Origin: Candidatus Limnocylindrales bacterium
GTDB taxonomy: Bacteria; Chloroflexota; Limnocylindria; Limnocylindrales; CSP1-4
Assembly (NCBI GenBank): GCA_049520815.1
Contig: JBEKPL010000001.1
Location: 2,847-66,846 of the forward strand
Length of the DNA stretch: 64,000 nucleotides
Reading direction: 5' to 3'
Both the position numbers and the translations under genes were made by a program. Positions within the stretch are counted from its first letter, which is position 1; each line of letters opens with the position of its first letter. This document shows, piece after piece, positions 1-64,000 of the stretch. The notes under the pieces are model-generated. The model ran no database searches. It saw only the letters and a list, made by a program, of their open reading frames with translations, and had not been told where the DNA came from.

Positions 1-1202
1 TCGGCCTCCGGGGTGACGTGGCCGGCCTCGTCAACGCCCCAGAAGGCGTGGAACGTGGGCTCGCCGTCCGGGCCGGCCAGCCCCGGCTCCAGGACCCCGA
101 ACAGGTATTCCACGCCGTCGTCGAGGGCATAGGGGTCGCCTTCGATGTCGAAGAAGAGGTCGCCCGGCCGCGGCTGTGGAAGGCTGGTCAGGCCGCGGTT
201 CGGCTCGAGCGTTCCGTCCGGAAGCCGGCTCGGCGGCAGCAATTCGTACAGCATCCGGCTCTCGTCCTGGCCGCGGACCTGGATCGCGGACTGGTCGCGG
301 GCCGTGGCGAGCGCCACGCTCCCGACGCCCTCGAGTGGCTGCGGCAGTGGCAGCTCCATGGCCGCCAGTCCGCGCCGGGTGGCCACTCCCCGAGCCTTCA
401 GGGCGTGGCGTAGCCGGGTCGGCGCACCGGCCACCAAGGAGAGATCGTCGTCCGCCCGGCGCCGGGCCTGGCACACCAGGTTCCAGCGGCACACGTCGCA
501 GTGTTCCACCGGCTCGGGGTACGTGGCCGCGGGAGGATAGACCGCCGCCGCTCCCCCATCCGCCCGCACGCGGGCCTCGAACGCGGCCTTGACCGTCCTG
601 TAGTAGGCCATGTAGTCGGCGACCCGGTGCCGCTCCACCACCCGCGCGCTCCCACCCAATGCGACGTGCATCGACTCCGGCTCGACACCCTGGATGCGGG
701 TCAGCCCCTCCACGTACGAGCAGATCTGGAGCAGCGCCGAGGCCTTGACGTGGCGGGCCAGCTTGGTGTCCACGACCTCGTAGCTCCACTCCCCGAGAGC
801 GCTGGGCCGCGGCACTCGGAGCAGGAAGTCCGCCAGCCCAAGCCACCGGCCGTCGAAGAACGTGGCCTGGTAGATAGCGTCGTCACCGCGCCGGATCGCA
901 ATCTCCGTCGCCGCCGCGGCCGCCGACAGCCTGGCCAGGCGCCCCGAGACGGGCCCATCGTGATCGCCCGGGTCGATCCGCGTGACGGCTCGCCCGCCGG
1001 CCTCGAGGCCGGCCAGGTATCGAGCTTCGTGCTCGAGGCCGCGCTTCGCTATCAGATCGATCTCGGGATCGAGCCTTGTCGGCCGGTCCACCAGGCCGGC
1101 CATGGCCGCCAGCTCCAGACCCACGAGATGCTCGCAGGCCAGGAAACCGACGAGGTCGGTCGCCGCGAAGACAGACCGACCGCCGATGAGCTGCATCGCC
1201 AT
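1..1202 (-). CDS. RecB-family (PD-(D/E)XK, TM0106-like) putative nuclease; partial, 3' end runs off the window
   Basis: I translated this manually from the minus strand. It is not in the ORF track because no stop lies inside the window. The ATG is at 1202..1200, and the frame stays open to position 1. The translation begins MAMQLIGGRSVFAATDLVGFLACEHLVGLELAA... It contains EVVDTKLARHVKASALLQICSY, a D-x-K nuclease motif, and CDVCRWNLVC, a Cys cluster; together these are typical of the TM0106/Cas4-like RecB nuclease domain. Confidence 0.6.
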   Translation of the reverse strand, partial: MAMQLIGGRSVFAATDLVGFLACEHLVGLELAAMAGLVDRPTRLDPEIDLIAKRGLEHEARYLAGLEAGGRAVTRIDPGDHDGPVSGRLARLSAAAAATEIAIRRGDDAIYQATFFDGRWLGLADFLLRVPRPSALGEWSYEVVDTKLARHVKASALLQICSYVEGLTRIQGVEPESMHVALGGSARVVERHRVADYMAYYRTVKAAFEARVRADGGAAAVYPPAATYPEPVEHCDVCRWNLVCQARRRADDDLSLVAGAPTRLRHALKARGVATRRGLAAMELPLPQPLEGVGSVALATARDQSAIQVRGQDESRMLYELLPPSRLPDGTLEPNRGLTSLPQPRPGDLFFDIEGDPYALDDGVEYLFGVLEPGLAGPDGEPTFHAFWGVDEAGHVTPEA

Positions 1203-1306
1203 CCACCTTAGCAAGAGGCCGTGCCATCACGCGTGTCACTTTGGGCCGCCGATCCGTTCGCGGGCGGGCATCACGCGCGCCTCCATTGCGCGCACCTCGA
1301 TGATCT

Positions 1307-2575
1307 GTGGCACGCTCCGGGCATCAGCCCAGCACCAGGTTCCGTGCCATGACCGAGCCCATCACAACTCGTCCCTCATACCGCGCGCTCCTCGGCGTGC
1401 CCTCCCTGGGCCGGGTGTTGCTCGGGATGCAGATCGCCCGGATCGCCCAATCGATGGTCAGCATCGTGGTGATCCTGCTCGCTCTGCAGCGCTACGGATC
1501 GGCCCCTCTGGCCGGCGGCGTGGCCTTCGCCAGCATCGCGCCCGGCATGCTGGTCAGCCCGATCGCGGGGGCACTGCTCGACCGCCACGGCCGCGTCCGG
1601 CTGATCATCCTGGACTACTCGGTCGCGGCCACCTCGCTGACCCTGATCGCCGTTCTGGCGCTTGCCCAGCAGCTGCCGGCCTGGCTCCTCCTGGCCATCG
1701 CGGCCGTCTCGTCTCTGACCGGCCCCTTGAGCAGCAGCGGCCTGCGGAGCCTCTTCCCGCTCCTCGTCCCCGAGACGCTGTGGGAGCGTGTCAACGCGGT
1801 CGACTCCAACGGCTGGGTGCTGGCCACCTTGGTGGGCGCACCATTGGGCGCCGTGGCTGCCCAGCTGCTCGGCTTCGAGGCGGCTCTGCTGCTGATCGCC
1901 GCCGGCTACTTGGTGGCCGCGGCGGTCATGGTCGGCGCCCCCGACCCCCGCACGGACGTGATCTCGACCGGCAGCCTGCTGCGCGACGCCTGGCTCGGCC
2001 TGGTCTACACCTGGAACAACCGCACCCTTCGAGCCCTGGCCGTCTCCCTCTCGACCATGAACCTGTCCGGCGGCATGATCGAGATCGTCGTCCCGCTGAT
2101 CGTCCTGCGGCGTCTTGGCATGGGGCAGGACGTGGTGGGCTACATGTTCGGGCTGATGGGCGCGTTCGGCGTCGTCTCGGCCTTCCTTTCGGGCCGGCTC
2201 CGGACCCAGGGCCGGGAGAAGCGATTGATCGTCCTGCCGGCGCTGGGCTTCTCTGCCGCGGCCGCGATCCTGCTGTGGCCGGCCGGGCTGCTGCCGGTGG
2301 CCCTGGCCATGGCGCTCGGGGGCGCGGTGAACGGCCCTATGGACATCGCCATGTTCACCCTTCGCCAGCGCCGCACTGACCCGGCTTGGATGGGCCGCGC
2401 CTTCACCGTGTCGATGAATCTCAACTTCTCGGGCTTCCCGATCGGGGCCGCTCTGGCGGGCATCCTGGTGGGCGTCTCCATCGAGACCGCGATCGTCTTC
2501 GGCCTGGTAGCGAACCTGGCGGGCGCCCTGCTGGCGCAGATGCTGATCCCGGGCAGCGAGGAAGTCCAGGAGTAG
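1307..2575 (+). CDS. MFS transporter
   Basis: The ORF encodes 422 aa, about 12 predicted TM helices, and MFS-like composition. An alternative start is at 1349 (MTEPITT). It is divergent from the nuclease gene. Confidence 0.8.
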   Translation: MARSGHQPSTRFRAMTEPITTRPSYRALLGVPSLGRVLLGMQIARIAQSMVSIVVILLALQRYGSAPLAGGVAFASIAPGMLVSPIAGALLDRHGRVRLIILDYSVAATSLTLIAVLALAQQLPAWLLLAIAAVSSLTGPLSSSGLRSLFPLLVPETLWERVNAVDSNGWVLATLVGAPLGAVAAQLLGFEAALLLIAAGYLVAAAVMVGAPDPRTDVISTGSLLRDAWLGLVYTWNNRTLRALAVSLSTMNLSGGMIEIVVPLIVLRRLGMGQDVVGYMFGLMGAFGVVSAFLSGRLRTQGREKRLIVLPALGFSAAAAILLWPAGLLPVALAMALGGAVNGPMDIAMFTLRQRRTDPAWMGRAFTVSMNLNFSGFPIGAALAGILVGVSIETAIVFGLVANLAGALLAQMLIPGSEEVQE

Positions 2576-2646
2576 GCCGAGGCCGGGCACATTCCCGGCC
2601 TGGCGCGCGTACGGTCGAACTGGTTGCCGGTCGGGCCGGCTCGAGA

Positions 2647-5600
2647 CTACGCCTCGGCAGTCTCCGGGGCCAGACCCGCCATCCGCCGCGTTCGTACCTT
2701 GGCGTCCTCGACGAGCGAATACACGACCGGGATGACGATGAGCGTCAGGAAGGTCGAAGTGAAGAGACCGCCGATCACGACCGTGGCCAGCTCCGAGGCG
2801 ATGATCTCGCCCTCGGAAAGACCCAGTCCGAGAGGTATCAGGGCCAGGATCGTGGCGATGGCCGTCATCAAGATCGGCCGGACTCTCGTCCGCCCGCCCT
2901 GCATCAGAGCGTCGTACATCGGCATGCCGCGATGCCTGTGCTGCTCGACCAGGTCCAGCAAGACGATGGCGTTGGTGACCACGATGCCGATCAGCATCAG
3001 GAAGCCGATCAGGGCGGAGACGCCGATGGGGCGTTGGGTCAGGAACAGCGCGGGGAAAGCGCCGATCGTGGCCAGCGGCAAGCTGAACATGATGACCAGC
3101 GGATCCACGAGCGAGTTGAAGACGAGAACCATGACGATGTAGACGAGCAGCACGGCGACCGCCATCGAGAAGAACAGACCGCCGAAGGCCTCGTTCATCT
3201 GCTCGGTGACGCCGCCGAGCTTGACCGTCACGCCGGTCAGCTTGCCATCGGCCTTCAGGCCGTCGATCACGTTCTGGATCTCCGTCGAGACGCCACCGGT
3301 GTCCTGGCTGGTGGTGTCTGCCGAGATAGTCGAGGCGGGCGACAGATCCACGCGGCTCACGCGCGCCTGGTGTTCGGCCGGCGCGACCGTCGCGATGGAG
3401 CCGAGGGGCATCTTGCCGGCACCGACCGGCATCAAGGCCAGGGTTTCGATGGAGGTCAGCTTGGCGTCGATCTGGAGGTACACATCGGTCGGGGATCCGC
3501 CGAGAGCGACGGTGCCGGCCTTGGTCCCGACGAGGGCGTTGTAGACCTCCCCCTGAACCTGGGCCGTGCTGGTGCCATCGAGGATCGCCTTGTTCGGATC
3601 GACGTTGATGTCGTATTGGGTGGTCTGGGTGGCGAGGTCGCTCTTGACGTTGAGCAGATCCGGCTGCTTCTTGAGCTCGGCCATCACGAGGGTCGTGGCT
3701 TTCTCGACGTCGGCGATCTTCGGTCCGCTCACGACAACGCTGATCGAGCTGCTGCCGGTCAGACTGTTCTGAGCGACCTGGATCTGCCAGCCGTCCTGCT
3801 GGAGCTTGACCAGCTCATCGGACAGCTTCTTCTGCTCGGTATCGAGGTTCGTGCCCTTGTCCAGGCCGACCACGATCGTAGCGGCGTTGGCCGATCCGCC
3901 GGTGAAGGCGGCGGCAAGCGCCGAGAGGCCGGTGTCGGCTTCGCTGGGAACGGTGGTTTCGATGAGCTTGACTTCGGCGTAGCTCTTGAGCTTGTCCTGA
4001 ACGGCCCTCGCCTGGTCGAGCACGACCGAAGATGGCGTGCCCGAGGGCGGGGCTACCGTGATCGTGAGCTGCTTCTCCGACCCGGCGTTGAGGAACTGGG
4101 TGGGGATGTACGGAAGGAGCAAGCCGGCACCGACGACCAGGGCCGCGGCGATGCCGATCACGCCCCAGCGGCTGCGGCGGTTGTGGAGGGCGGCCTTCAG
4201 GAGCGGGGTGTAGATCCTCTGGACGAGCGTTTCGTGATGCTGCGGTCCCTCGTCGGGATTGAGCTTGATGCGATCGATGAACAGGCTGGCCAGGACCGGG
4301 ACGACGGTCAACGCGCAGATGAGCGAGGCCAGCAGGGCGAAGGTCACGGTCAGGGCAAAGGGCAGGAAGAACTGGCTGACGATGCCGCCGACGAAGCCGA
4401 GCGGCAGGAAGACGGCAACCGTGGTCAGCGTGGAGCTGGTGATGGCGCTGGCGACCTCACGCGTGCCTGATATGCAGGCCTCACGCATCGGATCGCCCTT
4501 GCCACGGTGTCTGTAGATGTTCTCCAGGACGACGATGGCGTCGTCGACAACCCGGCCGACGGCTATCGCCAATCCGCCCAGGGTCATGATGTTGATCGTG
4601 ACGCCGAACCCGAGCATCAGCGTCAAGGCGGTCATGATCGAGACGGGGATGCTCACGGCGGCGACCAACGTCGAACGCAGGCTGAGCAGAAAGAAGAAGA
4701 TCGTCAGCACCGCGAAGATGGCGCCTAGCCCGCCTTCACGAACCAGGCTGTCGCGCGACTCGATGATGAACGACGACGAATCCGAGACGATGTCGATCTC
4801 GAAGCTGTCGTGGTTCTGGGTCTTGAGTTCCTCCAGCTTCGCCAGGGCCGCCTGGACAACACTGACCGTGTTGGCGTCGGTGGTCTTTGTAACGCTGATG
4901 ACCAGCGAGGGCGAGGCGCCGCCGTGCTGCGGGTCCTTGTTTAGCTCCGCGTAGCCGGTCGGATTGACGGCGACTCGCTCGACCGTGCCGAGGTCGCCGA
5001 GGGTGATTGGCGTGGGGACGGTGGCAGTCGATCCCGCAGCCGGCATCTTCGCACCCACTGCCAGAGACAGAAGCTCGTCCTTGCTGCCGAGAACGAGCTG
5101 GTGCTGGGCCGAGACGGGGATGGAGATCGTTGTGCCATCGGCCTTGGTGATCGGCAGTGATCCGGCGGGCAGGATCAGGTTGTTGGCCGCAAGCACGCCC
5201 TGGATCTGGCTGATCGAGACGCCGTTGGCCGCCAGCTTGGCCGGGTCGAGCTTGACGACGAGGCGGTACTGCGTGGCGCCGGTGAGATCGACCTTGCTCA
5301 CGCCGTCCAGACCCTGGAGCGCCGGCACGATGCCTGAAGAAGCCAGCGCGTTCAGCTGATCGGGCGTCGTGGACCCGGTGCCCTTGATGGCCACCATCAG
5401 CGAGGGGAAGGCGTTGATGTCGAACGATTGGATGCTCGATGTGGACGTCAACCCGAGCGCCTTTACGTTCGTGTCGATGGCGGCCGTCGTCTCCTTGATG
5501 TTCGTGCCGTAGGAGAAGGTCGCGACCACGATCGAAAGGCTGTTGACGGAGCTCGAGTTGATGTGCTTCAACCGGGAGATGCTGCCGAGTGAGCGCTCGA

Positions 5601-5802
5601 CCGGCTGGGTTACCTGCGTCGAGACATCCTGGGCGCTGGCGCCCGGACTCGGCGTGATGACGACGACCAGCGGGAACTGGATGTCCGGCAGCAGCTCCTG
5701 CTTGAGCTGGAACCACGAGAAGAGACCGCCGATCAAGAGGCCGAGCGTGATCAGCACGGTAACGCTGCGCTTGGCGATGGCTAGCTGGGTAAGTCGGATC
5801 AC
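2647..5802 (-). CDS. RND superfamily efflux transporter permease (AcrB/HAE-like, 1051 aa)
   Basis: It has the 12-TM, two-large-loop RND architecture. The N-terminus MIRLTQLAIAKRSVTVLITLGLL is typical of RND permeases. It lies downstream of a MarR gene. Confidence 0.85.
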   Translation of the reverse strand: MIRLTQLAIAKRSVTVLITLGLLIGGLFSWFQLKQELLPDIQFPLVVVITPSPGASAQDVSTQVTQPVERSLGSISRLKHINSSSVNSLSIVVATFSYGTNIKETTAAIDTNVKALGLTSTSSIQSFDINAFPSLMVAIKGTGSTTPDQLNALASSGIVPALQGLDGVSKVDLTGATQYRLVVKLDPAKLAANGVSISQIQGVLAANNLILPAGSLPITKADGTTISIPVSAQHQLVLGSKDELLSLAVGAKMPAAGSTATVPTPITLGDLGTVERVAVNPTGYAELNKDPQHGGASPSLVISVTKTTDANTVSVVQAALAKLEELKTQNHDSFEIDIVSDSSSFIIESRDSLVREGGLGAIFAVLTIFFFLLSLRSTLVAAVSIPVSIMTALTLMLGFGVTINIMTLGGLAIAVGRVVDDAIVVLENIYRHRGKGDPMREACISGTREVASAITSSTLTTVAVFLPLGFVGGIVSQFFLPFALTVTFALLASLICALTVVPVLASLFIDRIKLNPDEGPQHHETLVQRIYTPLLKAALHNRRSRWGVIGIAAALVVGAGLLLPYIPTQFLNAGSEKQLTITVAPPSGTPSSVVLDQARAVQDKLKSYAEVKLIETTVPSEADTGLSALAAAFTGGSANAATIVVGLDKGTNLDTEQKKLSDELVKLQQDGWQIQVAQNSLTGSSSISVVVSGPKIADVEKATTLVMAELKKQPDLLNVKSDLATQTTQYDINVDPNKAILDGTSTAQVQGEVYNALVGTKAGTVALGGSPTDVYLQIDAKLTSIETLALMPVGAGKMPLGSIATVAPAEHQARVSRVDLSPASTISADTTSQDTGGVSTEIQNVIDGLKADGKLTGVTVKLGGVTEQMNEAFGGLFFSMAVAVLLVYIVMVLVFNSLVDPLVIMFSLPLATIGAFPALFLTQRPIGVSALIGFLMLIGIVVTNAIVLLDLVEQHRHRGMPMYDALMQGGRTRVRPILMTAIATILALIPLGLGLSEGEIIASELATVVIGGLFTSTFLTLIVIPVVYSLVEDAKVRTRRMAGLAPETAEA

Positions 5803-5937
5803 CAGTGGCTCCTTGGCACGGTCAGGTTGGGCAGCTCGATGGAACGTTTGACAGGGCGGGGCGCGCTGAGTTGGATCCGCCGCACGTTCGCGGGGACCGG
5901 CTCCCGATTTCTACGACTCGCGCCGAAACCCCAATGT

Positions 5938-6387
5938 TCACGTCATCCTCGATTTCGTGCGCTCGAGGACGATCGATATCAGGCGAGCGAGCTCCCTCAG
6001 CTCGTCCTCGCTCAGCACGCCGAGGGTCCGGCGCAGCACGTCGCGGTGCATTCCGGCGATCTCCTCCAGGAGCTCGCGGCCGGCCGCGGTCAGCTGGCAC
6101 TCGACGACGCGACGGTCGTCGACGCGATGCCGCCGTTCCACCAGGCCGTGGCGTTCGACCCGTTCAACCGTCCCGCTGGCCGTCGGCAGGCCGACGCCGA
6201 GCCACTCGGCGATGCGGCTCATCGGCGATGCCCCGTGCTTGCTCAGCAGGAACAGGAGCCGCATCTGCCCGAACGTGAGCTCCTGCGCGGCCCACTCGGG
6301 CACCTCGGGATCCTGCTCCTCCCACAAGCAGCCCAGGGCCTCGACGACGGCATCGACACTCGTGTTGCCGCCCGATGGTTCGCTCAC
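5938..6387 (-). CDS. MarR family transcriptional regulator
   Basis: This is a 149-aa winged-HTH protein (…LTFGQMRLLFLLSKHGASPMSRIAEWLGV…). It sits immediately upstream of, and on the same strand as, the RND permease. Confidence 0.8.
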   Translation of the reverse strand: MSEPSGGNTSVDAVVEALGCLWEEQDPEVPEWAAQELTFGQMRLLFLLSKHGASPMSRIAEWLGVGLPTASGTVERVERHGLVERRHRVDDRRVVECQLTAAGRELLEEIAGMHRDVLRRTLGVLSEDELRELARLISIVLERTKSRMT

Positions 6388-6544
6388 AGGCGAACTGTAT
6401 CACGTCCGGCGAATAGCTCCGCATCATGCGAATGAAGTAGCCCGGGCGGTAGCGGAAGCGGAGGCCGCGGCGTGGCGACAATCCCCGTCGCAGGGTTGGA
6501 CCTTCTGCTTGCGAAGGCCCGTCCCCTTGCCGCAGACTCCGGCG

Positions 6545-7219
6545 ATGGGCGAAGGCGGCGAAGTCGGTAAGCAGCGCGCCCTCGGAGCCGGCGCGTACGG
6601 CCGCATCGGCCTGCACTTCTACGACGCCGGGGTGCTTGGTGCATCGAATCTGCTGCTGTGGCGCTGCCCCAGCGCCCGCATCCTGGCGCAGTACCAGGCA
6701 AGCGTCTCCGCGAATCATCTCGACGTGGGCGTTGGAACCGGCTACTTCCTGGATAAGGTCCGGTTCCCGTCACCGGCTCCGCGCCTTGGCCTGATGGACC
6801 TCAACGGCAACAGCCTGGTGCACACCGCCCGGCGGCTGATCCGCTACGCCCCGGAGCTCTACCGGGCCGACGTGCTGAAGCCGATCGCGACGCAGATCGA
6901 ACCTTTCGATTCGATCGGCCTCAACTACCTGCTGCACTGCCTGCCCGGGCCGATGGACTCGAAGGCGGCGGCCTTCGACAACCTCCGGCCGTTGCTTCGG
7001 CCGGGCGGCACGTTCTTCGGCGGGACGGTGCTGCGGCACGGCATCTCCCTGCCGCCGCAGGCCCGAGTCTTCATGGCCGCGTACAACGCCATGGGGATCT
7101 TCGGCAACGGCCGCGACAGCCTCGACGGCCTGCGGGCCTCGCTCGAGGCCCGCTTCGTGGATGTGGAGATAGCTACTCACGGATGCGTGGCGCTGTTCCG
7201 GGCCACGGCCGCCGGCTGA
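6545..7219 (+). CDS. class I SAM-dependent methyltransferase
   Basis: Motif I is LDVGVGTGYFLD. The long ORF 5957..7219 overlaps marR on the opposite strand. The first ATG after marR is at 6545 (MGEGGEV…), so the start is uncertain. Confidence 0.55.
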   Translation: MGEGGEVGKQRALGAGAYGRIGLHFYDAGVLGASNLLLWRCPSARILAQYQASVSANHLDVGVGTGYFLDKVRFPSPAPRLGLMDLNGNSLVHTARRLIRYAPELYRADVLKPIATQIEPFDSIGLNYLLHCLPGPMDSKAAAFDNLRPLLRPGGTFFGGTVLRHGISLPPQARVFMAAYNAMGIFGNGRDSLDGLRASLEARFVDVEIATHGCVALFRATAAG

Positions 7220-7228
7220 TCTCGCCCT

Positions 7229-9211
7229 TCAGGCCTCGCGTCGGTAGGGCGAGTCCAGGACCACGAATTCCTTGCGCCCCACCAGCGCCGCGCGGATGCG
7301 ATGCACGTTCTGGTTGTACAGCATGCGGTCCCACCAGTGGCGCGGCAGGTGCTCGGGCAGCAGCACGACGGTGACACGGCCCGGGTCCTCGGCCTGCGAA
7401 ACCTCCAGGTACCGCACGAACGGCCGGACGAGGGCTCGGTAGGGCGACTCCACGAGCACCACCCGGACGCCCGGCAGCTGGCGCTCTAGGCGCTCGCGGA
7501 ACCGCTCGCCTTCGATCGGGTCGATCGTGACGTGAACAACCTGGACTTCTTCGCCCATCGTCTCACCGACCTTGACGGCCTGGACCACGGCCCGGCTCAT
7601 GGCCTGAGCCGCGACCACGACCCGCTGGCGGCGGTGCGGCGGTCCGAACACCAGGTCCGGCTGGACCTCTAGGCCGATCTCCTCCTGGTCGTACTCGTGC
7701 TTGATGAAAAGCATCAGCAGAACCAGGATCGGGACGACGATGATGATGATCCACGCACCCTCTGTGAATTTGGTGGTGATCTGGACGACGACTACGACTG
7801 CAGTAACGCAGGCACCGACCCCGTTGATGAGAGCGCTGCGACGCCAGCCCGGTCCCCGCTCCTTGAACCAGTGGCGGACCATGCCGGACTGCGACAGGGT
7901 GAACGAGGAGAACACGCCGATCGCGTAGAGCGGGATCAGGCTGTTGACGTTGCCCTGGAAGGCGACTACGAGGGCGATCGAAACGCCCGCCAGGACGATA
8001 ATCCCGGAGTTGAAGGCGAGTCGCTCCCCCCGTAAGGCGAACTGACGTGGGAAGAAGCCATCGCGAGAGAGGATTGAGGAGAGGCGAGGGAAGTCGGCGA
8101 ATGACGTCTGCGCCGCCAGCACCAGGATCCCCATCGTTGAGAAGATGAGAACGTAGTAAAGCGGGCTGCGGCCCCAGAAGACCGCCGCGCCGATCTGGCT
8201 GAGGATCGAGTCGCCGGTCGCGGAGGGATGCGCTCCGGTCACCCCAACCAGGAAGCTCATGCCCAGGAACATCGTGCCGAGCAGTGCCGCCATGGCGAGC
8301 ATGGTCTTCTGAGCGTTCTTCCACTCGGGGGGCTTGAAGGCCGGCACGCCGTTGGCGACCGCCTCGGTTCCGGTCATGGCCGAGCAGCCGTCCGCAAAGG
8401 CGCGGCATAGGAGGAAGACCGTCAGGCTCTGGCCCATCCCGGGCAACATCGCCTCCAACGGCGCTCGCGGCGTGTCGCCCAAGAGAATGCGGACGATCCC
8501 CAACCCGATCATCAGAAGCATGCTGCCCAGGAAGATGTAGGTGGGGCTGGCGAAGACCGTCCCGCTTTCGCGCAGGCCGCGTAGGTTGACCGCCATCACC
8601 AGCATGATGAAGGCGACGATGATCTGGACCTTGTAAGGGTCGAGAACGGTGAGAGCCGAGGCCAGGTTGTAGACGCCAGACGAGACGCTCACCGCGACAG
8701 TCAGGACGTAGTCGACCAGGAGCGACGACGCGGCGATGAGCCCGGGCAGCACGCCCAGGTTGGTGTGAGCAACGATGTAGCTGCCTCCGCCGTTGGGATA
8801 GGCGCGGATTGTCTGACGGTAGCTGAATGTGACCAGGAGCAGCAGACCAACGATGAGGAATGAGATCGGCATCAGGTAGCCATACGCGCTCGCACCGACA
8901 ACCGCGAGCGTAAACAGGCTCGCCTCGGCGGCGTAGGCAACCGACGACATCACGTCCGAGGAGAAGACCGGCAGGGCCTTCCACTTCGGCAGCCGCTCCG
9001 TCAGGTCCGCAGCAGAGGACAGCGGGCTGCCGAAAAGGAGAGCGCTGATCCTGGCCCGGCGCCTGCCCCACTCGGTCCGCGGGGCCTGGGCCTCCAGCTT
9101 GGCTTCGAGGACCCCGGGGGCGATGTATCGGAAGTAGCGGGCGTGGGGACGGTCGACTACGACGCGGCGGTCGCCAAGCTTGCGGCCCCGAAGGGACCGT
9201 TGTTCAGCCAT
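7229..9211 (-). CDS. APC-superfamily permease with cytoplasmic C-terminal domain (KimA/YdaO-like; putative K+ or amino-acid transporter)
   Basis: The 660-aa product has 12 TM helices plus a ~150-aa soluble C-terminal domain. An N-terminal FSSDVMSSVAYAAEA motif is recalled from KimA-type APC transporters. It is divergent from the kdp sensor-kinase gene. Confidence 0.7.
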   Translation of the reverse strand: MAEQRSLRGRKLGDRRVVVDRPHARYFRYIAPGVLEAKLEAQAPRTEWGRRRARISALLFGSPLSSAADLTERLPKWKALPVFSSDVMSSVAYAAEASLFTLAVVGASAYGYLMPISFLIVGLLLLVTFSYRQTIRAYPNGGGSYIVAHTNLGVLPGLIAASSLLVDYVLTVAVSVSSGVYNLASALTVLDPYKVQIIVAFIMLVMAVNLRGLRESGTVFASPTYIFLGSMLLMIGLGIVRILLGDTPRAPLEAMLPGMGQSLTVFLLCRAFADGCSAMTGTEAVANGVPAFKPPEWKNAQKTMLAMAALLGTMFLGMSFLVGVTGAHPSATGDSILSQIGAAVFWGRSPLYYVLIFSTMGILVLAAQTSFADFPRLSSILSRDGFFPRQFALRGERLAFNSGIIVLAGVSIALVVAFQGNVNSLIPLYAIGVFSSFTLSQSGMVRHWFKERGPGWRRSALINGVGACVTAVVVVVQITTKFTEGAWIIIIVVPILVLLMLFIKHEYDQEEIGLEVQPDLVFGPPHRRQRVVVAAQAMSRAVVQAVKVGETMGEEVQVVHVTIDPIEGERFRERLERQLPGVRVVLVESPYRALVRPFVRYLEVSQAEDPGRVTVVLLPEHLPRHWWDRMLYNQNVHRIRAALVGRKEFVVLDSPYRREA

Positions 9212-9364
9212 CGGCGGTGGATTCCCTCGCGATCACGATGTCGACCTTACCACCGGGCCGGACGACGGTGGGACTCCCGGCGGCGTCGCGGCGCTCAACA
9301 TCCGCTCAACACACCGCGAGGCATCACGAAGCATTCCGGCTGCCACGGGGCTACGATCGTGGCG

Positions 9365-10957
9365 ATGCATCTCGTGCTTCCGGGACCCGCGCCGGGTCGA
9401 TCCCACGCAGCGCGCGTCGCAGTCCTGAGCCTGGCCGCCCTGGCCGTGGCCACGATCGCGATCGCCCTGCTGCGGGCGGCGACCCACGTCACCTACCCCG
9501 CCCCGGTGTACCTGCTGGCCGTGCTCGCCGTCGGCATGCGGTATGGAACGGTGCCGGCGATGCTGACTTCCGTCGGCGCCTTCCTCCTGTACGACTTCCT
9601 GTTCGTCGAGCCTCTCTACGCCCTGACCATCCGCAACCCGGACGAGTGGCTGAACCTGCTCCTGCTCCTTGCGGTGGCCGCGGTCATCGGCCGCCTGGTC
9701 GCGCTCCAGACCGAGCGGGCCAGCGAGGCCGCAGACCGGGCCCGCGAGGCCGAGGCATTGCATGCCGTCACCGAGGTCCTGGCCGCCACCCGGACGGTAG
9801 ACGAGGCAGCGCCTGCGGTGGTCTCCCGGCTGGAGCGGCTGACGGCGATGGATCGGGTCTGGTTCAGCCTTGGCGCCACGCCGACGGACGAGCGCGTGCT
9901 CGCCGACACGGACCCGAATGCCCCGCTGCCGGTTCCCGGCTGGCAGGTGGTGCTGCAGCGCGGGCCGGATGGGCAGACGCGGTGGGCCCGCACCCACGTG
10001 GGCCTCGGCGCCGCCTGGCGCGCCCCTCGGGCCGCTCTTCACCGGGTCCGCGTCGAGGTCGCCGGCGAGAACCTGGGATCGATCTGGGCCCTCCGTGCCC
10101 GCGGCGAGCGCGAACCGGACCGGGCCGAGACGCGCGTGCTATCCGCCGCCGCCGACCAGCTGGGCCAGGCCGTGGTCCGAGACCGGCTCGCCCGCGAGGC
10201 GACCACCGCGGAGATCGCACGGGAGAGCGAAGCCCTCAAGACCGCCCTCCTGGACTCCGTTTCCCACGACCTGCGCACGCCCCTGGCCACGATCCGGGCT
10301 GCCGCCGGCAGCATGCTCGATCCACAGGTCGCCTGGTCGGCTGAGGAGCAGCGCGATGCCTTCCGGGCCATCGATTCGGAGGCCGAACGAATGGGCCGGC
10401 TGGTCCGCAACCTCCTCGACCTCAGCCGGATCGAAGGCGGAGCCCTCCAGCCGGAGCTCGAGCCGTGCGATCTCGACGACCTGGTGCCCCAGGTGGCCAG
10501 GCGCGCCGCCGGCGCCACGACCAAGCAGGTGCGCGTGGAGCTGCCCGACTCGCTGCCGCCGGTGCTGGCCGATGAGTTGTACCTGAACCAGGTACTGGCC
10601 AACCTGCTGGAGAACGCCATTCGCCACGGCGGCGACACGATCCGCGTGCGGGGCGCCCATCGGCCGGACGGGCTGGTCGAGATCAGCGTCGAGGACGACG
10701 GACCGGGCGTGCCCGCTTCCGCCCTGCCGCACCTGTTCGAGAAGTTCTACCAGGCCGGGCCCCCCGGCGAGAGCAAGAGACGCGGCATGGGCATCGGCAT
10801 GACCGTGGTCGAGGGCCTGACGCGGGCCATGCGCGGCGAGGTCTCAGCGAGCCGCAGCGAATTCGGCGGCTTGCGTGTGGACGTGCGGCTGCACCCCGCG
10901 CTCGTGCCGGACGACGCCGCCGGGCCGACGACGGCGACCGAGAAGGCCACGCCATGA
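9365..10957 (+). CDS. KdpD C-terminal-type sensor histidine kinase (DUF4118 TM domain + GAF-like + HisKA + HATPase); lacks the KdpD N-terminal/Usp domains
   Basis: The LLYDFLFVEPLY segment marks the KdpD TM domain. The H-box is SHDLRTPLATI. The GMGIGMTVVEGL segment marks the HATPase G2 box. The first ATG after the divergent permease is at 9365 (MHLVLPG…). The stop overlaps the kdpE start (ATGA). Confidence 0.8.
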   Translation: MHLVLPGPAPGRSHAARVAVLSLAALAVATIAIALLRAATHVTYPAPVYLLAVLAVGMRYGTVPAMLTSVGAFLLYDFLFVEPLYALTIRNPDEWLNLLLLLAVAAVIGRLVALQTERASEAADRAREAEALHAVTEVLAATRTVDEAAPAVVSRLERLTAMDRVWFSLGATPTDERVLADTDPNAPLPVPGWQVVLQRGPDGQTRWARTHVGLGAAWRAPRAALHRVRVEVAGENLGSIWALRARGEREPDRAETRVLSAAADQLGQAVVRDRLAREATTAEIARESEALKTALLDSVSHDLRTPLATIRAAAGSMLDPQVAWSAEEQRDAFRAIDSEAERMGRLVRNLLDLSRIEGGALQPELEPCDLDDLVPQVARRAAGATTKQVRVELPDSLPPVLADELYLNQVLANLLENAIRHGGDTIRVRGAHRPDGLVEISVEDDGPGVPASALPHLFEKFYQAGPPGESKRRGMGIGMTVVEGLTRAMRGEVSASRSEFGGLRVDVRLHPALVPDDAAGPTTATEKATP

Positions 10958-11694
10958 GCGGTCCCGCGCTGCTGATCGTCGAAGACGAGGAACCCGCTCG
11001 TCGCGCCCTGACCGACTACCTGGAGCGTCGCGGCTATGAGGTCTACGAGGCGGCGACGGCTCTGGAGGCGATGCGCCAGTGGGACGCCCACCGCGCCGAT
11101 CTGGTCCTGCTCGACCTGGGCCTGCCCGACCTCGACGGAGTGGACGTCATCCGGCGTATCCGTCGCGAGGCCACCACGCCGATCATCATCCTGTCCGCCC
11201 GCGGCGACGAGCGCGACAAGATCTCCGGCCTGGAGGCCGGCGCGGACGACTACCTGACGAAGCCCTTCGCCACCGACGAGTTGAACGCCCGAATCCGGGC
11301 CGTCCTCCGGCGGGCCGGCGGTCCCGATGCCGACGCCGGGGGCTGCCTGAGGCTCGGCCCGATCGAGCTCGATGCGGTGCGCTGGGAGGTCCGCGTTTCG
11401 GGCGAGCTGGTACGCCTCACGCCCCGCGAGTACGAGTTGCTCAAGGTCATGTTGTCAAATCAGGGCCGCCTCCTTACCAAGGCCCGGCTGCTGCGCGCGG
11501 TCTGGGGCCTGGCCTACGCCGACGAGAGCGCCTACCTCCACGTCTACGTGAATCGGCTCCGCCGCAAGCTCTCGGCCGCGGCACCGGCCACTTCGCTGGA
11601 GGGCCTGATCGAGACGGAGCCCGGCATCGGCTACCGCATCGCCGACCACGAGTCGCTGGGCGAGTTGCCGCCATCAGGTGCGGTGGCGCGGTGA
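10954..11694 (+). CDS. kdpE: OmpR-family response regulator KdpE
   Basis: It has a receiver domain (LLIVEDEE…DLVLLDLGLPDLDG) and a winged-helix domain (LTPREYELLKV…YLHVYVNRLRRKL). It is translationally coupled to the upstream kinase. Confidence 0.85.
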   Translation: MSGPALLIVEDEEPARRALTDYLERRGYEVYEAATALEAMRQWDAHRADLVLLDLGLPDLDGVDVIRRIRREATTPIIILSARGDERDKISGLEAGADDYLTKPFATDELNARIRAVLRRAGGPDADAGGCLRLGPIELDAVRWEVRVSGELVRLTPREYELLKVMLSNQGRLLTKARLLRAVWGLAYADESAYLHVYVNRLRRKLSAAAPATSLEGLIETEPGIGYRIADHESLGELPPSGAVAR

Positions 11695-11847
11695 GATCAG
11701 GGGCTCAAGTCCCCTTGGGGGCACCCAGCCTGTGCAGGTTCGAGCGGCGGGACTACCTCGCGACCACCTGGGCCCGCGGCAGCCAGCCGAGCGACCGACC
11801 CGGGCTAGCCACGCGGATCGGTCGCCCTGGCGTGCGTTCCGGCCGAT

Positions 11848-11871
11848 TCGTTTAGACCGCGTTTAGCGATC
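11848..11871 (+). promoter_or_regulatory. direct repeat CGTTTAG-N5-CGTTTAG upstream of the hypothetical/CheY/kdpFABC genes (candidate response-regulator box)
   Basis: CGTTTAG occurs at 11848 and 11860 with a 12-nt period. The 14-mer TAGACCGCGTTTAG (11854-11867) is identical to 44651-44664. Confidence 0.25.
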
Positions 11872-11923
11872 TGGTCCCATCGGACACCGGCCGCCTCTTG
11901 GGGGGCCGGGCAATCCTTGTGAC

Positions 11924-12193
11924 ATGGAACGCCACGCCGCCCGCGAGAATGCGGCTCTCGACCCGGAGGAGACCCGGCGCCGGCTGACCTCGGAGGTCGC
12001 CGAGGTCGAGAGCGCCATGGCTCTCGTGGCGTCGGGCTCGGCCACGCGCATCACCCTTGCCGGCCTGAGGTTCGGCGGGCAGCTAGCGGAGCGCTTCTCC
12101 GCGATCGCCCGGTTGAAGGGCCTGCGCCTCGAACCGCTGCCCTGGCCCGACGACTCGGGCTGCGACCTGGTCGTGCGGAGGAGCGATGAATAG
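11924..12193 (+). CDS. hypothetical protein (89 aa)
   Basis: The ORF has GC-typical codon use. Its 3' end overlaps the start of the following receiver gene by 8 nt. No family was recognised. Confidence 0.35.
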   Translation: MERHAARENAALDPEETRRRLTSEVAEVESAMALVASGSATRITLAGLRFGGQLAERFSAIARLKGLRLEPLPWPDDSGCDLVVRRSDE

Positions 12194-12611
12194 CGGGATG
12201 CTCTCGGCCCGAGTCTTGCTGATCGAGGACGATCTCGACCTGGCCGGCATCGTCGTCCGCCATCTGCGGGCGCGCGGCCACGACGCGCGTCTAGCCTCCT
12301 CCGCCGAGGACGCCGAAGACCAGCTCCGGGCGGGCTTTCGCCCGACCGTCGTCCTGCTGGACATCAACCTGCCGGGCGCCTCCGGCTGGGACCTCCTCCG
12401 CTCCGACCGGCTGCGCGCCGCCGGATCACCCGCGGTCTACGTCGTCAGCGCCACGTCCGTGCCGCCGGCTCGCCTGCGCGAATTCGACGTCGCGGGCTTC
12501 CTGCCCAAGCCGTTCGCCCTGCCGACCCTGATCGAGATCGTCGAGCGCGCAGGTCGTGAAGCCCCGGACGGCGGGGGATCCAGCTCACCGGAGGATACCG
12601 ATGCCTTCTGA
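12186..12611 (+). CDS. stand-alone CheY-like receiver-domain protein
   Basis: The sequence VLLIEDDLDLAGIV…VVLLDINLPGASGWDLL…FLPKPF is a receiver fold with no output domain. It is inserted between kdpE and kdpF. Confidence 0.7.
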   Translation: MNSGMLSARVLLIEDDLDLAGIVVRHLRARGHDARLASSAEDAEDQLRAGFRPTVVLLDINLPGASGWDLLRSDRLRAAGSPAVYVVSATSVPPARLREFDVAGFLPKPFALPTLIEIVERAGREAPDGGGSSSPEDTDAF

Positions 12612-12693
12612 CTTCGCGTTCGTCGTTCTGATCCTGGCCGGTGGCCTCTTCTTCGGGGGCTTCATCTGGCTGTGCGACAGGTTGGCCCGATGA
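12601..12693 (+). CDS. small hydrophobic peptide (30 aa), possible second KdpF-like peptide
   Basis: The peptide is MPSDFAFVVLILAGGLFFGGFIWLCDRLAR, a single TM helix. Its ATG overlaps the receiver-gene stop. Its TGA overlaps the kdpF ATG (ATGA). Confidence 0.25.
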   Translation: MPSDFAFVVLILAGGLFFGGFIWLCDRLAR

Positions 12694-12779
12694 ACGTCCA
12701 GGACCTCCTCGGCGGCCTGATCGCCCTCTTCGTGGGCCTCTATCTGCTCTTCAGCCTCCTTCGCGCGGAAAGGTTCTAG
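12690..12779 (+). CDS. kdpF: K+-transporting ATPase subunit F
   Basis: The 29-aa peptide is MNVQDLLGGLIALFVGLYLLFSLLRAERF. It ends in the KdpF-typical …L(R/P)(A/E)E(K/R)F. The kdpA ATG follows immediately at 12780. Confidence 0.6.
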   Translation: MNVQDLLGGLIALFVGLYLLFSLLRAERF

Positions 12780-14504
12780 ATGATCCCCTCCGTTCCCGGG
12801 CTGATCCAGGCCTTCGTTCTCTTCGCTGCCGCAATCCTGCTGGCGCGGCCGCTGGGCGGGTACATGCGCAAGGTCATGGAGGGCGAGCGCACCTTCCTGT
12901 GGCCCGTGCTGCGGCCGGTGGAGCGCGGCATCTACCGCCTGATGCGCGTGGACGAGACGCAGGAGCAGCGTTGGACCGCCTACGCGGTCTCGGTGATCGT
13001 CTTCTCTCTCGTCTGCATCCTGGCCCTCTACCTCCAGCAGCGGCTGCAGGGATCCTTGCCCCTGAATCAGGCAGGAATGGGCCCCGTCTCGCCGGACCTC
13101 GCCTACAACACGTCGGTCTCCTTCGACACCAACACCAACTGGCAGAACTACGCCGGCGAGACGACGATGACGTTACTGACCCAGATGGCCGGGCTGGCGG
13201 TCCGCAACTTCGTCTCGGCGGCCACCGGCATCGCCATCGCCATCGCCCTGACGCGCGGCCTGGTCCGGCACTCGTCGAAGACGATCGGCAACTTCTGGGT
13301 CGACCTCACCCGCGGCACGCTCTACATCCTGCTGCCGATATCGTTCGTGGCCGCGCTCTTCCTGGTCTCGCAGGGCGTCGTCCAGACCTTCGCCGCATCG
13401 ATCGACGCGACCACGCTGCAGGGCACGCACCAGTCGATCCTGACCGGGCCGATCGCCTCGCAGGAGGCGATCAAGGAGCTGGGCACCAACGGCGGCGGCT
13501 TCTTCAACGCCAACTCGGCGCACCCCTTCGAGAACCCGACAGCGCTCTCGAACTGGTTCGAGATGCTGCTGATCCTGATCATTCCGTTCGCCCTGACGAA
13601 CACGTTCGGCCGGATGGCCGGCGACGCGCGCCAGGGCTGGGCGTTGCTCGCGGTCATGGTCATCGTGCTGAGCGTCGGCGCCTTCGTCGCCATGGGTAGC
13701 GAGGAGCGATCCAACCCCTCCATCCCTGCCGCGGTCGCCCAGAACATCGATCAGTCCGCCGGGAACATGGAGGGCAAGGAGACTCGCTTCGGGCCCGACA
13801 CCAGCGGCCTCTTCGCCACGGTCACGACCGGCACGAGTACCGGCGCTGTCGACTCCATGCACGACAGCTTCCTGCCCGTCGGCGGCCTGGTGCCGCTCTT
13901 CAACATCGAGCTGGGTGAGATCGTCCCGGGCGGCGTCGGGGCCGGCCTGTACGGCATCCTCATCTTCGCCATCCTGGCCGTCTTCATCGCCGGGCTCATG
14001 GTTGGCCGCACGCCCGAATACCTGGGCAAGAAGATCGAGGCCTACGAGATGAAGATGGCGATGCTCGTCGTCCTTTCTCTGGCCTTCAGCATCCTGGTCT
14101 TCACCGCGATAGCCACGGCCACACCCGCGGGGAAGGCGGGGCCGCTGAACGGCGGCCCGCACGGCTTCAGCGAGATCCTGTACGCCTACTCGAGCCAGAC
14201 CGGCAACAACGGCTCCGCATTCGCCGGGCTCGCCGGCAACACGCTCTTCTACAACGTGACCGGCGCATTCGCGATGCTGATCGGGCGGTACGCCATGATC
14301 GTGCCGATCCTGGCCATCGCCGGCTCGCTGGCCGCCAAACGGCGCGTGGCGCCGTCCCTTGGCACCTTCCCCACCACCGGCCCGATCTGGATCGGCCTGC
14401 TGATCGGCGTGATCGTCATCGTCGGCGCGTTGACCTTCTTCCCCGCCCTGGCGCTCGGCCCGATCGTCGACCAGCTGCTCAACAACGCCGGGAGGCTGTT
14501 CTGA
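12780..14504 (+). CDS. kdpA: K+-transporting ATPase subunit A
   Basis: The 574-aa multi-TM protein has an [16 protein letters not shown]… N-terminus and selectivity-filter-like [18 protein letters not shown], both typical of KdpA. Confidence 0.95.
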
Positions 14505-16738
14505 TGGCCGTCGAGATCGCCGGCGGCCTCCGCCGCGGACTCATCTCGCCGTCTGTGGTCGACACCGCTCGCGGGACCCGCCGCGTCGCCCGCGAGGAGC
14601 GCCAGGCTCGGGCCGGCGGCGCCTCCGGCGGTCCGCGCCAGCGCGGGATCTTCGAACCCGCGCTGCTCCGCGGAGCGCTCGGGCCGGCCGTCCGCAAGAT
14701 GAGCCCGCGTCAGCTCGCCAAGAACCCGGTCATGTTCGTGGTCGAGGTGGCGGCCGCTCTGGTGACCCTCGTCCTCGTCTCGGACTTCCTGGGGCTGAGC
14801 ACGGCCGCCCCGGGCGAGGTCGGCCGATCGGTCGGCTTCGAGCTGCAGATCGCGATCTGGCTGTGGTTCACCGTCTACTTCGCCACGTTCGCCGAGGCCC
14901 TGGCCGAGGCGCGCGGCAAAGCCCAGGCGGCCAGCCTGCGCAAGACGCGATCGGAGACGCTGGCCCACCGCCGCCTGCCCGACGGCACCCTCGAGGACGT
15001 GGGCTCGTCGGCGCTTTGCTCCGGCGACATCGTCGTGGTGCGCGATGGCGAGACGATCCCCGGAGACGGTGACGTCATCGAAGGCGTGGCCTACGTCAAC
15101 GAGGCGGTCATCACCGGCGAGTCCGCCCCCGTTCTCAAGGAGCCGGGCACGGACATCCGCAGCACGGTCACGGGCGGGACCACTCTTGTCAGCGACACGC
15201 TGACGGTGCGCATCACCGCCAACCCTGGCGAGACCTTCCTCGACCGAATGATCGCCCTGGTGGAGGGCGCCAAGCGGCAGCGGACGCCGAACGAGATTGC
15301 CCTCTCGATCCTGCTATCCGGATTGACCCTGGTCTTCCTGCTCGCCACGGCGACCCTGCGGCCCTTCGGCTTGTACGCCGGCGCCCCGCTGGGGATCGTG
15401 GTCCTGGTGGCGCTGCTGGTCTGCCTGATCCCGACGACGATCGGCGGGCTGCTCTCGGCCATCGGCATCGCGGGCATGGATCGAGTGGCCCGCTTCAACG
15501 TCCTGGCCATGAGCGGCCGGGCCGTGGAAGCGGCCGGGGACGTGGACGTGATCCTGCTCGACAAGACGGGCACGATCACCTACGGCAACAGGCTCGCGTC
15601 GCGGATCGTGCCCCTCCCCGGAGTGACGGAGAGGGAGGCCGTGGAGGCGGCCCTGCTCACGTCGCTGGCCGACGACACGCCCGAAGGACGCTCCATCGTG
15701 GAGCTGGCGCGCCGCCGCCTCGAGGAGCTCGGGGAGCGCAAGAAGCCCAGGGTCGCGCGATCGACCGTCGCGCCGGCCGGACCCGTCGTCGGGAAGCCAC
15801 CCTCGGTGGCCGAGGTGATCCCCTTCTCCGCCGAGTCGCGGACGAGTGGCGTGATCCTGGCCGACGGCACGGTCGTGCTTAAGGGCGCCGTGGACGCCAT
15901 TCGAGCGGCGCTGGATGGCGAGATCCCCCCTGAGTTGGCGACCCTCTCCGACGAGATCGCGGGGCTCGGCGCAACGCCACTGGCGATCCGGCGCGACGGC
16001 CGCGCCCTGGGAGTGATCGAGCTCAAGGACACCGTCAAGCCGGGCCTGCGCCAGCGCTTCGACGAGCTGCGCCGCATGGGCATCCGGACCGTCATGGTCA
16101 CGGGCGACAACCCGCTGACGGCACGCACGATCGCGGAAGAGGCGGGCGTGGACGATTTCATGGCCCAGGCCAAGCCCGAGGACAAGATCGCCCGCATTCG
16201 GGCCGAGCAGGCCGCAGGCCACCTGGTGGCCATGACCGGGGACGGCACCAACGACGCGCCCGCGGTCGCCCAGGCGGACGTAGGCCTGGCCATGAACAGC
16301 GGCACGTCCGCATGCAAGGAGGCCGCCAACATGGTCGACCTCGACTCCGACCCTACCAAACTGATCGAAGTTGTCGCCATCGGCAAGCAGCTGCTGATCA
16401 CTCGCGGCGCCATCACCACCTTCTCCATCGCCAACGACGTGGCCAAGTACTTCGCCATCCTGCCGGCGATGTTCGCGGTGGCCTACCCGGCCCTGAATCA
16501 GCTCAACGTCATGGGCCTGGCGAACCCCCAGAGCGCGATCCTGTCGGCGGTCGTCTTCAACGCCCTGGTCATCATCGCCCTGGTCCCGCTCTCGCTGCGA
16601 GGCGTCGCCTACCGGGCAGCTCCCGCAGCCGAGCTGCTGCGGCGCAACCTGCTCATCTACGGCGTCGGCGGCATGGTCGCCCCCTTCCTGGGAATCAAGG
16701 CGATCGACCTCCTCATCACCGCCGTGCACCTGGCCTAG
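14504..16738 (+). CDS. kdpB: K+-transporting ATPase subunit B (P-type ATPase)
   Basis: It has DKTGTIT (phosphorylation site) and [17 protein letters not shown] (hinge). The start overlaps the kdpA stop. Confidence 0.95.
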
Positions 16739-16747
16739 GAGTCATCG

Positions 16748-17326
16748 ATGCGAAGCTTCCTTCGAACCCAGATCTGGCCCGCGGTGGCGGTTCTGCTGGC
16801 GCTGACGATCGTCACCGGCTTCATCTACCCAGCCGTCGTCACTGCCGTCGCGCAGGTGGCCTTTCCATCGCAGGCGAATGGCTCCCAGATCGTGGCCAAC
16901 GGCAAGACCGTGGGCTCCGCCTTGATCGGCCAGACCTTCGACGATCCGAAGTACCTCTGGGGCCGGCCATCGGCTGCCGGCGCCGGCTACGACCCCACGC
17001 TCTCGGGGGGCTCGAACCTTGGGCCGACCTCGCAGGCGCTGATCGACCAGATCAGTAAGCGGGTCGACGCCCTGCGGGCCGCCAATGGTAGCGCACCGAT
17101 CCCGATCGACCTGGTGACAGCCTCGGCGTCTGGGCTTGATCCGGACATCAGCCCCGCGGCCGCCGAGTACCAGATCCCTCGAGTGGCCAGGGCCCGCGGG
17201 ATCAGCGAGGACGCGGTTCGCGCGGTGGTCGCCAGACACACGTCGCAGCCGCTGTTGTGGTTCCTGGGCGAACCGACCGTCAACGTCCTGGCGGTGAACC
17301 TGGACCTGGACGGACTCCTCCGATGA
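16748..17326 (+). CDS. kdpC: K+-transporting ATPase subunit C
   Basis: It encodes 192 aa with an N-terminal TM helix and SASGLDPDISPAAA, which is KdpC-typical. Confidence 0.9.
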   Translation: MRSFLRTQIWPAVAVLLALTIVTGFIYPAVVTAVAQVAFPSQANGSQIVANGKTVGSALIGQTFDDPKYLWGRPSAAGAGYDPTLSGGSNLGPTSQALIDQISKRVDALRAANGSAPIPIDLVTASASGLDPDISPAAAEYQIPRVARARGISEDAVRAVVARHTSQPLLWFLGEPTVNVLAVNLDLDGLLR

Positions 17327-17354
17327 AGTCCACACTCAGACCGGGAGGCCCACG

Positions 17355-18509
17355 ATGACCCACACCGATCTCGAGCCCAAGCGGCCGACCGGCGACGAGA
17401 TGCTCGCCCGCCTGCAGGCCGAGGAGCATCAGGGCCGCGGCCGCCTCCGCATCTACATGGGAATGGCCCCGGGCGTGGGCAAGACCTTCTCGATGCTGGA
17501 AGAGGCGCACCGCCGCCACGACCGGGGGACGGACGTGGTGGTTGGCTTCGTCGAGACGTACGGGCGCCGCCACACGGCCGCGCTGCTGGACGGGCTCGAG
17601 GCCGTGCCTCGCCGCCGGATCGAGTATCGCGGTGTGGTCGTCGAAGAGATGGACACCGACGCGGTGATCGCCCGCCATCCCGCCGAGGCGCTGGTGGACG
17701 AGCTGGCCCACACCAACGCCCCGGGCTCTCCCCGCGAGAAGCGCTGGCAGGACGTGGAGGCCATCCGCGACGCCGGCATCGACGTCATCAGCACCTGCAA
17801 CGTCCAGCACGTCATATCGGTCGCGGACGCCGTCGAGACGATCCTGGGCGTGCCCGTCCGCGAGCGGGTGCCCGACGAGGAGGTCCGGTCCGCCGAGGAG
17901 ATCGAGCTTGTCGACATGAGCCCGCACGCGCTGCGGCAGCGGATGCGCCACGGCAACGTCTACCCGCCCGATAGGGCCGCGATTGCGCTGGAGCGCTTCT
18001 TCACCGAGCCGAACCTGATGGCCCTGCGAGACCTGAGCCTGCGGTTCGTAGCCGGTCAGGTGGACCAGGAGCTAGAGGGGATCGTGGCACGCCAGGGTCT
18101 CGGGCTGCCATCGGTCGCCGAGCGGGTCATGGCCGTTGTCGACGAGTCGCCGGGATGCCGGCGCGGGCTGCGTCGCGCCTCCTCGCTCGCCAGCGTCTTG
18201 CGGGCGCCCTGGATCGCGGTGGCCGTCGAGACGCCAGCAGTGCAGCAGTCGCGCGACCGCCGGCAGAACCTGCAGGCCAACGTGGACTACGCGACGGATC
18301 TGGGCGCCGAGATCATCCGGGGCGAAGCATCGGATCTGGGCAGAGGGTTGGCGGAGGTCGCCCGTGACCGTCGCATCAGCCACGTCGTCCTGGTTCACCG
18401 GCCCCATCGCGGGCTCGGCCTGGGTCGTCCCTCGCTCGCGGACCGCCTCCTGGACGAGATCCCGGGGCTGGAGATCCACCTTGTCGGCGAGCCGGTGAGC
18501 AACCGATAG
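17355..18509 (+). CDS. kdpD: KdpD N-terminal sensor domain + universal stress protein (Usp) domain, stand-alone (no TM or kinase domain)
   Basis: The sequence RGRLRIYMGMAPGVGKTFSMLEEA (Walker A) …DVISTCNVQH… is typical of the KdpD N-terminal (PF02702-type) domain. The C-terminal half is Usp-like. The protein is 384 aa and ends before any TM segment. Confidence 0.85.
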   Translation: MTHTDLEPKRPTGDEMLARLQAEEHQGRGRLRIYMGMAPGVGKTFSMLEEAHRRHDRGTDVVVGFVETYGRRHTAALLDGLEAVPRRRIEYRGVVVEEMDTDAVIARHPAEALVDELAHTNAPGSPREKRWQDVEAIRDAGIDVISTCNVQHVISVADAVETILGVPVRERVPDEEVRSAEEIELVDMSPHALRQRMRHGNVYPPDRAAIALERFFTEPNLMALRDLSLRFVAGQVDQELEGIVARQGLGLPSVAERVMAVVDESPGCRRGLRRASSLASVLRAPWIAVAVETPAVQQSRDRRQNLQANVDYATDLGAEIIRGEASDLGRGLAEVARDRRISHVVLVHRPHRGLGLGRPSLADRLLDEIPGLEIHLVGEPVSNR

Positions 18510-18525
18510 CCGCCCGAAGCACTCC

Positions 18526-19230
18526 TCACTCCGCGACGACGCGGTACCCCACCCCCGGCTCGGCGACGATGAGCTTGGCCGCGGCGCCGGACGGATCTGC
18601 GGCGGCGAGCTTGCGGCGCAGGCGGCTGACGTAGACGTGGAGGTAGTGGCCCTCGTCCGAGTAGGCGGTACCCCAGACCGCACGGAGGAGCCGGCCCGCC
18701 GTCACGACGCGCCCGGGCTGCGAGAGCAGCACTTTGAGCAGCTCGAACTCGCGCGGGGTCAGCTCCACCGGGGTCTCCCCCACCCTGACCTCGTGGTGCG
18801 GCACGTCCAGCACCACCGGTCCGAGCCGCAGTCGGCCCTCCGTATCCGCACCAGGCCCGGCCGCCCGGCGTAGCAGCGCCCGCATTCGGGCGTGCAGCTC
18901 CGATAGCCCGAACGGCTTGGTCAGGTAGTCGTCGGCGCCGGCATCGAGGGCCGCCACTCGATCCTCCTCCCGGCCGCGGGCCGAAACCACGATGATCGGT
19001 GTGGTGGCCTCGCGGCGAACACGCCGGATGACGGCCTGGCCGTCGAAATCGGGCAAGCCCAGGTCGAGCAGGATCAGGTCCGGCCGGCGGATGTCCCAGA
19101 GGCGGAGCGCCTCGCGCACGTCGCCGGCCTCGTCTACCTCGTGGCCCCGAGCCCGGAGGTTGGTGGCGATCGCGGCCCTGGCCGCCTCGTCGTCCTCGAC
19201 GATCAGGACGACGGCCGCCCCGTCGCTCAC
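18526..19230 (-). CDS. OmpR-family response regulator, KdpE paralog
   Basis: This is the C-terminal 234 aa of ORF 18526..20214 (VSDGAAVVLIVEDDEAARA…YLHVYVSRLRRKL). The GTG start overlaps the upstream kinase stop (GTGA). Confidence 0.8.
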   Translation of the reverse strand: MSDGAAVVLIVEDDEAARAAIATNLRARGHEVDEAGDVREALRLWDIRRPDLILLDLGLPDFDGQAVIRRVRREATTPIIVVSARGREEDRVAALDAGADDYLTKPFGLSELHARMRALLRRAAGPGADTEGRLRLGPVVLDVPHHEVRVGETPVELTPREFELLKVLLSQPGRVVTAGRLLRAVWGTAYSDEGHYLHVYVSRLRRKLAAADPSGAAAKLIVAEPGVGYRVVAE

Positions 19231-20990
19231 GCCAGAGGTCCCGGAGACGGAGCGGCGTCGGCCGGCCGGGCCGGTTCGACTGCGGGTTCGACCGACCCGA
19301 CGGGTTCGACCGACCCGACGGGTTCGACCGCCCCTCCGGCCGCGTCCTCGACCGCCGGCTCGACGGCCCGTTCGGCTGGCTCGGCGTCCTCCGCGGGCAA
19401 CCGGACGACCACCGCCAGCCCACCGAGCGAGCTCTGTCTTGCGTCGGCAGAACCGCCCATCGCCTCCGCCAGGCCGCGAACCACAGCCAGCCCGATCCCC
19501 GAGCCGCCCTCTACTCGCGAACCCTGGCGCCGCGGCGCGCGATAGAACCGTTCGAAGAGATGCGGCAACGCAGCTGCGGGGACTCCCGGCCCGGCATCTT
19601 CGACCACGAGATCGACGCGACCCACCCGGGCCTGGCGTGCCGAGACTCGGATTCGGCGTCCCGCAGCATACCTGGCCGCATTCTCGAGCAGGTTGGTCAG
19701 GATCTGGTCCACGAACATCCCATCGGCCCGGACGGCCGGCAGGTTCTGCGCGACCGCGACCTCCAGGTCGGAGGGTGCCAGCATCGGCCGTATTCGCTCG
19801 ACGACCGGCTCGATGATGTCGGCCAGGTCGTACAGCTCCAGCGACGGATGCAGCGCACCGCCTTCGATGCGACCGAGGTCGAGCATGTTGCGGACCAGCC
19901 GGCTCAGCCGCTCCGCCTCCCGGTCGATCGAACCGGCGGTTACGCGCGTCGCCTCCTGGGTCACCGCCACGTCCGGATCCATCAGTATCCCGGCCGCTGC
20001 CCGGATCGCCGCCAGTGGCGTACGAAGGTCGTGAGAGACGGAGTCGAGCAGGGCCGACTTGAGCGCATCGCTCTGGCGTGCCACCTCGGCTGCCGTGGCT
20101 TCGGCCGCCAGCCTGTCGCGAATGACCGACTGGCCGAGCTGGTCGGCGGCCGCGGCCAGAAGCCGAGTGTGCGAGCGCCCCGGGAACGGATCCTCTCGAT
20201 GTCGGGTCGCCCACAGCGAACCGATCGTCTCGCCGCCGGCTTCGATTGGGATGCGGAAGACCGTCACCGGCTCATCGCCTTCGCGGGCCGCCTTGCGCCG
20301 GGCCTCGCGCTGATCGACCGCGCGATCACCGGCCCGGCCGATCGCCGGCTCGCGCACGCGGGACCAGCTGGGCTGGGCGTCGGCCGAGTGCGAGTGGAGC
20401 AACCATCTCGAGGTGACCGGCGGCCGGGGCTCGCCCGCCACGCTGTCGGCCACGACTCGCTCTTCCGGGATCGCGGCGCCCAGGCCGATCCAGACCCGTG
20501 CCATCTCGGCCTCGCGCGCCAGGCGCGCGGCCAGAAGCGGTGCAGCCTCGAGGGCCGTAGCCGCCGTGGCGATGTCGCGGCTCATGGCGAACATAGCCCG
20601 CGCCTCGGCGCTGCGAAGCTCCGCCTCCCGGCGCCGCCGGAGCTGCAGCGCGCTCAGCCGCCCGATGACGGTAGCTACCACCAGGAAGAGCAGCAGATCG
20701 AGCCACTCCTCCGGCGCCGCCATCGCGAACGTGTGCAGCGGCTGGACGAAGAAGAAGTCGTACAGCAGGAACGAGATCACAGCAGTGGCCACGGCCAGCC
20801 AGCTGCCGTAGCCCATACCGACGGCCAAGACCGGCAGCAGATAGACGATCGAGGCATGCTGCACGCCCAGCGGGCCGTGGACCACCGCCGCGAGGGCCGT
20901 AGCGGAAGCCAGGCCCAGGCCGGCCACGATCAGCCCGGCCGTCGACGGCCGGCGCGGTCGCAAGATCGAGAAACGCGGGCGACTCAGCAC
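19227..20990 (-). CDS. KdpD C-terminal-type sensor histidine kinase paralog with repetitive acidic C-terminal tail
   Basis: The LLYDFFFVQPLH TM domain, SHDLRTPLAAI and a HATPase domain are present. The C-terminus carries EPVGSVEPVGSVEP repeats. Confidence 0.8.
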   Translation of the reverse strand: MLSRPRFSILRPRRPSTAGLIVAGLGLASATALAAVVHGPLGVQHASIVYLLPVLAVGMGYGSWLAVATAVISFLLYDFFFVQPLHTFAMAAPEEWLDLLLFLVVATVIGRLSALQLRRRREAELRSAEARAMFAMSRDIATAATALEAAPLLAARLAREAEMARVWIGLGAAIPEERVVADSVAGEPRPPVTSRWLLHSHSADAQPSWSRVREPAIGRAGDRAVDQREARRKAAREGDEPVTVFRIPIEAGGETIGSLWATRHREDPFPGRSHTRLLAAAADQLGQSVIRDRLAAEATAAEVARQSDALKSALLDSVSHDLRTPLAAIRAAAGILMDPDVAVTQEATRVTAGSIDREAERLSRLVRNMLDLGRIEGGALHPSLELYDLADIIEPVVERIRPMLAPSDLEVAVAQNLPAVRADGMFVDQILTNLLENAARYAAGRRIRVSARQARVGRVDLVVEDAGPGVPAAALPHLFERFYRAPRRQGSRVEGGSGIGLAVVRGLAEAMGGSADARQSSLGGLAVVVRLPAEDAEPAERAVEPAVEDAAGGAVEPVGSVEPVGSVEPAVEPARPADAAPSPGPLA

Positions 20991-21163
20991 GTGCCCATGG
21001 TAGGCCGCGGAGTGACTTGCGGCTCGCGCCGCGACTCACTCGAGCTCTCGGCCGCCTCGCGGCCTATCGGCCCCCTCGCAATCCATCGCCAGTCTCGCGG
21101 CTCCTGGCGTCCGCTCACCTGCGCTCCCACCGGACCCCGGGCTCGGCCGCCTAGAATACGGCC

Positions 21164-22537
21164 GTGGTGCAGGGGCTTCTCTCGTTCGTTGCCGCTGGGC
21201 GCGGCTGGCTCGCGAACCTGGCGAGCCTTCGGTGGGCACGGTCGGGCGGTTGGGACCTGGCCGTCCCCGCGGCCATGGTCCTGGTGGTCGGGTATGCCGT
21301 GCCCCAGCTCGGACGGGACATGGCCGGAGTTCCGTTCTGGCTGGCGTGGCTCCTCGTCACAACCGCGGCAGTCGTCGGTATGCGGACCTTGCGCCACACG
21401 GACCGCGCCGCCACGGGCACCGCAAGCGCAGCCGCTCGCTCCGGCCGGACCGCACCCGGCGGCCGTGAGTTCGCGCTTCGCCATCTGACGACCCTCCAGC
21501 TGGCGCTCGTCGCGCAGGTGGTCGTCGCCTGGGTTCTGTACGACATCCTGCTGTGGCAGCCGGCAGGCCACCTCTACGACCTTAACGTCTACCTCGGAGC
21601 GTCCGAACGCTGGATGAACGGCGGGCAGGCCTACCTGACCGCGACCCTGACGGCGTGGCCCGCCGGCGCCCGCGCCGACTTCTTCCTCTACCCGCCGCCG
21701 CTGCTGCCGGTCTTCGCCTTGCTGTCGCAGTGGCCGGCTGCGCCCGTAGCCGCCGGCTGGACTGCGTTCCAGCTGGTCTGCTGGTACCGGGCATTTCGGA
21801 TTCTCGGACTGGCGCCGAGCCTGAGTCTGCTTCTTCTGACATTCCCGCCGGTGATGATCGGCCTCGAATCGGGCAACATCGCCGGTCTGACATTCCTCCT
21901 GTTCGTTGCCGCGGTCAGAGCCGGCGGGGCGTTGATCGTCGACGGGATCTTCAAGGTTCAGAGCGGCATCCCGGCACTGTGGCTGCTGCGCCAGCGGCGC
22001 TGGCGCGGGCTGCTGGCTGGAACCGCGGTCATCTTCGCCATCGTCCTCATGACGCTGCCGCTGGTCGGAGTCGACGCCTGGCGGGCATGGTGGGCCGGGC
22101 TGGGCTACCGCGCCTCGTCGCAGGCCGTTGCCGATGCGCTCTACGGCTACTCCTACGCAAGGGTGCTCCCGGCCCCGGCGTGGGTGGCCGCCTGCGCGGC
22201 CCTGACGGTCGTCGCGCTCGCGTTCCGAGGCCGGCGCGGGCTCGCCGCCCTGGGCCTGGCCTCGATATTCGCGTCTCCCGCGCTGTGGCCCCACGGCTTC
22301 GTGTTCGCGATGCCGGCGGTGCTGATGCTGGAGAGCGGCACCGCCATGTGGCTGGTCCTCGGAGCCAGCGCCTTCGGCCCCAACATGTGGCTGCTCTTCG
22401 GGGGCGGCTGGCTAGCCATTCTGGCAGCCCGGCGATCCCCGGCCGGACCGCTCCATCCGCTCACCGGTACGGACGGCCCGTGGCCCGGCCCCATCGAGCC
22501 GCAGGCCCATTCCACACCGGAGTCACCGCGAAGATGA
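21164..22537 (+). CDS. DUF2029/GT87-like polytopic membrane protein (putative glycosyltransferase)
   Basis: The 457-aa protein has 10 or more TM helices. Its composition is typical of DUF2029-type mannosyltransferase-like proteins. It is divergent from the second kinase gene. Confidence 0.55.
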   Translation: MVQGLLSFVAAGRGWLANLASLRWARSGGWDLAVPAAMVLVVGYAVPQLGRDMAGVPFWLAWLLVTTAAVVGMRTLRHTDRAATGTASAAARSGRTAPGGREFALRHLTTLQLALVAQVVVAWVLYDILLWQPAGHLYDLNVYLGASERWMNGGQAYLTATLTAWPAGARADFFLYPPPLLPVFALLSQWPAAPVAAGWTAFQLVCWYRAFRILGLAPSLSLLLLTFPPVMIGLESGNIAGLTFLLFVAAVRAGGALIVDGIFKVQSGIPALWLLRQRRWRGLLAGTAVIFAIVLMTLPLVGVDAWRAWWAGLGYRASSQAVADALYGYSYARVLPAPAWVAACAALTVVALAFRGRRGLAALGLASIFASPALWPHGFVFAMPAVLMLESGTAMWLVLGASAFGPNMWLLFGGGWLAILAARRSPAGPLHPLTGTDGPWPGPIEPQAHSTPESPRR

Positions 22538-22653
22538 AGAGCTTCATCAAGAGAATCCCAATCGTCGGAGAGCTGCTCCAAAGGGCCTACTGGCGTCTCC
22601 TCGGCCGCGCCGGGCCCAAGTCGGGGCCGTTTCCGGGATCTAGGGAGTACTAG
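22534..22653 (+). other. 39-codon ORF, in frame with and 5' of the methyltransferase, separated from it only by a TAG
   Basis: The peptide is MKSFIKRIPIVGELLQRAYWRLLGRAGPKSGPFPGSREY*. Its ATG overlaps the DUF2029 gene stop (ATGA). Confidence 0.4.
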
Positions 22654-22725
22654 GAAGCTCGATACGCCTCCGGCGGCGACTCCGGCACCGGCTCCCACGC
22701 CCAGCTGGCGGCCTTCAAGGCCGAG

Positions 22726-23301
22726 GTGATCAACGCCTTCGTTCGGGAGCATGGCGTTCGCTCTGTCATCGAGTTCGGCTGCGGGGACGGCAGCCAGCTC
22801 AGCCAGGCCAGCTACCCGGAGTACTTGGGCCTGGATGTCAGCGAGACGGTCGTCGCCAAGTGCAAGAAGCTCTTCGCCTCCGACCCGACCAAGACCTTCG
22901 CCCTGATGGATGACTACCGGGGCGAAGTAGCGGACCTGACCCTCTCCCTCGATGTCGTCTACCACCTGGTGGAAGATGACGTCTTCGACGACTACATGCG
23001 AAAGCTCTTCGCGGGCTCGGTTCGCTACGTCATCGTGTATTCGAGCAACACGGACATGAACGCCAATCCGGATGCCGATGCCGACTACCGTGGCGGGTAC
23101 ATACGACAGCGCGAGTTCACGCGGTGGGTGCAGCTGCACGCCCCGGCATGGACGCTCATCGAGCACATCCCCAACAGGTACCCGTACGGCGGGGATGACC
23201 GGGAGGGCTCGTTCGCGGACTTCTACATCTACGAGAAGAGGCGACGGGCGCTGGCCTCTGCCAGTCTCGCGGGTGCTAGCCGATTCGATCGGACGCCCTA
23301 G
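22726..23301 (+). CDS. class I SAM-dependent methyltransferase (frame continues upstream through an in-frame TAG to an ATG at 22534)
   Basis: Motif I is VIEFGCGDGSQ. GC content is lower than the surroundings. The GTG at 22726 is the first start after the TAG at 22651-22653. Confidence 0.7.
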   Translation: MINAFVREHGVRSVIEFGCGDGSQLSQASYPEYLGLDVSETVVAKCKKLFASDPTKTFALMDDYRGEVADLTLSLDVVYHLVEDDVFDDYMRKLFAGSVRYVIVYSSNTDMNANPDADADYRGGYIRQREFTRWVQLHAPAWTLIEHIPNRYPYGGDDREGSFADFYIYEKRRRALASASLAGASRFDRTP

Positions 23302-23832
23302 TGATTTCCGCGTACACAGTCCGGCCCGGCCGTGCCGAGTACCGAATCGACGCGATCCGCCGGTGTTCGCTTTGTGCGCGCCCAAGCCGGGCGCACGGCT
23401 CCGGCCGCTCTGGTACGCCAGCTTTGAGACCCACCGCCGAATGAAGCTCAGCGCGCTAGGGGAGATCAAGGTCGACGCGGCGGCCCGCAAGGTGGCCCTC
23501 GAGGACGTGCTGGCAGCCGTTGTCGAGATCCGTGGTCTAAGCTCTGAAGTCGTACGAGCCACGGACGGCATCGCCGAAATCGCCTCCGACACGAACGAGT
23601 CGGCCGAGTCGACCTGACCGCCGCGCATGGCAGGGCCGCTTACCCCCCAAGCGGCCCTGCCACCACTTCCACCTCGAGCGCCCGATGGCAACGACGGTTC
23701 TTTCGGCGCGATCTGACGTACGGCACTTCACGCGACGAGTCGCAAGTGGCAGGCTGACGGGACTTCGATCGACGGCCGGACGGGACTGGCGGACCTGACC
23801 CATCCGGCTCGTCAAGGCTCCGGGAGAGCGAG

Positions 23833-24183
23833 ATGCCCGACTGGTGGGCTCACTCCGACGCCTTGCGCGACCTGCTCGTTGAGCTGGGTCGTCTACCGCC
23901 GCCCCAGCGCAAGTTCGACTTCGAGGAGATCCAGCCGGGCTGGCTCGTCTACGACAACCGGTTCGAGCCGATCGGACGGATCTGCGGCCAGCTGGACCGC
24001 TACATCGTCGTCCAGCGATTGTTCCACGGGTTCTACATATGGCTGCGGCTGTACATCCCCGAAGATGCCATCGGCCACGCGCGGGAAGGCTCGGTGCGGC
24101 TGAACATCCCTCGCGCCTGGATCGGGGCGATGGGCTGGAATCGCCCGCCGCGCCTACCCCCGGCAGCGTGGCGCGATCATTGA
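23833..24183 (+). CDS. hypothetical protein (116 aa)
   Basis: The ORF has sound codon usage (MPDWWAHSDALRDLLVELGRLPPPQRKFDFEEIQPGWLVYDNRFEPIGR…). No family was recognised. Confidence 0.4.
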   Translation: MPDWWAHSDALRDLLVELGRLPPPQRKFDFEEIQPGWLVYDNRFEPIGRICGQLDRYIVVQRLFHGFYIWLRLYIPEDAIGHAREGSVRLNIPRAWIGAMGWNRPPRLPPAAWRDH

Positions 24184-24259
24184 CCCGAAGCGGACCGCCG
24201 CACCGGCCGCCCGCCGAGCCAGGGCTGCCGCCCGTGCCGTCGGCTCACGAGCAGGCGCT

Positions 24260-25084
24260 ATGCTGCGCCCCATGGCAGCTCACTCGGCCACCGCGGCTCC
24301 GCTGATCGTGGTCACCGTCGCCGACCCGGCCGCCTCCACCGACGCGGCCCTGACCCTGCGCAAGAATCAGCTGTACGCGGACGCGGTCCTCCGCCACGGT
24401 GGCAACCCGGTGCTGGTCAATGCCGCGGCGCCTATCGCAGAACGCGATCGCCGGCTGGCCGAAATGGCCGGCCTGCTCCTGACCGGCGGCCCTGACGTGG
24501 ACCCTGCCCTGTACGGCGAGAAGCCGGTGGGAGCTGCCGACCTCGACCCGGCCCGCGACCAGCTGGAGCTAGCGGCGTGGCGGGCGGCGCAGCGGCGGTC
24601 CGTGCCCGTGCTGGGCATCTGCCGCGGGCTCCAGGCGATCAACGTCTTCTCGGGCGGGAAGCTACTCCAGGATGTACCCAGCCACGCGGGCACGCCCTAC
24701 GGCCACGGCCCAGCCCACACCCACTTCCTCGAAATCGAACCCAGCAGCAAGCTTGGCCGGGCCATCGCCTCCGCCGCGCCCGACGGCGTTGCCGGCGGGG
24801 ACCCCGACGACGACATGCTCGAGCTCGAGGTGAACACGTACCACCACCAGGCTGTCCACCACGGCGCCCTGGCCGCCGGCCTGCGGGCCGTGGCCTGGTC
24901 CGACAGCGAGCGGGGCCGGCTCGTGGAAGGCCTCGAGGGCGGGGGTGACCGCTGGCTGGTGGCGGTGCAGTGCCACCCGGAGCGGACCGAGTCGACGCCC
25001 GAGGAATTCGCCGGCCTGTGGGCCGACTTCGTGCGAGCGGCTGCCCGATTTGCCACGATCGAGAGGAGCACCACGCCCGCCTGA
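24260..25084 (+). CDS. class I glutamine amidotransferase-like hydrolase (γ-glutamyl-GABA hydrolase / peptidase C26 family)
   Basis: The sequence VLGICRGLQAINVFSGG has the catalytic Cys. It is followed by …HHQAV and …CHPE. An alternative start is at 24272. Confidence 0.75.
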   Translation: MLRPMAAHSATAAPLIVVTVADPAASTDAALTLRKNQLYADAVLRHGGNPVLVNAAAPIAERDRRLAEMAGLLLTGGPDVDPALYGEKPVGAADLDPARDQLELAAWRAAQRRSVPVLGICRGLQAINVFSGGKLLQDVPSHAGTPYGHGPAHTHFLEIEPSSKLGRAIASAAPDGVAGGDPDDDMLELEVNTYHHQAVHHGALAAGLRAVAWSDSERGRLVEGLEGGGDRWLVAVQCHPERTESTPEEFAGLWADFVRAAARFATIERSTTPA

Positions 25085-25512
25085 GCGGTCCGCCGTCTGT
25101 GGGAAGAATGCCGGCGGCTCCGACTTCGCACCTATTCGTGAGATGACTACTATCGAACGTCGGGACGGACATGAGTGGCGGCAGGCGACCGAAGAGGTAG
25201 CCAAACGGCCCGATTCACGCTCGGCTGGGGATCGATCTCACGAAACGCGACGGATGCCTCGACACGCCTCCGTGCCCGGCGTGGGTAGCAGTCACCCCGC
25301 GCATATCCGATACGTCCGGCCCACACGGTGGCACCCGAGAGTAACCACGCCCGCCTGACCCGCTCGCGCCCTGCCCAAGGGGGCACGGGCAAGGTCCTGA
25401 GGGCGGACCTGCGAGCCGTTCCGGAAGGACCACGACTCGCGGGTCCAGTAGCAGCTGCCCGCCTCGGACCGTACGATAGGCCCGTTGCCACGGCATACAG
25501 GAGGACCGGAGA

Positions 25513-26502
25513 GTGCTGTTCGATCTGCCTCTGACCGAGCTGAGGGTCTACAAGCCTGCGCGCGAGGAGCCCGCCGACTTCGACGCCTTCTGGGCCGACA
25601 CCCTGGCCGGCGCGCGCAAGCATCCGCTCGAACCGAAGTTCGAACCGGTCGACGCCGGCCTGATGGCGATCGACGTCTGGGACGTCACCTTCGCCGGCTT
25701 CGGAGGCCAGCCCATCAAGGGCTGGTTCCTGGCTCCTCGCGACGTGGCCGCCTCGCCGTTCGCCAGAGACGGGCGGCTGCCGTGCGTGGTCGAATACATC
25801 GGCTACGGCGGTGGCCGCGGCCGGCCGATCGACTGGCTGACGTTTCCGAGCGCCGGCCACGCCCATCTCGTCATGGACGTCCGCGGCCAGGGCAGCTCCT
25901 GGCGCGCCGGAGATACGCCCGATCCCGACTCCGGAGCGGCGATGGGCCACTACCCAGGGTTCGCCACGCGAGGCATCCACGACCCGGCGACCTACTACTA
26001 CCGCCGCCTGATGACCGATGCCGTTAGGGCGGTGGAAGCGGCCCGGTCGCATCCCGCGGTGGACCCGGCCCGCGTGGCGGTGAACGGTGGCAGCCAGGGC
26101 GGCGGCCTGGCGCTGGCCGCGGCCGGCCTGGTGCCGGACCTTCTCCTGACCCTCACCGACGTGCCGTTCATGTGCCACTGGCGCCGCGCCACCGAGATCA
26201 CCGATGGCGACCCGTACCACGAGATCGTCCGCTACGCCAAGATCCACCGCGACCAGGCGGAGCGGATCTTCGACACGCTCTCCTACTTCGACGGGCTCAA
26301 CTTCGCGGCTCGAGCCAAGTCGCCGGCTCTCTTCTCCGTGGCGTTGATGGACCACACGTGCCCGCCCTCCACGGTCTTCGCGGCCTACAACCACTACGCC
26401 GGGCCCAAGGCGATCGAGGTCTACCCGTTCAACGACCACGAGGGCGGTGAGACCGTGCACGAGGAGCGCAAGATGCGCCGTCTGGCCGACGCGGCGCGGT
26501 GA
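25513..26502 (+). CDS. acetylxylan esterase / cephalosporin-C deacetylase family (CE7) α/β-hydrolase
   Basis: The N-terminal [13 protein letters not shown] and the [10 protein letters not shown] nucleophile elbow are typical of CE7. The stop overlaps the downstream GT gene start (GTGA). Confidence 0.8.
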
Positions 26503-28061
26503 ATCAGGTTCAGGCAGACACCACTCCAGCGAGGGCCGCCGGGGAGCCGCCGCTGGCGAGCGCGCGGCTCATGGCGCTCGCGGCGATCCTGGCCATGGCC
26601 GCGATCGTCGCGGCCGCGATCCTCCTCCGCTTCTACGATCTGGCCGCCAACCCCGGCGCCGGTCTGTACGGCGACGAAGCGTCCGAAGGCCTGGACGCGC
26701 TCAAGCTGCTGCACCAGCCGGGGTTCCACCCCGACTGGCTGGTCTGGTTCCAAGACGACGGCGGGCGCGAGGCCCTCTTCGCCTACGTGGTCGCGGCCGT
26801 GTTCCACTTCTTCGGCGAGACCACATTCGTCTTGCGGGGCACCGCTGCCGCGTTCGGCGTGGCGGGCGTGCTGGCCATCGGCCTGCTGGGCCGGCGCTTC
26901 GGCACGTTGACGGGGCTCGTGGCGGCGGCCTGGGCGGCCGGCTCGCTGTGGCTCGTCTGCGTCAGTCGCGACGGGATGCGCAACACCATCGTGCCGCTGT
27001 TCGGCGCCCTGGCCCTGATCGCACTGCTGCGCTGGGCCGGCCGTCCAGGCCGCGGTACGGCCGCGGTGGCCGGGGCGGTCACGGCAGTGGCGGCGCTCTA
27101 CACATACCAGCCGCTCAAGCTGCTGCCGGCGCTGGTCATCGTCTGGCTGCTGTGGCTGCGCTGGGCCGATCGGCCGCGCTACAACGACCTGCGCGCCGGA
27201 GCCGTGCCGTTCGTGGCCGCGTTCCTGATCGTGGCCGCGCCGATGATCGCGGTGGCGGTCACGGACCCGATCAGCTACTTCGGCCGGGCAACGGTGGTGA
27301 GCGTGTTCAACCCGGCCTCGGCGGCCGACAGCAGCCCGGCCGTGCACGTGCTCCGCACGCTCGGCATGTTCGGTTTCCTAGGGGATCAGAACGGGCGCCA
27401 CGACGTCGCAGCCCTGCCTCTCGTGCCGTTGCCGCTGGTGGCCGTGGCCGCCTTCGGCCTGCTGCGGCTGTGGCGGATGCGCCGCGACGCCGGCCACGCC
27501 CTGATCCTGCTGAGCCTGCCCGTCTTCCTGCTGCCGCCGCTCCTCGCCACGGAGGGCTACTCGCCGCACTTCCTGCGGGCGCTCGGCTTGGCCGCACCGC
27601 TCGGGGTGACGATCGGGCTCGGCGCGACCGAACTTGGTGAATGGGCCCGCGGACGGTGGGGAGCCAGGGCCGGCAGAGTCGCTATCTCGATCGTTGCCGT
27701 CGGGCTCGCTGCGATCGCCGTCATGAGCGGTGTGGTCTACCTGTCGCGCTCGGTCGCCGATCGATACGACCCGTTCAGCTACCAGATCGCCGCCATGGGC
27801 GAGTACGCCAACGAGCATCCCGGCTCGGCCGTCATCATCGACGACTTCTCCGCCACGGACATCGAGTTCGTCTACTTCCACGATCAACCGACCTTCTTCC
27901 CGCCCGGCTCCAGGATCGAGAACCCTCGCATCTACTCGACCGTGGTGGCGGCGAGCCGCGCCGACCTGACCCGAGCCCTGGGGTCGGATGCGGCAGCTCG
28001 CGCCCAGCCGGTTGCCTGGGATCCGGATGGCAGGCCCGCCGTCTGGGCAGTGTCGCCGTGA
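26499..28061 (+). CDS. GT-C fold glycosyltransferase (ArnT/PMT, GT39/83-like) polytopic membrane protein
   Basis: The 520-aa protein has a multi-TM N-terminal region with a DE-containing first loop ([11 protein letters not shown]) and a soluble C-terminal domain. Confidence 0.7.
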
Positions 28062-29518
28062 GCGATCGGCTGACCGGCCTCCGGCGCAGCCTGGGCTACA
28101 GCCGGGCGCTGGCCCTGGTCACCACCGCGGGCGCTCTCCTTCGGCTCGCCTTCCTGGCCCGCCAGCCGATCGGCTACGACGAGGACTTCTCGGCGGTCGT
28201 CCTCCACCACCCGCCCGACCGTATGCTCGACATAGTCGGCCGCGACAGCGCACCGCCCCTCTTCTATCTGCTGGCCTGGCTGCCGGCGCAGCTCGGCGCG
28301 TCTCCCTGGGCCCTGAGGCTCGTCCCCGCGCTGGCCGGGATCGCCCTGATCCCGCTCGTGGCGGCTCTCGCCCGCCGCGTGGCCGGAGACGCGTCGGGGC
28401 TCTGGGCCGGGGTCTTCGTGGCAATCCTGCCCACGACCGTGATGCTCTCCGAGTTCGCCAGGATGTCCGGCCTGGCCGGGACCCTGACGGCGGCCGCGAC
28501 GCTGCTCCTCTGGCGAGCGACCGAAAGCCCGAGCCCCGGCCGCTGGGCCGCCTACGCCGCCGCCGCAGCGGCCGCCGTCTGGACTAGCTACTTCGCGGTC
28601 CTGGCCCTGGTCGCGATCGTGCTGGCCGGGATCTGGCTTGCGCCGTCACGCCGGGTTGCCGCCGGCGCCGGGATCGCCACGGCCGTCGCCGTTCTCACGC
28701 TGGCGCCGTGGCTGTTCTTCGCCCGGGCCCAGTTCGAGCACGCTGGCGGGAGCTTCTGGGTTCCGCCCCTGAGCCCGACCACGATCGGCGGAACGCTCGG
28801 GCAGCTCTTCACGGGTCCGCCCGTGGATTCGGAGCTGCCCTTAGGGCCTTGGCTTATTGCCCTGCAATGCGTGGCCGTGGCCGCGGGCTGCGTGGTTCTG
28901 GCCGCGGCCGCCGTCGCATGGCGACGCCTTCCGCCGACGTCGCGTCGGGCCGCCCTCTTCTGCCTGCTGGCGAGCGGCGGAGTCCTCGTCCTGGCCATGG
29001 CGAGTATCTGGAGGCCGCTGCTGGAGGCTCGCTACGCCGGCGTCATGTGGCTGCCCCTGTTCGCGCTGGCGGGCTTGGGGCTGGCTGCCTTGCCCCGACG
29101 AGTGGCAGTGGCGCTGGTCGTGGCGCTGGCCGTGCCAACCCTGGCCCTGAGCGTGGCCGTCACCCACGCGGAGACCTCGTCCCTGGTCCCGGAGCTGGAT
29201 GCTCGCGCCGGCGACCACGACCTCGTGGCTGCGTCGCCGAGCCACTACCTGGTCCTGCTGGACGAGGCCGGGCCCCGGACGCAGGGCCGCCTGCACGTCC
29301 TTGCGGCGGACGACCCGCCCTGGTTCGACGGTACCGCCGCCTATCCGCCGGGGGCGGTCATCCATGCCGTACCCGCGGACGTGACCGCCAACCGCGGCCT
29401 CATCTTCTGGGTCGCCGATCCGGGCGCCGCTCCCCCACTCCTGCCGGCGGGCTACCGCTCAACGGAGAGCCGCTGCGCGATCGGGGTCTGCCTGACGGTC
29501 TACGGCCCGGCCGACTGA
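28058..29518 (+). CDS. GT-C fold glycosyltransferase paralog (ArnT/PMT-like)
   Basis: The GTG at 28058 overlaps the previous stop. A PIGYDEDFSAV loop motif and a multi-TM profile are present. Confidence 0.65.
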   Translation: MSDRLTGLRRSLGYSRALALVTTAGALLRLAFLARQPIGYDEDFSAVVLHHPPDRMLDIVGRDSAPPLFYLLAWLPAQLGASPWALRLVPALAGIALIPLVAALARRVAGDASGLWAGVFVAILPTTVMLSEFARMSGLAGTLTAAATLLLWRATESPSPGRWAAYAAAAAAAVWTSYFAVLALVAIVLAGIWLAPSRRVAAGAGIATAVAVLTLAPWLFFARAQFEHAGGSFWVPPLSPTTIGGTLGQLFTGPPVDSELPLGPWLIALQCVAVAAGCVVLAAAAVAWRRLPPTSRRAALFCLLASGGVLVLAMASIWRPLLEARYAGVMWLPLFALAGLGLAALPRRVAVALVVALAVPTLALSVAVTHAETSSLVPELDARAGDHDLVAASPSHYLVLLDEAGPRTQGRLHVLAADDPPWFDGTAAYPPGAVIHAVPADVTANRGLIFWVADPGAAPPLLPAGYRSTESRCAIGVCLTVYGPAD

Positions 29519-29537
29519 GGCGGAGGCGCGGCGTCTA

Positions 29538-30596
29538 CTACCCGGAAAACACCGCCGAATTGACGGGCGCGAAGCCCGTTGCGGTCACGTGGAGATAGAA
29601 CTGCCATGGGCCATCAACGACGGTGACCGTCCCGGAGGGGAACGGGTAGCCCACCTCACCGCCGTTGATGTACCACGAGGCTGTTACGCCCGCGTAGCCC
29701 GAGAAGGCGCCCGAGTTCGTCCAGGTGCACATGTAGTTGCCGGAGCCGTCGTTGGCGCAGCTGATCGTCGGCGTCGGCAGTTTCGGAACCGGCGTCGGAG
29801 CCGGCGTCGGAGCCGGCGTCGGAGCCGGCGTCGGAGTCGGCCTGGGGGTCGGTCTGGGCGTCGGCGCACGCGTCGGTGTCGTCGTCGGCGTCGGTGTCGT
29901 CGTCAGCGTCGGTGTCGGCGTCGCGCTGGGCGACGGGGAGGCGCTCGCGCTCGGGCTTGCGGTCGGAGTCGCGCTCGGGCTTGCGGTCGGAGTCGCGAGC
30001 GGCATCTGACTCGGGCTCGCTACCGCCTGGCTGGGGGATGGCGTGGCCGCGACCACGCCCGTCTCGGGAGTCGGGCGGGATGCCGTGGCGCTTGCGAACA
30101 GCGCCCCAACCTCGAGAGCCACGAGAATCAGGGCCGTGGCGAGGGCAACCAGCCCCAGGTCGCGGCGAAGGCGACGGCTTCGTTCGGGTCCGGCCGCCAC
30201 GACCGGCCGCGGGATCTCGGGCCCGGCGGGGGCGAATGGGGGCCGCGGACGGACGGTGCCGGTCATCGCCTTGGCGACGCATGTCAGGCAGCTGCGGCGC
30301 GACGTGCTCCAGCACTCGTTGCAGACGAACTGGCGGCATTCGTGGCAGAAACGGAAGCTCTGGACGAACGACTGGTAGGCCTCGTCGTCCATCTTCGCGA
30401 GCAGCTGGCGGCGAGCGGTGTCGTAGCTGGTGCCAAGGCCTTCGTGGTAGCGGAGGGTCCGGCCGAGCCCGGTCGAGAAGGCCCGAATCCTCCCACCGAT
30501 GTTCAGCTCACGGCTGGACGGCGGCAGCACGAAGCGCGTCTTGCAGCGCTCGCACGCGTACTGGATGAGAGCGGGTGCTTCCTGAGAGGTGCTCAA
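29538..30596 (-). CDS. membrane-anchored protein: N-terminal Cys4 zinc-ribbon, one TM helix, ~100-aa Pro/Thr/Ser-rich linker, C-terminal Cys-containing ectodomain
   Basis: The CERCK…CHECRQFVCNEC segment forms a zinc ribbon. The LVALATALILVALEVGALF segment is a TM helix. The linker carries TPTPTP repeats and ends in …CANDGSGNYMCTW. Confidence 0.55.
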   Translation of the reverse strand: MSTSQEAPALIQYACERCKTRFVLPPSSRELNIGGRIRAFSTGLGRTLRYHEGLGTSYDTARRQLLAKMDDEAYQSFVQSFRFCHECRQFVCNECWSTSRRSCLTCVAKAMTGTVRPRPPFAPAGPEIPRPVVAAGPERSRRLRRDLGLVALATALILVALEVGALFASATASRPTPETGVVAATPSPSQAVASPSQMPLATPTASPSATPTASPSASASPSPSATPTPTLTTTPTPTTTPTRAPTPRPTPRPTPTPAPTPAPTPAPTPVPKLPTPTISCANDGSGNYMCTWTNSGAFSGYAGVTASWYINGGEVGYPFPSGTVTVVDGPWQFYLHVTATGFAPVNSAVFSG

Positions 30597-30897
30597 GGGG
30601 AGCCTCTACCAACAGCGATACAAAGCTCCGACAGCGCCGGGGCCATGATGTGTGACGGTCGTTCGAATGCGTCTCTGCCGCAATGGGACAGTGGTACGTG
30701 TAGTACTGCTCTGTGGACGCGCTGAGGATAGTACGTCGACTTCCTGCCGATGAACGAAGCGGCCGCTCGCGCTGAGCTGGGCAAAGGGCTCCCGAGTTGC
30801 GTTCCCATGCCTCGGCATCAAGAATGTACGGCGCCTCGATGCTGCCTATCCGCACCCGCGGCGGCTCCGGGGCAGCCGGCGGCGCGCGTGGTCGTTC

Positions 30898-31761
30898 GTG
30901 AAGGGCGGTGTCATGCTCGAGGGTGTGAGACCGGGGCTCCATTGGCGCATGGCCGGCCGGCCAGCCATCGCCGCGAACGTCGTGGCCCTGGCCGCTCTCA
31001 TGTTCTCCACGGGAGCGCCGGTCCGGGGCGCGGCAGCCCCCGTGGACGCCCCGGCCACGTGGACGTTCAACGTCTATGACCAGCGGGCGGTGCGCTGGCA
31101 GGACCCCGACCTGACGGCCTGCACCGCGGCCTCGACCGAGATGATGCTGAACATGATCTTCCTCGGCGGGGACGTCGAGGCGGGCGTCGATGCGGCCTCT
31201 CCGCGCGGCCTCTTTCCCACAGCTCTCCTGTGGCGCCCCAACACCACGTACGCCCAGCAGGAGACGATCCTGGCGTATGCGCGGGCCAACATGACGATGA
31301 GCCTGAGCTCCGCCGGTACGGACCCTCATGGATGGCGCAACGCTCTCAACTACTACGGCTGGGGCTCCATGAGCGCCGGCGTATACGAGGATTCGGCGTA
31401 TTCGTCCCTGGACGCGGCGGCGAAAGCCGTCGTCGTTTCGCTGGCCCGATACCACCGCCCGGTCGGAGTGTTGAGCCGGGCCGGCCGCCACTCGCAGATC
31501 GTCAACGGCTATACGGTCATGGGCGACGATCCGCGTGTCGGCAACGACTTCACGGTGGTCGGCGTATACGTGACCGACCCGCTCCGATCCGACGCCACGC
31601 GCAACACCTGGATGTCGTTGAGGAACTGGCAATCCGGCCCGACCGACTTGCGCTTCACGCCGTATCTTGAAACTGACTCGCCCTACGTCGACAGGATCGA
31701 CGGCCGGGTCGGCAAGACCGAGTGGTACGAGCGATGGGTCATCATCGACGCGGTGAGGTAG
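30898..31761 (+). CDS. secreted protein with peptidase C39-like (papain-fold) domain
   Basis: A signal-peptide-like AANVVALAALMFSTGAPVRGAAAP is followed by DLTACTAASTEMMLNMIF. That segment resembles the Cys-box of Peptidase_C39_2 domains. The true start may be a later Met. Confidence 0.45.
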   Translation: MKGGVMLEGVRPGLHWRMAGRPAIAANVVALAALMFSTGAPVRGAAAPVDAPATWTFNVYDQRAVRWQDPDLTACTAASTEMMLNMIFLGGDVEAGVDAASPRGLFPTALLWRPNTTYAQQETILAYARANMTMSLSSAGTDPHGWRNALNYYGWGSMSAGVYEDSAYSSLDAAAKAVVVSLARYHRPVGVLSRAGRHSQIVNGYTVMGDDPRVGNDFTVVGVYVTDPLRSDATRNTWMSLRNWQSGPTDLRFTPYLETDSPYVDRIDGRVGKTEWYERWVIIDAVR

Positions 31762-31856
31762 CGCCATGACGAGCCGGGTCTACCGCCTGAACGAAGATCC
31801 GACACCCTCGCTTCCGGAGACCGACCGGACGGCCCTGGTCGGGTTCGGGTCGTAGG

Positions 31857-32744
31857 TTGGCCGCCGCCGGCGCAACAGGACAGGGCGCGGCCACCGACCG
31901 CCTCGCGCCGGCAGGAGAGGGCCTGAACGGGCGGATCCTGATCTGGCTGGCGGTCGTTCTGCTCTGTCTCTTCGCATACGAAGGCGTGCTTCGAGCGCTG
32001 CTGCTGGGAATCGTCCGGCTGCCGCTCCTGCCAGGCGGACTGATCACCCTCACCACGATCGTCGCCATGTGCAGCCTGACCCATGCTTGGTATTCGCTCG
32101 GCGGTCGACACACGCTGGCCTTCTTCAGCCTCAGTGCCGCCATCTCATGGGTCTTCGAACAGGTGGGGGTGGCAACCGGGCTGGTCTTCGGCGCCTACCA
32201 CTACACGGACTACCTGGGCGCCAAGCTCGGTGACGTGCCGCTTCTGATACCGCTGGCCTGGTTCATGATGATCTACCCGAGCTACGTCATCGCCAACCTG
32301 GCCATCGAACGCCGTGCGACCGGAACGCCGCAGGGGGTGGCGCGACTCATCCGCCTTGCCGCCGTCAGCGCGCTGGTGATGACGGCCTGGGACCTCGTCA
32401 TCGATCCGATCCTGTCCGGGCCGTCGGTTCGAGCGTGGATCTGGGAGGCCGGTGGGCCCTACTTCGGCATCCCGATCCAGAACTACGCCGGCTGGTTGCT
32501 GACCACGTTCACGGTCTACCTGGCCTACCGGGCCCTCGAGCAACGCTTCGCTCCGGTTCCGCTGGGGCCGGTGACCGACAGCGTGGCTGCGCTCGCGGTC
32601 GCCACGTATGCGGCGATGCTGGCTTCCGATCTGCTGTCCGGCGTTGCGCCGGCCGGCCTCGCGGCCATTGGACCGGTAGTCATGGGCGTGCCGTTGGCCG
32701 TGGCCGCTTGGCGCCTGCGGCTGCTCCGGATGGCCACGTCCTGA
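31857..32744 (+). CDS. polytopic membrane protein, DUF422 (carotenoid-biosynthesis-protein-like) family
   Basis: The 295-aa protein has about 8 TM helices and WDLVIDP. Its composition is consistent with PF04240-type proteins. Confidence 0.45.
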   Translation: MAAAGATGQGAATDRLAPAGEGLNGRILIWLAVVLLCLFAYEGVLRALLLGIVRLPLLPGGLITLTTIVAMCSLTHAWYSLGGRHTLAFFSLSAAISWVFEQVGVATGLVFGAYHYTDYLGAKLGDVPLLIPLAWFMMIYPSYVIANLAIERRATGTPQGVARLIRLAAVSALVMTAWDLVIDPILSGPSVRAWIWEAGGPYFGIPIQNYAGWLLTTFTVYLAYRALEQRFAPVPLGPVTDSVAALAVATYAAMLASDLLSGVAPAGLAAIGPVVMGVPLAVAAWRLRLLRMATS

Positions 32745-32830
32745 CGATCGTGGCGAAGACCCTCGCGGAGTCCGTCGCGCCCTAGCCGGAGCCGGCCGCT
32801 CGCTGGACGTCTTCTGCGCGACCAGCGCGC

Positions 32831-33712
32831 GTGCCCCAAACTGAACGCGTGACTGCCATTCTGGGCGGCCTCGGCGCCGCCGTCATGTGGGCCACCTCCA
32901 CCCTCACCTCGTCGCGATCCAGCCGCATCATCGGCCCTTCGTCTACCGCGGCCTGGATGATGCTCATCGGCCTCGTGTGCGCCGTGCCGCTCGCAGCGGT
33001 GTCAGGACCGATGCCGGCCCTCACGCCGGCGCTGGCGGGCTGGCTTGCGGGCTCCGGGGTCGGCGGCGTGGCCGGCCTTCTGCTCACCTACAAGGGACTG
33101 CGGGTCGGCAAGGCCGGCGTCGTGTCGGCGCTCGCCTCCACCGAAGGGGCGATCGCGGCGGTGCTCGCGGTGATTGCGGGTGAGCACCTAACCATCCCGG
33201 TGATGGCGATGCTGTGCGTCATCGCCGGCGGCATAGCCACGGTGGCCCTCGCGACCGGCGACGCAGCGCAGCCCGCGGACGCGAGCAGCGGGCGCGACGA
33301 GCGACGCGCCGTCATGTTCGGCGTCGCGGCAGCCCTTTGTTTCGGAGTCACCATCTTCAGCACGGCCCAGGTAGGCAAGGTCATGACGCCCTTTGCGGCC
33401 ACACTACCGGTTCGCGTGGTGGGCGTCGCCGCCGTGTTCGTCCCGATGGCGCTGGCCGGCCGCCTTCAGATGACCAGACGCGCGGTACCCATGGTCGTTG
33501 TCATCGGAGTGGCCGAAGTCCTGGGCAACGCCGCCTTCGTGGTGGGCTCCCGGGAGAGCATCGCGATCTCGGCCGTCCTGGCCAGCCAGTTCGCTGCCCT
33601 AACCGCCGTGGCGGCGTTCATCCTCTTCCGCGAGCGCCTGTCGCCGCAGCAGCGGTTCGGCATCGTGGCGATCGTCTTGGGCGTCGCGGCCCTTACGGTC
33701 GTCCGGGGCTGA
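32831..33712 (+). CDS. EamA/DMT-family transporter
   Basis: The 293-aa protein has 10 TM helices in a duplicated 5+5 pattern. Confidence 0.65.
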   Translation: MPQTERVTAILGGLGAAVMWATSTLTSSRSSRIIGPSSTAAWMMLIGLVCAVPLAAVSGPMPALTPALAGWLAGSGVGGVAGLLLTYKGLRVGKAGVVSALASTEGAIAAVLAVIAGEHLTIPVMAMLCVIAGGIATVALATGDAAQPADASSGRDERRAVMFGVAAALCFGVTIFSTAQVGKVMTPFAATLPVRVVGVAAVFVPMALAGRLQMTRRAVPMVVVIGVAEVLGNAAFVVGSRESIAISAVLASQFAALTAVAAFILFRERLSPQQRFGIVAIVLGVAALTVVRG

Positions 33713-33733
33713 AGTCGCTCGCAGGGACGCGCC

Positions 33734-36133
33734 TCATCGCACCACGACCTCCACTCTGACCGTGGCCGTTCCGGGCGCCGGAAGAGGCACCACATCGCCT
33801 GCGACCGCCCCGCCGTCCACGACCAGCGACACCGCGTTCCCCGGGCCCTCGCGCCGGACTGAGATCTCGTAGGCCGTCCCGCGGAACTCGCGGTGAGCTT
33901 CGAAGCCCTGCCAGGAAGACGGCAGGACCGGAGCCACGCGCAGGCCGTCGTACGTGGGCCGGATACCCAGGATCCATTGAGTGGCGGCGACGTAGGCCCA
34001 TGCCGCGGTGCCGGTCAGCCAGGCGTTGCGGGCCAGGCCGAAAGAGGGATGCGCAGGGCCGCAGATGTTCTGCGCATAGACGTAGGGCTCGGCCTTGTAC
34101 ACGTCCGAGTCCCTCCGGGCCAGTGGCAGAATCTGGCGGTAGTAGCGGTAGGCATCGTCACCGTGCCCGAGCATCGCCGCCGCCACGATCGACCAGGTGT
34201 TGGCATGGCAGAAGATGCCGCCGTTCTCCTTGGCGCCCGGCACGTACGTCGACGTGCCCTGAACGCGGTCCTCTGCGCCGTCGTAGGGCGGCCACATCAG
34301 GGCGATTCCGAACTCGGTGTTGAGCCTCTCGTCCGCCGAGCTCAGAGCCAGCTCAGCCCGATCGCTCGGCGCGACCTCACCCAGGACGCACCAGCTCTGG
34401 GTGATGAGATCGATGGCGTGATGAGGCGCGCCGGCGACGCCGATCGGCAGCCCGTCGTCGTCGAAGGAGCGCACGTACCAGGCGCCGTCCCAGGCATGCT
34501 CGTTGATAGCGGACGCCATCGAGGCGTGCAGATCGGAGAAGCGGCGGGCATCGGCCGGCCGGTCGATCTTCCCGCACAGCTCGGCCAGGTCGAGCATGGC
34601 CCGGCAGAACTGCATCGCCGTCCAGACGCTCTCGGCCTTGCCCGAGCCGTGGTCCACATTGAGGGTGTCGTTCCAATCGGAGAAACCCGAGCGCGGGAGG
34701 CCATGCGGGCCGCGGTGCGCCAGCGTGAAGTCGACCGCGCGGAGCATGTGATCCCAGACCGTTTCCTCGGCGCCGTCCACGTACGGAACCTCCTGCTCCA
34801 GGTAGCCGAAGTCGCCCGTCTCGCGCAGGTAGGCACAGGCCGAAATGACCAGCCAGAGGTGATCGTCGGAGAACCACTGCGGCCATGCGGGGAACTCCGC
34901 CGCCAGGCCCGGGCCGCCCTCCAGGGTCAGCGGATAGAACTGGTGCCAGGTGTGGCCGTCGGTGAACTGCATCCTCCAGATGAGGGTCAGCATGCGGCGC
35001 ACGCGATCCGGATCGGTGTGCATCGTGCCCAGGGTGTCCTGGCCGCTGTCGCGCGTGCCCATGCCACGGCCCAGGCCGCTCTCGTAGCCGGACACGAACC
35101 GCGACCAGTACAGCGTCGTGCGGCACTGGACCTGGTTCCAGAAATTGAGCATCGCGTTGGTGTCGGCGTCCGGAGTCTGGACAGTGAAGCGCGAGAGGTA
35201 CGTGGCCCAGTCATCCCGAAGAGCGGTGAAAGCGGCGGCGACCTCGGCGGGATCCGAGTAGCGAGCCACGACGCGGTCGATCTCCGCCGGCCGTTCCGTG
35301 GCGCCCATGATGTAGACGATCTGCCGCCCCTCGCCGGGAGCGAGAACTATGTCGTGGCAGAGTGAGCCCACGCTGTTGCCACGTGGCGAGGAAGCGTTGG
35401 AGGGAGCCCCCGTTTCGACGACGATCGGATTGGCGAGATCGCGGTTGCGACCCACGAAATCCTCGCGGTCGCACGTGTAGCCGTCCGGCCGGGCGCTGCT
35501 GGCGAAGAAGTAGGTCAGCGGGTTGAACTTGGTCCCGACCCGGATCGTGCCGTCCTGGCAGTCGCTGAAGACGATGTGCTGGCCCCAGTCCAGGTTGGTC
35601 ATGTCGACGAATGCGTCGGCGAAGCTGAACTCGGCGTAGCTGAAGCTGCGCAGGTAGCGCGGCGCAGAACCCAGGTTCCGGACCTTCAGGACCCACAGCT
35701 CACACGGGGCGGGCTCGTCGTCCGGGCTCAGCGGGACGAAGTACAGAACCTCCGCCGCGATCCCCCTGTAAGTGCTCGAGATCCTCGTGTAGGCCGTGCC
35801 GTGCCGGCACTCGTAGCCTTCCAGCTCGCGTCTGACCGGCGCGGCGGTGGGGCTCCAATAGCCACCCGTCTCCTGGTCGCGCAGGTAGACGTAGCGGCCC
35901 GGCTGGTCCACCGGAATGGCGTTGTAGCGATAGCGGGTTAGGCGCCTGTTGCGCGGGTCGCGGTCGAAGGAGTAGCCGCCGCCGGTGTTGGAGACGATGC
36001 CGCCGTAGCGACCCTCGCCGACGTAGTTCAGCCACGGCGTCGGCGTATCCGGCCGGGTGACGACGTACTCACGGGCCTCTTCGTCGAAGTAGCCGTATGC
36101 GTTGGTGCCTGGCCGCGCCCGAACCTTGGCCAT
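33734..36133 (-). CDS. GH94 glycoside phosphorylase (cellobiose/chitobiose phosphorylase family)
   Basis: The ATG at 36133 gives MAKVRARPGTNAYGYFDEEAREYVVTRPDTPTPWLNYVG…, the GH94 N-terminal signature. The protein is 800 aa. It is 35 nt downstream of a paralog. Confidence 0.85.
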   Translation of the reverse strand: MAKVRARPGTNAYGYFDEEAREYVVTRPDTPTPWLNYVGEGRYGGIVSNTGGGYSFDRDPRNRRLTRYRYNAIPVDQPGRYVYLRDQETGGYWSPTAAPVRRELEGYECRHGTAYTRISSTYRGIAAEVLYFVPLSPDDEPAPCELWVLKVRNLGSAPRYLRSFSYAEFSFADAFVDMTNLDWGQHIVFSDCQDGTIRVGTKFNPLTYFFASSARPDGYTCDREDFVGRNRDLANPIVVETGAPSNASSPRGNSVGSLCHDIVLAPGEGRQIVYIMGATERPAEIDRVVARYSDPAEVAAAFTALRDDWATYLSRFTVQTPDADTNAMLNFWNQVQCRTTLYWSRFVSGYESGLGRGMGTRDSGQDTLGTMHTDPDRVRRMLTLIWRMQFTDGHTWHQFYPLTLEGGPGLAAEFPAWPQWFSDDHLWLVISACAYLRETGDFGYLEQEVPYVDGAEETVWDHMLRAVDFTLAHRGPHGLPRSGFSDWNDTLNVDHGSGKAESVWTAMQFCRAMLDLAELCGKIDRPADARRFSDLHASMASAINEHAWDGAWYVRSFDDDGLPIGVAGAPHHAIDLITQSWCVLGEVAPSDRAELALSSADERLNTEFGIALMWPPYDGAEDRVQGTSTYVPGAKENGGIFCHANTWSIVAAAMLGHGDDAYRYYRQILPLARRDSDVYKAEPYVYAQNICGPAHPSFGLARNAWLTGTAAWAYVAATQWILGIRPTYDGLRVAPVLPSSWQGFEAHREFRGTAYEISVRREGPGNAVSLVVDGGAVAGDVVPLPAPGTATVRVEVVVR

Positions 36134-36168
36134 CCGATCCTCTCTCCACTGACAACGCAGCTCGACAG

Positions 36169-38619
36169 CTACTGGACGAAGGCCTCGACCTCGAAGGACT
36201 GGCCCGGCTGCGCGGGAAGCGGAACCAGGTTGCCGGCCATCGCCTTGCCATCGACGGTCAGACGGGTCACTCGGCCGGTCGCGCCCTTCGGCTTGTGGAC
36301 GACGATGGAGTACGTGGCGCCGCGGAACCGCCGGGTTACTCTGAAGTCGCCCCAGTCCGCCGGGACCACCGGGTCGATGCGCAGGCCGTCGTGTTCGGCG
36401 CGGATGCCCAGGATCCATTGGGTAATGGCCACGAAGTTCCACGCCGCGGTGCCCGTGAGCCACGAGTTCTTTGCCTCACCGGGGGTCGGGGCATCCTTGC
36501 CTGCGATCATCTGGGCGTACACATAGGGCTCGCAGCGGTGGACCTCGGAGATCGCTTCGCGAACGGAGGGATTGATCCGCAGGTAGTAGTCGAGCGCGCC
36601 TTCGCCGTTGCCGGCTCGGGCCTCGGCGATCATCACCCACGGGTTCCCGTGACAGAAGACGCCGGCGTTTTCCTTGTAGCCCTGCGGGAACGAGGAGATC
36701 TCGCCCAGTTCCAGGTGGTAGTAGGTGTACGCGGGCTGGTTGAGGACGATGCCGTTAGGCGTCGCCAGGCGCTCGCGGACGGACGCAAGGGCCTTGCCGG
36801 CTAGGCCGTTGTCGAGGCCTATCCCGGCAACGATGCAGATGCCCTGCGGCTCGATGAAGATCTGGCCCTCGCCGCATTCCTTGGAGCCGACGACCTTGCC
36901 GAAGTAGTCGTAGGCGCGGCGGAACCAGTCCCCGTCCCAGCCGGCCGTCTCGACGATCTTCGTCATTGCCTCGGCGGCCTCGGTCGAGCGCCTGGCCTCG
37001 GTTGCATCGCCGCGCAGGCCGGCAATGGCCGCCAGCTCTCGGGCCGCGAGGACGAAGAGCCCGGCGATGAAGACGGACTCGGCGACGCCGCCTTCCTTGT
37101 TCTCCGTCGTTTGGAACGACTCGCCGGGCGTCTCCGAGAAACAGTTGAGGTTCAGGCAGTCGTTCCAATCGGCTCGGCCGATGAGCGGCAGCCCGTGCGG
37201 CCCGACGCGGTCGAGGGTGTATTGCAGCGAGCGCTGGAGGTGCTCGTAGAGATGCGCCTCCGTGCCAGGGGCGTTGTCGTAGGGCACTGGCTCGTCGAGG
37301 ATGGAGGTGTCGCCGGTTTCCTTGAGATAGGCAGCAACGGCAAGGATCAGCCACGCCGGATCGTCGTTGAAGCCGCCGCCCACGGCGTTGTTGCCGCGCT
37401 TCGTCAGCGGCTGGTACTGGTGGTACGCGCCGCCGCTGGGCAGTTGCGTCGCGGCGATGTCCAGGATGCGCTCTCGGGCGCGAGCGGGAATCATGTGGAC
37501 GAAGCCAAGCAGGTCCTGATTCGAGTCGCGGAAGCCCATGCCGCGGCCGATGCCCGACTCGAAGAGCGAGGCCGAGCGCGACAGGTTGAACGTCACCATG
37601 CACTGGTAGGCGTTCCAGATGTTGACCATTCGATCGACGTGCTCGTTGCCGGTTTCGACATGCAGGATGCCGAGCACCCGGGTCCAGTTGTCGCGCAGGT
37701 CCTGGAACGCGCTCTCCACTTCGGCCGCCTGGAGGTAGCGGGCGATGATCGGCTTGACCCTCTCCTTGTTGATCGTCTGCGAGCCGGGCGGTTCGAACTT
37801 CTGGTCCTTGGGGTTCTCCTGGTAGCCCAGGACGAAGACGACCTCGCGCGTCTCGCCGGGAGCCAGATCGAGCTTGACGTGGTGCGAGCCCATCGGCTGC
37901 CAGCCATGGGCGATGGAGTCCGTCGCCTTGCCCTGCTCCACGACGATCGGGCGGTCCCAGCCGCGGTACGGACCCAGGAACGCGTCCCGCTGGGTGTCGA
38001 ATCCGGCCAAGGGTGCGGAGCACGCGAAGAAGGCGAAATGGTCGCGTCGCTCCCGGTATTCGGTCTTGTGATAGATCACGCCGTCCTCGACCTCGACCTG
38101 GCCGACCGAGTAATTGCGCTGGAAATTGGTGGCGTCGTCGTTGGCTTCCCAGAGGCACCACTCGATCGAGCTGAAGAGCGAGAGGCTGGCAGCGTCCGGC
38201 CGGTCGTTGGTGACGCGGATCCGCCACACCTCCAGGTTCTCCCCGAGCGGCACGAAGTAGAGGGTCTCCGCCCGGATCTCCCCGTACGCGGACCCGATGA
38301 TGGAGTAGCCCAGGCCGTGGCGGCAGCTGTAGTCCTCGACATCGCGCTGTGTCGGCTGCCAGCTCGGGCTCCAGTACTCACCGGACTCGTCGTCGCGGAG
38401 GTAGACGTAACGCCCGCCCAGGTCGAGCGGGGCGTTGTTGTAGCGGTAGCGGGTCAGGCGGCGCAGGCGGGCGTCCCGGTAGAAGGAGTAGCCGCCCGCG
38501 GTGTTCGAGATGATCCCGAAGTAAGCCTCGCTGCCCAGGTAGTTGATCCAGGGCAACGGCGTATCGGGCCGGGTGATGACGTATTCGCGCCCTTCATCGT
38601 CGAAGTAACCGTAACGCAC
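36169..38619 (-). CDS. GH94 cellobiose phosphorylase-like
   Basis: The sequence MRYGYFDDEGREYVITRPDTPLPWINYLG…RFRGATY… is collinear over 816 aa with cellobiose phosphorylases. Confidence 0.9.
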   Translation of the reverse strand: MRYGYFDDEGREYVITRPDTPLPWINYLGSEAYFGIISNTAGGYSFYRDARLRRLTRYRYNNAPLDLGGRYVYLRDDESGEYWSPSWQPTQRDVEDYSCRHGLGYSIIGSAYGEIRAETLYFVPLGENLEVWRIRVTNDRPDAASLSLFSSIEWCLWEANDDATNFQRNYSVGQVEVEDGVIYHKTEYRERRDHFAFFACSAPLAGFDTQRDAFLGPYRGWDRPIVVEQGKATDSIAHGWQPMGSHHVKLDLAPGETREVVFVLGYQENPKDQKFEPPGSQTINKERVKPIIARYLQAAEVESAFQDLRDNWTRVLGILHVETGNEHVDRMVNIWNAYQCMVTFNLSRSASLFESGIGRGMGFRDSNQDLLGFVHMIPARARERILDIAATQLPSGGAYHQYQPLTKRGNNAVGGGFNDDPAWLILAVAAYLKETGDTSILDEPVPYDNAPGTEAHLYEHLQRSLQYTLDRVGPHGLPLIGRADWNDCLNLNCFSETPGESFQTTENKEGGVAESVFIAGLFVLAARELAAIAGLRGDATEARRSTEAAEAMTKIVETAGWDGDWFRRAYDYFGKVVGSKECGEGQIFIEPQGICIVAGIGLDNGLAGKALASVRERLATPNGIVLNQPAYTYYHLELGEISSFPQGYKENAGVFCHGNPWVMIAEARAGNGEGALDYYLRINPSVREAISEVHRCEPYVYAQMIAGKDAPTPGEAKNSWLTGTAAWNFVAITQWILGIRAEHDGLRIDPVVPADWGDFRVTRRFRGATYSIVVHKPKGATGRVTRLTVDGKAMAGNLVPLPAQPGQSFEVEAFVQ

Positions 38620-38719
38620 GACTCTCCTATGATTCGAACTGCGGCCCGCCGTCCTCGGCGCGCCCGTCCACCGACGTCCCGATCGTCGGAAACATCGCCT
38701 GGAGGCTCCAGAGCGTAGC

Positions 38720-39685
38720 TCAGGCGACCTGGCGAACCTTCTCGCTCTCCAGCTCGAAGCAGCCTACGAAATGGTCGTCTTCCAGCTGTACCAGCGTCGG
38801 CTCGTCGGCCGGGCGCTCCGGCATTCGGCCGGCCAGAGGATACATGTCGTGGAAGGGGCAGCCACTGATGCCGGCGACTGGCGCTCCCAGCTCCTCCTCG
38901 ATCTGCGCCCACTTCTTGTGAAGCTGCGGCACGGACGAGACGAGCAGCCGCGTGTACGGGTGGCTGGGGTGGCCGAAGACCTTGTCGGTGGCGCCCATCT
39001 CCACGACCGCGCCGCGGCGCAGGATGACTGTCTTCTCGCTTATGTAGTTCCCGAGCGACAGGTCGTGGGTGATGAAGAGAATGCCCATGCCGCGCGACTT
39101 GAGATCGGCCAGCAGGTTCAGGACGTCGATCCGGGTGGAGGCGTCGAGCATGCTGATGATCTCGTCCGCAACGAGGATCTTCAGATCCAGCAGTAGCGCC
39201 CGGGCCACCAGCAGTCGCTGCAGCTGCCCACCGCTCAGCTGGTGGGGGTACTTGTTGAGCACCTGGCCGGGATCGAGCGATACGCCGCGGAGCGCCGCCT
39301 CCAGTTTGCCGGTCCATTCTGAGGAGGGCATCCCAGAGTAGTACTCGGTGCGGATCAGTGAGAAGACCCGGTCGGCCTTGAAGATCGGGTTGTACGAGCT
39401 GAATGGGTCCTGAAACACGCCCTGGACGTGGCGGTAGTAGGACTTGACCCCACTGCCGTGGACTCGAGAGATGTCCTCGCCGTCGAGGGTGATGGTGCCG
39501 CGGCTGATATCGATGAGCTTCAGGATCATCTTGCCCACGGTCGTCTTGCCGCTACCGCTCTCACCGATAAGCGAGACGACCTCGCCGGTCATGACGTCGA
39601 AACTGACATCGCGGACCGCGAGCAGGTCCTTCCCGCCGAAGGTGCCGATCTTGTATGACTTGGAGACTCGATCGAGACTAAGCAT
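38720..39685 (-). CDS. Opp/Dpp-type ABC transporter ATP-binding protein (OppF-like)
   Basis: The Walker A motif is GESGSGKTT and the signature is LSGGQLQRL. The ORF extends to 39730, but the Met at 39685 avoids a 53-nt overlap with the upstream gene. Confidence 0.8.
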   Translation of the reverse strand: MLSLDRVSKSYKIGTFGGKDLLAVRDVSFDVMTGEVVSLIGESGSGKTTVGKMILKLIDISRGTITLDGEDISRVHGSGVKSYYRHVQGVFQDPFSSYNPIFKADRVFSLIRTEYYSGMPSSEWTGKLEAALRGVSLDPGQVLNKYPHQLSGGQLQRLLVARALLLDLKILVADEIISMLDASTRIDVLNLLADLKSRGMGILFITHDLSLGNYISEKTVILRRGAVVEMGATDKVFGHPSHPYTRLLVSSVPQLHKKWAQIEEELGAPVAGISGCPFHDMYPLAGRMPERPADEPTLVQLEDDHFVGCFELESEKVRQVA

Positions 39686-40640
39686 CTGTTCCGGTGGCCT
39701 TCCAGCATGCGACCCAGTGGTCACGCTCAACCTCCACGAATGGCGGCTCCTCCCGGCATTTCGAGAAGGCCAGCGGGCAGCGCGCCCGAAAGCGGCACCC
39801 CGTCGGTGGGTTCAGCAGCGAGGGAGGGCTACCGGGAATCCCGGACAGCTTCTTGTCGGCGTAGCGAACCCCGACCTCCGGAAGCGACGACACGAGCATC
39901 CGGGTGTACGGGTGCAAGGGCTTCTCGATGATGACGCTCGTGGAAGCCTTTTCGGCCAGCTTGCCCGCGTACATGATCAGGATCGAGTCCGCGATCTGGT
40001 ACAGGATCGAGACATCGTGGGTGATCACGATCATGCTCCTGACAAAGCCATGATCGCGGAAGCTGACGAGGGTTTCGGCCACGGCCCGCTGCGTCGAAAC
40101 GTCCAGGGCCGAGGTGATCTCGTCGGCGATCAGCAGCGCCGGGTCCATGAGCGTGGAAATGACCATGACCATGCGCTGCTTCATCCCACCCGACAGCTCG
40201 ATGGGATAGCGGTCCAACACGTCGCGCTGGAGCCCCACGAGGTCGATGCGATGCTGAAGCTCGGGCTTGATCTCGCTGTAGCGCTTCCCGCGCGACTGGA
40301 CCAGCTCGGAGATCATCTTGCCGATCTTCCTGGTTGGGTTCATCGCGCTCATGGCGTACTGCGGGATCTCGGAGACGTCCCAGAATCGGTACTGCACCAT
40401 CTCCTTCGAGTCCCAGATGGGCAGTTCGTTGCCGTCAAGAGTCACGCTCCCGGCGACATACTTCATCCGGCCGTCGAGGCGAATGAGGCTGTTTCCAAGC
40501 GTCGACTTGCCGCACCCGGACTCGCCGGCGAGGCCCATGATCTCCTTGTCGGCGACGGCGAAGGTTGCCCCATCGAGCGCCTTCACGTCTCCGGCGAGTG
40601 TTCGGTAGTAGACCCGAAGGTCGGACACCTGGAGGCTCAC
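39678..40640 (-). CDS. Opp/Dpp-type ABC transporter ATP-binding protein (OppD-like)
   Basis: It has GESGCGKST and LSGGMKQRM motifs. The GTG start (VSLQVSDLRVYY) lies just after the upstream permease stop. Confidence 0.8.
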   Translation of the reverse strand: MSLQVSDLRVYYRTLAGDVKALDGATFAVADKEIMGLAGESGCGKSTLGNSLIRLDGRMKYVAGSVTLDGNELPIWDSKEMVQYRFWDVSEIPQYAMSAMNPTRKIGKMISELVQSRGKRYSEIKPELQHRIDLVGLQRDVLDRYPIELSGGMKQRMVMVISTLMDPALLIADEITSALDVSTQRAVAETLVSFRDHGFVRSMIVITHDVSILYQIADSILIMYAGKLAEKASTSVIIEKPLHPYTRMLVSSLPEVGVRYADKKLSGIPGSPPSLLNPPTGCRFRARCPLAFSKCREEPPFVEVERDHWVACWKATGTDA

Positions 40641-40642
40641 GG

Positions 40643-41578
40643 CTACGTTTCCCTGAGTTTGGGGTTGAAGATCTCGTCGAGCCCCACGTTCATCACGTAC
40701 AGGGCCCCGACCACGGCCATGATCCCGATGCCTGGCGGTATGAACCACCACCATATGCCGAGCTGCAGCGCGGCCCCATAGGTCACGGAGTTGAACATCA
40801 TCAGGCCGAGCGATAGACCACCCGTCGGTCCCAGACCGATGAAGTCCAGGCTGGCAGCGATCAGGATCGCGCCTCCGAAGAGCAGGATGAACGTCAGGAA
40901 CAGATAAGAGCTCATGTTTGGGGCGATCTCGGTGACGATGATCTTCCAGCTTCCCCGACCGCTGAGCTTGGCGAGATCGATGAAGTCCCGGGAGCGCAGC
41001 GAGAACGTCTGGGCGCGAATTGCGCGCGCAGCCCACGGCCAGGAGGTCATGCCGATGAAGATGGCCTCGAACAGGACACCTCGCGCCTGCAGATATGACG
41101 TGATCACCAGCAGGACGGCTAGCGTCGGGATCACCAGGAAGACGTTGGTGATCATGTTTAGGACTTCGTCGGTCCAGCCGCCGCGGTAGCCGGCAGTGAA
41201 GCCAACGGCCATCCCGATCGCGGCCGCCAGTCCACCGCCCAGGAAGCCCACGAAGAACGTGGCCTGCAGGCCGCTGACAAACTGGGCGAAGACATCCTCG
41301 CCGAAGTACGTCTGGCCGAACCAGTTGCCCGGGTCCAGGGTTGGATGCCGCTGGGGAAGGCCATCCTGGGCGATCGGATCGGTAGGATCGATCATCGGCC
41401 CGAATATCGCCAGGAAGGCCAGAAACAGGAGGATTGCTGAAGCGATCAGGAACTTCTTCGACCGCAGGGCGAAGAAGAGGAACTCGCCGCGTGCGCGCTT
41501 GGCCGGAGGAGTCGCGTCTTCGGCGGCGTCCTGCGATGGCGGGCTCGGTGCTGTCGCTGTGCCAGGCGCCGCCGTCAC
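40643..41578 (-). CDS. ABC transporter permease (OppC/DppC-like)
   Basis: The 311-aa protein has 6 TM helices and an EAA-loop region. Confidence 0.85.
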   Translation of the reverse strand: MTAAPGTATAPSPPSQDAAEDATPPAKRARGEFLFFALRSKKFLIASAILLFLAFLAIFGPMIDPTDPIAQDGLPQRHPTLDPGNWFGQTYFGEDVFAQFVSGLQATFFVGFLGGGLAAAIGMAVGFTAGYRGGWTDEVLNMITNVFLVIPTLAVLLVITSYLQARGVLFEAIFIGMTSWPWAARAIRAQTFSLRSRDFIDLAKLSGRGSWKIIVTEIAPNMSSYLFLTFILLFGGAILIAASLDFIGLGPTGGLSLGLMMFNSVTYGAALQLGIWWWFIPPGIGIMAVVGALYVMNVGLDEIFNPKLRET

Positions 41579-42570
41579 GCCGTGCCTCCTCGCATGGCCA
41601 CGCGGGTTCGTGGATCGACGATGACGTAGGCGATATCGACGAGGAAGTTGGCTATCAGGACACCCGCGATGATGAACAGGAAGATCCCCTGCAACAAGAA
41701 GTAGTCCTCACTCTTGATGGCCTCGAAGACGAGGCTGCCCACGCCCGGATAGGAGAAGACGATCTCAGTCACGAGCGCTCCGGCAACTATCACGCCCAGC
41801 GAAAGAGCCAGGCCGGTGATCTGCGGCAGCATCGCGTTCCGGAATGCGTACTTGCGGACGAGGCTCTGCGGGGCGCCGAGCACCTCCAGGTAGCGGCTGT
41901 AGTCCGACTCCAATTCGTAGATGATCATGTTCCTCATGCCGATCGCCCAGCCGCCGAACCCGACGAGGAAGAGCGACAGGAACGGCAGGACCCAGTGGGC
42001 TACCAGGTCCGTGAAGTACAGCCAGGTCAGCGACGGCTCGAGGTTGAAGCCGTAGCCACCGGAGAAGGGGAACCATCGAAGGGTGTATCCGAGCACGAAC
42101 GACAGGACTATCGCAAGCCACATGTAGGGCGTGGCCGTCAGGATGTAGCCCAGGGGCAGAACGGTACTGTCGAGCCACCTGCGGCGGGCTGCGAGGGCTC
42201 CGAAGGAATTGCCGGCCCACCAGCTCAACAGGATCGCCGGGACCAGCAGGGCCAGAGTGTATGGCACCGCGCGCATGATCATGTCGGTCACGGGCGTGCC
42301 GTGGCCGTAAACGCTCAGCCCAAGGTTGCCGTGGAGCAGGGACCCCCAGAAGTTCAGGTATTGCGCCGGCAGGGGCTGGTTCAGGCCGAAGAGGTTGTAG
42401 TAGTAATCGGACAGCGCTTGGGCCGCTTCCGGCGAGATGCCGTTCGTCCGAGCTACCAGGGACGCGACGGGATCACCGGGCATGAACCGCGGGATCAACC
42501 AGTCGATCGTTGCGGCCACGAAGAACGTGATCGAGTAGGTAAGTAGCTTTCGCCCGAAGTAGCGTCGCAC
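41575..42570 (-). CDS. ABC transporter permease (OppB/DppB-like)
   Basis: The 331-aa protein overlaps the next permease by 4 nt. Confidence 0.85.
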   Translation of the reverse strand: MRRYFGRKLLTYSITFFVAATIDWLIPRFMPGDPVASLVARTNGISPEAAQALSDYYYNLFGLNQPLPAQYLNFWGSLLHGNLGLSVYGHGTPVTDMIMRAVPYTLALLVPAILLSWWAGNSFGALAARRRWLDSTVLPLGYILTATPYMWLAIVLSFVLGYTLRWFPFSGGYGFNLEPSLTWLYFTDLVAHWVLPFLSLFLVGFGGWAIGMRNMIIYELESDYSRYLEVLGAPQSLVRKYAFRNAMLPQITGLALSLGVIVAGALVTEIVFSYPGVGSLVFEAIKSEDYFLLQGIFLFIIAGVLIANFLVDIAYVIVDPRTRVAMRGGTA

Positions 42571-42680
42571 GCGATCTCCCGTTCGCGGATCCTGCGATCA
42601 GACGTTCGCGGATCCCGCAATCAGAGAATTGCCCCTCCCCCCGGGGGTTGAGACGGGGGGAGGGGCACCGTTGCTAACGG

Positions 42681-44495
42681 TTACTTCTTGGGGACGGCCT
42701 TGATGTTGGTGAGCATGTAGATTGCTCCCATCTGCCAATAGCCGTTCCACGTCGCTGGCTGGACTTGATAGGTCTTCTCGCCCGGCCAGTTGGTCCAGAC
42801 CGAGTTGTTGACCTGCGACCACTCGCCGTTGTACCAGAGCGGGATGATCGGCTCGTCAGTCAGCTGGATCTTCTGGAGCTGCGAGCAAATGGACTTCATG
42901 GTGGCGGTGTCCTCGACCGGCGTCTGGTCGAGCTGCTGGACGAGTTTCCACGCCGCCGCGTTGTCGTACTGCTCGAAGTTGCGGTTACGGGCGGCGCCCG
43001 CCGCAATCTGCGGCTGGCGGAAGATGTAGTCGTAGTACGTCCAGGGCGTGTTGCCGATCTGGACGTCGTTGTTGATCACAAGGTCGAAGGCCGGGGCGGC
43101 CTTGTCGGTTCCGTTGCGATCGGCTACGACCGTGTTGTAGTCGGGGTGAGCGGCGACGACGTTGATGCCGGCGGCCTTGGCGTCGGCGGCGATCAGGTTC
43201 TCGGCCGCCATCCAGTCGGACCAGCCATCAGGCACTTCGAGGTTCAACTTGATGGGCGAGCCGTCCTTGTTCGTGACGAACCCGTCGGAGCCAGTCTTGT
43301 ACCCGGCGGCCTTCAGGGCAGCCTTGGCCTTGGCCGTATCGAACGTCGCGCCGAGCGACGCAACCTGAGCCTTGTCGATGTACTTGTCCCACACCGGCAG
43401 GAGGCCCGTCGGGTCTGCCGCTGCGACGATGTTGCCGTAGTCCTTGACTACCACGTTCTGCGGGTTGATAGCCATCGCAAGTGCCTTGCGGAAGGCCGGG
43501 TCGTCAAGCGGCTTGTGCTTGGTGTTCGGAACGAGCCACGCGGTGTTGCCCGAAAGCATGTAGGGCGGGCCCGCGAAGTACGTGGTGATGCCGTAATTGC
43601 CATTGACGATCTGCGCGATGCCGGGCAGGTAGTTGTTGTCCAGGTCCAGGCCGCCGGCCAGAAGCTGACCGAGGGCGACGTTGTTGGAGCTGTTGACGAT
43701 GTCAACGATGTACGTGGGCTGGACGTTGAGGTTGAGGGCCTTGGTCGCCCACCACGTCGGGTTCTTCATCCAGACCATGCGGTCCTGGGCGGCCGTCTTG
43801 AACGTGTACGGACCGGTGCCAACGCCGTTCATGTTGAGATTCTTGAGGATGTCGGCGTTGTTCAGCGGGGTCCAGATCTTCGCGTTGACGATCGGGGAGT
43901 TGTAAAGCCACTGGGCCCATTCCTGGTACGCCGGGTTGGCCTTGAACTTCACGACGACGTCCTTGCCGGAGGCGGTCGCGCTGGCGACGTAGTCGAACAG
44001 GTTGGAGCCGATCGCCTTGTTCTGCGCGAGGTTGATCGTGAAGGCCACGTCGTCTGCCGTGAAGGCTGAGCCGTCGGACCAGGTCACACCATCGCGGACG
44101 TGGATCGTGTACGTCGTCTTGGCGGTATCCCAGTCCCCACCGGAAGCGAGCCACGGGGTATAGGCGTCCTTGATCGGATCGTACAGGAACAGGGTTTCGT
44201 ACTGGAGTCCTACCACGCCCATGGCGGCGTTGGGATCCAACGGGTTCCAGGTGGCCGGGGCGCCCCACTGCTTACCGCTGGTGTACAGGGTCTGCTCGCG
44301 CGGGTAGACCGTCGTGTCCGTCGCCGGGAGTCCGGTGGCGCTCGCCGCGGGGGTTGGTGTGACGCCCGGGGCTTCCGTCCCCGGCACCGGCGTTGGCGCT
44401 ACCGAGGTGGGCGTCGCATTCGAACTACCGCACGCGGAGGCGACGATGCTCGCGACGGCGAGCAGAGCTAGAACCCTGGATTTGCCTATGTGCAT
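42681..44495 (-). CDS. ABC transporter substrate-binding lipoprotein, family 5 (oligosaccharide/oligopeptide-binding)
   Basis: The ATG at 44495 is preceded by GGAAGGAGG. A lipobox LALLAVASIVASAC is present. The ~600-aa protein is SBP_bac_5-like. Confidence 0.85.
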   Translation of the reverse strand: MHIGKSRVLALLAVASIVASACGSSNATPTSVAPTPVPGTEAPGVTPTPAASATGLPATDTTVYPREQTLYTSGKQWGAPATWNPLDPNAAMGVVGLQYETLFLYDPIKDAYTPWLASGGDWDTAKTTYTIHVRDGVTWSDGSAFTADDVAFTINLAQNKAIGSNLFDYVASATASGKDVVVKFKANPAYQEWAQWLYNSPIVNAKIWTPLNNADILKNLNMNGVGTGPYTFKTAAQDRMVWMKNPTWWATKALNLNVQPTYIVDIVNSSNNVALGQLLAGGLDLDNNYLPGIAQIVNGNYGITTYFAGPPYMLSGNTAWLVPNTKHKPLDDPAFRKALAMAINPQNVVVKDYGNIVAAADPTGLLPVWDKYIDKAQVASLGATFDTAKAKAALKAAGYKTGSDGFVTNKDGSPIKLNLEVPDGWSDWMAAENLIAADAKAAGINVVAAHPDYNTVVADRNGTDKAAPAFDLVINNDVQIGNTPWTYYDYIFRQPQIAAGAARNRNFEQYDNAAAWKLVQQLDQTPVEDTATMKSICSQLQKIQLTDEPIIPLWYNGEWSQVNNSVWTNWPGEKTYQVQPATWNGYWQMGAIYMLTNIKAVPKK

Positions 44496-44650
44496 CCCTT
44501 TCCTCCTTCCCCATGAGGAGCGCAGGAGCAGCACGCTGGGACCTGACCGAAATCAGGCACGCTGGACGCCCCACATGGCTAAAGCCAGATCACCAACTCC
44601 GTTGGTCGCCCCCGTGACGGGGAGGGCCAGGGCATCGGCGGACACGACAG

Positions 44651-44700
44651 TAGACCGCGTTTAGTAGCCTGTCAATCTAAAACTTTGACTGGTAGTTTAG
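44651..44700. promoter_or_regulatory. AT-rich candidate operator/promoter region between the SBP operon and the LacI gene
   Basis: The inverted repeat is GTCAA-N9-TTGAC. CGTTTAG/AGTTTAG motifs lie at 44657 and 44694, with a third at 44824. The region is unusually AT-rich for this genome. Confidence 0.3.
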
Positions 44701-44834
44701 TACTATGCCTGCGGATTTGCCCTTTCGGACGTGCTTGGACCGGCGATCTGGGTGCGCGCGGCCCTCTCGGACAACGGCAGGAGCCGGTTGACGCGACCAT
44801 TCACCGCTGATAAGGTAAGTAAGCGTTTAGTAGC

Positions 44835-45956
44835 GTGATGGAGCAGATTGTGCCGAGGGGAAATGGACGCAAGGTGGCGACACTCGCGGACGTCGCGGCC
44901 GCTGTGGGCCTTTCGCCGGCTGCGGTTTCGCTCGCCTTACGTGGCAAGCCAGGAGTATCGGAGACGACCCGGCAGCGGGTCGTGGACGCGTCCCGAAGCC
45001 TCGGCTACCGACCTCTCTCGACTCGCCATCACCAGGGCCCCCTGACGGTCACGCTCGTAATCCGGGCGCTGCACGGCGACTCCCCGGGTGCCAACCGCTT
45101 CTACGGCCCGGTTCTGGGCGGAGTCGAGGAGCGCTGCCGCAGGCTCCACATCCGGTTGATGCTCGCCATCATGCCCGTCGACCAGTACAACCACCCCATC
45201 GAGGTGCCGCACTCCGTCACCGACCGGCTGAGCGACGGGCTGATCTTCGTGGGCGCTCACTTCGCCAACGCCATCAGCCCGCTCCTGCAGGGCGCCCTAC
45301 CCACGGTCCTGGTCGATGCCTACGCCGAGGACGGGGTGTTCGACGCCGTCGAGACTGACAACATCCTGGGCGGAAGGACCGCGGTCGAGCACCTCGTGAG
45401 CCGCGGCCACCGCAACATCGCCATCGTCGGCACCGACCCGGGCGCCTTCCCGAGCATCCTGCAACGACGGCGCGGCTACGAGCAGGCGATGGCCGAAGCC
45501 GGTCTAACTGCCCGCTACGTCGACGCGCCGTACTACGAGCACGAGGCCGCTGCCGCCTCGGCCATCAGATACCTGCGCGCGAACCCGAGCGTAACGGCGA
45601 TCTTCTGCGCCAACGACCTGGTCGCGATCACCTTCATACAGGCCGCCAAGCAGGCCGGGATTTCGGTGCCTGAGAGAGTATCCGTGGTCGGGTTCGACGA
45701 CATCGACCTGGCCAGCTTCATGTCGCCGGCCTTGACCACCATGGCAGTCGACAAGGCCGGGATGGGACGTCTCGCGGTCACCCTGCTTGCGCACAGAATC
45801 GATGTCGGCGAGGAGTGCGTGATTTCCACGCTCCTCCGGCCTCAGCTCATCGAGCGCGAATCCGTCCGAACGATCGAGCTGGCTCCCCCGTCACCGGAGA
45901 AGCGGCCGATGCTTCGCCCACAACCGGAACCGGCCCAGGCGGTCGAGCGAGCATGA
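44835..45956 (+). CDS. LacI-family transcriptional regulator
   Basis: The N-terminal HTH is ATLADVAAAVGLSPAAVSLALRG. It is followed by a periplasmic-binding-protein-like sugar-binding core. Confidence 0.85.
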   Translation: MMEQIVPRGNGRKVATLADVAAAVGLSPAAVSLALRGKPGVSETTRQRVVDASRSLGYRPLSTRHHQGPLTVTLVIRALHGDSPGANRFYGPVLGGVEERCRRLHIRLMLAIMPVDQYNHPIEVPHSVTDRLSDGLIFVGAHFANAISPLLQGALPTVLVDAYAEDGVFDAVETDNILGGRTAVEHLVSRGHRNIAIVGTDPGAFPSILQRRRGYEQAMAEAGLTARYVDAPYYEHEAAAASAIRYLRANPSVTAIFCANDLVAITFIQAAKQAGISVPERVSVVGFDDIDLASFMSPALTTMAVDKAGMGRLAVTLLAHRIDVGEECVISTLLRPQLIERESVRTIELAPPSPEKRPMLRPQPEPAQAVERA

Positions 45957-45983
45957 CGATCGCCTCTCAACGAAAGGGTCTGC

Positions 45984-47003
45984 ATGAATCCTGCTGACGT
46001 CCCCGCCGGGCCAGTGGGCGCCGCACGATCCACCGCACTCCCGACGATTCCCTGGGAAGATCGACCGTCCGGCAGCTCCGAGGTGGTGTGGAGATCGAGC
46101 CGCAATCCGATCATTCGACGCGACCAGATCGCCCGCTCCAACAGCATCTTCAATTCGGCAGTGGTTCCGTTCCGTGACGGATATGCCGGCGTCTTCCGAG
46201 TGGACGACACGACTCGCTTGATGGACCTCCACGCTGGTCGCAGCTCCGACGGTGTGGATTGGACCATCGAGCCCGGGACGATCAAGTGGGCACCTTGCGA
46301 TGGGCGCGTAGCCGAGATCGAGGAACGGTTCGAGTATTCGTACGACCCGCGCGTGACCTGGCTCGAAGATCGCTTCTACGTGACCTGGTGCAACGGATAT
46401 CACGGCCCCACGATCGGCGTTGGCTATACCCACGACTTCGAGACGTTCCACCAGCTCGACAACGCGTTCCTGCCGTTCAACCGCAACGGAGTCCTCTTCC
46501 CGCGCCGGGTGGGAGGCGTCTACCTGATGCTTTCCCGCCCAAGCGACAACGGTCACACACGCTTCGGCGACATCTTCGTCTCCGAGAGCCCCGATCTGAT
46601 CCACTGGGGTCGCCATCGTCACGTCATGGCGCCCAAGGGGTGGACGTGGGAGGCGACCAAGATAGGCGCCGGCCCAACCCCGATCGAGACACCCGAAGGC
46701 TGGCTGCTCATCTATCACGGCGTCCTGACCTCCTGCAACGGGTTCGTCTATTCGATGGGCGCCGCCCTGCTGGACCTGGACGAACCGTGGAGGGTGGTCG
46801 CCCGCAGCCGCGACTACATCCTCTCTCCCCAAATGCTCTACGAGCAGGTTGGCGACACCCCGAATGTCGTCTTTCCCTGCGCCGCTCTCCTAGACGCACC
46901 CACCGGCCGCCTCTCGATCTACTACGGCGGCGCCGACACGGTGGTATGCCTGGCCCACGGCTACCTGCCCGAGGTCATCGACTTCGTCAAGACTCGAAGC
47001 TGA
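45984..47003 (+). CDS. GH130 glycoside phosphorylase (β-1,4-mannosyl-glucose / β-mannooligosaccharide phosphorylase-like)
   Basis: The 339-aa protein is a five-bladed β-propeller family member (…[17 protein letters not shown]…[12 protein letters not shown]…GWLLIYHGV…). Confidence 0.8.
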
Positions 47004-47050
47004 GCGGGCGCCGAAGCCGGTGAGCCGGGGCGCGACCGCCGTACCTGTGG

Positions 47051-47290
47051 CTACTCCTCGCTCAGCCAGAGCGCGATGTCGCCGGCCGATGGGATGCGCC
47101 CGTAGCTGACGACCTTGCCGTCGATCACGAGACCCGGCGTGCTCATGACCCCATATGCGGCGATCTTGCGATAGTCGGTCACCTTGACGACCTCGGCCTC
47201 GACGCCGGCCATGGCGACGGCCTCGCGGGCATTCTCCGCGAGCTTCACGCAGTTGGAGCAGCCGGGTCCGAGGACTTCGATCTTCTTCAC
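47051..47290 (-). CDS. thioredoxin-family small protein (redox-active disulfide protein 2 type)
   Basis: The 79-aa protein has a CSNC active-site-like motif. It is the last gene of the ArsR–permease operon. Confidence 0.75.
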   Translation of the reverse strand: MKKIEVLGPGCSNCVKLAENAREAVAMAGVEAEVVKVTDYRKIAAYGVMSTPGLVIDGKVVSYGRIPSAGDIALWLSEE

Positions 47291-47309
47291 GAGGGGACTC
47301 CCTTCCGAG

Positions 47310-48362
47310 TCATGCGATGAGCGCGTTGAACAGGTAGCCGATGATGAGGATCCCGATCACCACGACGGTCGCGAAGACGGCGATGAGCTGCCAGCGGATG
47401 ACGCGGCGCAGGATGATGAACTCGGGGAGGCTGATGGCGGTGACCGCCATCATGAAGGCGAGCGTCGTGCCGAGCGGCATGCCCTTGCCCAGGAGCGCCT
47501 GCACGATAGGGATCGTGCCCGCGGCGTTCGAGTAGAGCGGGATCGCGATCAGCACGACGAGCGGCACCGCCAGCGGGTTGGAACGCCCGCCTATCGCGGC
47601 CACGAGCTCCGTCGGGGCGTAGCCGTGAATCAGGGCCCCGATCCCGATCCCGACCAGCAGGTAGGGCGTGATCTTGCGGACGAGGTCCTTCGTGTAGCGC
47701 CAGGCGTCCTCGAAGCGCTGCGTCCAGGTGAGCTTGATCTCGATGCCAGGCCGGACCGTGCCCTGCAACGCCCAGACGTAATCCTCAACGTAGCGTTCCA
47801 GGCCGAGCCTGCCGATGACCAGGCCGCCGACGATCGCCACCGTGAGTCCGGCGGCCATGTAGACGAGCGCGATGCCGGGTCCGAAGAGGCCCCAGAGCAG
47901 GACCAGGGCGACCTCGTTGACCATCGGCGAGCTGATCAGGAAGGCGAACGTGACTCCGAGCGGAATGCCGGCCTCGACGAAGCCGATGAAGAGCGGCACG
48001 GCCGAGCATGAGCAGAAGGGCGTGACGATGCCGAAGGACGCCGAGGTGACGGTTCCGGCCAGGAGCCCGCGCCCCGCGAGGGCGGATCGGACGCGCTCTG
48101 GCGAGAAGAAGCCGCGAATGAGCGTGACGACCGTCACGATGCCGAACAGGAGCAGGAGCACCTTGGGCACGTCCAGGAGGAAGAAGGCAACCGCCTCGCC
48201 GAGGTGCGAGCCGTGCTCGAGGCGCAGGAGATCGAAGCTGACCCAGCCCGCCAGCGGCGCCTCCACCAGCCAGGCGACGATCCAGGCAGCCGCGGCCGCG
48301 GCGACGACCAGTGGCAGCGGCAGATGCGGCCAGCGACCCCGGGCGAGGGAAAGTGCGGTCAT
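47310..48362 (-). CDS. arsP: ArsP-like permease (DUF318; putative organoarsenical efflux permease)
   Basis: The conserved TPFCSCS motif is present (GIVTPFCSCSAVPLF). The protein has 8 TM helices. The start at 48362 (MTALSLARG…) overlaps the arsR stop (ATGA). Confidence 0.7.
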   Translation of the reverse strand: MTALSLARGRWPHLPLPLVVAAAAAAWIVAWLVEAPLAGWVSFDLLRLEHGSHLGEAVAFFLLDVPKVLLLLFGIVTVVTLIRGFFSPERVRSALAGRGLLAGTVTSASFGIVTPFCSCSAVPLFIGFVEAGIPLGVTFAFLISSPMVNEVALVLLWGLFGPGIALVYMAAGLTVAIVGGLVIGRLGLERYVEDYVWALQGTVRPGIEIKLTWTQRFEDAWRYTKDLVRKITPYLLVGIGIGALIHGYAPTELVAAIGGRSNPLAVPLVVLIAIPLYSNAAGTIPIVQALLGKGMPLGTTLAFMMAVTAISLPEFIILRRVIRWQLIAVFATVVVIGILIIGYLFNALIA

Positions 48363-48712
48363 TTGGACCGGCCGAGGAGATCGTTGAGCCGGGCCAGGGC
48401 GGCTGCGCAGGCCGCCTCGTCGCGCTCGTAGTAGAAGCGCCGGGCGTCGGCATCCAGAAGCGCTCGCCGGATCAGGCCAGCCTCGCGAAGGCGGGCGAGG
48501 TGCATGGAGAGGTTGTTCTGGCGCTCGTTGAGCGCGGCCGACATCTCGCACACGCAATGGGGTCCGCTGCGCAGCATCGCCAGGACCGCGGCGCGGGTCG
48601 GATCGGCCAGGAGGACCGCGGCGGAAACGGCATCAGTGACCTCCGGCGCGGCGAGGTCGAGCCGCAGGCACGCGTCCGCGGCCAGCGCCGCCGATCCAGT
48701 CTGGGTGGTCAT
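48359..48712 (-). CDS. arsR: ArsR/SmtB-family metalloregulator
   Basis: The sequence LADPTRAAVLAMLRSGPHCVCEMSAAL shows an HTH with a CVC metal site. Confidence 0.8.
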   Translation of the reverse strand: MTTQTGSAALAADACLRLDLAAPEVTDAVSAAVLLADPTRAAVLAMLRSGPHCVCEMSAALNERQNNLSMHLARLREAGLIRRALLDADARRFYYERDEAACAAALARLNDLLGRSK

Positions 48713-48970
48713 GACGGCACCCCCTCAAGCACAGCGGCTGCAACCGCAGGTCCAGCGTGCCAATGCACCTACGTCTCCTTCGTCGTGGAGTCCGACGCCG
48801 CGAACTGCGGCCGGATCGTTTCAGCCCAAACTGTCTCAGTTCGGACTGATGCAACTGAGTGCCCATAGGCCTTTGTTCGCGGGCCGAACGGCTCTCAGCG
48901 CCGGGGCCGAGCTCGGAGGCCCGGGCATTCTGTTGACGGTCGGCGGCCGCAGAGACGTATCATCGAATTC

Positions 48971-49867
48971 GTGTCCGTCGATTCGTCGATACAGTCAGAC
49001 CTGCCTATCTCCGAGCTGTTCGCGCAGCGGCGTCCGCTGCGCTCGCTCGAGTTCTTCCCGCCCAAGGACGACGCGGGCGTCGAGGCGTTGCGCCAGACCG
49101 CCGCGGCGCTGCAGCGGATCGGACCGGATTTCGTGTCGGTGACCTACGGCGCAGGCGGCAGCACCCAGGGACGCACCGCCCAGGTGTCCTCCCTTCTCAA
49201 GCACGAATTCGGCTTCACAGTCATGCCGCATCTGACTGCGGTCAATCACACGCGCGCGGAGGTAGCGGCCGTCGCACAGGCGCACTACGCACGGGGAATC
49301 CGCAACATCATGGCCCTGCGGGGCGACCTGCCCAACGGGCTGCCCGCGGCGACTGCGTTCAAGGACGACCTGCGCTTTGGCAGCGATATCGTTGCCCTGC
49401 TGAAGGAGCTGCACCCCGATCTCTGCCTGGGTGTGGCCGGCTACCCGGAGAAACACCCCGAGGCACCCTCATTCGAAGCCGATCTCGCGAACCTGAAGCG
49501 CAAGGTCGACGCCGGGGCCTCCTTCGTCACCACCCAACTCTTCTTCGACAACGAGGCCTACTACCGCTTCGTGGATCGATCCCGCACAGCAGGGATCAGC
49601 GTGCCCATAGTCCCGGGCATCATGCCGGTGCTCTCGCTCAAACAAGTCACAAGGATCACCGGCAGATGCGGCGCCTCGCTGCCGGACCGGCTGATCAGGC
49701 GCATCGAGGCCGCCGGAGACCAGCCCGAGGCCGTCGAAGCCCTGGGCATCGATTGGGCGCTCGATCAAATCCGCGACCTCCTGGGCCGTGGAGCACCGGG
49801 CTACCACCTCTACATCCTGAACCGAGCCCACAGCGCGCTCGCCCTGGCCGCCGGGCTCGCGGCGTGA
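48971..49867 (+). CDS. metF: 5,10-methylenetetrahydrofolate reductase
   Basis: The sequence EFFPPKDD…SVTYGAGGST…MPHLTAV…VAGYPEKHPEA is collinear with MetF over 298 aa. Confidence 0.85.
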   Translation: MSVDSSIQSDLPISELFAQRRPLRSLEFFPPKDDAGVEALRQTAAALQRIGPDFVSVTYGAGGSTQGRTAQVSSLLKHEFGFTVMPHLTAVNHTRAEVAAVAQAHYARGIRNIMALRGDLPNGLPAATAFKDDLRFGSDIVALLKELHPDLCLGVAGYPEKHPEAPSFEADLANLKRKVDAGASFVTTQLFFDNEAYYRFVDRSRTAGISVPIVPGIMPVLSLKQVTRITGRCGASLPDRLIRRIEAAGDQPEAVEALGIDWALDQIRDLLGRGAPGYHLYILNRAHSALALAAGLAA

Positions 49868-49900
49868 GGTGAGCGCCGGGAGACTCGGGGAGATGCGACG

Positions 49901-50842
49901 GTGACGGTTCTCCAGATGTGTTTCCTGGCGACGGGTCTGACGGTGGACCTCGCCCTGGCGGCGTTGCCCTTGTGGGCGTGGCTCAGGCAAGGGCGCGATC
50001 CTCACTTCACTGATGACGACTCGGTGCTCATGCCATCGCCGCCGCCGGACTTCACTCCGGCACTCGCCTCGGTGGTGCTGCAGGGCAGCGCATCGCGGCG
50101 AACGGTCTCGGCCGGGCTGATGGACCTGGTCAGCCACGACCTGATCGCCTTTCGCGCCGAGCCGTCTGCCGTTGGCCATCGAGCCGGCCTCGAATTGACC
50201 ACCGATCAGCCCCGCGACGTCAACCTGCCCGCGCCCGAAGCGGCACTGTACAAGTCGATTCGCGCGGCCATAGGGGAGTCGGGCCACATCGAGGCGCTCC
50301 TCCTGGGAGGCCTGAACGGCGCCTTCGCCGACTTCACGCGATCTCTGGAAGAGATAGCACTGCGGCGTGGTTGGGTGCACGAGAAGCCCGGTTCGGTCAT
50401 TCGGAAGTGGCGGATCATTGCCGGGGCAGAGGTCGTGGGTGGACTGCTCCTGGCCGGGTGGATCTCCACGGTATTCGCGGAATCGAGCGAGTCAATCGCT
50501 CTCGATATCGCGATCGTCGGCCTCGGAACTGTGATCGCGGGCGCAATCACCTACTTCGTCTCTGGTTCGATGCCGGCGCGGACGAAGGACGGCGCGATGC
50601 TGGCGGCGATACTCAACGCCTATCGCCGGACACTCGAGGCGACCATCGCGCAGGCGAAGTCGCTGGAGCAGGTGGTCGTCATGAGGCCGCTGCCCTGGGT
50701 CGGAACTCCAACCGAGGAGATCGCCTGGGCCGTCGCCTTCAACCTGGACCGGCAGATCGACAGCCTTCTGTCGCAGTCTCTGGAGGTCTCCGAGACGGGC
50801 GGCTGGCCGATGGGCATCCGCGACTGGTTCTCGGTCCTCTAG
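49901..50842 (+). CDS. membrane protein resembling the C-terminal half of DUF2207-family proteins
   Basis: The sequence LRQGRDPHF…FTPALASVVLQG…LMDLVSHDLIAF matches the DUF2207 mid-region, and two TM helices follow. No N-terminal ectodomain is present. Confidence 0.45.
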   Translation: MTVLQMCFLATGLTVDLALAALPLWAWLRQGRDPHFTDDDSVLMPSPPPDFTPALASVVLQGSASRRTVSAGLMDLVSHDLIAFRAEPSAVGHRAGLELTTDQPRDVNLPAPEAALYKSIRAAIGESGHIEALLLGGLNGAFADFTRSLEEIALRRGWVHEKPGSVIRKWRIIAGAEVVGGLLLAGWISTVFAESSESIALDIAIVGLGTVIAGAITYFVSGSMPARTKDGAMLAAILNAYRRTLEATIAQAKSLEQVVVMRPLPWVGTPTEEIAWAVAFNLDRQIDSLLSQSLEVSETGGWPMGIRDWFSVL

Positions 50843-51008
50843 AGCGCGAACTCCTGGAGAGTCGAGAGCGGCGCTCGCCGTCACTACATCGAGTCGCGCT
50901 CAGCCTCGCCACGTCCGGGCCACTCTTGAGCTCGTCTCGCTGAACCCGGTGGCGCCTACGGAACCTACAAACGCGCGAGGCTGACTGTCGCTGCTCTCGT
51001 GAATCGGA

Positions 51009-51061
51009 AGGGTTTGGAGCGGGAGACGGGTCTCGAGCCCGCGACATTCAGCTTGGAAGGC
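51009..51061. repeat. direct repeat copy of the tRNA-Gly 3' half (putative distal att site)
   Basis: These 53 nt match the reverse complement of tRNA-Gly(59387..59462) nt 30-76 plus 6 nt of flank, with 1 mismatch. Confidence 0.6.
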
Positions 51062-51347
51062 CTCGGTGCCCATGCGCTGTGGCACCCCTCGTGGGGCCCG
51101 ACCATTTCGTGTCCAGTTATCGTGTCGCGGGGAATTGCCACGATGGCCCGATTTCGCGGGTTAGCTGGCGCGACACGCCGTCTCGACCCATTGCGAGCGA
51201 AGGCACGAGCACGTCTCCAGTGCTCCAACCGTCGACGAGTCCGCCCGGCGGCCGCGAGCGTGCCAATCGGGCTTATGCCATCCAAGTTCGAGAAGTCGGC
51301 AGCCGCGCGGTTCTCTTTTGGGCGTTCACCCTGACCTGCCCCGCCCC

Positions 51348-52475
51348 TCAGGGCAGCGGCCGCCAGGCCTTTCCGAGCAGGAGGGAAAGGGACGCAAGCA
51401 GCCCGCCCAGGCCCACGAAGGCGAAGCTGACCTCAGTCGCCTGGTGCTTCACGATCAGGTTCAGGGGCAGGTTCTGGAAGACGCTGTTCAGCTCGGCCGC
51501 GGTCGAGGCGGGATGGTAGGTCGCCCCGGTCATCGCCGCGATCTGCTTGAGCGTGGCTTCATCGATGCCGCGATTGAAGTTGCCTCCACCGCCGCCGCCG
51601 CCAAACCCGCCGCCGCCAAACCCGCCGCCGCCAAACCCGCCGCCACCAAACCCGCCGCCGCCAAACCCGCCGCCGCCAAACCCGCTGGCTCCGGGCTCAC
51701 GGCCCTGGAACTGGGGCCGGCAGGTCGGGCTCATCGACCCGCCGTCGGCCGTCCCGAAACCAACCGTGAAGACCCGCACTCCCCTATCCGCGGCCTCCTG
51801 AGCGGCGTCGAGTGGCGGCGTGCCGGTGTTGCTGGCGCCGTCCGTCAGCAGGACCACGATGTCGGGCGCGTAGTCGCCCTTGGGCACGGGCGTTGGGCCC
51901 AAGGCGCCGTCGGGCACGCTCTTCGCGACGGCCGGGTCGACCAAGGAGATGGCGTCGATCGAGGCCAGGATGCCCTCGCCGATGGCGGTCCGCTGCCCCG
52001 TCGCGAGGCTGGCGAGAGCGTTGAGCAGCTGGGCCTGGTCGTTCGTCGGCGCCTGGACGAGCTGGGCGAAGGTGCTGAAGGCCACGATCCCGATCTGCGT
52101 GGACGAGGACTGGCTCTTGATGAAGGCCGATGCCGCGGCTTCGGCGGCCTCGAGGCGACTCGGCGGGATGTCCGAGGAACACATGCTGCCGGAGACGTCG
52201 ATCGTGAGGATGATCGTGGTCTGGTTGGTGGGCACGGCCAGGATGACGACCGGCCGGGCCATCGCGAAGATGAAGCCGCCGCCAGCCGCCACGAGCAGGA
52301 CGAACGGCAGGTGGCGCCGCACTCGGGACGATCCGGGGGCCGCCTCTCGGACGAGCGACAGGCTCGAAAAGCGAACGCCCGACGGCAGCCGGCGTCGCTG
52401 ACTCCAGACGTAGACCGCGACGATGAGCGGCAGAACCAGAAGCAACGCCAGCAAATCCGACCACTGGAAGTCCAT
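51348..52475 (-). CDS. VWA-domain membrane protein (BatB-like) with (GFGGG)n repeat
   Basis: The N-terminal TM helix is followed by a vWA MIDAS motif (DVSGSM). Six GFGGGG repeats are encoded by a DNA tandem repeat at ~51590-51680. Confidence 0.8.
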   Translation of the reverse strand: MDFQWSDLLALLLVLPLIVAVYVWSQRRRLPSGVRFSSLSLVREAAPGSSRVRRHLPFVLLVAAGGGFIFAMARPVVILAVPTNQTTIILTIDVSGSMCSSDIPPSRLEAAEAAASAFIKSQSSSTQIGIVAFSTFAQLVQAPTNDQAQLLNALASLATGQRTAIGEGILASIDAISLVDPAVAKSVPDGALGPTPVPKGDYAPDIVVLLTDGASNTGTPPLDAAQEAADRGVRVFTVGFGTADGGSMSPTCRPQFQGREPGASGFGGGGFGGGGFGGGGFGGGGFGGGGFGGGGGGGNFNRGIDEATLKQIAAMTGATYHPASTAAELNSVFQNLPLNLIVKHQATEVSFAFVGLGGLLASLSLLLGKAWRPLP

Positions 52476-52531
52476 CTATCGCCGCCCTGTCCGGCTCCGT
52501 GAGCCCTTGTGCTCAGTCATGACAAGCAGGC

Positions 52532-53545
52532 TCATGGCACGCGCCCGAGCCATAGCAACGAGGTCAGGACTCCGGCCAGCATGAGCAGCAGGCTCATGGC
52601 GGCGAAGAGCGCCGTGATCTCGGTCAGCTGGGGCCGGAGTACCAGCCCCACGTCGATGTTGTCGTAGATCGAGCGGAGCCCCGCCGCATCGGTGGCGTTG
52701 TAGTACGTCCCGCCCGTGACCTGGGAGATGCCCTGGAGCGTGGCCTCGTCGAGCCGAGTGAAGACCTCGAACCCGTTGAGGTCCAGGGTCGTGCCTGCCG
52801 CGCTGCCGATCCCAACCGTGTAGACCCGGACGCCCCTGTCCGCTGCCGTCTGCGCGGCGGTCTTCGGATCGGGGTTCTCGTTGTTCTCGCCGTCGCTCAG
52901 CAGGACTATCACGGCCGGGGCGTGGGTGCCGGCCGGGACGGGCGTGGGTGTAGGAGTCGGCGACGGCGCGGCCGATGGATTGGTGTAAAAGTCGTTGCCC
53001 GCGTAGCCGGCCACCTGCGCGGCGATGACCTTGAGCGAGGCCGTGATGCCGCTGGCGACAGAAGTCCCCTTCTGCGGCGTGAGGCGGTCGATGGCGTCGT
53101 CGAGGATGGTCAGGTCGTTTGAAGGCGCCTGGACCGAGACGCCCGAATCGCTGAAGGCCACGACGCCGATGCTGATGGTGAGCGGCTGGCGTGCGACGAA
53201 GTCCTTTGCCGCGGTCTTCGCGGCGGCGATCCGGGTCGGCGCCATGTCCTTGGCGCCCATGCTGGCCGAGACGTCGAAGGCCAGGATGACCGTGCCCTCC
53301 TGGCGCGGCAGGCTGACGACCGCCTGCGGACGAGCGATGGCGAGGGCGGTGAATACCAGCCCGAAGAGCATCAACGCGGCGGGGATGCGGCTGCGGAATC
53401 CGCGCCGGCCAGGTCCCACGGCGAGGCCCGAACCGCCGTAGCGCGCCAACCGGCGTCGGCGGCTCCGATCGAGCAGGGCGTAGAGCAGGACCCCGAGCGG
53501 GATCAGCGCCAGCGAGACCAGCATGAAGGGCCAGATGAACGACAT
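52532..53545 (-). CDS. VWA-domain membrane protein (BatA-like)
   Basis: Two N-terminal TM helices are followed by a vWA domain (FDVSASMGAKD) and a C-terminal TM helix. Confidence 0.8.
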   Translation of the reverse strand: MSFIWPFMLVSLALIPLGVLLYALLDRSRRRRLARYGGSGLAVGPGRRGFRSRIPAALMLFGLVFTALAIARPQAVVSLPRQEGTVILAFDVSASMGAKDMAPTRIAAAKTAAKDFVARQPLTISIGVVAFSDSGVSVQAPSNDLTILDDAIDRLTPQKGTSVASGITASLKVIAAQVAGYAGNDFYTNPSAAPSPTPTPTPVPAGTHAPAVIVLLSDGENNENPDPKTAAQTAADRGVRVYTVGIGSAAGTTLDLNGFEVFTRLDEATLQGISQVTGGTYYNATDAAGLRSIYDNIDVGLVLRPQLTEITALFAAMSLLLMLAGVLTSLLWLGRVP

Positions 53546-53548
53546 GGG

Positions 53549-54646
53549 CTACCTCCGCCGGCGGCGCCGCAGCGCGGCCATGCGAACGATGGCTCGAACC
53601 AGGTCGTCTTCGGTGGACAGCGCGAGCGGTTCCACTCCTGCGCTGGTGAAGGTGGCCTTGATCTCAGCCTCTCGTCTGGCGGCCGCCTCGACGAAGCGAC
53701 GCCGGAAGCGTGCGTCGTGCGTGTCGACGTAGATCCGCTCGCCGGTCTCGGCGTCCTCCATGATCAGAGTGCCGACGTCCGGCAGCTCCGCCTCGCGCGG
53801 GTCGGTCAGCCGGACGGCGATCGTCTCGTGCCGGCGGTTCATCAGGCTCAGGGAGCGATCCCAGCCGGGAACGCTGATGAAGTCCGACACTAGGAAGACC
53901 AGCGAACGGCGCTTGATGACGTGATTGGCGGCGTTCAGAAGAGGCTTCAGGTCGGTGAAGGGGGCTCGTTCCAGGCGTGGCTGACGAAGCAGGTCGTCGA
54001 TGAGGCGCAGGACCTGGTCCCGGCCACCGCGCGCTGGGACGGTCCGCTCCAGGGCGCTGTCGTAAAACATCGCCCCGACGCGATTACCGCGCCGGGTCAG
54101 CACCCGCGCCATCGTGGCCACGAAGTCGATCAGGACGGTGCGCTTCAGCCGATCGGTCTCGGCGCTGCCGAAATCCACCGAGGGGCTGAGATCCAGCAGG
54201 AACCAGGCCGTGACCTCGCGATCGTCGGTGTACTCGCGAACGTAGGGCGTGTCCATCCGGGCGGTGACGTTCCAGTCGATGGCCCGCACGTCGTCGCCGA
54301 GCTGGTACTCGCGCAGGTCCACGAGATCGATGCCGTTGCCGCGGAACAGGCTGCGATAGTCGCCCTGCAGAACGCCATCCAGGCGGCGGATCACCTGCCA
54401 GTCCACGCGCTGCAGGATCTTCTCGGCGGCGGAGACGGGCCTCGTCGGGGTCGGGGCCGGGGCGCTGCCCGGGGTCGGGGTCGGGGCGCTGCCCGGGGTC
54501 GGAGCGGGGGCGCTGCCCGGGGTCCGCGCCGCGGGAGAACGACGCCTCGCAGCCGGCGGCGGGAACTGGACGCGCAGGCCCGCGCCAACCGGGTCCGCCT
54601 CGTCGCCGAGGTCCAGTTGAGCGCTCCAGGCCACGCCTTCAGCCAC
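53549..54646 (-). CDS. DUF58-family protein (MoxR-associated) with N-terminal TPGSAP repeats
   Basis: The sequence …DLREYQLGDDVRAIDWNVTAR… is the DUF58 signature. The N-terminus carries APAPTPGSAPTPTPGSAPAPTP repeats. Confidence 0.8.
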   Translation of the reverse strand: MAEGVAWSAQLDLGDEADPVGAGLRVQFPPPAARRRSPAARTPGSAPAPTPGSAPTPTPGSAPAPTPTRPVSAAEKILQRVDWQVIRRLDGVLQGDYRSLFRGNGIDLVDLREYQLGDDVRAIDWNVTARMDTPYVREYTDDREVTAWFLLDLSPSVDFGSAETDRLKRTVLIDFVATMARVLTRRGNRVGAMFYDSALERTVPARGGRDQVLRLIDDLLRQPRLERAPFTDLKPLLNAANHVIKRRSLVFLVSDFISVPGWDRSLSLMNRRHETIAVRLTDPREAELPDVGTLIMEDAETGERIYVDTHDARFRRRFVEAAARREAEIKATFTSAGVEPLALSTEDDLVRAIVRMAALRRRRRR

Positions 54647-55649
54647 GGGCGGGGACCTTGGCGCCGTCTCGCAGCGGCACGACGGGCACCGGGATCTTCT
54701 TGAGCACCGTCGTCAGGACGTCGTCGGCGGTCACGTTGTCAGAGAGCGCCTCGAACGAGAGCACCATCCGGTGGCGCATGACGTCGCGGGCCATGTCGAG
54801 GACGTCCTGGGGCAGGGCGTAGTCGCGGCCACGGACGAAGGCCAGCGCGCGAGCGGTCAGGATCAGGTTGATCGAGGCTCGCGGACTGGCGCCGTAGGTG
54901 ATGTAGTGGGCCAGCTCCGCCATACCGTGCGACGCCGGAGCGCGGGTTGCCGTCGCGAGTCGGACCGCGTACTCCATCAGGCCCGGGTCGACGTACACGC
55001 GATCGGCCTGCGCCTGGAGCTCGAGCAGGCCGGCGGTGGTCAGGACTTCCTGGACTGGATCGAGCTTGCCGGTCATCCGCTCGACGATGACGAATTCCTC
55101 GGTGGCGCTGGGGTAGTCGATCAGGACCTTGAGCATGAAGCGGTCCACCTGCGCCTCCGGCAGGGCGTAGACCCCTTCGGTCTCGATCGGGTTCTGCGTC
55201 GCCATTACCAGGAACGGGTCGGGCACTTTGTGCGTGTCGTGCCCGATGGTGACCTGCCTCTCCTGCATCACCTCCAACAGAGCGCTCTGGACCTTGGCCG
55301 GGGCACGGTTGATCTCGTCGGCGAGCAGCAGGTTGGTGAAGACGGGGCCCAGGGAAGTGTTGAACTCGCCGGTCTTCTGGTTGTAGATGCGCGTCCCGAC
55401 CAGGTCGGCGGGCACGAGGTCCGGCGTGAACTGGATGCGCTTGAACTCGCCGCCGATCGATTCGGCCAGGGTCTTGACGGCCAGCGTCTTGGCCAGCCCC
55501 GGCACGCCTTCAACGAGCAGGTGGCCGCGGGCCAGGAGCGCCACGGCCATCCGCTCCAGGAGGTTGTCCTGGCCGACGATGACCTTCTTGACCTCGTACA
55601 GCACCCGCTCCATCGGCTCCGAAGGAACGGTGGCGGCCTGTGCGTTCAC
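54639..55649 (-). CDS. MoxR-family AAA+ ATPase
   Basis: The Walker A motif is LLVEGVPGLAKT and the Walker B motif is LLADEINRAP. The 336-aa protein overlaps the DUF58 gene. Confidence 0.9.
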   Translation of the reverse strand: MNAQAATVPSEPMERVLYEVKKVIVGQDNLLERMAVALLARGHLLVEGVPGLAKTLAVKTLAESIGGEFKRIQFTPDLVPADLVGTRIYNQKTGEFNTSLGPVFTNLLLADEINRAPAKVQSALLEVMQERQVTIGHDTHKVPDPFLVMATQNPIETEGVYALPEAQVDRFMLKVLIDYPSATEEFVIVERMTGKLDPVQEVLTTAGLLELQAQADRVYVDPGLMEYAVRLATATRAPASHGMAELAHYITYGASPRASINLILTARALAFVRGRDYALPQDVLDMARDVMRHRMVLSFEALSDNVTADDVLTTVLKKIPVPVVPLRDGAKVPARG

Positions 55650-55664
55650 GTGTTGGACCTCCGG

Positions 55665-56588
55665 CTAGTCGGGCGGAAGACCGGCGGCTCCGCCGGCTAC
55701 GTCGATGGGCACCGCGAGACCGATGCCGATGAAGACACCCTGGTTGGTTGGGTTGATGAGCGCCGAAACGATCCCGATCACCTGGCCGTTGCGGTTGACC
55801 AGCGGGCCGCCCGAGTCGCCTGGGTTCACCGCCGCGTCGACCTGGATCAGTCCGGTGAGGAGCGGCCCCCCGTTCGGGAGCTGGAAGGATCGATTGAGAC
55901 CGGAGACGATCCCCGAGCTGATCGAGCCCGACAGACCGAAGGGGCTGCCCAGGACGTAGGCCTCGCTGCCGACCTGGACGCTGCGGGGGCTGCCCAGGAC
56001 GGCCGGTTTCACGCTCGCCGGGATACTCGTCGCGCGAAGGACCGCGATGTCGTTCTGCGCCTCGGCGGAAACGATCGAGGCCGCCGTCGTCGTTCCATCG
56101 GCGAAGGTCACCTTGACGGCGAGCGCGCCGGCGACGACGTGGAAGCAGGTCATGATGTCACCGGCCTCGCTGATGACGACGCCGCTACCGATCGACGCGT
56201 CCTCGGCGGGAATGCCGGCCGGGCTGGCGGTGGCGGCGGGGACGGCGGAGGGCGCCGTCGAGGCCGAGCCGCTCGGGGCCGGCGAACCGTTCGAGACGAT
56301 CGCCTGGATCCTCACGAGCGCCGGCGCCACAGCCTGGTACGCACGCTGGGAGAGAGCTGGTCCCGGGGGTTGCGATGCCAGAGCACTGGCGATGGCGGTG
56401 GTGACGTCCGACCGATCGAGGGGCTTTGGCCCCGGGTTGATCGCGCCGTACACGCTCAGGGCGACGAGGGCGGCGGCGATCCCCAGGGCGAAAGGACCGG
56501 CCCAACGCGTCCGGCGCCTAATCCGGGAGATACGCCTCGACCAGGGCCGGGCTTCGGATGGGAGAGTGGTCTGTGGCGATTGTGTCAT
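55665..56588 (-). CDS. trypsin-like (S1C/HtrA-type) serine peptidase without PDZ domain
   Basis: The catalytic Ser motif is GDSGGPLV. The His region is TCFHVV. An N-terminal TM helix or signal anchor is present. Confidence 0.8.
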   Translation of the reverse strand: MTQSPQTTLPSEARPWSRRISRIRRRTRWAGPFALGIAAALVALSVYGAINPGPKPLDRSDVTTAIASALASQPPGPALSQRAYQAVAPALVRIQAIVSNGSPAPSGSASTAPSAVPAATASPAGIPAEDASIGSGVVISEAGDIMTCFHVVAGALAVKVTFADGTTTAASIVSAEAQNDIAVLRATSIPASVKPAVLGSPRSVQVGSEAYVLGSPFGLSGSISSGIVSGLNRSFQLPNGGPLLTGLIQVDAAVNPGDSGGPLVNRNGQVIGIVSALINPTNQGVFIGIGLAVPIDVAGGAAGLPPD

Positions 56589-56850
56589 GTTGCGGATCGG
56601 GTCCCGATCACTCTTCGGCCCGGCCGACGCGCCCTGAGAGGGCGGGCCTATGTTCGCCGTGGGCAGTTTTGGTCATCATCCTGAAACCCGCATGAAAGCC
56701 TTCGAAATCGACCGATAGAGGCTTCGACCCGATCTTCAACCTATCACGCCGAGCCCCGATGGTTGGCGCACTCCGACTACGAGTTCGCTTTGGACGAGAC
56801 GCTCGGCTCGGCCGGGTCCCCGGTCGCACCGTAGAAGCTGCGTGGTCCGG

Positions 56851-56910
56851 CACGAAATGGGTTTGGATCGGGAGACGGGTCTCGAACCCGTGACATTCAG
56901 CTTGGAAGGC
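56851..56910. repeat. second direct repeat copy of the tRNA-Gly 3' half plus a few nt of upstream flank (att-like)
   Basis: The 52-nt segment 56859-56910 matches the tRNA 3' region with 2 mismatches. Similarity extends 8 nt further left (cacgaaa.ggg). Confidence 0.6.
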
Positions 56911-56976
56911 TTTGGAGCGTAAGCGCAGTAGCCTCCTGAACCGCCCTGGGTTCCGTGGAGACTTTCGTTCTTTGGT

Positions 56977-57858
<882 letters not shown>

Positions 57859-57862
<4 letters not shown>

Positions 57863-58215
57863 TTCGTCGATCGGCGGTCGATCTCCGCCCCGAAGAAAAT
57901 GGCTGCGCTCTTCAGGATCTCGTTTGCTCGGCGAAGCTCGCGGTTCTCACGTTCGAGCTCGACGATCCGGCGACGCTCCTCGGTCGTGAGACCGGCTCTG
58001 ACACCTCTGTCGATCTCGGCCTGGCGGACCCATTGGCGCAGCGACTCGACTCCGATGCCGAGCTGGCGGGCGATCCTGGTGACGGCACCGCCGCGCTCGC
58101 CCCGCTCCTCGATGGTCTCGAAGACCATCCGGACGGCACGGTCCTTCAGTTCGGGCGGGTAGCGGTGGGAAGGCTTGTGGCTGCTGGCGTTGTCTGGCAT
58201 GGCTCCATTCTCCAA
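57859..58215 (-). CDS. IS3-family transposase OrfA (HTH)
   Basis: The sequence PPELKDRAVRMVFE…RIARQLGIGVESLRQWVRQAE is IS3 OrfA-like. The track start is TTG, and an alternative ATG lies at 58200. Confidence 0.8.
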
Positions 58216-58424
58216 GAGATGGAGTCTCCATCAAAGTCAGGGCGGTTCATCCCTCGTGGAGGCCCGAGCGTAGGGTGTCCAGTCATCGTGTCGTCGCGGT
58301 GGTCGTAGTCTTGTCCGTCACGAGTCGTTCCGAGCTCGCTGAGACGGAAGACGTCGCTGCTCCTGGATAGGAAGCCCGATCGGTCGGGTGCGGGACGTGC
58401 GCAAAACAAGAAGGAGGGACCCAC

Positions 58425-59315
58425 ATGAAAGCGATTGTCTGCACCAAGTACGGCCCGCCCAGTGTCCTTCAACTCAGGGAGGTAGACAAGCCCACTCCAA
58501 GGGACAACGAAGTCCTGGTGAAGATCCACGCGACGACGGTGACCTCATCGGACTGCATAGTCCGGGGTTTCAAGTTGCCCATCTCGATGTGGATCCCCGC
58601 GCGAATGGTCCTCGGTCTCAGAAGACCGAGGAAACCCATCCTGGGTGTGGAGTTGGCCGGAGAAGTCGAAGCGATAGGCAAACGCGTTGGACGATTCAGG
58701 GTTGGCGACAGGGTCTTCGCCTTCACCGGGAGGGGTGGCTTTGGCGCCTACGCTGAGTACACGTGTTTGCCCGAAGACGGATTGGTGGCGGTAATGCCGG
58801 CTGGCGTGACCTATGAAGAAGTTGCCGCCACCACTTTCGCCTCTCTGGCGTGGCATTTCCTCAGGAAGGGGAACGTCCAGAAGGGGCACAGGGTTCTTGT
58901 CTATGGAGCTTCTGGGGCGGCGGGCACCTATGCGGTACAGCTAGCCAAGTACATGGGCGCAGAAGTCATCGGGGTCTCCAGCAGTGCCAATCTCGAATTG
59001 GTGAGATCTCTGGGCGCCGACAAGGTAATTGACTACACGAAGGCGGACTTCACGAAGAGTGGAGAGCTCTACGACGTCATCTTCGACGCCGTAGGGAAGA
59101 TCTCGAAGTCAAGCTGCAAGAACGCACTAACCCCGAACGGGACCTACGTCTCAATCAACCAAGGGAACCCCTGGCCGCGTGTCGAGGACTTGGTTCTTCT
59201 CATGGAGCTTGTCAAGACGAAGCAGATCCGATCAGTCATAGACAGACGCTATTCGCTGGAACAGATCCCCGAGGCCCACAGTATGTTGAAGAGGGGCACA
59301 AGAAGGGGAATGTAG
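58425..59315 (+). CDS. MDR-superfamily zinc-type alcohol dehydrogenase-like / NADPH:quinone oxidoreductase
   Basis: The N-terminus is MKAIVCTKYGPPSVLQLREV. The Rossmann motif is YGASGAAGTYAVQLAK. The gene is noticeably AT-richer than its surroundings. A strong RBS AAGGAGGG lies upstream. Confidence 0.8.
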   Translation: MKAIVCTKYGPPSVLQLREVDKPTPRDNEVLVKIHATTVTSSDCIVRGFKLPISMWIPARMVLGLRRPRKPILGVELAGEVEAIGKRVGRFRVGDRVFAFTGRGGFGAYAEYTCLPEDGLVAVMPAGVTYEEVAATTFASLAWHFLRKGNVQKGHRVLVYGASGAAGTYAVQLAKYMGAEVIGVSSSANLELVRSLGADKVIDYTKADFTKSGELYDVIFDAVGKISKSSCKNALTPNGTYVSINQGNPWPRVEDLVLLMELVKTKQIRSVIDRRYSLEQIPEAHSMLKRGTRRGM

Positions 59316-59333
59316 TAGTCACCGTGTCCTGAT

Positions 59334-59372
59334 CTCAGTCGCCGCTCGCTCGGCGCTCGGCGAGGCGCTGAG
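59334..59372 (+). terminator. GC-rich hairpin downstream of the oxidoreductase gene (possible terminator)
   Basis: The inverted repeat is ctcag(t)cgcc…ggcgctgag. No U-tract follows, which is common in high-GC genomes. Confidence 0.25.
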
Positions 59373-59386
59373 CACGAAAGAGGGTT

Positions 59387-59462
59387 TGGAGCGGGAGACG
59401 GGTCTCGAACCCGCGACATTCAGCTTGGAAGGCTGACGCTCTACCGACTGAGCTACTCCCGC
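59387..59462 (-). tRNA. tRNA-Gly (anticodon UCC)
   Basis: The reverse complement is GCGGGAGTAGCTCAGTCGGTAGAGCGTCAGCCTTCCAAGCTGAATGTCGCGGGTTCGAGACCCGTCTCCCGCTCCA, 76 nt. It forms a cloverleaf with anticodon loop CTTCCAA and an encoded CCA. Confidence 0.85.
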
Positions 59463-59558
59463 CGGCAGATCAAGGCACTGCCGCCCGAGGTTAACACGCG
59501 CCCCGCCTCGGCGCCAGCCGGCGATGCCGCCCCGCCCAGGGCGCGCGAGAGCCTGGCG

Positions 59559-61421
59559 TCACCAGACGCCGTCCACCACCATCCGGGCTGCCCAGGCCTC
59601 CACCGCGGGTGGGAACTCGTTGCGGATCTGTGTCCAGCTGTGCACCCAGATCGACTTGACCGCGTCGTACCCGATGTGGTTCTTGGCCAGGATCTTCTCG
59701 AAGTTCTGGGCCTGCGGTCCGAAGAGTTCCTGTGTCGGTGAGGCAACGATGATGAAGAAGGAGCGTGCCTTCTCCTCGTCAGAGAGGCGGGGTACCAGCA
59801 GAGCCGGAGAGACCTTGTCCATCTCGGCCTGACTGTTGCCGTACGGACGGGGGGCGGAGCCCGACCCGATGCCGGCGTAGAAGTAGCCCGAGAACGAGAT
59901 GGAGGTGGAGAACACATCGGGGTGCCGCGAGAGCAGCATTGCGGCGCAGAACCCACCCGCGGACTGGCCCATGATGCCCCGTGCGATCGGGTCCCTGATG
60001 GTATGGAAGGCGAAGTCGACGTATTGCACGACGTCGACCGAAATGAAGGTTTCGAGCCACATCCTCTTGTCGGTCGAGTCCGCGCACTGGCTGTCCGGGA
60101 AGGTGGCACCTTGGGAGTCTATGAACACGACCAGCGCGGCAGGCATAGCCCCGGAATCGATCAGCTGGTCCAATGCCCCGATGACGCCCGTTCCCGAGTT
60201 CCACAATTCCAGCCCGGTGGGGGCCTCGTACAACACGGGATAGAGCCGATCGCCCTCGGGGTCGTACCCAGGTGGGGTGTAGACGTTGATGTCGACGGTG
60301 TCGAGAGTGCCGCCCGTCCAGGGCGCGGGGAAGCGAACCGGCGTCACGTGGCCGTTACCTGTCGGCTTCCAGGCCAGCCACGGCTTGGTGCTGGGGCTGG
60401 CATGCGGAGTTGGGCTCGGCGTAGGTGACGGCGTCGCCAGCTGGCTACTCGGCGTGGCCGAGGACGCAGGCGTCGGCGTTGGCGTTTCGAGCGGGCTCGG
60501 CGTAGTACTCTCGACCGGGATGGAGTAGTCAGGCGCCAGCGCGACGAAGTGACCGCCGTTGAGCATCAATGCGTCCGGCGCGAGGTTGACCATGTCGCCG
60601 AAGGCCGGGACGGTGACGACGAGGAGGCCCAGGATGAGGGCGGCGGCCACCGGCCGGTGCGCTGCCCGTCGGTTTGGCCGCCGGGCCTCCACCATCTCGC
60701 GGACGGAGGCTCCGGTCGCGACCAGCGACGGTCTGATTGCAGCCGCAAGCGTGGCACCTGCCCACGCCGAGATGAAGCTCATCACTACGAGCGTGACCAG
60801 GGTGACGATCCAGCCGATCAGGTCGAAGGACCCCAGGGCGCCGGTCGCGGACAGCGCGTTATGCGTCTCGGCCGTGAACGTCTCACCGAACAGCGCAACC
60901 ATGGCCCAAGTGCCCAGCAACGCCCCGATCGCCGGACGATCGGTCGCGAGCGTAACGGCAACGGCGGCGACGGCGGCGACGATGAGCGCCGCGATCAGTT
61001 GAGCCCGATCCGGATCGAAGCCCATGATCACGAGAGTGCGATCGGTCTCCTCGACCGTGCCTGAGAGCACGGCCACCAGCACCACCAGGATCGCGACGAC
61101 CAGGCCGATGAGGAGCCGCGGGGTCTTCCTCAAGGCACCGACGGGCAGCCGCCCGATCTTGCGCAGGCCGCCTGGTAGCCGGCGAATCCGGCCGAGGCGA
61201 GCGACGCTGGTCTCGTCGGGCTCGCCGATTGTGGCAGCCTCGAGCTGGCCCTCCTGAGCCGGCCGATCGACGAGAGTCCGGTCGGGCTCGCTCTTGGTCG
61301 CAGTCTGTAGTTGGGGCATCGTGCCCAGGCGACCGGCCAGTAGCTCGTCGGCCTCGCTGGCAGCGGCCGTCTCAGGCGGGCCGCTCTGAGGCAGGCCGGC
61401 TTTGCGGCGGAGAGACTTCAT
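59559..61421 (-). CDS. membrane-anchored α/β-hydrolase (putative esterase family, GxSxG = GQSAGG) with Pro/Thr/Ser linker
   Basis: About 6 TM helices sit in the N-terminal half. A PT-rich linker follows. The C-terminal esterase domain reads …IMGQSAGGFCAAMLLSRHPDVF…. The gene is translationally coupled (ATGA) to the upstream MprF-like gene. Confidence 0.7.
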   Translation of the reverse strand: MKSLRRKAGLPQSGPPETAAASEADELLAGRLGTMPQLQTATKSEPDRTLVDRPAQEGQLEAATIGEPDETSVARLGRIRRLPGGLRKIGRLPVGALRKTPRLLIGLVVAILVVLVAVLSGTVEETDRTLVIMGFDPDRAQLIAALIVAAVAAVAVTLATDRPAIGALLGTWAMVALFGETFTAETHNALSATGALGSFDLIGWIVTLVTLVVMSFISAWAGATLAAAIRPSLVATGASVREMVEARRPNRRAAHRPVAAALILGLLVVTVPAFGDMVNLAPDALMLNGGHFVALAPDYSIPVESTTPSPLETPTPTPASSATPSSQLATPSPTPSPTPHASPSTKPWLAWKPTGNGHVTPVRFPAPWTGGTLDTVDINVYTPPGYDPEGDRLYPVLYEAPTGLELWNSGTGVIGALDQLIDSGAMPAALVVFIDSQGATFPDSQCADSTDKRMWLETFISVDVVQYVDFAFHTIRDPIARGIMGQSAGGFCAAMLLSRHPDVFSTSISFSGYFYAGIGSGSAPRPYGNSQAEMDKVSPALLVPRLSDEEKARSFFIIVASPTQELFGPQAQNFEKILAKNHIGYDAVKSIWVHSWTQIRNEFPPAVEAWAARMVVDGVW

Positions 61422-63148
61422 GCAGCGGCAGCCAGCGGTGCGGTGCGACGGCGACCGGGCAGACGAAGAGCGCCGGAGAGGTGGACGCGCATCAGACCGA
61501 TCGTGAACCCGATGAGGTCGTGGCGCCTGCGCATCGCCCCATAGCGCGGTATCCAGTACGGGTCGAACTTCCTCTTGAAGACGAACAGGCCGCGCACGTC
61601 GTACCAGCGACCGACGAGCCGGCCGGCGTTGGCGAGCAGGCGCTCCTCAAACGTTCCAGTCACACGGTCGAGACCGGCGAGAGGGGCCATGCCCAGCGAC
61701 AGGGTGCTCGCGCCTGCGGCCCGGAAGGCGACCGCCGCCTCGGCGATGCACGCCTCTACAACGCCCGGCGGACCGTCGGGGGCACGGCGCATCAGGTCGA
61801 GAACCCAGCCGCCGTCGACGCCGGTCCTGCGGAACGTCGTGTAGCCGAGCGCGCGCCCGGACGGGTCCACCGCCAGCGAGATCGGCTGCCAGGCCAACGC
61901 GGTCCGGTCGAAGTGGCTGATCGTGAAGCCCATCTGCGGGCCGGCACCCTTGCGCCAGGTCGCGTCGATGGCCTCGAGATCGGCGAGGAGCGCTTTCTCC
62001 TCCGCCGGCATGCCGTGAGCGAACCAGCGGAACGTGACACCGTCTTTGCGACATCGGGTGATGGTGTGGCGCAGGTTGGCCCGTCGCGGGCCGGTGAGAT
62101 CGAACGTTGAGAGGTCGACGATCGCCTCTTCGCCGACCTTGAACATACGGAATCCGGCGCCCACGAGCAGCGCCCGGCTGGCCGCGCTCGCCTGGTAGAC
62201 GACAGGCAACCGGCCGAGCTTCCGGCATCGAGCCAGAAACTCGGAGAACACCTTCGTCGACGCCTCAGGCGAACCGATCGGATCGCCCAGGACGACAGCC
62301 GTTCGACCGGCCAGGCCATAGACGACGATGCCGTCTGCGTCCGGCGGGCTGAAGACGTGCTTGTCCTCGCCTAGCTGGAACGGCAGCAGCGCGCCGCAGC
62401 CGTACTTCTCAGCGATGGCGCGCCCTCGGGCTCGGGTCGTTGGATCGACCGGCGGCTCCGGCACGCGGCTGAGAACGCCGAGGGCGGCCAGCACTATCGG
62501 CAGGCGAGAGGCCAGGATCAGCAGGCCGACGAGCGCGTCGCGGCTGGTGCGGTGAAGGACGCGGTCGGCCGTGGCGTCGCTCATACCGAGGGCGTTGCCG
62601 AGCGCCGAGGTGATGTCGCCCACGGCGCCAAGCGGCGTGGGCCAGGTGCCCGTGGCGGCGAGGATCAGTGAGGTCTCGAGTCCGATCGCCAGGCCGCCCA
62701 CCGCGAGCAGGGCCAGGATGCGACGGCGCCAGCTGGCCGCGGTCTCGACCTCATAGCGACGCCGGTCCGCGAGAAGCACGGCCAGCAGGCCGCCTATGAC
62801 CAGGACCCCGACCGGACGCGACAGTGCCCGGGCCTGACCGATCAGCGAGACAGCCAGGATGGCGATGGCGAGCCACCATGCGACGGATCTGCCTCGGACC
62901 AGTCCAAGTGCCAGGGCGCCGAGGCCGATGGCCCACAGCACCGCCAGGATCGGATCTTCCGCGGCCGGATCCATGGGCAGGTACCCGTCGAGCCATCCGG
63001 TCGTGGGGCGGAGGAATGTGAAGGCGTAGGCGAGCGATGCCGCGGCGCTGACCGCCAGCAGAAGTGCGGGCGCCCACGAGCCGAAACCCACCGCCGCCCG
63101 CAAGGGGTAGCGGCCCCGGGTCAGTTGCCTCGATCCGCCCGCAGTCAT
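61418..63148 (-). CDS. MprF-like aminoacyl-phosphatidylglycerol synthase (N-terminal flippase-like TM domain + C-terminal DUF2156/LPG-synthase domain)
   Basis: The C-terminal domain …LLPFQLGEDKHVFSPPDADGIVVYGLAGRTAVVLGDPIG…FDPYWIPRY is typical of the lysyl-PG synthase C-terminus. The start was chosen at Met 63148 (MTAGGSRQL…), although the ORF extends to 63310. Confidence 0.7.
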   Translation of the reverse strand: MTAGGSRQLTRGRYPLRAAVGFGSWAPALLLAVSAAASLAYAFTFLRPTTGWLDGYLPMDPAAEDPILAVLWAIGLGALALGLVRGRSVAWWLAIAILAVSLIGQARALSRPVGVLVIGGLLAVLLADRRRYEVETAASWRRRILALLAVGGLAIGLETSLILAATGTWPTPLGAVGDITSALGNALGMSDATADRVLHRTSRDALVGLLILASRLPIVLAALGVLSRVPEPPVDPTTRARGRAIAEKYGCGALLPFQLGEDKHVFSPPDADGIVVYGLAGRTAVVLGDPIGSPEASTKVFSEFLARCRKLGRLPVVYQASAASRALLVGAGFRMFKVGEEAIVDLSTFDLTGPRRANLRHTITRCRKDGVTFRWFAHGMPAEEKALLADLEAIDATWRKGAGPQMGFTISHFDRTALAWQPISLAVDPSGRALGYTTFRRTGVDGGWVLDLMRRAPDGPPGVVEACIAEAAVAFRAAGASTLSLGMAPLAGLDRVTGTFEERLLANAGRLVGRWYDVRGLFVFKRKFDPYWIPRYGAMRRRHDLIGFTIGLMRVHLSGALRLPGRRRTAPLAAAA

Positions 63149-63345
63149 TGTTTGCACCCTCGGCGATGGACGACAGCCGACCGTTCGTCGGTCATGCTCG
63201 GCAAAGAACGGCCCGCTCCCGCCAAAGAAGACGCGTGAATCGAGCCGAGATCTCGGTGCCCGCAGACGGCCGAGTTGTATCGCGTAGCGGGCCTTCGCGA
63301 GCCCGCGCAACGACCCCTCGCCATGTCAGATGCTCCCCTGGATCC

Positions 63346-63987
63346 CTACGCCGGTCCTGGCTCCGGCGCCATGACTTCGTAGTGGTCGGCGATAGCCGGA
63401 CGTTCGATGTCCTCGAGTTCCGTGTCGGTCAATGCGCTGTTGAGACGGCCTCCAGTCGCCGTCAGCAGAAGGTCCCATTTGGCCCAGGCCGTCAGAACGA
63501 CAACGCTGGCCTCACCCGCCTGCGTGGCCGGTCCATCCTGGTCCGTGCTGACCCCCGCCACGACGGTGAGGAGGCCCTTCTTCGAGGCCAGCTGACCGAC
63601 GGGTTCGAGGGTCCGCCGCTCCCATGTCTCCACCGCATCGGCTGCGATCGAGGTCCTGTAGAGTCGCAGGACTCGCGCTCCCTCGCAGCCCAACCCGGTC
63701 GAGGCCACTACACGATACCGGCTCGGACGCTTCGCGCCAAGCAGTTCGGACTTCGCGGCCAGGAATCCCGGGACGCCCGCCTCGTCAATGCCGTGCCGCA
63801 GGGTCTCCCAGTCGCTCCAGACGGTGGCGGCCAGATGCTCCCGGCCGTGCGTGCCGAGACGCCGGCCGGCGTACCTGCAGGCGAGACCTTGATCCGGCGG
63901 CGCCACCAGCGCCTGATGGCAGAGGTAGCCCACGACTTCCGCTTCGTGACCGGGAACGACCCGATACTCCAGCAGGTGAACGATCAC
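63346..63987 (-). CDS. hypothetical protein (213 aa; possible dimeric α+β-barrel/ABM-like)
   Basis: The clean ORF starts 13 nt from the window end. No confident family was recognised. Confidence 0.4.
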   Translation of the reverse strand: MIVHLLEYRVVPGHEAEVVGYLCHQALVAPPDQGLACRYAGRRLGTHGREHLAATVWSDWETLRHGIDEAGVPGFLAAKSELLGAKRPSRYRVVASTGLGCEGARVLRLYRTSIAADAVETWERRTLEPVGQLASKKGLLTVVAGVSTDQDGPATQAGEASVVVLTAWAKWDLLLTATGGRLNSALTDTELEDIERPAIADHYEVMAPEPGPA

Positions 63988-64000
63988 TGTCCAAGGCCCC

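Follow-up and report, generated by a model that had tools for sequence, protein, structure and literature searches.

A probable potassium-homeostasis island with KdpD encoded in pieces in an uncultured Limnocylindrales bacterium

In the uncultured soil bacterium studied here (Chloroflexota, Limnocylindrales), the regulator of the emergency K+ pump is encoded in pieces. In E. coli KdpD both halves lie in one polypeptide, where K+ sensing (TM/GAF) is coupled to the serine kinase; this coupling within one polypeptide is lost here and needs to be replaced by something else. The window, the whole 64 kb stretch of DNA that was analysed, probably contains a potassium-homeostasis island in which the two activities are split over separate proteins. 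We give the model developed below, with a serine-kinase arm, a transcription arm, two inputs and a receiver branch, a probability of roughly 60% as a whole.

The pump operon lies on the forward strand in the order orf89-REC-peptide-kdpFABC-kdpD-N and is tightly packed, with stop/start overlaps. The kdpF gene (12690..12779, 29 aa) has a weak match to PF09604 (Potass_KdpF), and kdpA (12780..14504; PF03814, 4e-241), kdpB for the P-type ATPase subunit (14504..16738; TIGR01497, 1e-289) and kdpC (16748..17326; PF02669, 5e-75) span positions 12780..17326. The last gene, kdpD-N (17355..18509), encodes 384 aa with a KdpD domain at residues 28-236 (PF02702, 3.2e-87) and a Usp-like part, and has neither a TM segment nor a kinase core. 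No kinase gene follows it on the forward strand, and 16 nt separate its end from that of the convergent regulator gene RR2. An independent gene caller run on the source contig (ENA ERZ27250059 k141_72831, 106,759 bp) agreed with all calls, the sole difference being the start of the kinase gene HK2. The domain assignments, coordinates and comparison with cyanobacteria given in the initial annotation, which had described a stand-alone KdpD-N/Usp module at this position, were correct. In Pfam, Usp scores weakly (E 0.009, under the gathering threshold). Synteny in related genomes agrees as well: a stand-alone KdpD-N is present in 76 related Limnocylindrales loci with a length of 380-401 aa, apart from two longer proteins of 441 and 474 aa.

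KdpD-N matches the solved KdpD N-domain (PDB 2r8r, 3e-66), and the Walker A motif GMAPGVGKT (G-x5-GKT), the Walker B motif DELAH and the motif LRQR are invariant among 77 sequences. The Usp part is poorly conserved across the clade. Its region I, WIAVAV, resembles WxAVY of the E. coli type. The motif that binds c-di-AMP in S. aureus, SXS-X20-FTAXY, is absent from the Usp region; the adenine-stacking Trp39 of E. coli is replaced by Phe. Alignment with E. coli KdpB showed that the encoded KdpB keeps the TGES motif, including the Ser162-equivalent serine and the Glu before it. Published work has identified the KdpD-N domain as an atypical serine kinase: it phosphorylates Ser162 of KdpB and thereby inactivates the pump (Silberberg et al., 2024; PMC11018627). 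The isolated KdpD domain is able to do so, and a short KdpD/Usp protein of Deinococcus geothermalis, which c-di-AMP stimulates, phosphorylates the KdpB of E. coli (PMC11018627). Since this locus retains both the catalytic motifs and the TGES target, a predicted atypical serine kinase acting on KdpB is the likeliest role of KdpD-N, rather than or besides that of a diffusible co-sensor. Co-transcribed with the pump, the soluble protein would switch it off at sufficient K+ by phosphorylating the TGES serine of KdpB. Candidate inputs are c-di-AMP on the Usp domain, as in D. geothermalis, or a partner protein; neither a diadenylate cyclase nor a ydaO riboswitch was found in the scanned parts of the window.

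The other half of KdpD is encoded twice. HK1 (9365..10957, forward strand, 530 aa) contains DUF4118 with four TM segments, a linker, HisKA and HATPase_c (Pfam); its top NCBIfam match is KdpD and the independent call confirmed the gene. Its stop overlaps by 4 nt with the start of RR1 (10954..11694, forward strand, 246 aa), an OmpR-family KdpE-like regulator with Response_reg and Trans_reg_C domains (Pfam), for which KdpE is the top NCBIfam match (190 bits, below the 325-bit cutoff) and which is 43% identical to S. meliloti KdpE. On the reverse strand, RR2 (18526..19230, 234 aa) has the same two domains and KdpE as its top NCBIfam match (202 bits). The adjoining HK2 (19227..20909, reverse strand, 560 aa) contains DUF4118, a weak GAF, HisKA and HATPase_c (Pfam); an alternative GTG start at 20990 would give 587 aa. 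The initial annotation had assigned a TM, GAF and kinase module to both proteins, and this stands for DUF4118-HisKA-HATPase but not fully for GAF, which was not detected in HK1. Aligned to the full-length 896-aa Sinorhizobium KdpD, KdpD-N covers residues 1-376, HK1 residues 431-883 and HK2 residues 425-484 and 626-893, so that KdpD-N together with either kinase tiles the whole protein.

HK1 and HK2 are 49% identical over 506 aa and RR1 and RR2 63%, with RR2 falling in a separate clade in a neighbour-joining tree. The sensor regions differ, whereas the recognition helices of the regulators (both with the KdpE-like helix xYLHVYVxRLRRKL) and the first DHp helix of the kinases are nearly identical. 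The second pair is a duplication inside this lineage; both pairs co-occur in 9 of 80 loci. The bracketing of one sensor gene by two kinase paralogs, to which the initial annotation had drawn attention, is real and recurs in this sub-clade, but the geometry does not look functional, since the second pair has no fixed position.

Beyond the genes that the initial annotation had described, the island contains a KimA gene, operator-like repeats and the three genes with which the pump operon begins. The kimA gene (7229..9211, reverse strand), divergent from HK1, encodes a KimA-type K+/H+ symporter of the APC superfamily (AA_permease_2, 6e-29; weak K_trans) that matches KimA in PDB 6s3k over residues 55-657 (4.3e-135, phmmer), and homologues adjoin kdp clusters in many related loci. 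A direct repeat GTTTAG-N5-GTTTAG (Box A, 11850..11866, forward strand), a candidate KdpE-type operator, lies 58 bp upstream of the orf89 ATG. A second repeat, GTTGAG-N5-GTTGAG (Box B, 9294..9310, reverse strand), lies in the HK1/kimA intergenic region, upstream of both genes, at 55 bp from the start of HK1 and 83 bp from that of kimA. These two are the only matches to TTKAG-N6-TTKAG in the window, where 0.05 are expected; no such box lies upstream of HK2. The hexamers of Box A are invariant and the spacer is variable in 14 close relatives, and at distant loci a related CTTGAG/GTTGAG repeat occupies the Box A position (30 of the 40 matches in 1.45 Mb of loci). Each of the 40 matches precedes a kdp operon, an HK1-type operon or kimA.

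The operon is headed by orf89 (11924..12193, forward strand), a conserved 89-aa protein of unassigned function; the identical protein at NCBI is a hypothetical protein (ABSE70_00050) of a Candidatus Limnocylindrales MAG. Its stop overlaps by 8 nt with the start of REC (12186..12611, forward strand), a stand-alone receiver domain of 141 aa (Response_reg in Pfam, 1.9e-12). Of the 66 loci covering the region upstream of kdpA, 64 encode REC, and at least 95% of 67 sequences keep both the phospho-acceptor Asp in LLDINLPG and the Lys in LPKPF. In one relative orf89 and REC form a natural fusion, whose neighbours encode a DUF4118 kinase, an OmpR regulator and a KimA-like protein. A 30-aa hydrophobic peptide, MPSDFAFVVLILAGGLFFGGFIWLCDRLAR (12601..12693, forward strand), overlaps the REC stop and the kdpF start; it has no family match, was called independently on three contigs and occurs in about 11 of the closest relatives (tblastn).

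For the transcription arm, with activities and partners predicted from sequence, we propose that the membrane kinases, which represent the TM/GAF/DHp-CA half of KdpD, phosphorylate the KdpE-like regulators, and that these would bind the TTKAG-N6-TTKAG direct repeat with its 11-bp period about 58 bp upstream of the operon. The two pairs most likely feed two inputs or thresholds into a shared small K+ regulon, which would comprise the kdp operon and, with the second box, the intergenic region between HK1-RR1 and kimA. REC and its 89-aa partner, presumably induced with the pump, may add a further phospho-acceptor branch to the same kinases; in the simplest, speculative version REC would be a phosphate sink that provides negative feedback.

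A serious but less probable alternative is that only one pair regulates kdp and that the other has a different job, being nearby as K+ genes cluster. In its leading version RR2/HK2 acts on kdp via GTTTAG and HK1/RR1 on itself and/or kimA via GTTGAG; the reverse assignment is the other version. Box A and Box B differ at one position per half-site and the difference is conserved. With the exception of L033, every HK1-type operon whose upstream region is available is preceded by Box B, which keeps its orientation (L009, L015, L016, L024, L029) and its place even where the neighbouring gene is not kimA. The kdp promoters of genomes with type 1 only (L031, L036, L068) have GTTGAG instead of GTTTAG, the type-1 recognition helix is changed in two-pair genomes (H to A/S/T, S to N/G), and in five loci (L003, L004, L006, L011, L012) Box A occurs with only a type-2 pair within reach. 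However, the clues conflict: although Box B tracks type-1 pairs, L031 combines the exact type-2 helix with a GTTGAG box, and in L075 and L077 type-2 pairs adjoin a TTGAG box that precedes kimA. In L015 and L024 Box A occurs with no type-2 pair within 10 kb, but flanks of 10 kb cannot prove the absence of a kinase/regulator pair. The near-identical recognition helices also speak against separate jobs, and the almost identical first DHp helix makes cross-phosphorylation possible.

The initial annotation had suggested that KdpD-N/Usp is a diffusible co-sensor. As such, or as a scaffold, it would dock on HK1/HK2 or on the DNA-bound phosphorylated regulator, rebuild full KdpD in trans and modulate the kinase/phosphatase balance, besides or instead of acting on KdpB. 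We regard this as unlikely and not the best-supported reading. The precedent is indirect: separated E. coli KdpD/1-395 stabilizes phosphorylated KdpE on its DNA site and causes constitutive kdpFABC expression (PMC2714519). The joint tiling of full KdpD fits this role, and the distance from kdpD-N to a gene for such a kinase is never more than a few kb. Yet kdpD-N is co-transcribed with the pump genes and with neither kinase, and among related loci the kinase pairs are placed and oriented freely with respect to it. Furthermore, the serine-kinase motifs for ATP binding and catalysis are the invariant parts, and the Usp part is not, and short KdpD/Usp proteins come mostly from species without KdpE (PMC11018627), which implies that the module needs no kinase partner. 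Lastly, an artefact (frameshift, truncation or mis-assembly of a full-length kdpD) or a decaying pseudogene has a negligible probability and is refuted: apart from PGAP-style annotation, which at times labels such genes 'sensor histidine kinase KdpD', nothing was found in its support, while the stand-alone length and strongly conserved motifs recur in 76 independent loci from many assemblies, which excludes the frameshift or scaffold join that the initial annotation had allowed for, the next gene is convergent, gene calls agree, and the independent Logan contig L082 repeats the operon head orf89-REC-peptide-kdpF.

The locus encodes every domain of canonical E. coli KdpD, and jointly they tile the full-length protein. 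Its regulator helix (xYLxxYxxxLRxKL) and its candidate operator, two TTTA-containing hexamers with an 11-bp period, presumably resemble the E. coli KdpE site. Cyanobacterial kdp operons (Anabaena, Synechocystis) likewise have kdpD-N as the last gene and the two-component pair elsewhere, and in Synechocystis Hik20/Rre19 is a separate two-component pair. These operons contain kdpG and are not known to have a receiver gene. The split itself is already known from Deinococcus and cyanobacteria (PMC11018627; PMC5716572; NCBIfam NF038185), since the combination of a stand-alone KdpD-N/Usp protein and a TM/GAF/DHpCA kinase on its own gene is a described class; truncated kdpD occurs in cyanobacteria (PMC5716572), and 'KdpD/Usp ASK plus TM/GAF/DHpCA HK' is the commonest split combination (Silberberg et al., 2024; PMC11018627). 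KdpD-N matches NF038185 ('KdpD-like non-kinase potassium sensor') end to end (model positions 3-371 of 373), and its score of 311.6 bits, under the curated cutoff of 550, indicates that the Limnocylindrales clade is outside the set used to build the model.

Deinococcus radiodurans (megaplasmid MP1, DR_B0081-DR_B0088) also has kdpD-N (365 aa, 'universal stress protein') after kdpC, with a KdpD domain 48% identical to the one described here, and a kinase/regulator pair adjoining the kdp operon; the regulator is needed for kdp induction under K+ limitation (Dani et al., 2017; PMC5716572). It differs in the order kdpB-A-C, in its single divergent pair and in having no receiver-only gene and no orf89, and its kinase is a HAMP kinase without DUF4118 similarity (30% identity, in DHp-CA only). 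With D. geothermalis (DgKdpD, Q1J2K3) and the class of PMC11018627 the locus shares a stand-alone KdpD domain plus Usp of ~370-390 aa after kdpC, conserved Walker A/B motifs and the KdpB TGES serine, and, as in that class, the complementary kinase is a genuine C-terminal half of KdpD with DUF4118. It differs in its phylum (Chloroflexota, Limnocylindrales), in the missing S. aureus c-di-AMP motif, in having two kinase/regulator pairs instead of one or none and in the orf89-receiver module that heads the operon. The second pair and this small conserved two-gene add-on are the less ordinary features of the island.

G+C of the window is about 68–70%, and its 7.2–21 kb stretch is as a whole a potassium island. 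At its upstream end a full-length homologue of the K+/H+ symporter KimA (7229..9211, - strand; PDB 6s3k, 4e-135) is encoded divergently from the first of two kinase/regulator pairs, formed by the kinase HK1 (9365..10957, +) and the OmpR-type regulator RR1 (10954..11694, +). Many related loci also have a KimA homologue next to their kdp cluster, and two copies can occur (locus L055). The kdp operon starts upstream of kdpF, and all genes from 11924 to 18509 are tightly packed on the + strand, with kdpA, kdpB and kdpC at 12780..17326 and the gene for the 384-residue protein KdpD-N (17355..18509) at the 3' end. The second pair, RR2 (18526..19230), also an OmpR-type regulator, and the kinase HK2 (19227..20990), lies on the - strand. 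Pfam domain calls placed all genes of the initial annotation at these positions, and an independent gene caller gave the same genes on the source contig (ENA ERZ27250059 k141_72831, 106,759 bp), with the sole difference that HK2 started at 20909 and had 560 residues. KdpB as called has 744 residues, of which about 45 (14504..14640, +) precede the part that can be aligned to E. coli KdpB (682 residues); these are either a genuine extension or the result of a too-early start call. A scan for sigma-70 promoters and terminators gave nothing above chance. Plasmid searches returned generic kdpA/kdpB similarity only (DNA megablast) and mostly rhizobial full-length KdpD (tblastn).

KdpD-N matches PF02702 at profile positions 2–210 of 210 (3.2e-87; 291.8 bits, cutoff 26.1) and PDB 2r8r at 2.9e-66. 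Its Usp part gave a weak Pfam match (E 0.009; 17 bits, under the 24-bit cutoff) and, when searched alone against PDB with phmmer, no significant match; the region is colinear with full-length KdpD up to residue 376, and the alignments to NF038185 and NF007793 reach about position 371. The polypeptide has no transmembrane, GAF or HisKA/HATPase part: it stops at 18509, and the downstream gene is convergent and ends 16 nt away. Tiled on the 896-residue full-length KdpD of Sinorhizobium, KdpD-N covers residues 1–376, HK1 431–883 and HK2 425–484 plus 626–893. The locus thus contains a KdpD that is cut where the membrane domain begins; the C-terminal half and KdpE are each present twice. The stand-alone KdpD-N/Usp gene at the 3' end of the kdp genes, as proposed in the initial annotation, is borne out by the PF02702 call and the length of the product, with the weak Usp match as a qualification. 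KdpD-N also aligns end to end with NF038185 (‘KdpD-like non-kinase potassium sensor’), at 311.6 bits against a cutoff of 550, and is a relative of this curated ‘exception’ set and not a member. When one genome per species was scanned, 80 loci with a KdpD-N relative (53–86% identity) were found, nearly all in metagenome-assembled genomes of Chloroflexota or Candidatus Limnocylindria/Limnocylindrales. The complete relatives (76 loci) have 380–401 residues, except for two longer ones (441 and 474), and none is fused to a kinase. An origin of KdpD-N from a frameshift or scaffold join is excluded by these lengths, the lack of any kinase fusion and the convergent neighbour 16 nt off.

The KdpD N-terminal domain has been shown to be an atypical serine kinase that phosphorylates Ser162 in the TGES motif of KdpB by means of its Walker A/B site. 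At high K+ this inactivates the pump, and the domain can do so in isolation (Silberberg et al., 2024; PMC11018627). The short KdpD/Usp protein of Deinococcus geothermalis (DgKdpD) also phosphorylates E. coli KdpB, with c-di-AMP and not K+ as the stimulus (PMC11018627). Across 77 sequences, those of the window protein and 76 relatives, Walker A (GxAPGVGKT; GMAPGVGKT in the window), Walker B (DELAH; VDELAH) and an LRQR motif are invariant, and the Usp part is poorly conserved. The adenine-binding pair of an aromatic residue and Arg is kept in KdpD-N, the aromatic residue after GKT being Phe in place of Trp. The target is kept as well, since ITGESAPV aligns with ITGESAPV of E. coli KdpB, its Ser preceded by Glu. 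Judged by the invariant motifs and the conserved ITGES of KdpB, post-translational shut-off of KdpFABC would be the best-supported role of KdpD-N. The initial annotation had interpreted the protein as a diffusible co-sensor for one or both kinases. There is some precedent for this in E. coli, where KdpD/1-395 as a separate protein stabilises DNA-bound KdpE~P and where the two cytoplasmic halves of KdpD interact with each other (PMC2714519), but no feature of the locus specifically favours co-sensing by KdpD-N. Co-sensing may be an extra role next to pump shut-off. The observation in the initial annotation is confirmed and its interpretation supported in part.

Regarding the input to KdpD-N, the S. 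aureus-type motif SXS-X20-FTAXY is absent from its Usp region, in which region I reads ESPGCRRGLRRASSLASVLRAPWIAVAV and is nearer the E. coli-type RXXXR-X8-WXAVY. The S. aureus-type motif is not a strict requirement, since DgKdpD is c-di-AMP-responsive and its orthologue in D. radiodurans also lacks the motif. The scanned parts of the 64 kb window contained neither a diadenylate cyclase (DAC domain) nor a ydaO riboswitch, and an Rfam scan gave no riboswitch for K+ or c-di-AMP. In Bacillus, c-di-AMP targets KimA, and the KimA homologue in the window is only suggestive as a hint of c-di-AMP in this organism.

Both kinases contain DUF4118 (3e-21 in HK1, 3e-22 in HK2), HisKA and HATPase_c according to Pfam, have the His box SHDLRTPL and are colinear with residues 425/431–893 of full-length KdpD. 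The initial annotation had described a module of transmembrane, GAF and kinase parts that occurs twice; the duplication holds for DUF4118, HisKA and HATPase_c, but for GAF there was only a weak match in HK2 (6.8e-4) and none in HK1. HK2 carries a low-complexity C-terminal tail rich in Pro, Val and Glu (…VEPVGSVEPVGSVEPAVEPARPADAAPSPGP; 19227..19400, -) that HK1 lacks. RR1 and RR2 have the OmpR-family architecture of receiver and winged helix (Pfam); their best NCBIfam match is KdpE (190 and 202 bits, under the 325-bit cutoff), and they share 42–43% identity with S. meliloti KdpE, encoded beside a full-length KdpD. Between the pairs, identity is 49% for the kinases (over 506 residues) and 63% for the regulators. 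In neighbour-joining trees HK1/RR1 and HK2/RR2 form separate clades (type-1 and type-2 pairs), and a third kinase/regulator clade lies immediately upstream of the operon in more distant Limnocylindrales. In 52 loci a KdpE-like regulator lies upstream, and in 26 one lies downstream in convergent orientation; both positions are filled in nine loci (L001, L009, L010, L016, L025, L029, L033, L075 and L077). Where the flanks are complete (54 loci), the upstream pair stands alone in 37 and the downstream pair in eight. Within a sub-clade, the duplication of the pair is stable. The ‘bracketing’ of one sensor gene by two paralogs, to which significance had been attached, does recur in those nine loci, but its geometry is not conserved, as the downstream pair lies between 16 nt (window) and about 5 kb from kdpD-N and type-1 pairs occur upstream or downstream; bracketing is probably non-functional in itself. 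The first DHp helix is near-identical in HK1 and HK2, whereas membrane and linker regions are far more divergent, which fits two distinct sensory inputs that would feed into overlapping outputs.

The kdp promoter carries a conserved direct repeat that is a candidate site for RR1 or RR2. The pattern TTKAG-N6-TTKAG has two matches in the 64 kb window, with 0.05 expected by chance. Box A (GTTTAG-ACCGC-GTTTAG; 11850..11866, +) lies 58 bp ahead of the ATG of orf89, the first gene of the kdp operon, within a 230-bp gap; Box B (GTTGAG-CGGAT-GTTGAG; 9294..9310, -) lies between kimA and HK1, 55 bp from the HK1 start and 83 bp from the kimA start. In 1.45 Mb of related loci, [GC]TT[TG]AG-N5-[GC]TT[TG]AG had 40 matches, all at K+ genes: 30 just upstream of the orf89/receiver-kdp operon, seven reversed ones upstream of an HK1-type operon (six directly ahead of it, one in L033 about 2.2 kb off) and three upstream of kimA genes. 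Since the hexamers are invariant and the 5-nt spacers variable, with half-sites one helical turn apart, the boxes show the pattern expected of OmpR/PhoB-family sites and are candidate binding sites for such a protein. Box B was considered as a kimA operator, but the box remains with the HK1-type operon where other genes replace kimA; Box B may serve autoregulation of HK1-RR1, which is at least as likely as control of kimA. TTGAG boxes do occur ahead of kimA elsewhere (L035, L075 and L077).

To find out which pair controls kdp, we asked whether box sequence, recognition helix and the occurrence of each pair vary together. Binding of GTTGAG by RR1 and of GTTTAG by RR2 would agree with the GTTGAG box accompanying type-1 pairs, with GTTGAG at the kdp promoter of genomes that have a type-1 pair only, and with the diverged type-1 recognition helix in two-pair genomes. 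However, the recognition helices are nearly identical overall, the exact type-2 helix occurs in a type-1-only genome, type-2 pairs adjoin a TTGAG box ahead of kimA in L075 and L077, and pair absence was judged from 10-kb flanks, which cannot prove it. Because these clues conflict, we do not assign either box to a regulator.

The most promising thread is the module at the head of the operon, whose first two genes are, throughout the order, those for the conserved orf89 protein and a receiver. The gene orf89 (11924..12193, +; 89 residues) overlaps a stand-alone receiver gene (12186..12611, +), which overlaps a gene for a 30-residue hydrophobic peptide (12601..12693, +) that covers both the receiver stop and the start of kdpF (12690..12779, +); kdpF abuts kdpA. 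The peptide has a kdpF-like size and layout (transmembrane helix, then basic tail) and was called independently on other contigs, but matched no family. Neither did orf89 match a known family; the NCBI record of the identical protein is a hypothetical protein (ABSE70_00050) of a Candidatus Limnocylindrales metagenome-assembled genome. The receiver retains the acceptor Asp and the conserved Lys. Of the 66 related loci that cover the region upstream of kdpA, 64 have the receiver; orf89 was detected by tblastn in 48 of them. One relative (P0309, three contigs; L085, 3969..4628) encodes a fused orf89-receiver protein of 219 residues, flanked by a DUF4118 kinase/OmpR regulator pair (KdpD-C-like) and a KimA-like permease. 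The fusion and its neighbours indicate that orf89 and receiver function together, and would place them with the kinase/regulator system and its transporter and not with KdpD-N specifically. A literature search on receiver-only genes in kdp operons gave nothing relevant. It is conceivable, though unlikely (about one chance in eight), that orf89 and the receiver form an undescribed output branch of KdpD-type kinases, in which the receiver would be phosphorylated in a K+-dependent manner and the complex would act post-translationally on the transporter or on KdpD-N. The module always lies directly ahead of the transporter genes that would be regulated, kdpFABC in the window and the kimA-like gene in L085. 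If true, the phosphorelay would restore the coupling of K+ sensing to pump inactivation that was lost with the KdpD split.

Other parts of the window yielded observations of their own. A 436-residue ORF (20984..22294, -) was considered as a gene linked to HK2 and rejected: it has no Pfam match and a GT87 glycosyltransferase is encoded opposite (21164..22537, +). It is an antisense shadow ORF, and its tblastn ‘conservation’ in relatives is an artefact; in this high-GC genome, ORF-based reading calls for care. A carbohydrate-use cluster (33734..47003), unrelated to kdp, encodes a GH94 phosphorylase, a LacI regulator, a GH130 mannoside phosphorylase and an ABC transporter of the peptide/oligosaccharide type (ATP-binding protein, two permeases and a family 5 solute-binding protein). 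Also unrelated to kdp is a group at 51348..54646 (-) in which a DUF58 gene precedes two VWA genes, one of them encoding a BatA N-terminal domain; this arrangement is typical of BatA-type aerotolerance operons. An ALIL pseudoknot (Rfam, 75 bits; 57788..57904, -), a frameshift element of IS3-family transposases, lies beside a tRNA gene (59390..59462, -) and may mark a mobile-element insertion near the tRNA.

The loci could help with the question of how KdpD-N learns the K+ status without TM/GAF sensing, as Limnocylindrales offer a natural system in which the KdpD halves and two kinase paralogs are separable and an extra module of receiver and orf89 is inherited strictly together with the regulated transporter. 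With the conserved candidate operator TTKAG-N6-TTKAG there is also a handle for defining the K+ regulon of this soil and peat lineage, which is abundant but uncultured. The split of KdpD itself is already known. Truncated kdpD genes are described for the Deinococcus-Thermus group and for cyanobacteria (Dani et al., 2017; PMC5716572), in agreement with the cyanobacterial parallel drawn in the initial annotation, and in D. radiodurans kdpD-N is the last gene of the operon and the kinase/regulator pair is separate (PMC5716572). On megaplasmid MP1 of D. radiodurans, divergent genes for the regulator and the kinase are followed by kdpB-A-C-kdpD-N. That locus has no receiver-only gene, unlike the operon in the window, and its kinase is a HAMP kinase without similarity to DUF4118, whereas HK1 and HK2 contain this domain; the window is nearer a clean KdpD split than the Deinococcus system. 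Since the separation of serine kinase and membrane histidine kinase is already published, the finding adds a new phylum and not a new principle. What is distinctive here is the duplicated kinase/regulator pair together with the conserved operon head, orf89-receiver(-peptide), in a poorly studied uncultured lineage.

Follow-up and report, generated by a model that had tools for sequence, protein, structure and literature searches.

Three conserved genes head a predicted eight-gene kdp potassium-uptake operon in Candidatus Limnocylindrales

Within the 64-kb stretch of DNA analysed here (the window), the segment from 11924 to 12779 is very probably the 5' end of an eight-gene K+-limitation operon, orf89-rec-pep1-kdpF-kdpA-kdpB-kdpC-kdpD_N, as judged from its gene and operon structure. 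Candidatus Limnocylindrales (Chloroflexota) and related uncultured lineages typically show this predicted layout. The segment holds four chained ORFs, namely orf89, a receiver gene (REC, 141 aa), pep1 (30 aa) and kdpF, and the three that are extra to the pump genes are genuine, conserved and subject to purifying selection, pointing to what would be an additional layer of K+-uptake control. Specifically, orf89 and REC may constitute an accessory signalling pair, a reading that we hold with a confidence somewhat short of even, and pep1 has about an even chance of being a pump-associated, Kdp-specific peptide. Taken as a whole, the extended operon with its signalling pair and pump-associated pep1 is the best explanation we can offer, and we consider it slightly on the probable side. 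The features concerned are these:

9365 (probable start, read from the sequence) to 10957, + strand: HK1, a DUF4118-HisKA-HATPase kinase (Pfam)
10954 to 11694, + strand: KdpE1 (Pfam)
11851 to 11866, + strand: direct repeat TTTAGACCGCGTTTAG, half-sites TTTAGA and TTTAGC with an 11-bp period, a predicted KdpE box
11894 to 11901, + strand: conserved motif CCTCTTGG, situated between the direct repeat and the -10-like hexamer
11912 to 11917, + strand: -10-like hexamer AATCCT (consensus gATcCT), conserved in position and sequence in 22 aligned loci
11924 to 12193, + strand: orf89, the operon's first gene, 89 aa, a predicted soluble alpha/beta protein
12186 to 12611, + strand: REC, a stand-alone receiver, 141 aa, lacking an output domain (PF00072 only)
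12590 to 12595, + strand: Shine-Dalgarno sequence of pep1, GGAGGA, embedded in the 3' end of REC
12601 to 12693, + strand: pep1, a predicted single-pass membrane peptide of 30 aa, MPSDFAFVVLILAGGLFFGGFIWLCDRLAR, with the C-terminal motif W-L-C-D-R-L-A-R
12690 to 12779, + strand: kdpF, F subunit of the Kdp K+ pump, 29 aa (PF09604, 25.2 bits)
12780 to 14504, + strand: kdpA (Pfam KdpA family, E 4e-241)
14504 to 16738, + strand: kdpB (TGES motif in the translation; E1-E2_ATPase homologues in related loci)
16748 to 17326, + strand: kdpC (KdpC-family homologues in related loci)
17355 to 18509, + strand: kdpD_N, a stand-alone KdpD N-terminal domain plus Usp, the cluster's last gene

All four ORFs show a coding-type composition in the correct frames, with GC contents of 0.90 (orf89), 0.85 (REC), 0.81 (pep1) and 0.90 (kdpF) at codon position 3 and of 0.53, 0.51, 0.45 and 0.27 at position 2, and their pooled pairwise dN/dS values are 0.29, 0.21, 0.37 and 0.21, respectively. 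The gene order is kept, with the same overlaps, in about 28 GTDB species-representative Limnocylindrales genomes, and the chain is also found in metagenomic lineages further away, whose orf89 identity drops to ~38%; the genomes compared are all MAGs or metagenome contigs, the MAGs deriving from Stordalen 'fen', SPRUCE and Danish MFD samples, and the distant gene contexts come from look-ups of single loci. A preliminary description of this DNA had taken the extra genes to be real and chained to kdpFABC, leaving the conservation of the 89-aa ORF and of the first peptide in related genomes to be checked, and the coding GC3, the conserved synteny and overlaps, and the retention of both genes across these species-level genomes bear it out. 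High-GC genomes yield many long spurious ORFs, and the window holds many of them, which is what speaks for chance ORFs or an annotation artefact; however, the codon-position GC pattern, hundreds of length-conserved homologues, synteny with overlaps across ~28 species and dN/dS values far under 1 bring the probability of that explanation practically to nil, conservation being what refutes it.

The junctions largely agree with what had been described. orf89 and REC overlap by 8 nt (ATGAATAG), identically in 17/17 loci tested; pep1 and kdpF share a 4-nt ATGA overlap, which recurs in 26 of the 27 junctions examined, with GTGA in the remaining locus; and the kdpF stop codon TAG (12777-12779) is followed with a 0-nt gap by the kdpA ATG at 12780. 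What did not stand is the receiver stop adjoining the pep1 ATG: the two genes overlap by 11 nt, this start codon falling within the 3' end of REC, rather than abutting. Spacing across the whole gene chain consists of overlaps or of gaps of at most 28 nt, and a search for a separating terminator or promoter returned no terminator-like or sigma-70-like site between 11924 and 12780, in keeping with the co-translation and linkage first proposed. Since the promoter lies upstream of orf89 and no terminator or promoter match lies between orf89 and kdpA, the unit would be orf89-rec-pep1-kdpFABC-kdpD_N, and from the overlaps, the short gaps and the sole conserved promoter ahead of orf89 we infer co-transcription from orf89 through kdpC. 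The extra genes had also been portrayed as wedged between kdpE and kdpF, and this picture has to be replaced: they head the kdp operon behind a conserved promoter of their own, which is kept in the ~10 relatives that carry unrelated genes between kdpE and orf89. The HK1/KdpE1 pair, which adjoins orf89 in most relatives and not in all, is presumed to drive this promoter.

Immediately 5' of orf89 is a conserved promoter region that contains a direct repeat of OmpR-family type. The TTTAGA-N5-TTTAGC box, at -73 to -58 relative to the orf89 ATG, is matched nowhere else in the window, and 27 related loci each have it once, ~72 nt 5' of orf89; in distant lineages the 11-bp period is kept and the half-sites are altered (CTTGA, CTTAG, GTTGA). 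It resembles the footprinted KdpE box of M. smegmatis, CCGTAAAGAAACCATCAAGGCC, whose opposite strand reads CTTGA-N6-CTTTA (PMC5401905), and from this likeness we infer that KdpE binds here. Elsewhere in the window, GTTGAG-N5-GTTGAG at 9294-9310 is a candidate site for KdpE2. Downstream of the box, CCTCTTG is identical in 22/22 aligned promoters and the final G of CCTCTTGG is present in 21/22, with the core CTCTTGG/CTTGG found also in the distant loci L035, L038, L039 and L042-L047. By our reading of the sequence this motif, 10 nt from the -10-like hexamer, is too near to serve as a standard -35 element. An RNA hairpin around it was rejected, RNAalifold on the 22 promoters giving two invariant pairs and no covariation, and a riboswitch or leader RNA was likewise discarded when an Rfam scan of 9000-22000 (E<=1) returned one chance plastid match and no ydaO/c-di-AMP riboswitch.

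Because the -10-like hexamer ends only 6 nt ahead of the orf89 ATG, a leaderless or near-leaderless orf89 transcript is suggested, with a start site deduced from the sequence; no properly spaced Shine-Dalgarno sequence precedes this ATG in the 22 aligned loci. In the mechanism that we propose, K+ limitation would lead phosphorylated KdpE to bind the TTTAGA-N5-TTTAGC box, and transcription would begin on the orf89 ATG or immediately ahead of it, and the three extra products would thus be made along with the pump.

The pump genes are those of a split-KdpD locus. KdpF scores 25.2 bits against PF09604 (cut-off 21.2, E 1.5e-5) and 22.9 bits against TIGR02115, under the 26.85 cut-off of that profile, and it is assigned as KdpF on the profile score above cut-off together with its position directly 5' of kdpA. 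At the other end of the cluster, kdpD_N matches PF02702 (E 3e-87), Usp weakly, and NF038185, 'KdpD-like non-kinase potassium sensor', at E 8e-93, a score below the cut-off of that model; it is the non-histidine-kinase half of a split KdpD and holds the same place after kdpC in relatives. The kinases HK1 and HK2 have the DUF4118-HisKA-HATPase arrangement without PF02702, and KdpE1 and KdpE2 both carry PF00486, so that the window does contain the two kinase systems, here two KdpD-type kinase/KdpE pairs, that had been reported. In having an N-terminal-plus-Usp chain behind kdpC and, encoded separately, a DHp/CA kinase and a regulator, the locus is as expected of a split KdpD.

Kdp, with its control by KdpD/KdpE, serves as a textbook model of both ion homeostasis and two-component signalling, to which the Limnocylindrales, an uncultured order abundant in soils and peat, add three conserved parts. 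An extra small kdp ORF reportedly has a precedent in Anabaena kdpG. In the literature that we searched, Kdp operons are nowhere connected with a stand-alone receiver, nor with Limnocylindria, which agrees with the earlier statement that the arrangement is undescribed for Kdp. Split-KdpD kdp loci are known from Deinococcus, cyanobacteria and Alicyclobacillus (PMC5716572; PMC11018627), and they share the same backbone, with KdpD N-terminal/Usp after kdpC and a separate membrane kinase and OmpR-type regulator nearby, but these papers, as far as we read them, mention no orf89, stand-alone receiver or second peptide ahead of the pump genes.

We consider first the second peptide. pep1 has no Pfam or NCBIfam match at E<=0.1, and its derivation from a diverged KdpF duplicate was rejected, hhalign against the KdpF profile giving a probability of 0.2% over one aligned column; together with its dN/dS this upholds the original view of pep1 as a genuine second single-pass peptide, and one distinct from KdpF. 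In our survey, which covered orf89-containing loci, all kdp-type loci have it, flanked by REC and kdpF, and kimA-type loci lack it. Like KdpF, pep1 is short (29-30 aa), with a single hydrophobic helix, an acidic N-terminus and a basic C-terminus, and its gene lies directly upstream in the same operon with predicted translational coupling. Unlike KdpF, it ends in WLCDRLAR rather than LLRAE.F, shows no profile similarity, and always stands alongside a bona fide KdpF, never replacing it.

This coupling raises the question of whether pep1 is a mere uORF delivering ribosomes to kdpF/kdpA and encoding a functionless peptide. In 27/27 loci examined the pep1 start is preceded, at a distance of 4-6 nt, by an A/G-GGAGG core of SD type, mostly AGGGAGGA, and it is this strong signal, set against the weak one of kdpF, and the ATGA overlap that would fit such a role. 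However, the peptide is conserved at the amino-acid level (pN 0.17 vs pS 0.38, in line with the dN/dS given above), its length is constant, and a lineage with just ~42% identity in orf89 still has the peptide's hydrophobic core and LCDR(L/V)AR motif, the motif reading LCDRVAR in the distant locus L038; we regard the coupling-only explanation as improbable. Returning to a functional peptide, pep1 would lie N-out/C-in by charge, like KdpF, and would join KdpFABC, whether as one more small subunit or to stabilise or modulate the complex, and it could alternatively act on the kinase rather than on the pump. Small single-pass regulators of P-type ATPases and membrane complexes are well known (MgtS and MgtR, acting on MgtA and MgtC; phospholamban and sarcolipin; FXYD; AcrZ; CydX), and pep1 is like the MgtS/phospholamban type in its ~30 aa, its one transmembrane helix and its predicted co-expression or induction with the transporter. 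It differs from them in having no sequence relationship, and its binding to KdpFABC is suggested by strict kdp co-occurrence. If true, this would add to the known small subunits or regulators of P-type ATPase complexes; at minimum, pep1 merits routine annotation.

REC, preceded by the Shine-Dalgarno sequence GGAGGAG (12177-12183), matches PF00072 at 47.8 bits (cut-off 30.2) and no other Pfam family, and its residues D15/D16, D59, S87, F105 and K108 align with D12/D13, D57, T87, Y106 and K109 of CheY, all catalytic and switch residues being conserved. This is in accord with the single-domain receiver with an intact phospho-acceptor site that had been described. Two other identities were rejected: a recent copy of KdpE, since REC is merely 29% identical to the KdpE1 receiver and 35% to the KdpE2 receiver, and a KdpE/OmpR-family transcription factor, since PF00486 is absent and 141 aa leave no room for an output domain. 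Some stand-alone receivers serve as phosphate sinks, as hubs or in allosteric regulation, examples being Sinorhizobium CheY1, Caulobacter DivK/MrrA and FixT. REC shares with such CheY-like receivers a single domain, an intact active site and a gene beside a two-component system, but it differs in lying in a kdp operon, in being strictly paired with a novel 85-90 aa protein to which it is once fused, and in its helix alpha-1. At the positions of this helix that we take to be the usual kinase-specificity positions, we read L-A-V-V-H-L in REC and A-R-L/I-T/A-Y/N-L in both KdpEs. Because these positions differ, HK1/HK2 may phosphorylate REC poorly, or another, unlinked kinase may do so instead.

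These observations bear on whether REC is a phosphate sink or decoy, phosphorylated by the same KdpD-type kinases and damping kdp induction by fast autodephosphorylation, with orf89 unrelated or accessory. The single domain with all its catalytic residues, co-expression from a presumed KdpE-dependent promoter and the two paralogous kinase/KdpE pairs in the window are all compatible with a sink, as is the nearly invariant Asn at D+2 (N61), a residue associated with fast autodephosphorylation in CheY-like receivers. The helix alpha-1 positions and the low identity to the KdpE receivers nevertheless tell against this role, and a sink leaves unexplained the strict pairing with orf89 (REC is always adjacent to orf89 in the 17 loci tested), the fusion of the two, and the occurrence of orf89 without REC in kimA operons. 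We therefore consider the sink unlikely.

The 89-aa ORF, initially treated as an incidental hypothetical, proved to be the most widespread element of the set. It has no Pfam or NCBIfam match; its close homologues form 109 clusters, nearly all of 88-89 aa, within a family of ~85 aa proteins comprising 229 clusters at 50% identity and 607 at 90% identity, so that orf89, on these searches, is the founder of an apparently new, unannotated family. Its AF2 model (pLDDT 82) has helices at 14-37 and 51-64 and strands at 42-45, 67-73 and 80-86, and Foldseek against the PDB found nothing at E<0.1 (lowest E 0.19). Only E24 and A62 are near-invariant family-wide. Neither 35 close nor 66 diverse members of the family share an invariant or near-invariant His, which led us to reject an Hpt/Spo0B-like phosphotransfer protein, for want of an invariant His on a helix, and orf89 carries no known phosphatase motif.

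The family is not confined to Kdp. Relatives of orf89 head operons of kimA (a K+/H+ symporter; assigned by PDB 6s3k, E 4e-135) without REC: in loci L033, L034 and L042 the order is kdpE-orf-kimA, with REC and pep1 missing, and in L033/L034 the orf89 relative overlaps kimA by ATGA. A natural orf89::REC fusion (P0308), seen on three contigs from three samples and representing one 50%-identity cluster only, lies ahead of a kimA gene in L035-37. In its AF2 model both domains are confident (pLDDT 90.9), with a pTM of 0.62 and a disordered linker (pLDDT <50), so the inter-domain geometry is not defined, and Foldseek with this model returned receiver domains as the sole matches. Since orf89 relatives head kimA operons and orf89 and REC have fused once, the two are unlikely to be pump subunits, and the same facts suggest that the target of orf89 is signalling and not the Kdp pump.

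Two further roles for orf89 have to be weighed against signalling. In one, orf89, with or without phosphorylated REC, would bind KdpB/KimA or a shared ligand (c-di-AMP, K+) and gate transport rather than transcription. This would fit the coupling of orf89 to transporter genes in both operon types (ATGA with kimA, the gene chain to kdpF) and, more speculatively, the conserved strand/Gly-rich loop (GLRFG)/helix as a small-ligand site. Kdp is also known to be controlled post-translationally, at KdpB Ser162 via the KdpD N-terminal domain (PMC11018627, PMC7535926). Yet KdpFABC and KimA are structurally unrelated, which makes one small protein binding both unlikely, no similarity to known c-di-AMP receptors emerged from Pfam, NCBIfam or the PDB fold search, and the fusion partner is a receiver domain, pointing to two-component signalling; we give this possibility only a modest chance, lower than that of the sink.

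In the other, orf89 would be an RNA/DNA-binding domain controlled by REC, a split response regulator acting on kdp/kimA mRNA or DNA. The receiver fusion and the best Foldseek matches, to ribosomal protein S8, R3H and KhpB (E 0.19-1.9, TM 0.43-0.49, non-significant), are what recommend it. None of these matches is significant, however, the order of domains in the fusion is atypical (output N-terminal to REC), and orf89 occurs without REC in kimA operons. An R3H domain in particular was rejected: the best R3H match, 2cpm, has E 0.26 and TM 0.46, and the R-x3-H signature is absent, the Arg of the conserved GLRFG having no His at +4. We rate a split regulator as very improbable.

In the signalling reading that we prefer, orf89 would partner a receiver domain, and REC would be a stand-alone receiver open to phosphorylation; as an accessory pair they would tune the output of the KdpD-type kinase and KdpE, in the simplest case through feedback on KdpE phosphorylation. 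A parallel is offered by small proteins of the connector or anti-adaptor kind: PmrD binds phosphorylated PmrA, and IraP, IraD and IraM bind RssB. Our working model of orf89, ~85 aa, two-component-induced and receiver-binding, resembles these connectors, but orf89 has no sequence or fold similarity to them and its receiver binding is a proposal only. A broader claim, that orf89 represents a new class of receiver partners heading KdpE-controlled K+-uptake operons, be they for Kdp or for KimA, forming with REC a new feedback or integration branch of KdpD/KdpE signalling, and that pep1 is a fifth Kdp subunit, is in our view tentative and rather unlikely as it stands. If the signalling role is true, it would be a new accessory mechanism tuning two-component output; at minimum, a family of more than 200 clusters at 50% identity that tracks the K+-uptake operons of two unrelated transporter types merits a name. 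One orf89 relative, on a short contig that carries no K+ transporter, lies beside an Ada/AlkA-like gene.

Four plus-strand open reading frames lie between kdpE (10954-11694) and kdpA (12780-14504) in the window, which has a G+C content of 68% and whose exact-sequence matches lead to a Candidatus Limnocylindrales (Chloroflexota) MAG. The chain reads as follows:

11924-12193, + strand: orf89, 89 aa, first gene of the chain
12186-12611, + strand: REC, a stand-alone receiver of 141 aa, overlapping orf89 by 8 nt (ATGAATAG)
12601-12693, + strand: pep1, a membrane peptide of 30 aa, overlapping REC by 11 nt
12690-12779, + strand: kdpF, the 29-aa Kdp subunit gene, joined to pep1 by an ATGA overlap
12780-14504, + strand: kdpA, 574 aa, directly after the kdpF TAG

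These coordinates and junctions bear out the preliminary description of extra genes joined by start and stop overlaps; its one refinement is that REC and pep1 overlap by 11 nt instead of abutting. Third-position G+C was 0.81-0.90 in the right frames of all four ORFs, the strong bias seen in the real genes of this genome. KdpF scored above its Pfam cut-off and REC matched only the receiver family PF00072, while orf89 and pep1 had no Pfam or NCBIfam match. No terminator-like or sigma-70-like site was found in the interior of the chain, and an Rfam scan of 9000-22000 returned no family, riboswitches included, except one chance match. The kdpE-orf89 spacer (11695-11923) is 229 nt long, its counterpart in the related locus L001 about 67 nt, and a GC3-like bias at 11710-11770, in a frame without a conserved ORF, is possibly a decayed remnant.

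The arrangement is conserved among Limnocylindrales, the only taxon label carried by the 109 clusters of close orf89 homologues (55-87% identical, nearly all 88-89 aa). Scanning GTDB species representatives gave 30 loci, and the order orf89-REC-pep1-kdpF-kdpA-kdpB was kept in about 28 of them, with gene calls of identical lengths and overlaps on the long related contigs. The 8-nt orf89/REC overlap was identical in 17/17 loci, the pep1/kdpF junction was ATGA in 26 of 27 and GTGA in the other, and a Shine-Dalgarno-type GGAGG core stood 4-6 nt 5' of the pep1 start in all 27. Since pooled pairwise dN/dS values were also low (orf89 0.29, REC 0.21, pep1 0.37, kdpF 0.21), sequence conservation identifies orf89, REC, pep1 and kdpF as real genes, with pep1 kept as a peptide; a rival reading makes pep1 a mere coupling uORF. 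The pep1 consensus is MLFDLAMIALMAACLLFFMGLIWLCDRLAR, and the copy in the window has an unusually divergent N-terminal half and keeps the C-terminal IWLCDRLAR. Like KdpF, pep1 forms a single hydrophobic helix that is acidic at its N-terminal end and basic at its C-terminal end; it lacks profile similarity to KdpF. In two more distant Limnocylindrales genomes (L029 and L030, ~4121-4213) the pep1 frame and Shine-Dalgarno sequence are kept and the aligned first codon is ACG; the start there is probably a neighbouring non-ATG codon.

When the 240 nt upstream of orf89 were aligned across 22 loci, variable sequence gave way to a sharply conserved block: gTTTAGa-N4-gTTTAGc, ~27 nt, CCTCTTGG, 10 nt, gATcCT, 6 nt and the ATG. 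In the window its elements are:

11851-11866: direct repeat box
11894-11901: octamer CCTCTTGG, with CCTCTTG in 22/22 aligned promoters and the final G in 21/22
11912-11917: -10-like hexamer, ending 6 nt before the orf89 ATG

The repeat box has exactly one match in the 64-kb window (0.09 expected; at least one match in 8 of 100 shuffles) and a single occurrence per locus in 27 loci, ~72 nt upstream of orf89 in every case. More distant lineages carry different half-sites (CTTGA, CTTAG, GTTGA) with the 11-bp period and the architecture kept, and the CTCTTGG/CTTGG core of the octamer persists where the half-sites have changed. The octamer region showed neither RNA covariation nor an RNA hairpin, and the octamer was rejected as a standard -35, being too close to the -10-like element. 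Direct repeats of 11 bp are the usual OmpR-family site. On its opposite strand the footprinted KdpE site of M. smegmatis, CCGTAAAGAAACCATCAAGGCC, has the form CTTGA-N6-CTTTA (PMC5401905). The promoter block is retained in about ten relatives where kdpE and orf89 are separated by unrelated genes, often in the opposite orientation. We infer from these sequences that orf89 opens a KdpE-dependent kdp operon, the transcript of which would be leaderless or nearly so, since only 6 nt separate the hexamer from the ATG and a spaced Shine-Dalgarno sequence is absent.

Beyond these close relatives, the orf89 family comprises 229 representatives at 50% identity in an exhaustive profile search, mostly of 83-95 aa, and 607 clusters at 90% identity in a word-indexed search. 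Its core is L..E...V..AI.LVASG.A.RVT..GLRFG....A...GV.L.P.W..DD.G.D..V., in which E24 and A62 are the only nearly invariant residues; no His is conserved across the family. Examining the contexts of distant members locus by locus, we found the full chain of orf (84-93 aa), REC (127-142 aa), pep (29-30 aa) and kdpF (29 aa) in loci L038, L043, L044, L045/46 and L047, with kdpA next wherever the contig was long enough. In L045 and L047 kdpB, kdpC and kdpD_N (a stand-alone KdpD N-terminal+Usp gene) follow, and L047 also has kimA, a K+/H+ symporter gene. In L033, L034 and L042 an orf89 relative comes after kdpE and lies directly 5' of a gene for a KimA-type symporter, which it overlaps by ATGA in L033 and L034; no REC or pep1 is present in these three. 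Therefore pep1 goes with the Kdp pump and orf89 goes with KdpE-linked K+-uptake operons in general. In L035-37 a fusion protein of 219 aa, P0308, combines an orf89-like domain with REC; it is encoded 5' of a kimA homologue and occurs on three contigs, each from a different sample. By the Rosetta-stone argument orf89 and REC are functionally linked. An orf89 relative adjoins an Ada/AlkA-like gene in L039-41, short contigs on which no receiver or kdp genes were seen; the one in L039 (864-1121, orf85), with this gene instead of a K+ transporter downstream, is a distant family member, and its promoter keeps the architecture (CCTTAG-N6-CCTTAG, CCTCTTGG, ATCCTC).

Aligned with CheY, REC has D15/D16, D59, S87, F105 and K108 at the catalytic and switch positions, and should therefore be phosphorylatable. 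It shares only 29% identity with the receiver of KdpE1, the regulator paired with the kinase HK1, and 35% with that of KdpE2, paired with HK2. At the helix alpha-1 positions by which kinase specificity is usually set, REC has L-A-V-V-H-L, KdpE1 A-R-L-T-Y-L and KdpE2 A-R-I-A-N-L, differences that weaken the case for phosphorylation of REC by HK1 or HK2. The AF2 model of orf89 is confident (pLDDT 82), with a disordered N-terminus, a long helix and then strand-helix-strand-strand, and had no significant neighbour in the PDB (best E 0.19). In the P0308 model both domains are of high confidence (pLDDT 90.9), the model does not fix their mutual orientation (pTM 0.62) and the structural neighbours are receiver domains only.

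All data come from uncultured organisms, and we infer the function of the added genes from sequence. Under K+ limitation a KdpD-type kinase would become active and KdpE-P would occupy the repeat box; a leaderless-type transcript would then yield orf89, REC and pep1 together with the pump, orf89 and REC acting on two-component signalling and pep1 joining the pump. A signalling role for orf89 is favoured because it is common to operons of two unrelated transporters, is always the promoter-proximal gene and has a receiver domain as its fusion partner. In the REC-less kimA operons its target could be the KdpE receiver. Rival readings make orf89 a direct gate of the transporters or a binder of a shared ligand, or a nucleic-acid-binding output domain, as its fusion to a receiver would also allow. 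REC might be a plain phosphate sink, a reading consistent with its single receiver domain that leaves its fusion to orf89 unexplained. The kdpFABC backbone, KdpF, the receiver fold and split KdpD are already known, and in the literature searched we found no description of the three added genes, the orf89 family or its link to Kdp and KimA operons. The finding is a real, conserved variant of a known system that holds a new protein family.

The locus has the layout of the split-KdpD loci of Deinococcus, cyanobacteria and Alicyclobacillus (PMC5716572; PMC11018627). The genes concerned, and the kimA homologue beside them, are:

7229-9211, - strand: KimA-type K+/H+ symporter homologue (PDB 6s3k, E 4e-135), divergent from HK1
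from 9365 (probable start), + strand: HK1, DUF4118-HisKA-HATPase only
17355-18509, + strand: stand-alone KdpD N-terminal+Usp protein, after kdpC
19227-20990, - strand: HK2, a KdpD-C-type kinase, DUF4118-HisKA-HATPase only, with a weak GAF match

By analogy with E. coli, where the KdpD N-terminal chain is a serine kinase inhibiting the pump (PMC11018627), the stand-alone chain could have this activity; KdpB has a TGES motif. HK1/KdpE1 and HK2/KdpE2 are paralogous pairs (kinases 49%, KdpEs 63% identical), the second (18526-20990, - strand) converging on the kdp cluster. Starting from a GTG at 9143, the longest HK1 ORF would run into the divergent kimA start; homologues measure 520-551 aa, which makes the ATG at 9365 (530 aa) the probable true start. 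An 18-nt tandem repeat (19283-19334; 2.9 copies, 97% match), close to the 3' end of the HK2 gene and just upstream of the KdpE2 gene, encodes the repeated PVGSVE tail of the kinase.

A GTTGAG-N5-GTTGAG direct repeat (9294-9310, - strand), which has no second match in the window, is positioned 83-99 nt 5' of the kimA ATG. The GTTGAG half-site also precedes the kimA operons with an orf89-like gene in L033 and L034; the KdpE of these loci is 67-68% identical to KdpE2 versus 58% to KdpE1. This pattern suggests that each K+ importer has its own two-component pair, the two pairs being paralogues: kdp would be served by KdpE1 and the TTTAG box, kimA by KdpE2 and the GTTGAG box.

What the first reader, a model, noticed from the sequence alone, without database searches (positions are those of the whole stretch)
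51009..59462. tRNA-Gly(UCC) followed by two direct copies of its 3' half: tandem integrated islands
The intact tRNA (59387..59462, minus strand) has its 3' 47 nt plus flank duplicated in the same orientation at 56851..56910 and 51009..51061. That is the footprint of site-specific integration into a tRNA 3' end, occurring twice in tandem. Island A (~56.9-59.4 kb) carries an IS3 element and an AT-richer MDR oxidoreductase. Island B (~51.1-56.85 kb) carries the protease–MoxR–DUF58–VWA–VWA operon. No integrase gene is present. Both islands therefore look like decayed or immobilised elements, or were mobilised in trans.
Basis: seen in the sequence. Interest (0 to 1): 0.65.

Follow-up and report, generated by a model that had tools for sequence, protein, structure and literature searches.

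The report
Integrase-less gene cassettes stacked at tRNA-Gly
Downstream of a glycine tRNA gene in an uncultured soil Chloroflexota genome lie at least two small gene cassettes, each ending in a copy of the tRNA's 3' part plus a conserved 61-base arm; they belong to a widespread, apparently undescribed family of mostly integrase-less cassettes that pile up in arrays at this tRNA.

Summary
tRNA-Gly(UCC) lies at 59387-59462 (minus strand). Its 3' 47 nt plus 5 flanking nt recur at 56859-56910 and 51010-51061, where chance predicts no matches.

- **Shared arm.** Each partial copy is preceded by a conserved 61-nt "P-arm". I found the same arm in about 95 metagenome and MAG loci, mostly fen, peat and soil Chloroflexota/Limnocylindrales-like.
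- **Arrays.** In those loci, the intact tRNA-Gly is followed by 1-6 modules (arm, tRNA 3' part, often a P' motif). Median spacing is about 1.5 kb.
- **Cargo.** Cargo varies: Fic, PIN, RCC1/Kelch, DUF4386. The same cassette occurs at different array positions.
- **Integrase.** One distinct array head of about 20 carries a recombinase, a compact 303-aa Xer-like tyrosine integrase directly after tRNA+P'. In relatives L003/L049 it sits at the window's own esterase-tRNA-Gly site.
- **The window.** It has no site-specific recombinase. "Island A" is a single-gene cassette of about 1.2 kb (a GC-poorer MDR oxidoreductase). The IS3 element is a later insertion into its P-arm, with a 3-bp GGA duplication. 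"Island B" is a five-gene cassette (protease, MoxR, DUF58, two VWA proteins). The array may extend to DUF2207C-MTHFR.

Closest known systems are CIME/accretion arrays, Dehalococcoides ssrA islands and tycheposons. I rate this a new variant of a known kind.

The parts
59387..59462 (-). Intact tRNA-Gly(UCC). This is the head of the array and acts as attL: the 5' part is chromosomal, and the part 3' of the anticodon loop was supplied by the last incoming unit.
   Evidence: ARAGORN; Rfam tRNA 72.7 bits. In every related array the full tRNA comes first.
59361..59386 (-). P'-like motif just downstream of the tRNA (AACCCTCTTTCGTGCTCAGC...). Left end of cassette A.
   Evidence: The module profile aligns through 59440-59361. 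It matches the first half of the P' consensus nttCCcnTttCgtGCt.
58425..59315 (+). Cargo of cassette A: an MDR-superfamily (quinone-oxidoreductase-like) dehydrogenase. It is compositionally foreign.
   Evidence: Pfam ADH_N, ADH_zinc_N; NCBIfam PIG3-like, below cut-off. GC 0.57 and GC3 0.72, against 0.79-0.92 for neighbouring genes. An 89% aa homologue in L047 follows a module rather than the tRNA.
58250..58297 (-). 5' part of cassette A's P-arm (GCGACGACACGATGACTGGACACCCTACGCTCGGGCCTCCACGAGGGA), split from the rest by the IS. It includes one copy of the GGA target duplication (58250-58252).
   Evidence: Sequence; nhmmer with the module profile, E 3.6e-8, profile positions 13-62.
56937..58249 (-). 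IS3-family insertion sequence, 1313 bp, inserted into the P-arm. It is not cassette cargo.
   Evidence: 27-nt terminal inverted repeats TGAACCGCCC.... HTH_Tnp_1 orfA at 57859-58215 and HTH_21/rve ORF at 56977-57729. ALIL frameshift pseudoknot at 57788-57904, E 3.7e-18. 3-bp GGA duplication at 56934-56936 and 58250-58252. Removing the IS restores the canonical 61-nt arm.
56859..56936 (-). Middle module: the remaining 26 nt of the P-arm (56911-56936) plus a partial tRNA copy (52-nt block at 56859-56910, 2 mismatches). It is the junction between cassettes A and B.
   Evidence: It shares at least 22 extra nt with the distal copy that the tRNA lacks (D2). nhmmer E 1.2e-26.
56826..56858 (-). P' motif (AACCCATTTCGTGCCGGACCACGC...). 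Left end of cassette B.
   Evidence: profile alignment extends to 56846; consensus.
51348..56588 (-). Cargo of cassette B, a five-gene operon: HtrA-like trypsin protease (55665-56588), MoxR AAA+ ATPase (54639-55649), DUF58 (53549-54646), VWA (52532-53545) and BatA-N/VWA (51348-52475).
   Evidence: Pfam; NCBIfam. GC3 0.85-0.91, like the host. L100 has a 97% aa BatA end followed by the same module. The operon is absent downstream of the esterase in all 23 related GTDB loci.
51062..51131 (-). Distal P-arm (CGCGACACGATAACTGGACACGAAATGGTCGGGCCCCACGAGGGGTGCCACAGCGCATGGGCACCGAG).
   Evidence: Conserved against L010 and about 95 other loci at a fixed 60-61-nt register; nhmmer E 2.8e-39.
51010..51061 (-). 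Distal partial tRNA copy (52-nt block, 1 mismatch: T-loop T to C).
50972..51009 (-). Partial P'-like sequence after the distal copy (...GCAGCGACAGTCAGCCTCG against consensus GCACGACACTCAGCCTG). It suggests the array continues.
   Evidence: The profile alignment runs to profile position 164; compared with L134/L136 P'. Inference.
48929..50842 (+). Possible third, terminal unit (DUF2207_C protein 49901-50842 and MTHFR 48971-49867) with no distal module in this genome.
   Evidence: In L044 the MTHFR segment (91% nt identity to 49885-48929) is a complete 1222-bp cassette bounded by tRNA 3' parts. In L123 MTHFR follows the last module. No module lies beyond MTHFR in the window. Tentative.

Best explanation
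The segment 59462 to about 51010 (possibly to about 48930) is a tandem array built by repeated site-specific recombination at the anticodon loop of tRNA-Gly(UCC). The elements belong to a family whose attP-like site is about 150 bp: a 61-nt P-arm, then the tRNA part from the anticodon loop to CCA, then a P' motif of about 30 nt.

Each incoming circle recombines with the intact tRNA and regenerates it from its own tRNA 3' part. Older units are pushed distally. Each older unit then ends in 'P-arm + tRNA 3' part'.

The recombinase is a compact Xer-like tyrosine integrase of about 303 aa. A minority of family members encode it directly after tRNA+P'. The window's units do not encode it. Cassette A carries the MDR oxidoreductase and cassette B carries the protease-MoxR-DUF58-VWA-VWA operon. 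Most likely they arrived as integrase-less, CIME-like cassettes mobilised in trans or in cis by an integrase-bearing relative.

An IS3 element later inserted into cassette A's P-arm. That probably inactivated the internal att site, so A and B are now fused and immobile as separate units.

**Shown:** the repeats, the arms, the arrays, cassette shuffling, the integrase's position in relatives, and the IS target duplication.
**Inferred:** which enzyme acts, the crossover position, mobilisation in trans, and current immobility.
For: - **Repeats.** Three copies against 0 expected. No extra 5' halves.
- **Shared arm.** The two partial copies share arm sequence that the tRNA lacks (D2). The arm is conserved for about 70 nt against L010, then homology stops.
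- **Spread of the arm.** The arm motif is found in 97 metagenome stretches. In 73 of 108 occurrences the tRNA-Gly 3' part starts exactly 61 nt after the motif.
- **Arrays.** They hold up to 5-6 modules, and the full tRNA is always first. There are 27 full tRNAs and 123 partial copies, 105 of them with a P-arm. Spacing has a median of 1472 bp and a range of 496-7679 bp.
- **Site boundaries.** Conservation falls abruptly outside the roughly 150-bp module.
- **Integrase.** XerC-like hits lie directly after tRNA+P' in L003, L049 and L105, and the element is closed by P-arm + tRNA 3' part 7.68 kb later. Homologues at 85% and 72% identity are again directly after tRNA-Gly(UCC)+P'. L049 and L003 sit at the same esterase-tRNA site as the window.
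- **Polymorphism and shuffling.** L123 reads tRNA, 0.9-kb cassette, module, MTHFR. L047 has the MDR cassette after a module. The L010 cassette follows the tRNA but follows a module in L056. The Fic cassette is first in L064/L097/L101/L120 and later in L079/L125.
- **IS3.** It sits inside the arm with a GGA duplication.
- **Composition.** The MDR gene is compositionally foreign.
- **No recombinase in the window**.
Against: - No excised circle, and no truly empty attB with the same two flanks, was observed. Every related locus is occupied or rearranged.
- Cassette B has host-like composition, and its only near relatives are L027 and L100 (100% and 97% aa). Its mobility is inferred from its boundaries alone.
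- The integrase lacks a lambda-type arm-binding domain. Its Pfam SAM-like domain starts at residue 14. Why a 61-nt arm is conserved is therefore unexplained.
- Shuffling could also arise from homologous recombination between the 110-150-bp module repeats.
- The metagenome loci were found with an exact 19-mer from the arm, which inflates that motif's apparent conservation.
- Many contigs are redundant samples of the same populations.
- Whether the window's genome encodes the integrase elsewhere is unknown.
Confidence: 0.8

Rival explanations
1. Two or three full-size integrative elements (phage, ICE or integrative plasmid) integrated in tandem. Each then lost its integrase module by in-situ deletion. 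The units are inert relics that never moved as integrase-less cassettes.
For: - Integrase-bearing relatives with identical arms exist: the 7.68-kb L049 element with Replic_Relax and Phd/YefM genes.
- L046 holds a 147-aa integrase fragment directly after a tRNA 3' part, so in-situ decay does happen.
- The window's copies carry 1-2 mismatches.
- Cassette A's arm has a degenerate CACGAAATG box (CACCCTACG) and an IS insertion.
Against: - More than 100 cassettes with a median spacing of 1.5 kb keep both arms while almost none keeps any integrase remnant. That would need a precise deletion between P' and the cargo, repeated many times.
- Most partial tRNA copies in arrays have 0-2 mismatches although they are non-functional.
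- Integrase-less cassettes sit upstream of other cassettes that are first elsewhere. So integrase-less units were added at the head, or units moved.
Confidence: 0.15
2. The repeats are not integration footprints. They come from local duplication or unequal crossing-over of the tRNA region, or they are pseudo-tRNA genes, or they form a structured RNA or attC-like hairpin element that happens to contain a tRNA-like 3' half.
For: The module is highly conserved and contains an inverted pair (CACGAAATG ... CATTTCGTG) around the tRNA part.
Against: - No tRNA 5' halves are present. ARAGORN calls only the intact gene.
- No Rfam family matches apart from tRNA and the IS3 ALIL element.
- Folding gives z-scores of about 0 on both strands.
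- RNAalifold on 98 unique modules finds only a 3-bp residual T-stem with no covariation.
- The arm is not tRNA-derived, and it is also attached to other tRNA 3' parts (Thr-UGU-like, Arg-UCU-like).
- An integrase sits beside the same arms in relatives.
Confidence: 0.03
3. The array content was shaped mainly by RecA-dependent homologous recombination between the 110-150-bp direct-repeat modules (deletion, duplication, exchange). Site-specific recombination was involved only in rare founding events.
For: - The modules are long, near-identical direct repeats.
- Odd products exist: L106 has three partial tRNA parts 52 nt apart, some modules carry a 14-15-nt duplication of the anticodon-loop region, and some copies are truncated.
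Against: - Homologous recombination cannot add new, unrelated cargo at the head of an array.
- Junction registers are exact: 61 nt in most copies.
- The full tRNA is always first.
Confidence: 0.1

Closest known systems
CIMEs (cis-mobilizable elements) and tandem accretion, as defined for ICESt1-related elements of Streptococcus thermophilus (Pavlovic et al. 2004, as cited in PMC3146451)
   Same: - Units are flanked by att sites related to those of an integrase-bearing element.
- They encode neither recombination nor transfer functions.
- They lie in tandem at the element's target site.
   Different: - The target here is the anticodon loop of a tRNA gene, not the 3' end of fda.
- Units are much smaller (median about 1.5 kb) and far more numerous per array.
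- Integrase-less units outnumber integrase-bearing ones by roughly 20:1 at array heads.
- No conjugation module has been seen.
Dehalococcoides ssrA-specific genomic islands (McMurdie et al. 2011, PMC3146451)
   Same: - Same phylum (Chloroflexota).
- Multiple tandem islands lie downstream of a single-copy tRNA-like gene.
- Each island ends in a direct repeat of the gene's 3' end, with extra conserved nucleotides next to the repeat.
- Fifteen islands without an integration module were interpreted as CIME-like.
   Different: - Those islands use CcrB-like serine recombinases, a 20-bp repeat in the tmRNA T-loop, and large islands carrying rdhA genes.
- Here the enzyme is a Xer-like tyrosine recombinase, the repeat is 47-52 nt starting at the anticodon loop, the conserved arm is 61 nt, and the cassettes hold one to five genes.
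Tycheposons of Prochlorococcus (Hackl et al., bioRxiv 10.1101/2020.12.28.424599)
   Same: - Cargo-carrying elements with tyrosine recombinases that target tRNA genes.
- Neighbouring elements are separated only by a partial tRNA copy.
- New arrivals push older ones into the island.
- Degenerate remnants and scattered partial tRNAs are present.
   Different: - Tycheposons are described as integrase-carrying, with replication modules, at 1-2 per genome.
- Here most units lack any mobility gene yet keep a conserved site of about 150 bp.
- Homology of the integrases was not tested.
Integrons (sedentary chromosomal integrons)
   Same: - Arrays of small, mostly single-gene cassettes, each ending in a recombination site.
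- Insertion occurs at one end of the array, next to a fixed site.
- The recombinase is a Xer-like 'simple' tyrosine recombinase acting in trans on cassettes.
- Cargo is rich in toxin-type genes (Fic, PIN).
   Different: - The integrase scores 43 bits against the integron-integrase model (cut-off 265).
- The site shows no conserved hairpin, unlike attC.
- The fixed site is a tRNA gene, not attI.
- The integrase is usually absent from the array.
- Cargo orientation is mixed.
Classical tRNA-targeting integrases with crossover in the anticodon loop (Williams 2002 sublocation scheme; recalled from memory, not read here)
   Same: The identity block runs from the anticodon loop to the 3' end, so the tRNA is restored. 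The anticodon stem provides the inverted core sites.
   Different: Such elements normally carry their own integrase. A lambda-type integrase has an arm-binding domain that would explain conserved arms, and the integrase here lacks one.

Membership tests
Site-specific integrative element at a tRNA gene (tyrosine-recombinase type) | The intact tRNA is regenerated at one boundary, and a direct repeat of the tRNA part lies at the other. | tested here: met
Site-specific integrative element at a tRNA gene (tyrosine-recombinase type) | The element encodes its own integrase next to an att site. | tested here: not met
   No recombinase in the window. The feature is met in relatives with the same arms: L049 1977-2888, L134, L136.
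Site-specific integrative element at a tRNA gene (tyrosine-recombinase type) | Presence/absence or content polymorphism at the same site among related genomes. | tested here: met
   L003/L049 (integrase element at esterase-tRNA), L123, L047, L056 versus L010. No strictly empty site was seen.
Site-specific integrative element at a tRNA gene (tyrosine-recombinase type) | Excision to a circular form, leaving a restored attB. | not testable with these tools
   Needs raw reads or an experiment.
CIME / accretion array | The unit is flanked by att sites homologous to those of an integrase-bearing element. | tested here: met
   The P-arm and P' are shared between the window's units and the L049/L134/L136 elements.
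CIME / accretion array | The unit lacks recombination and transfer genes. | tested here: met
CIME / accretion array | The unit is mobilised by the integrase of a related element (in cis after accretion, or in trans). | not testable with these tools
   Only indirect evidence: the same cassettes occur at different array positions.
Integron | IntI-type integrase (integron-integrase subfamily). | tested here: not met
   TIGR02249 scores 43.3 bits against a cut-off of 265. The closest solved structure is XerD.
Integron | attC sites are imperfect palindromes that fold as hairpins. | tested here: not met
   No conserved structure in 98 modules; fold z-scores about 0.
Tycheposon | Hallmark deep-branching tyrosine recombinase plus a replication module. 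| not tested
The L049 element does carry a Replic_Relax-domain gene.
IS3 family (the insertion at 56937-58249) | orfA (HTH) and orfB (DDE rve) with a frameshift element, terminal inverted repeats TG...CA, and a 3-bp target duplication. | tested here: met
   However, orfA and the rve ORF lie in the same frame separated by stops, so this copy may be defective.

The most novel reading that the evidence does not exclude
Uncultured Limnocylindria-like Chloroflexota have a tRNA-anchored gene-capture system on the scale of an integron. Hundreds of different cassettes of one to five genes have no mobility genes but carry a conserved attP-like module of about 150 bp. They are excised as circles and inserted at the anticodon loop of tRNA-Gly(UCC), and in variants at other tRNAs, by a Xer-like integrase supplied in trans. 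Arrays grow on the 3' side of the tRNA and, through a mirrored site type carrying the tRNA 5' half, on the 5' side as well. This would be a cassette-array platform that arose independently of integrons.
Probability: 0.4. Interest if true: 0.75.

Novelty: new variant of a known kind. Interest (0 to 1): 0.6.

Why it matters
Islands stacked at tRNA genes are common, but they are usually read as decayed large elements. Here the comparative data point to a standing pool of very small cassettes without integrases. Each cassette keeps a long conserved recombination site, and they stack at one tRNA in an abundant, uncultured group of soil and peat bacteria.

If the cassettes are mobilised in trans, this is a second route besides integrons to modular gene capture by a simple Xer-like recombinase. 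It would also give a defined substrate and enzyme pair to test: the roughly 150-bp module, tRNA-Gly, and a 303-aa integrase.

For annotation, the 61-nt arm marks cassette boundaries in these MAGs. It also explains assembly breaks at this tRNA.

Tried and rejected
- **Known RNA family.** An Rfam E-value search of 50800-59600 returned only tRNA and the IS3 ALIL pseudoknot.
- **Folded RNA or ssDNA site.** Single-sequence folds had z-scores of about 0 on both strands. RNAalifold on 98 modules found no structure.
- **Transposon-like unit.** The cassettes have no terminal inverted repeats. The only convincing inverted-repeat pair belongs to the IS3.
- **Coding arm.** The reverse-strand ORFs over the arm have no Pfam hit. 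The frame is not conserved between the window (60-nt spacing) and L010 (61-nt spacing).
- **Recombinase among recurrent ORFs next to the arm.** These are cargo: Fic, PIN, DUF4386, RCC1/Kelch. 'Element X' in L010 also has no recombinase.
- **Recombinase upstream of the tRNA.** The upstream neighbours are not conserved between arrays.
- **Mirrored 5'-side arm.** It looks homologous by eye and in a MAFFT alignment. The module profile does not detect it at E<=1, so I treat it as weak.
- **Viral origin.** Two IMG/VR hits: one spurious and one short 8-kb contig.
- **Failed look-ups.** Exact-protein look-ups for two window ORFs failed, probably because the start codons differ. One Pfam call failed on bad coordinates.
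- **Empty site.** None found. All 23 esterase-anchored relatives lose synteny after the esterase.

Full report
**1. Observation.**
ARAGORN finds a single tRNA in the window, tRNA-Gly(UCC) at 59387-59462 on the minus strand. Rfam confirms it at 72.7 bits. The 52-nt block from 2 nt before the anticodon loop to 5 nt past the CCA end occurs three times in the same orientation: at 59382-59433, at 56859-56910 (2 mismatches) and at 51010-51061 (1 mismatch). One hundred shuffles gave no match. The mismatches fall at tRNA positions that matter (a T-loop T to C in the distal copy; an acceptor-stem change in the middle copy). This fits copies that no longer function as tRNA.

**2. Gene content.**
Between the tRNA and the middle copy lie an MDR-type oxidoreductase (58425-59315, plus strand) and an IS3-family element. 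Between the middle and distal copies lie an HtrA-like protease, MoxR, DUF58, a VWA protein and a BatA-N/VWA protein, all on the minus strand. Upstream of the tRNA are an esterase-domain protein and an MprF-like lysyltransferase. Beyond the distal copy are a DUF2207_C protein and MTHFR. The source is ENA assembly ERZ27250059, contig k141_72831. Its relatives are Chloroflexota/Limnocylindrales MAGs from fens and soils.

**3. The copies carry an element-derived arm.**
Just inside the distal copy, about 70 nt (51062-51131) are conserved against a locus from a distant relative (L010, esterase about 51-54% identical). Homology then stops abruptly. The two partial copies in the window share at least 22 nt of this arm that the tRNA lacks (D2).

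I searched public contigs for the arm's core 19-mer. It returned 97 metagenome stretches. In 73 of 108 occurrences, a tRNA-Gly(UCC) 3' part starts exactly 61 nt after the motif. A consensus of 98 unique modules shows a site of about 150 bp with sharp edges:
- P-arm: cgACGACACGATAACTGGACACGaaAtGCtCG...CCACGAGG..GC.AC..CGC...
- the tRNA part
- P' motif: CC..TttCgtGCt.ggcacGacaCtcaGcCtg

The module has no Rfam match, no fold signal and no conserved structure or covariation. It therefore behaves as a double-stranded protein-binding site, not as an RNA gene or an attC-like hairpin.

**4. Arrays.**
In longer contigs the intact tRNA is followed by up to 5-6 modules (L042, L080/L127, L092, L099, L106, L120). 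Across all loci there are 27 full tRNAs, always first in the array, and 123 partial copies, 105 of them with a recognisable P-arm. Spacing has a median of 1472 bp and a range of 496-7679 bp. Cargo is diverse and includes Fic/DOC, PIN, RCC1/Kelch and DUF4386 proteins. These counts include redundant samples of the same populations. The exact-match search also biases the apparent conservation of the 19-mer.

**5. The recombinase.**
I ran phmmer with reference recombinases against all six-frame ORFs of 1.04 Mb of fetched DNA. It found a XerC-like protein only in L003, L049 and L105, plus an unrelated one in L004. In L049 the order is esterase homologue, tRNA-Gly, P', a 303-aa integrase (1977-2888), cargo, then P-arm + tRNA 3' part at 9472-9579, a unit of 7.68 kb. 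The integrase has Phage_integrase and SAM-like domains. The cargo includes a Replic_Relax/MarR protein, a Phd/YefM antitoxin and a DUF2199/DUF4265 protein.

L003 is one of the window's closest relatives (esterase 74% identical). It has the same arrangement at the same chromosomal site. Database homologues at 85% and 72% identity again sit directly after tRNA-Gly(UCC)+P'. A 62% homologue follows tRNA-Gly(CCC). The protein is a 'simple' Xer-like tyrosine recombinase. Its closest solved relative is XerD, and it falls far below the curated cut-offs for XerC, XerD or integron integrase.

Only one distinct array head of about 20 carries the integrase. The window has no homologue and no other site-specific recombinase.

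**6. Anatomy of the window's array.**
The IS3 element (56937-58249) has 27-nt inverted repeats and an ALIL frameshift pseudoknot. It lies inside cassette A's P-arm. The far side reads ...GCGACGACACGATGACTGGACACCCTACGCTCGGGCCTCCACGAGGGA, and the near side continues GGAGGCTACTGCGC... This gives a 3-bp GGA duplication. Removing the IS restores an arm of exactly 61 nt. The module profile finds exactly four pieces in the window and nothing else.

Without the IS, cassette A is 1207 bp and carries only the MDR gene. That gene is compositionally foreign, with GC3 of 0.72 against 0.79-0.92 for its neighbours. Cassette B, at 5849 bp, is the second-largest spacing in the data set, and its composition is host-like.

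The distal copy is followed by a partial P' (CGACAGTCAGCCT). In L044 the MTHFR segment is 91% identical at the nucleotide level and forms a complete 1.2-kb cassette bounded by tRNA 3' parts. DUF2207C-MTHFR may therefore be a third, terminal unit that has lost its distal module here. This is tentative.

**7. Polymorphism and shuffling.**
- L123 reads tRNA-Gly, one 0.9-kb cassette, a module, then MTHFR (86% aa).
- L047 has the MDR cassette (89% aa) preceded by a module, not by the tRNA.
- L100 has the BatA end (97% aa) plus the same module.
- The RCC1/Kelch cassette follows the tRNA in L010 but follows a module in L056.
- The Fic cassette is first in L064/L097/L101/L120 and later in L079/L125.

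None of the 23 esterase-anchored relatives shares anything downstream of the esterase with the window. No strictly empty site was found.

**8. Crossover position (inference).**
In 3'-type modules, identity to the tRNA begins at GCCTTCCAAG. In several relatives (L002, L006, L008, L010, L011, L136), a perfect tRNA 5' half plus loop is followed after CTTCCAAG by different, mutually conserved sequence. Together the two junction types bracket the exchange region to the 10 nt GCCTTCCAAG, that is, the anticodon loop. The reverse complement of that second junction shares blocks with the P-arm and has a 10-nt insertion. The module profile does not detect it, so I treat a mirrored, 5'-half-carrying site type as plausible only.

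**9. Mechanism and rivals.**
The best explanation is tandem accretion at the tRNA anticodon loop by a Xer-like integrase family. The window's units would be integrase-less, CIME-like cassettes, now partly immobilised by the IS insertion.

The main rival is in-situ loss of integrase from full-size elements. It certainly happens sometimes: L046 has an integrase fragment. But it fits poorly with more than 100 small cassettes that keep both arms. Homologous recombination between modules probably contributes to shuffling, but it cannot bring in new cargo. Readings as a structured RNA, a pseudo-tRNA or a local duplication are disfavoured.

One point is unexplained. The integrase lacks a lambda-type arm-binding domain, yet a 61-nt arm is conserved. 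Accessory proteins or extra core-type sites are possible. Candidates include the inverted CACGAAATG/CATTTCGTG pair and GATAACTGGAC, which recurs at the integrase start. None of this was tested.

**10. Comparison with known systems and novelty.**
The logic matches CIME/accretion arrays, the tandem ssrA islands of Dehalococcoides and tycheposons. In Dehalococcoides, 15 islands lack an integration module, and the enzyme is a serine recombinase (PMC3146451). Tycheposons are tRNA-targeted; neighbouring elements are separated by a partial tRNA, and older ones are pushed inward (bioRxiv 10.1101/2020.12.28.424599). In scale the system resembles integrons, but it fails their defining tests.

Searches of the held literature found no description of this system in Limnocylindria or of tRNA-anchored cassette arrays of this kind. 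That is absence from that library only.

I rate it a new variant of a known kind. The window's instance alone is ordinary. The family it reveals is the interesting part.

Noticed in passing
L002 12058-12250; L006 21198-21400; L008 11750-11950; L010 11590-11790; L011 11619-11820; L136 3498-3610: A perfect tRNA-Gly 5' half plus anticodon loop (ending CTTCCAAG) is followed by a different, mutually conserved sequence of about 170 nt. Its reverse complement shares blocks with the P-arm. In L010 and L136 a full tRNA follows 5.4-6.3 kb later. This looks like a mirrored site type that stacks cargo on the 5' side of the tRNA. The window has none.
   Followed up: partly
L044 13-1329; window 48929-49885: The MTHFR gene beyond the window's last module is 91% identical at the nucleotide level to a segment in L044. 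There it is a complete 1222-bp cassette bounded by tRNA 3' parts. An apparently housekeeping gene inside a cassette array is odd.
   Followed up: partly
L069, L090 1630-1728; L087 115-133 region; L137 9888-10972: The same P-arm is joined to the 3' parts of other tRNAs (Thr-UGU-like in L069/L090, Arg-UCU-like in L087). A 62%-identical integrase sits after tRNA-Gly(CCC) in L137. The family seems to have switched tRNA targets while keeping the arm.
   Followed up: partly
window 56977-58215: In this IS3 copy, orfA and the rve-domain ORF are in the same reading frame and separated by two stop codons. IS3 members normally have a -1 arrangement. The -1 frame is open for 321 codons but has no Pfam hit. 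The copy may carry an indel and be defective.
   Followed up: partly
window 51567-51707 and 54446-54534: Two in-gene tandem repeats: seven 15-nt units (GCCGCCAAACCCGCC, which would encode Gly-Gly-Phe-Gly-Gly on the gene strand) near the 3' end of the BatA-VWA gene, and three 24-nt units in the 5' part of the DUF58 gene.
   Followed up: no
L106 7936-8147; L071 392-513; L076, L093, L128: Aberrant modules. L106 has three partial tRNA parts 52 nt apart within one module. Several modules carry a 14-15-nt insertion that duplicates the anticodon-loop region (...CCTTCCAAGCCGAAGCCTTCCAGGCTCAATG...). These may be products of imprecise or nested recombination.
   Followed up: no
L030 7253-7339; L085 2555-2641; L061 177-261; L109 1288-1372: Here the P-arm is followed by only the first 27-29 nt of the tRNA part. 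The sequence then continues into a shared CGATCGTTCCATGGTG... One of these contigs is classified as viral in IMG/VR. The nature of this junction is unknown.
   Followed up: no
L134 9990-10012; L136 9975-10000; L003 about 12120: The arm motif GATAACTGGAC recurs on the P' side at the integrase start codon (ATGATAACTGG encodes MITG). It may be a repeated protein-binding site or an autoregulatory site.
   Followed up: no
L029 (Logan SRR7028477 contig), 3' end: A second public assembly of the same strain breaks 123 nt after the esterase stop, inside the tRNA. That is what a repeated tRNA 3' part does to a short-read assembly. Arrays of this kind are probably under-assembled in MAGs.
   Followed up: no
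L003 about 11990-12022: The GTDB representative closest to the window has 'NN' inside its tRNA-Gly, directly before the P' motif. ARAGORN therefore reports no tRNA there. This is an assembly or masking artefact that hides the array head.
   Followed up: yes
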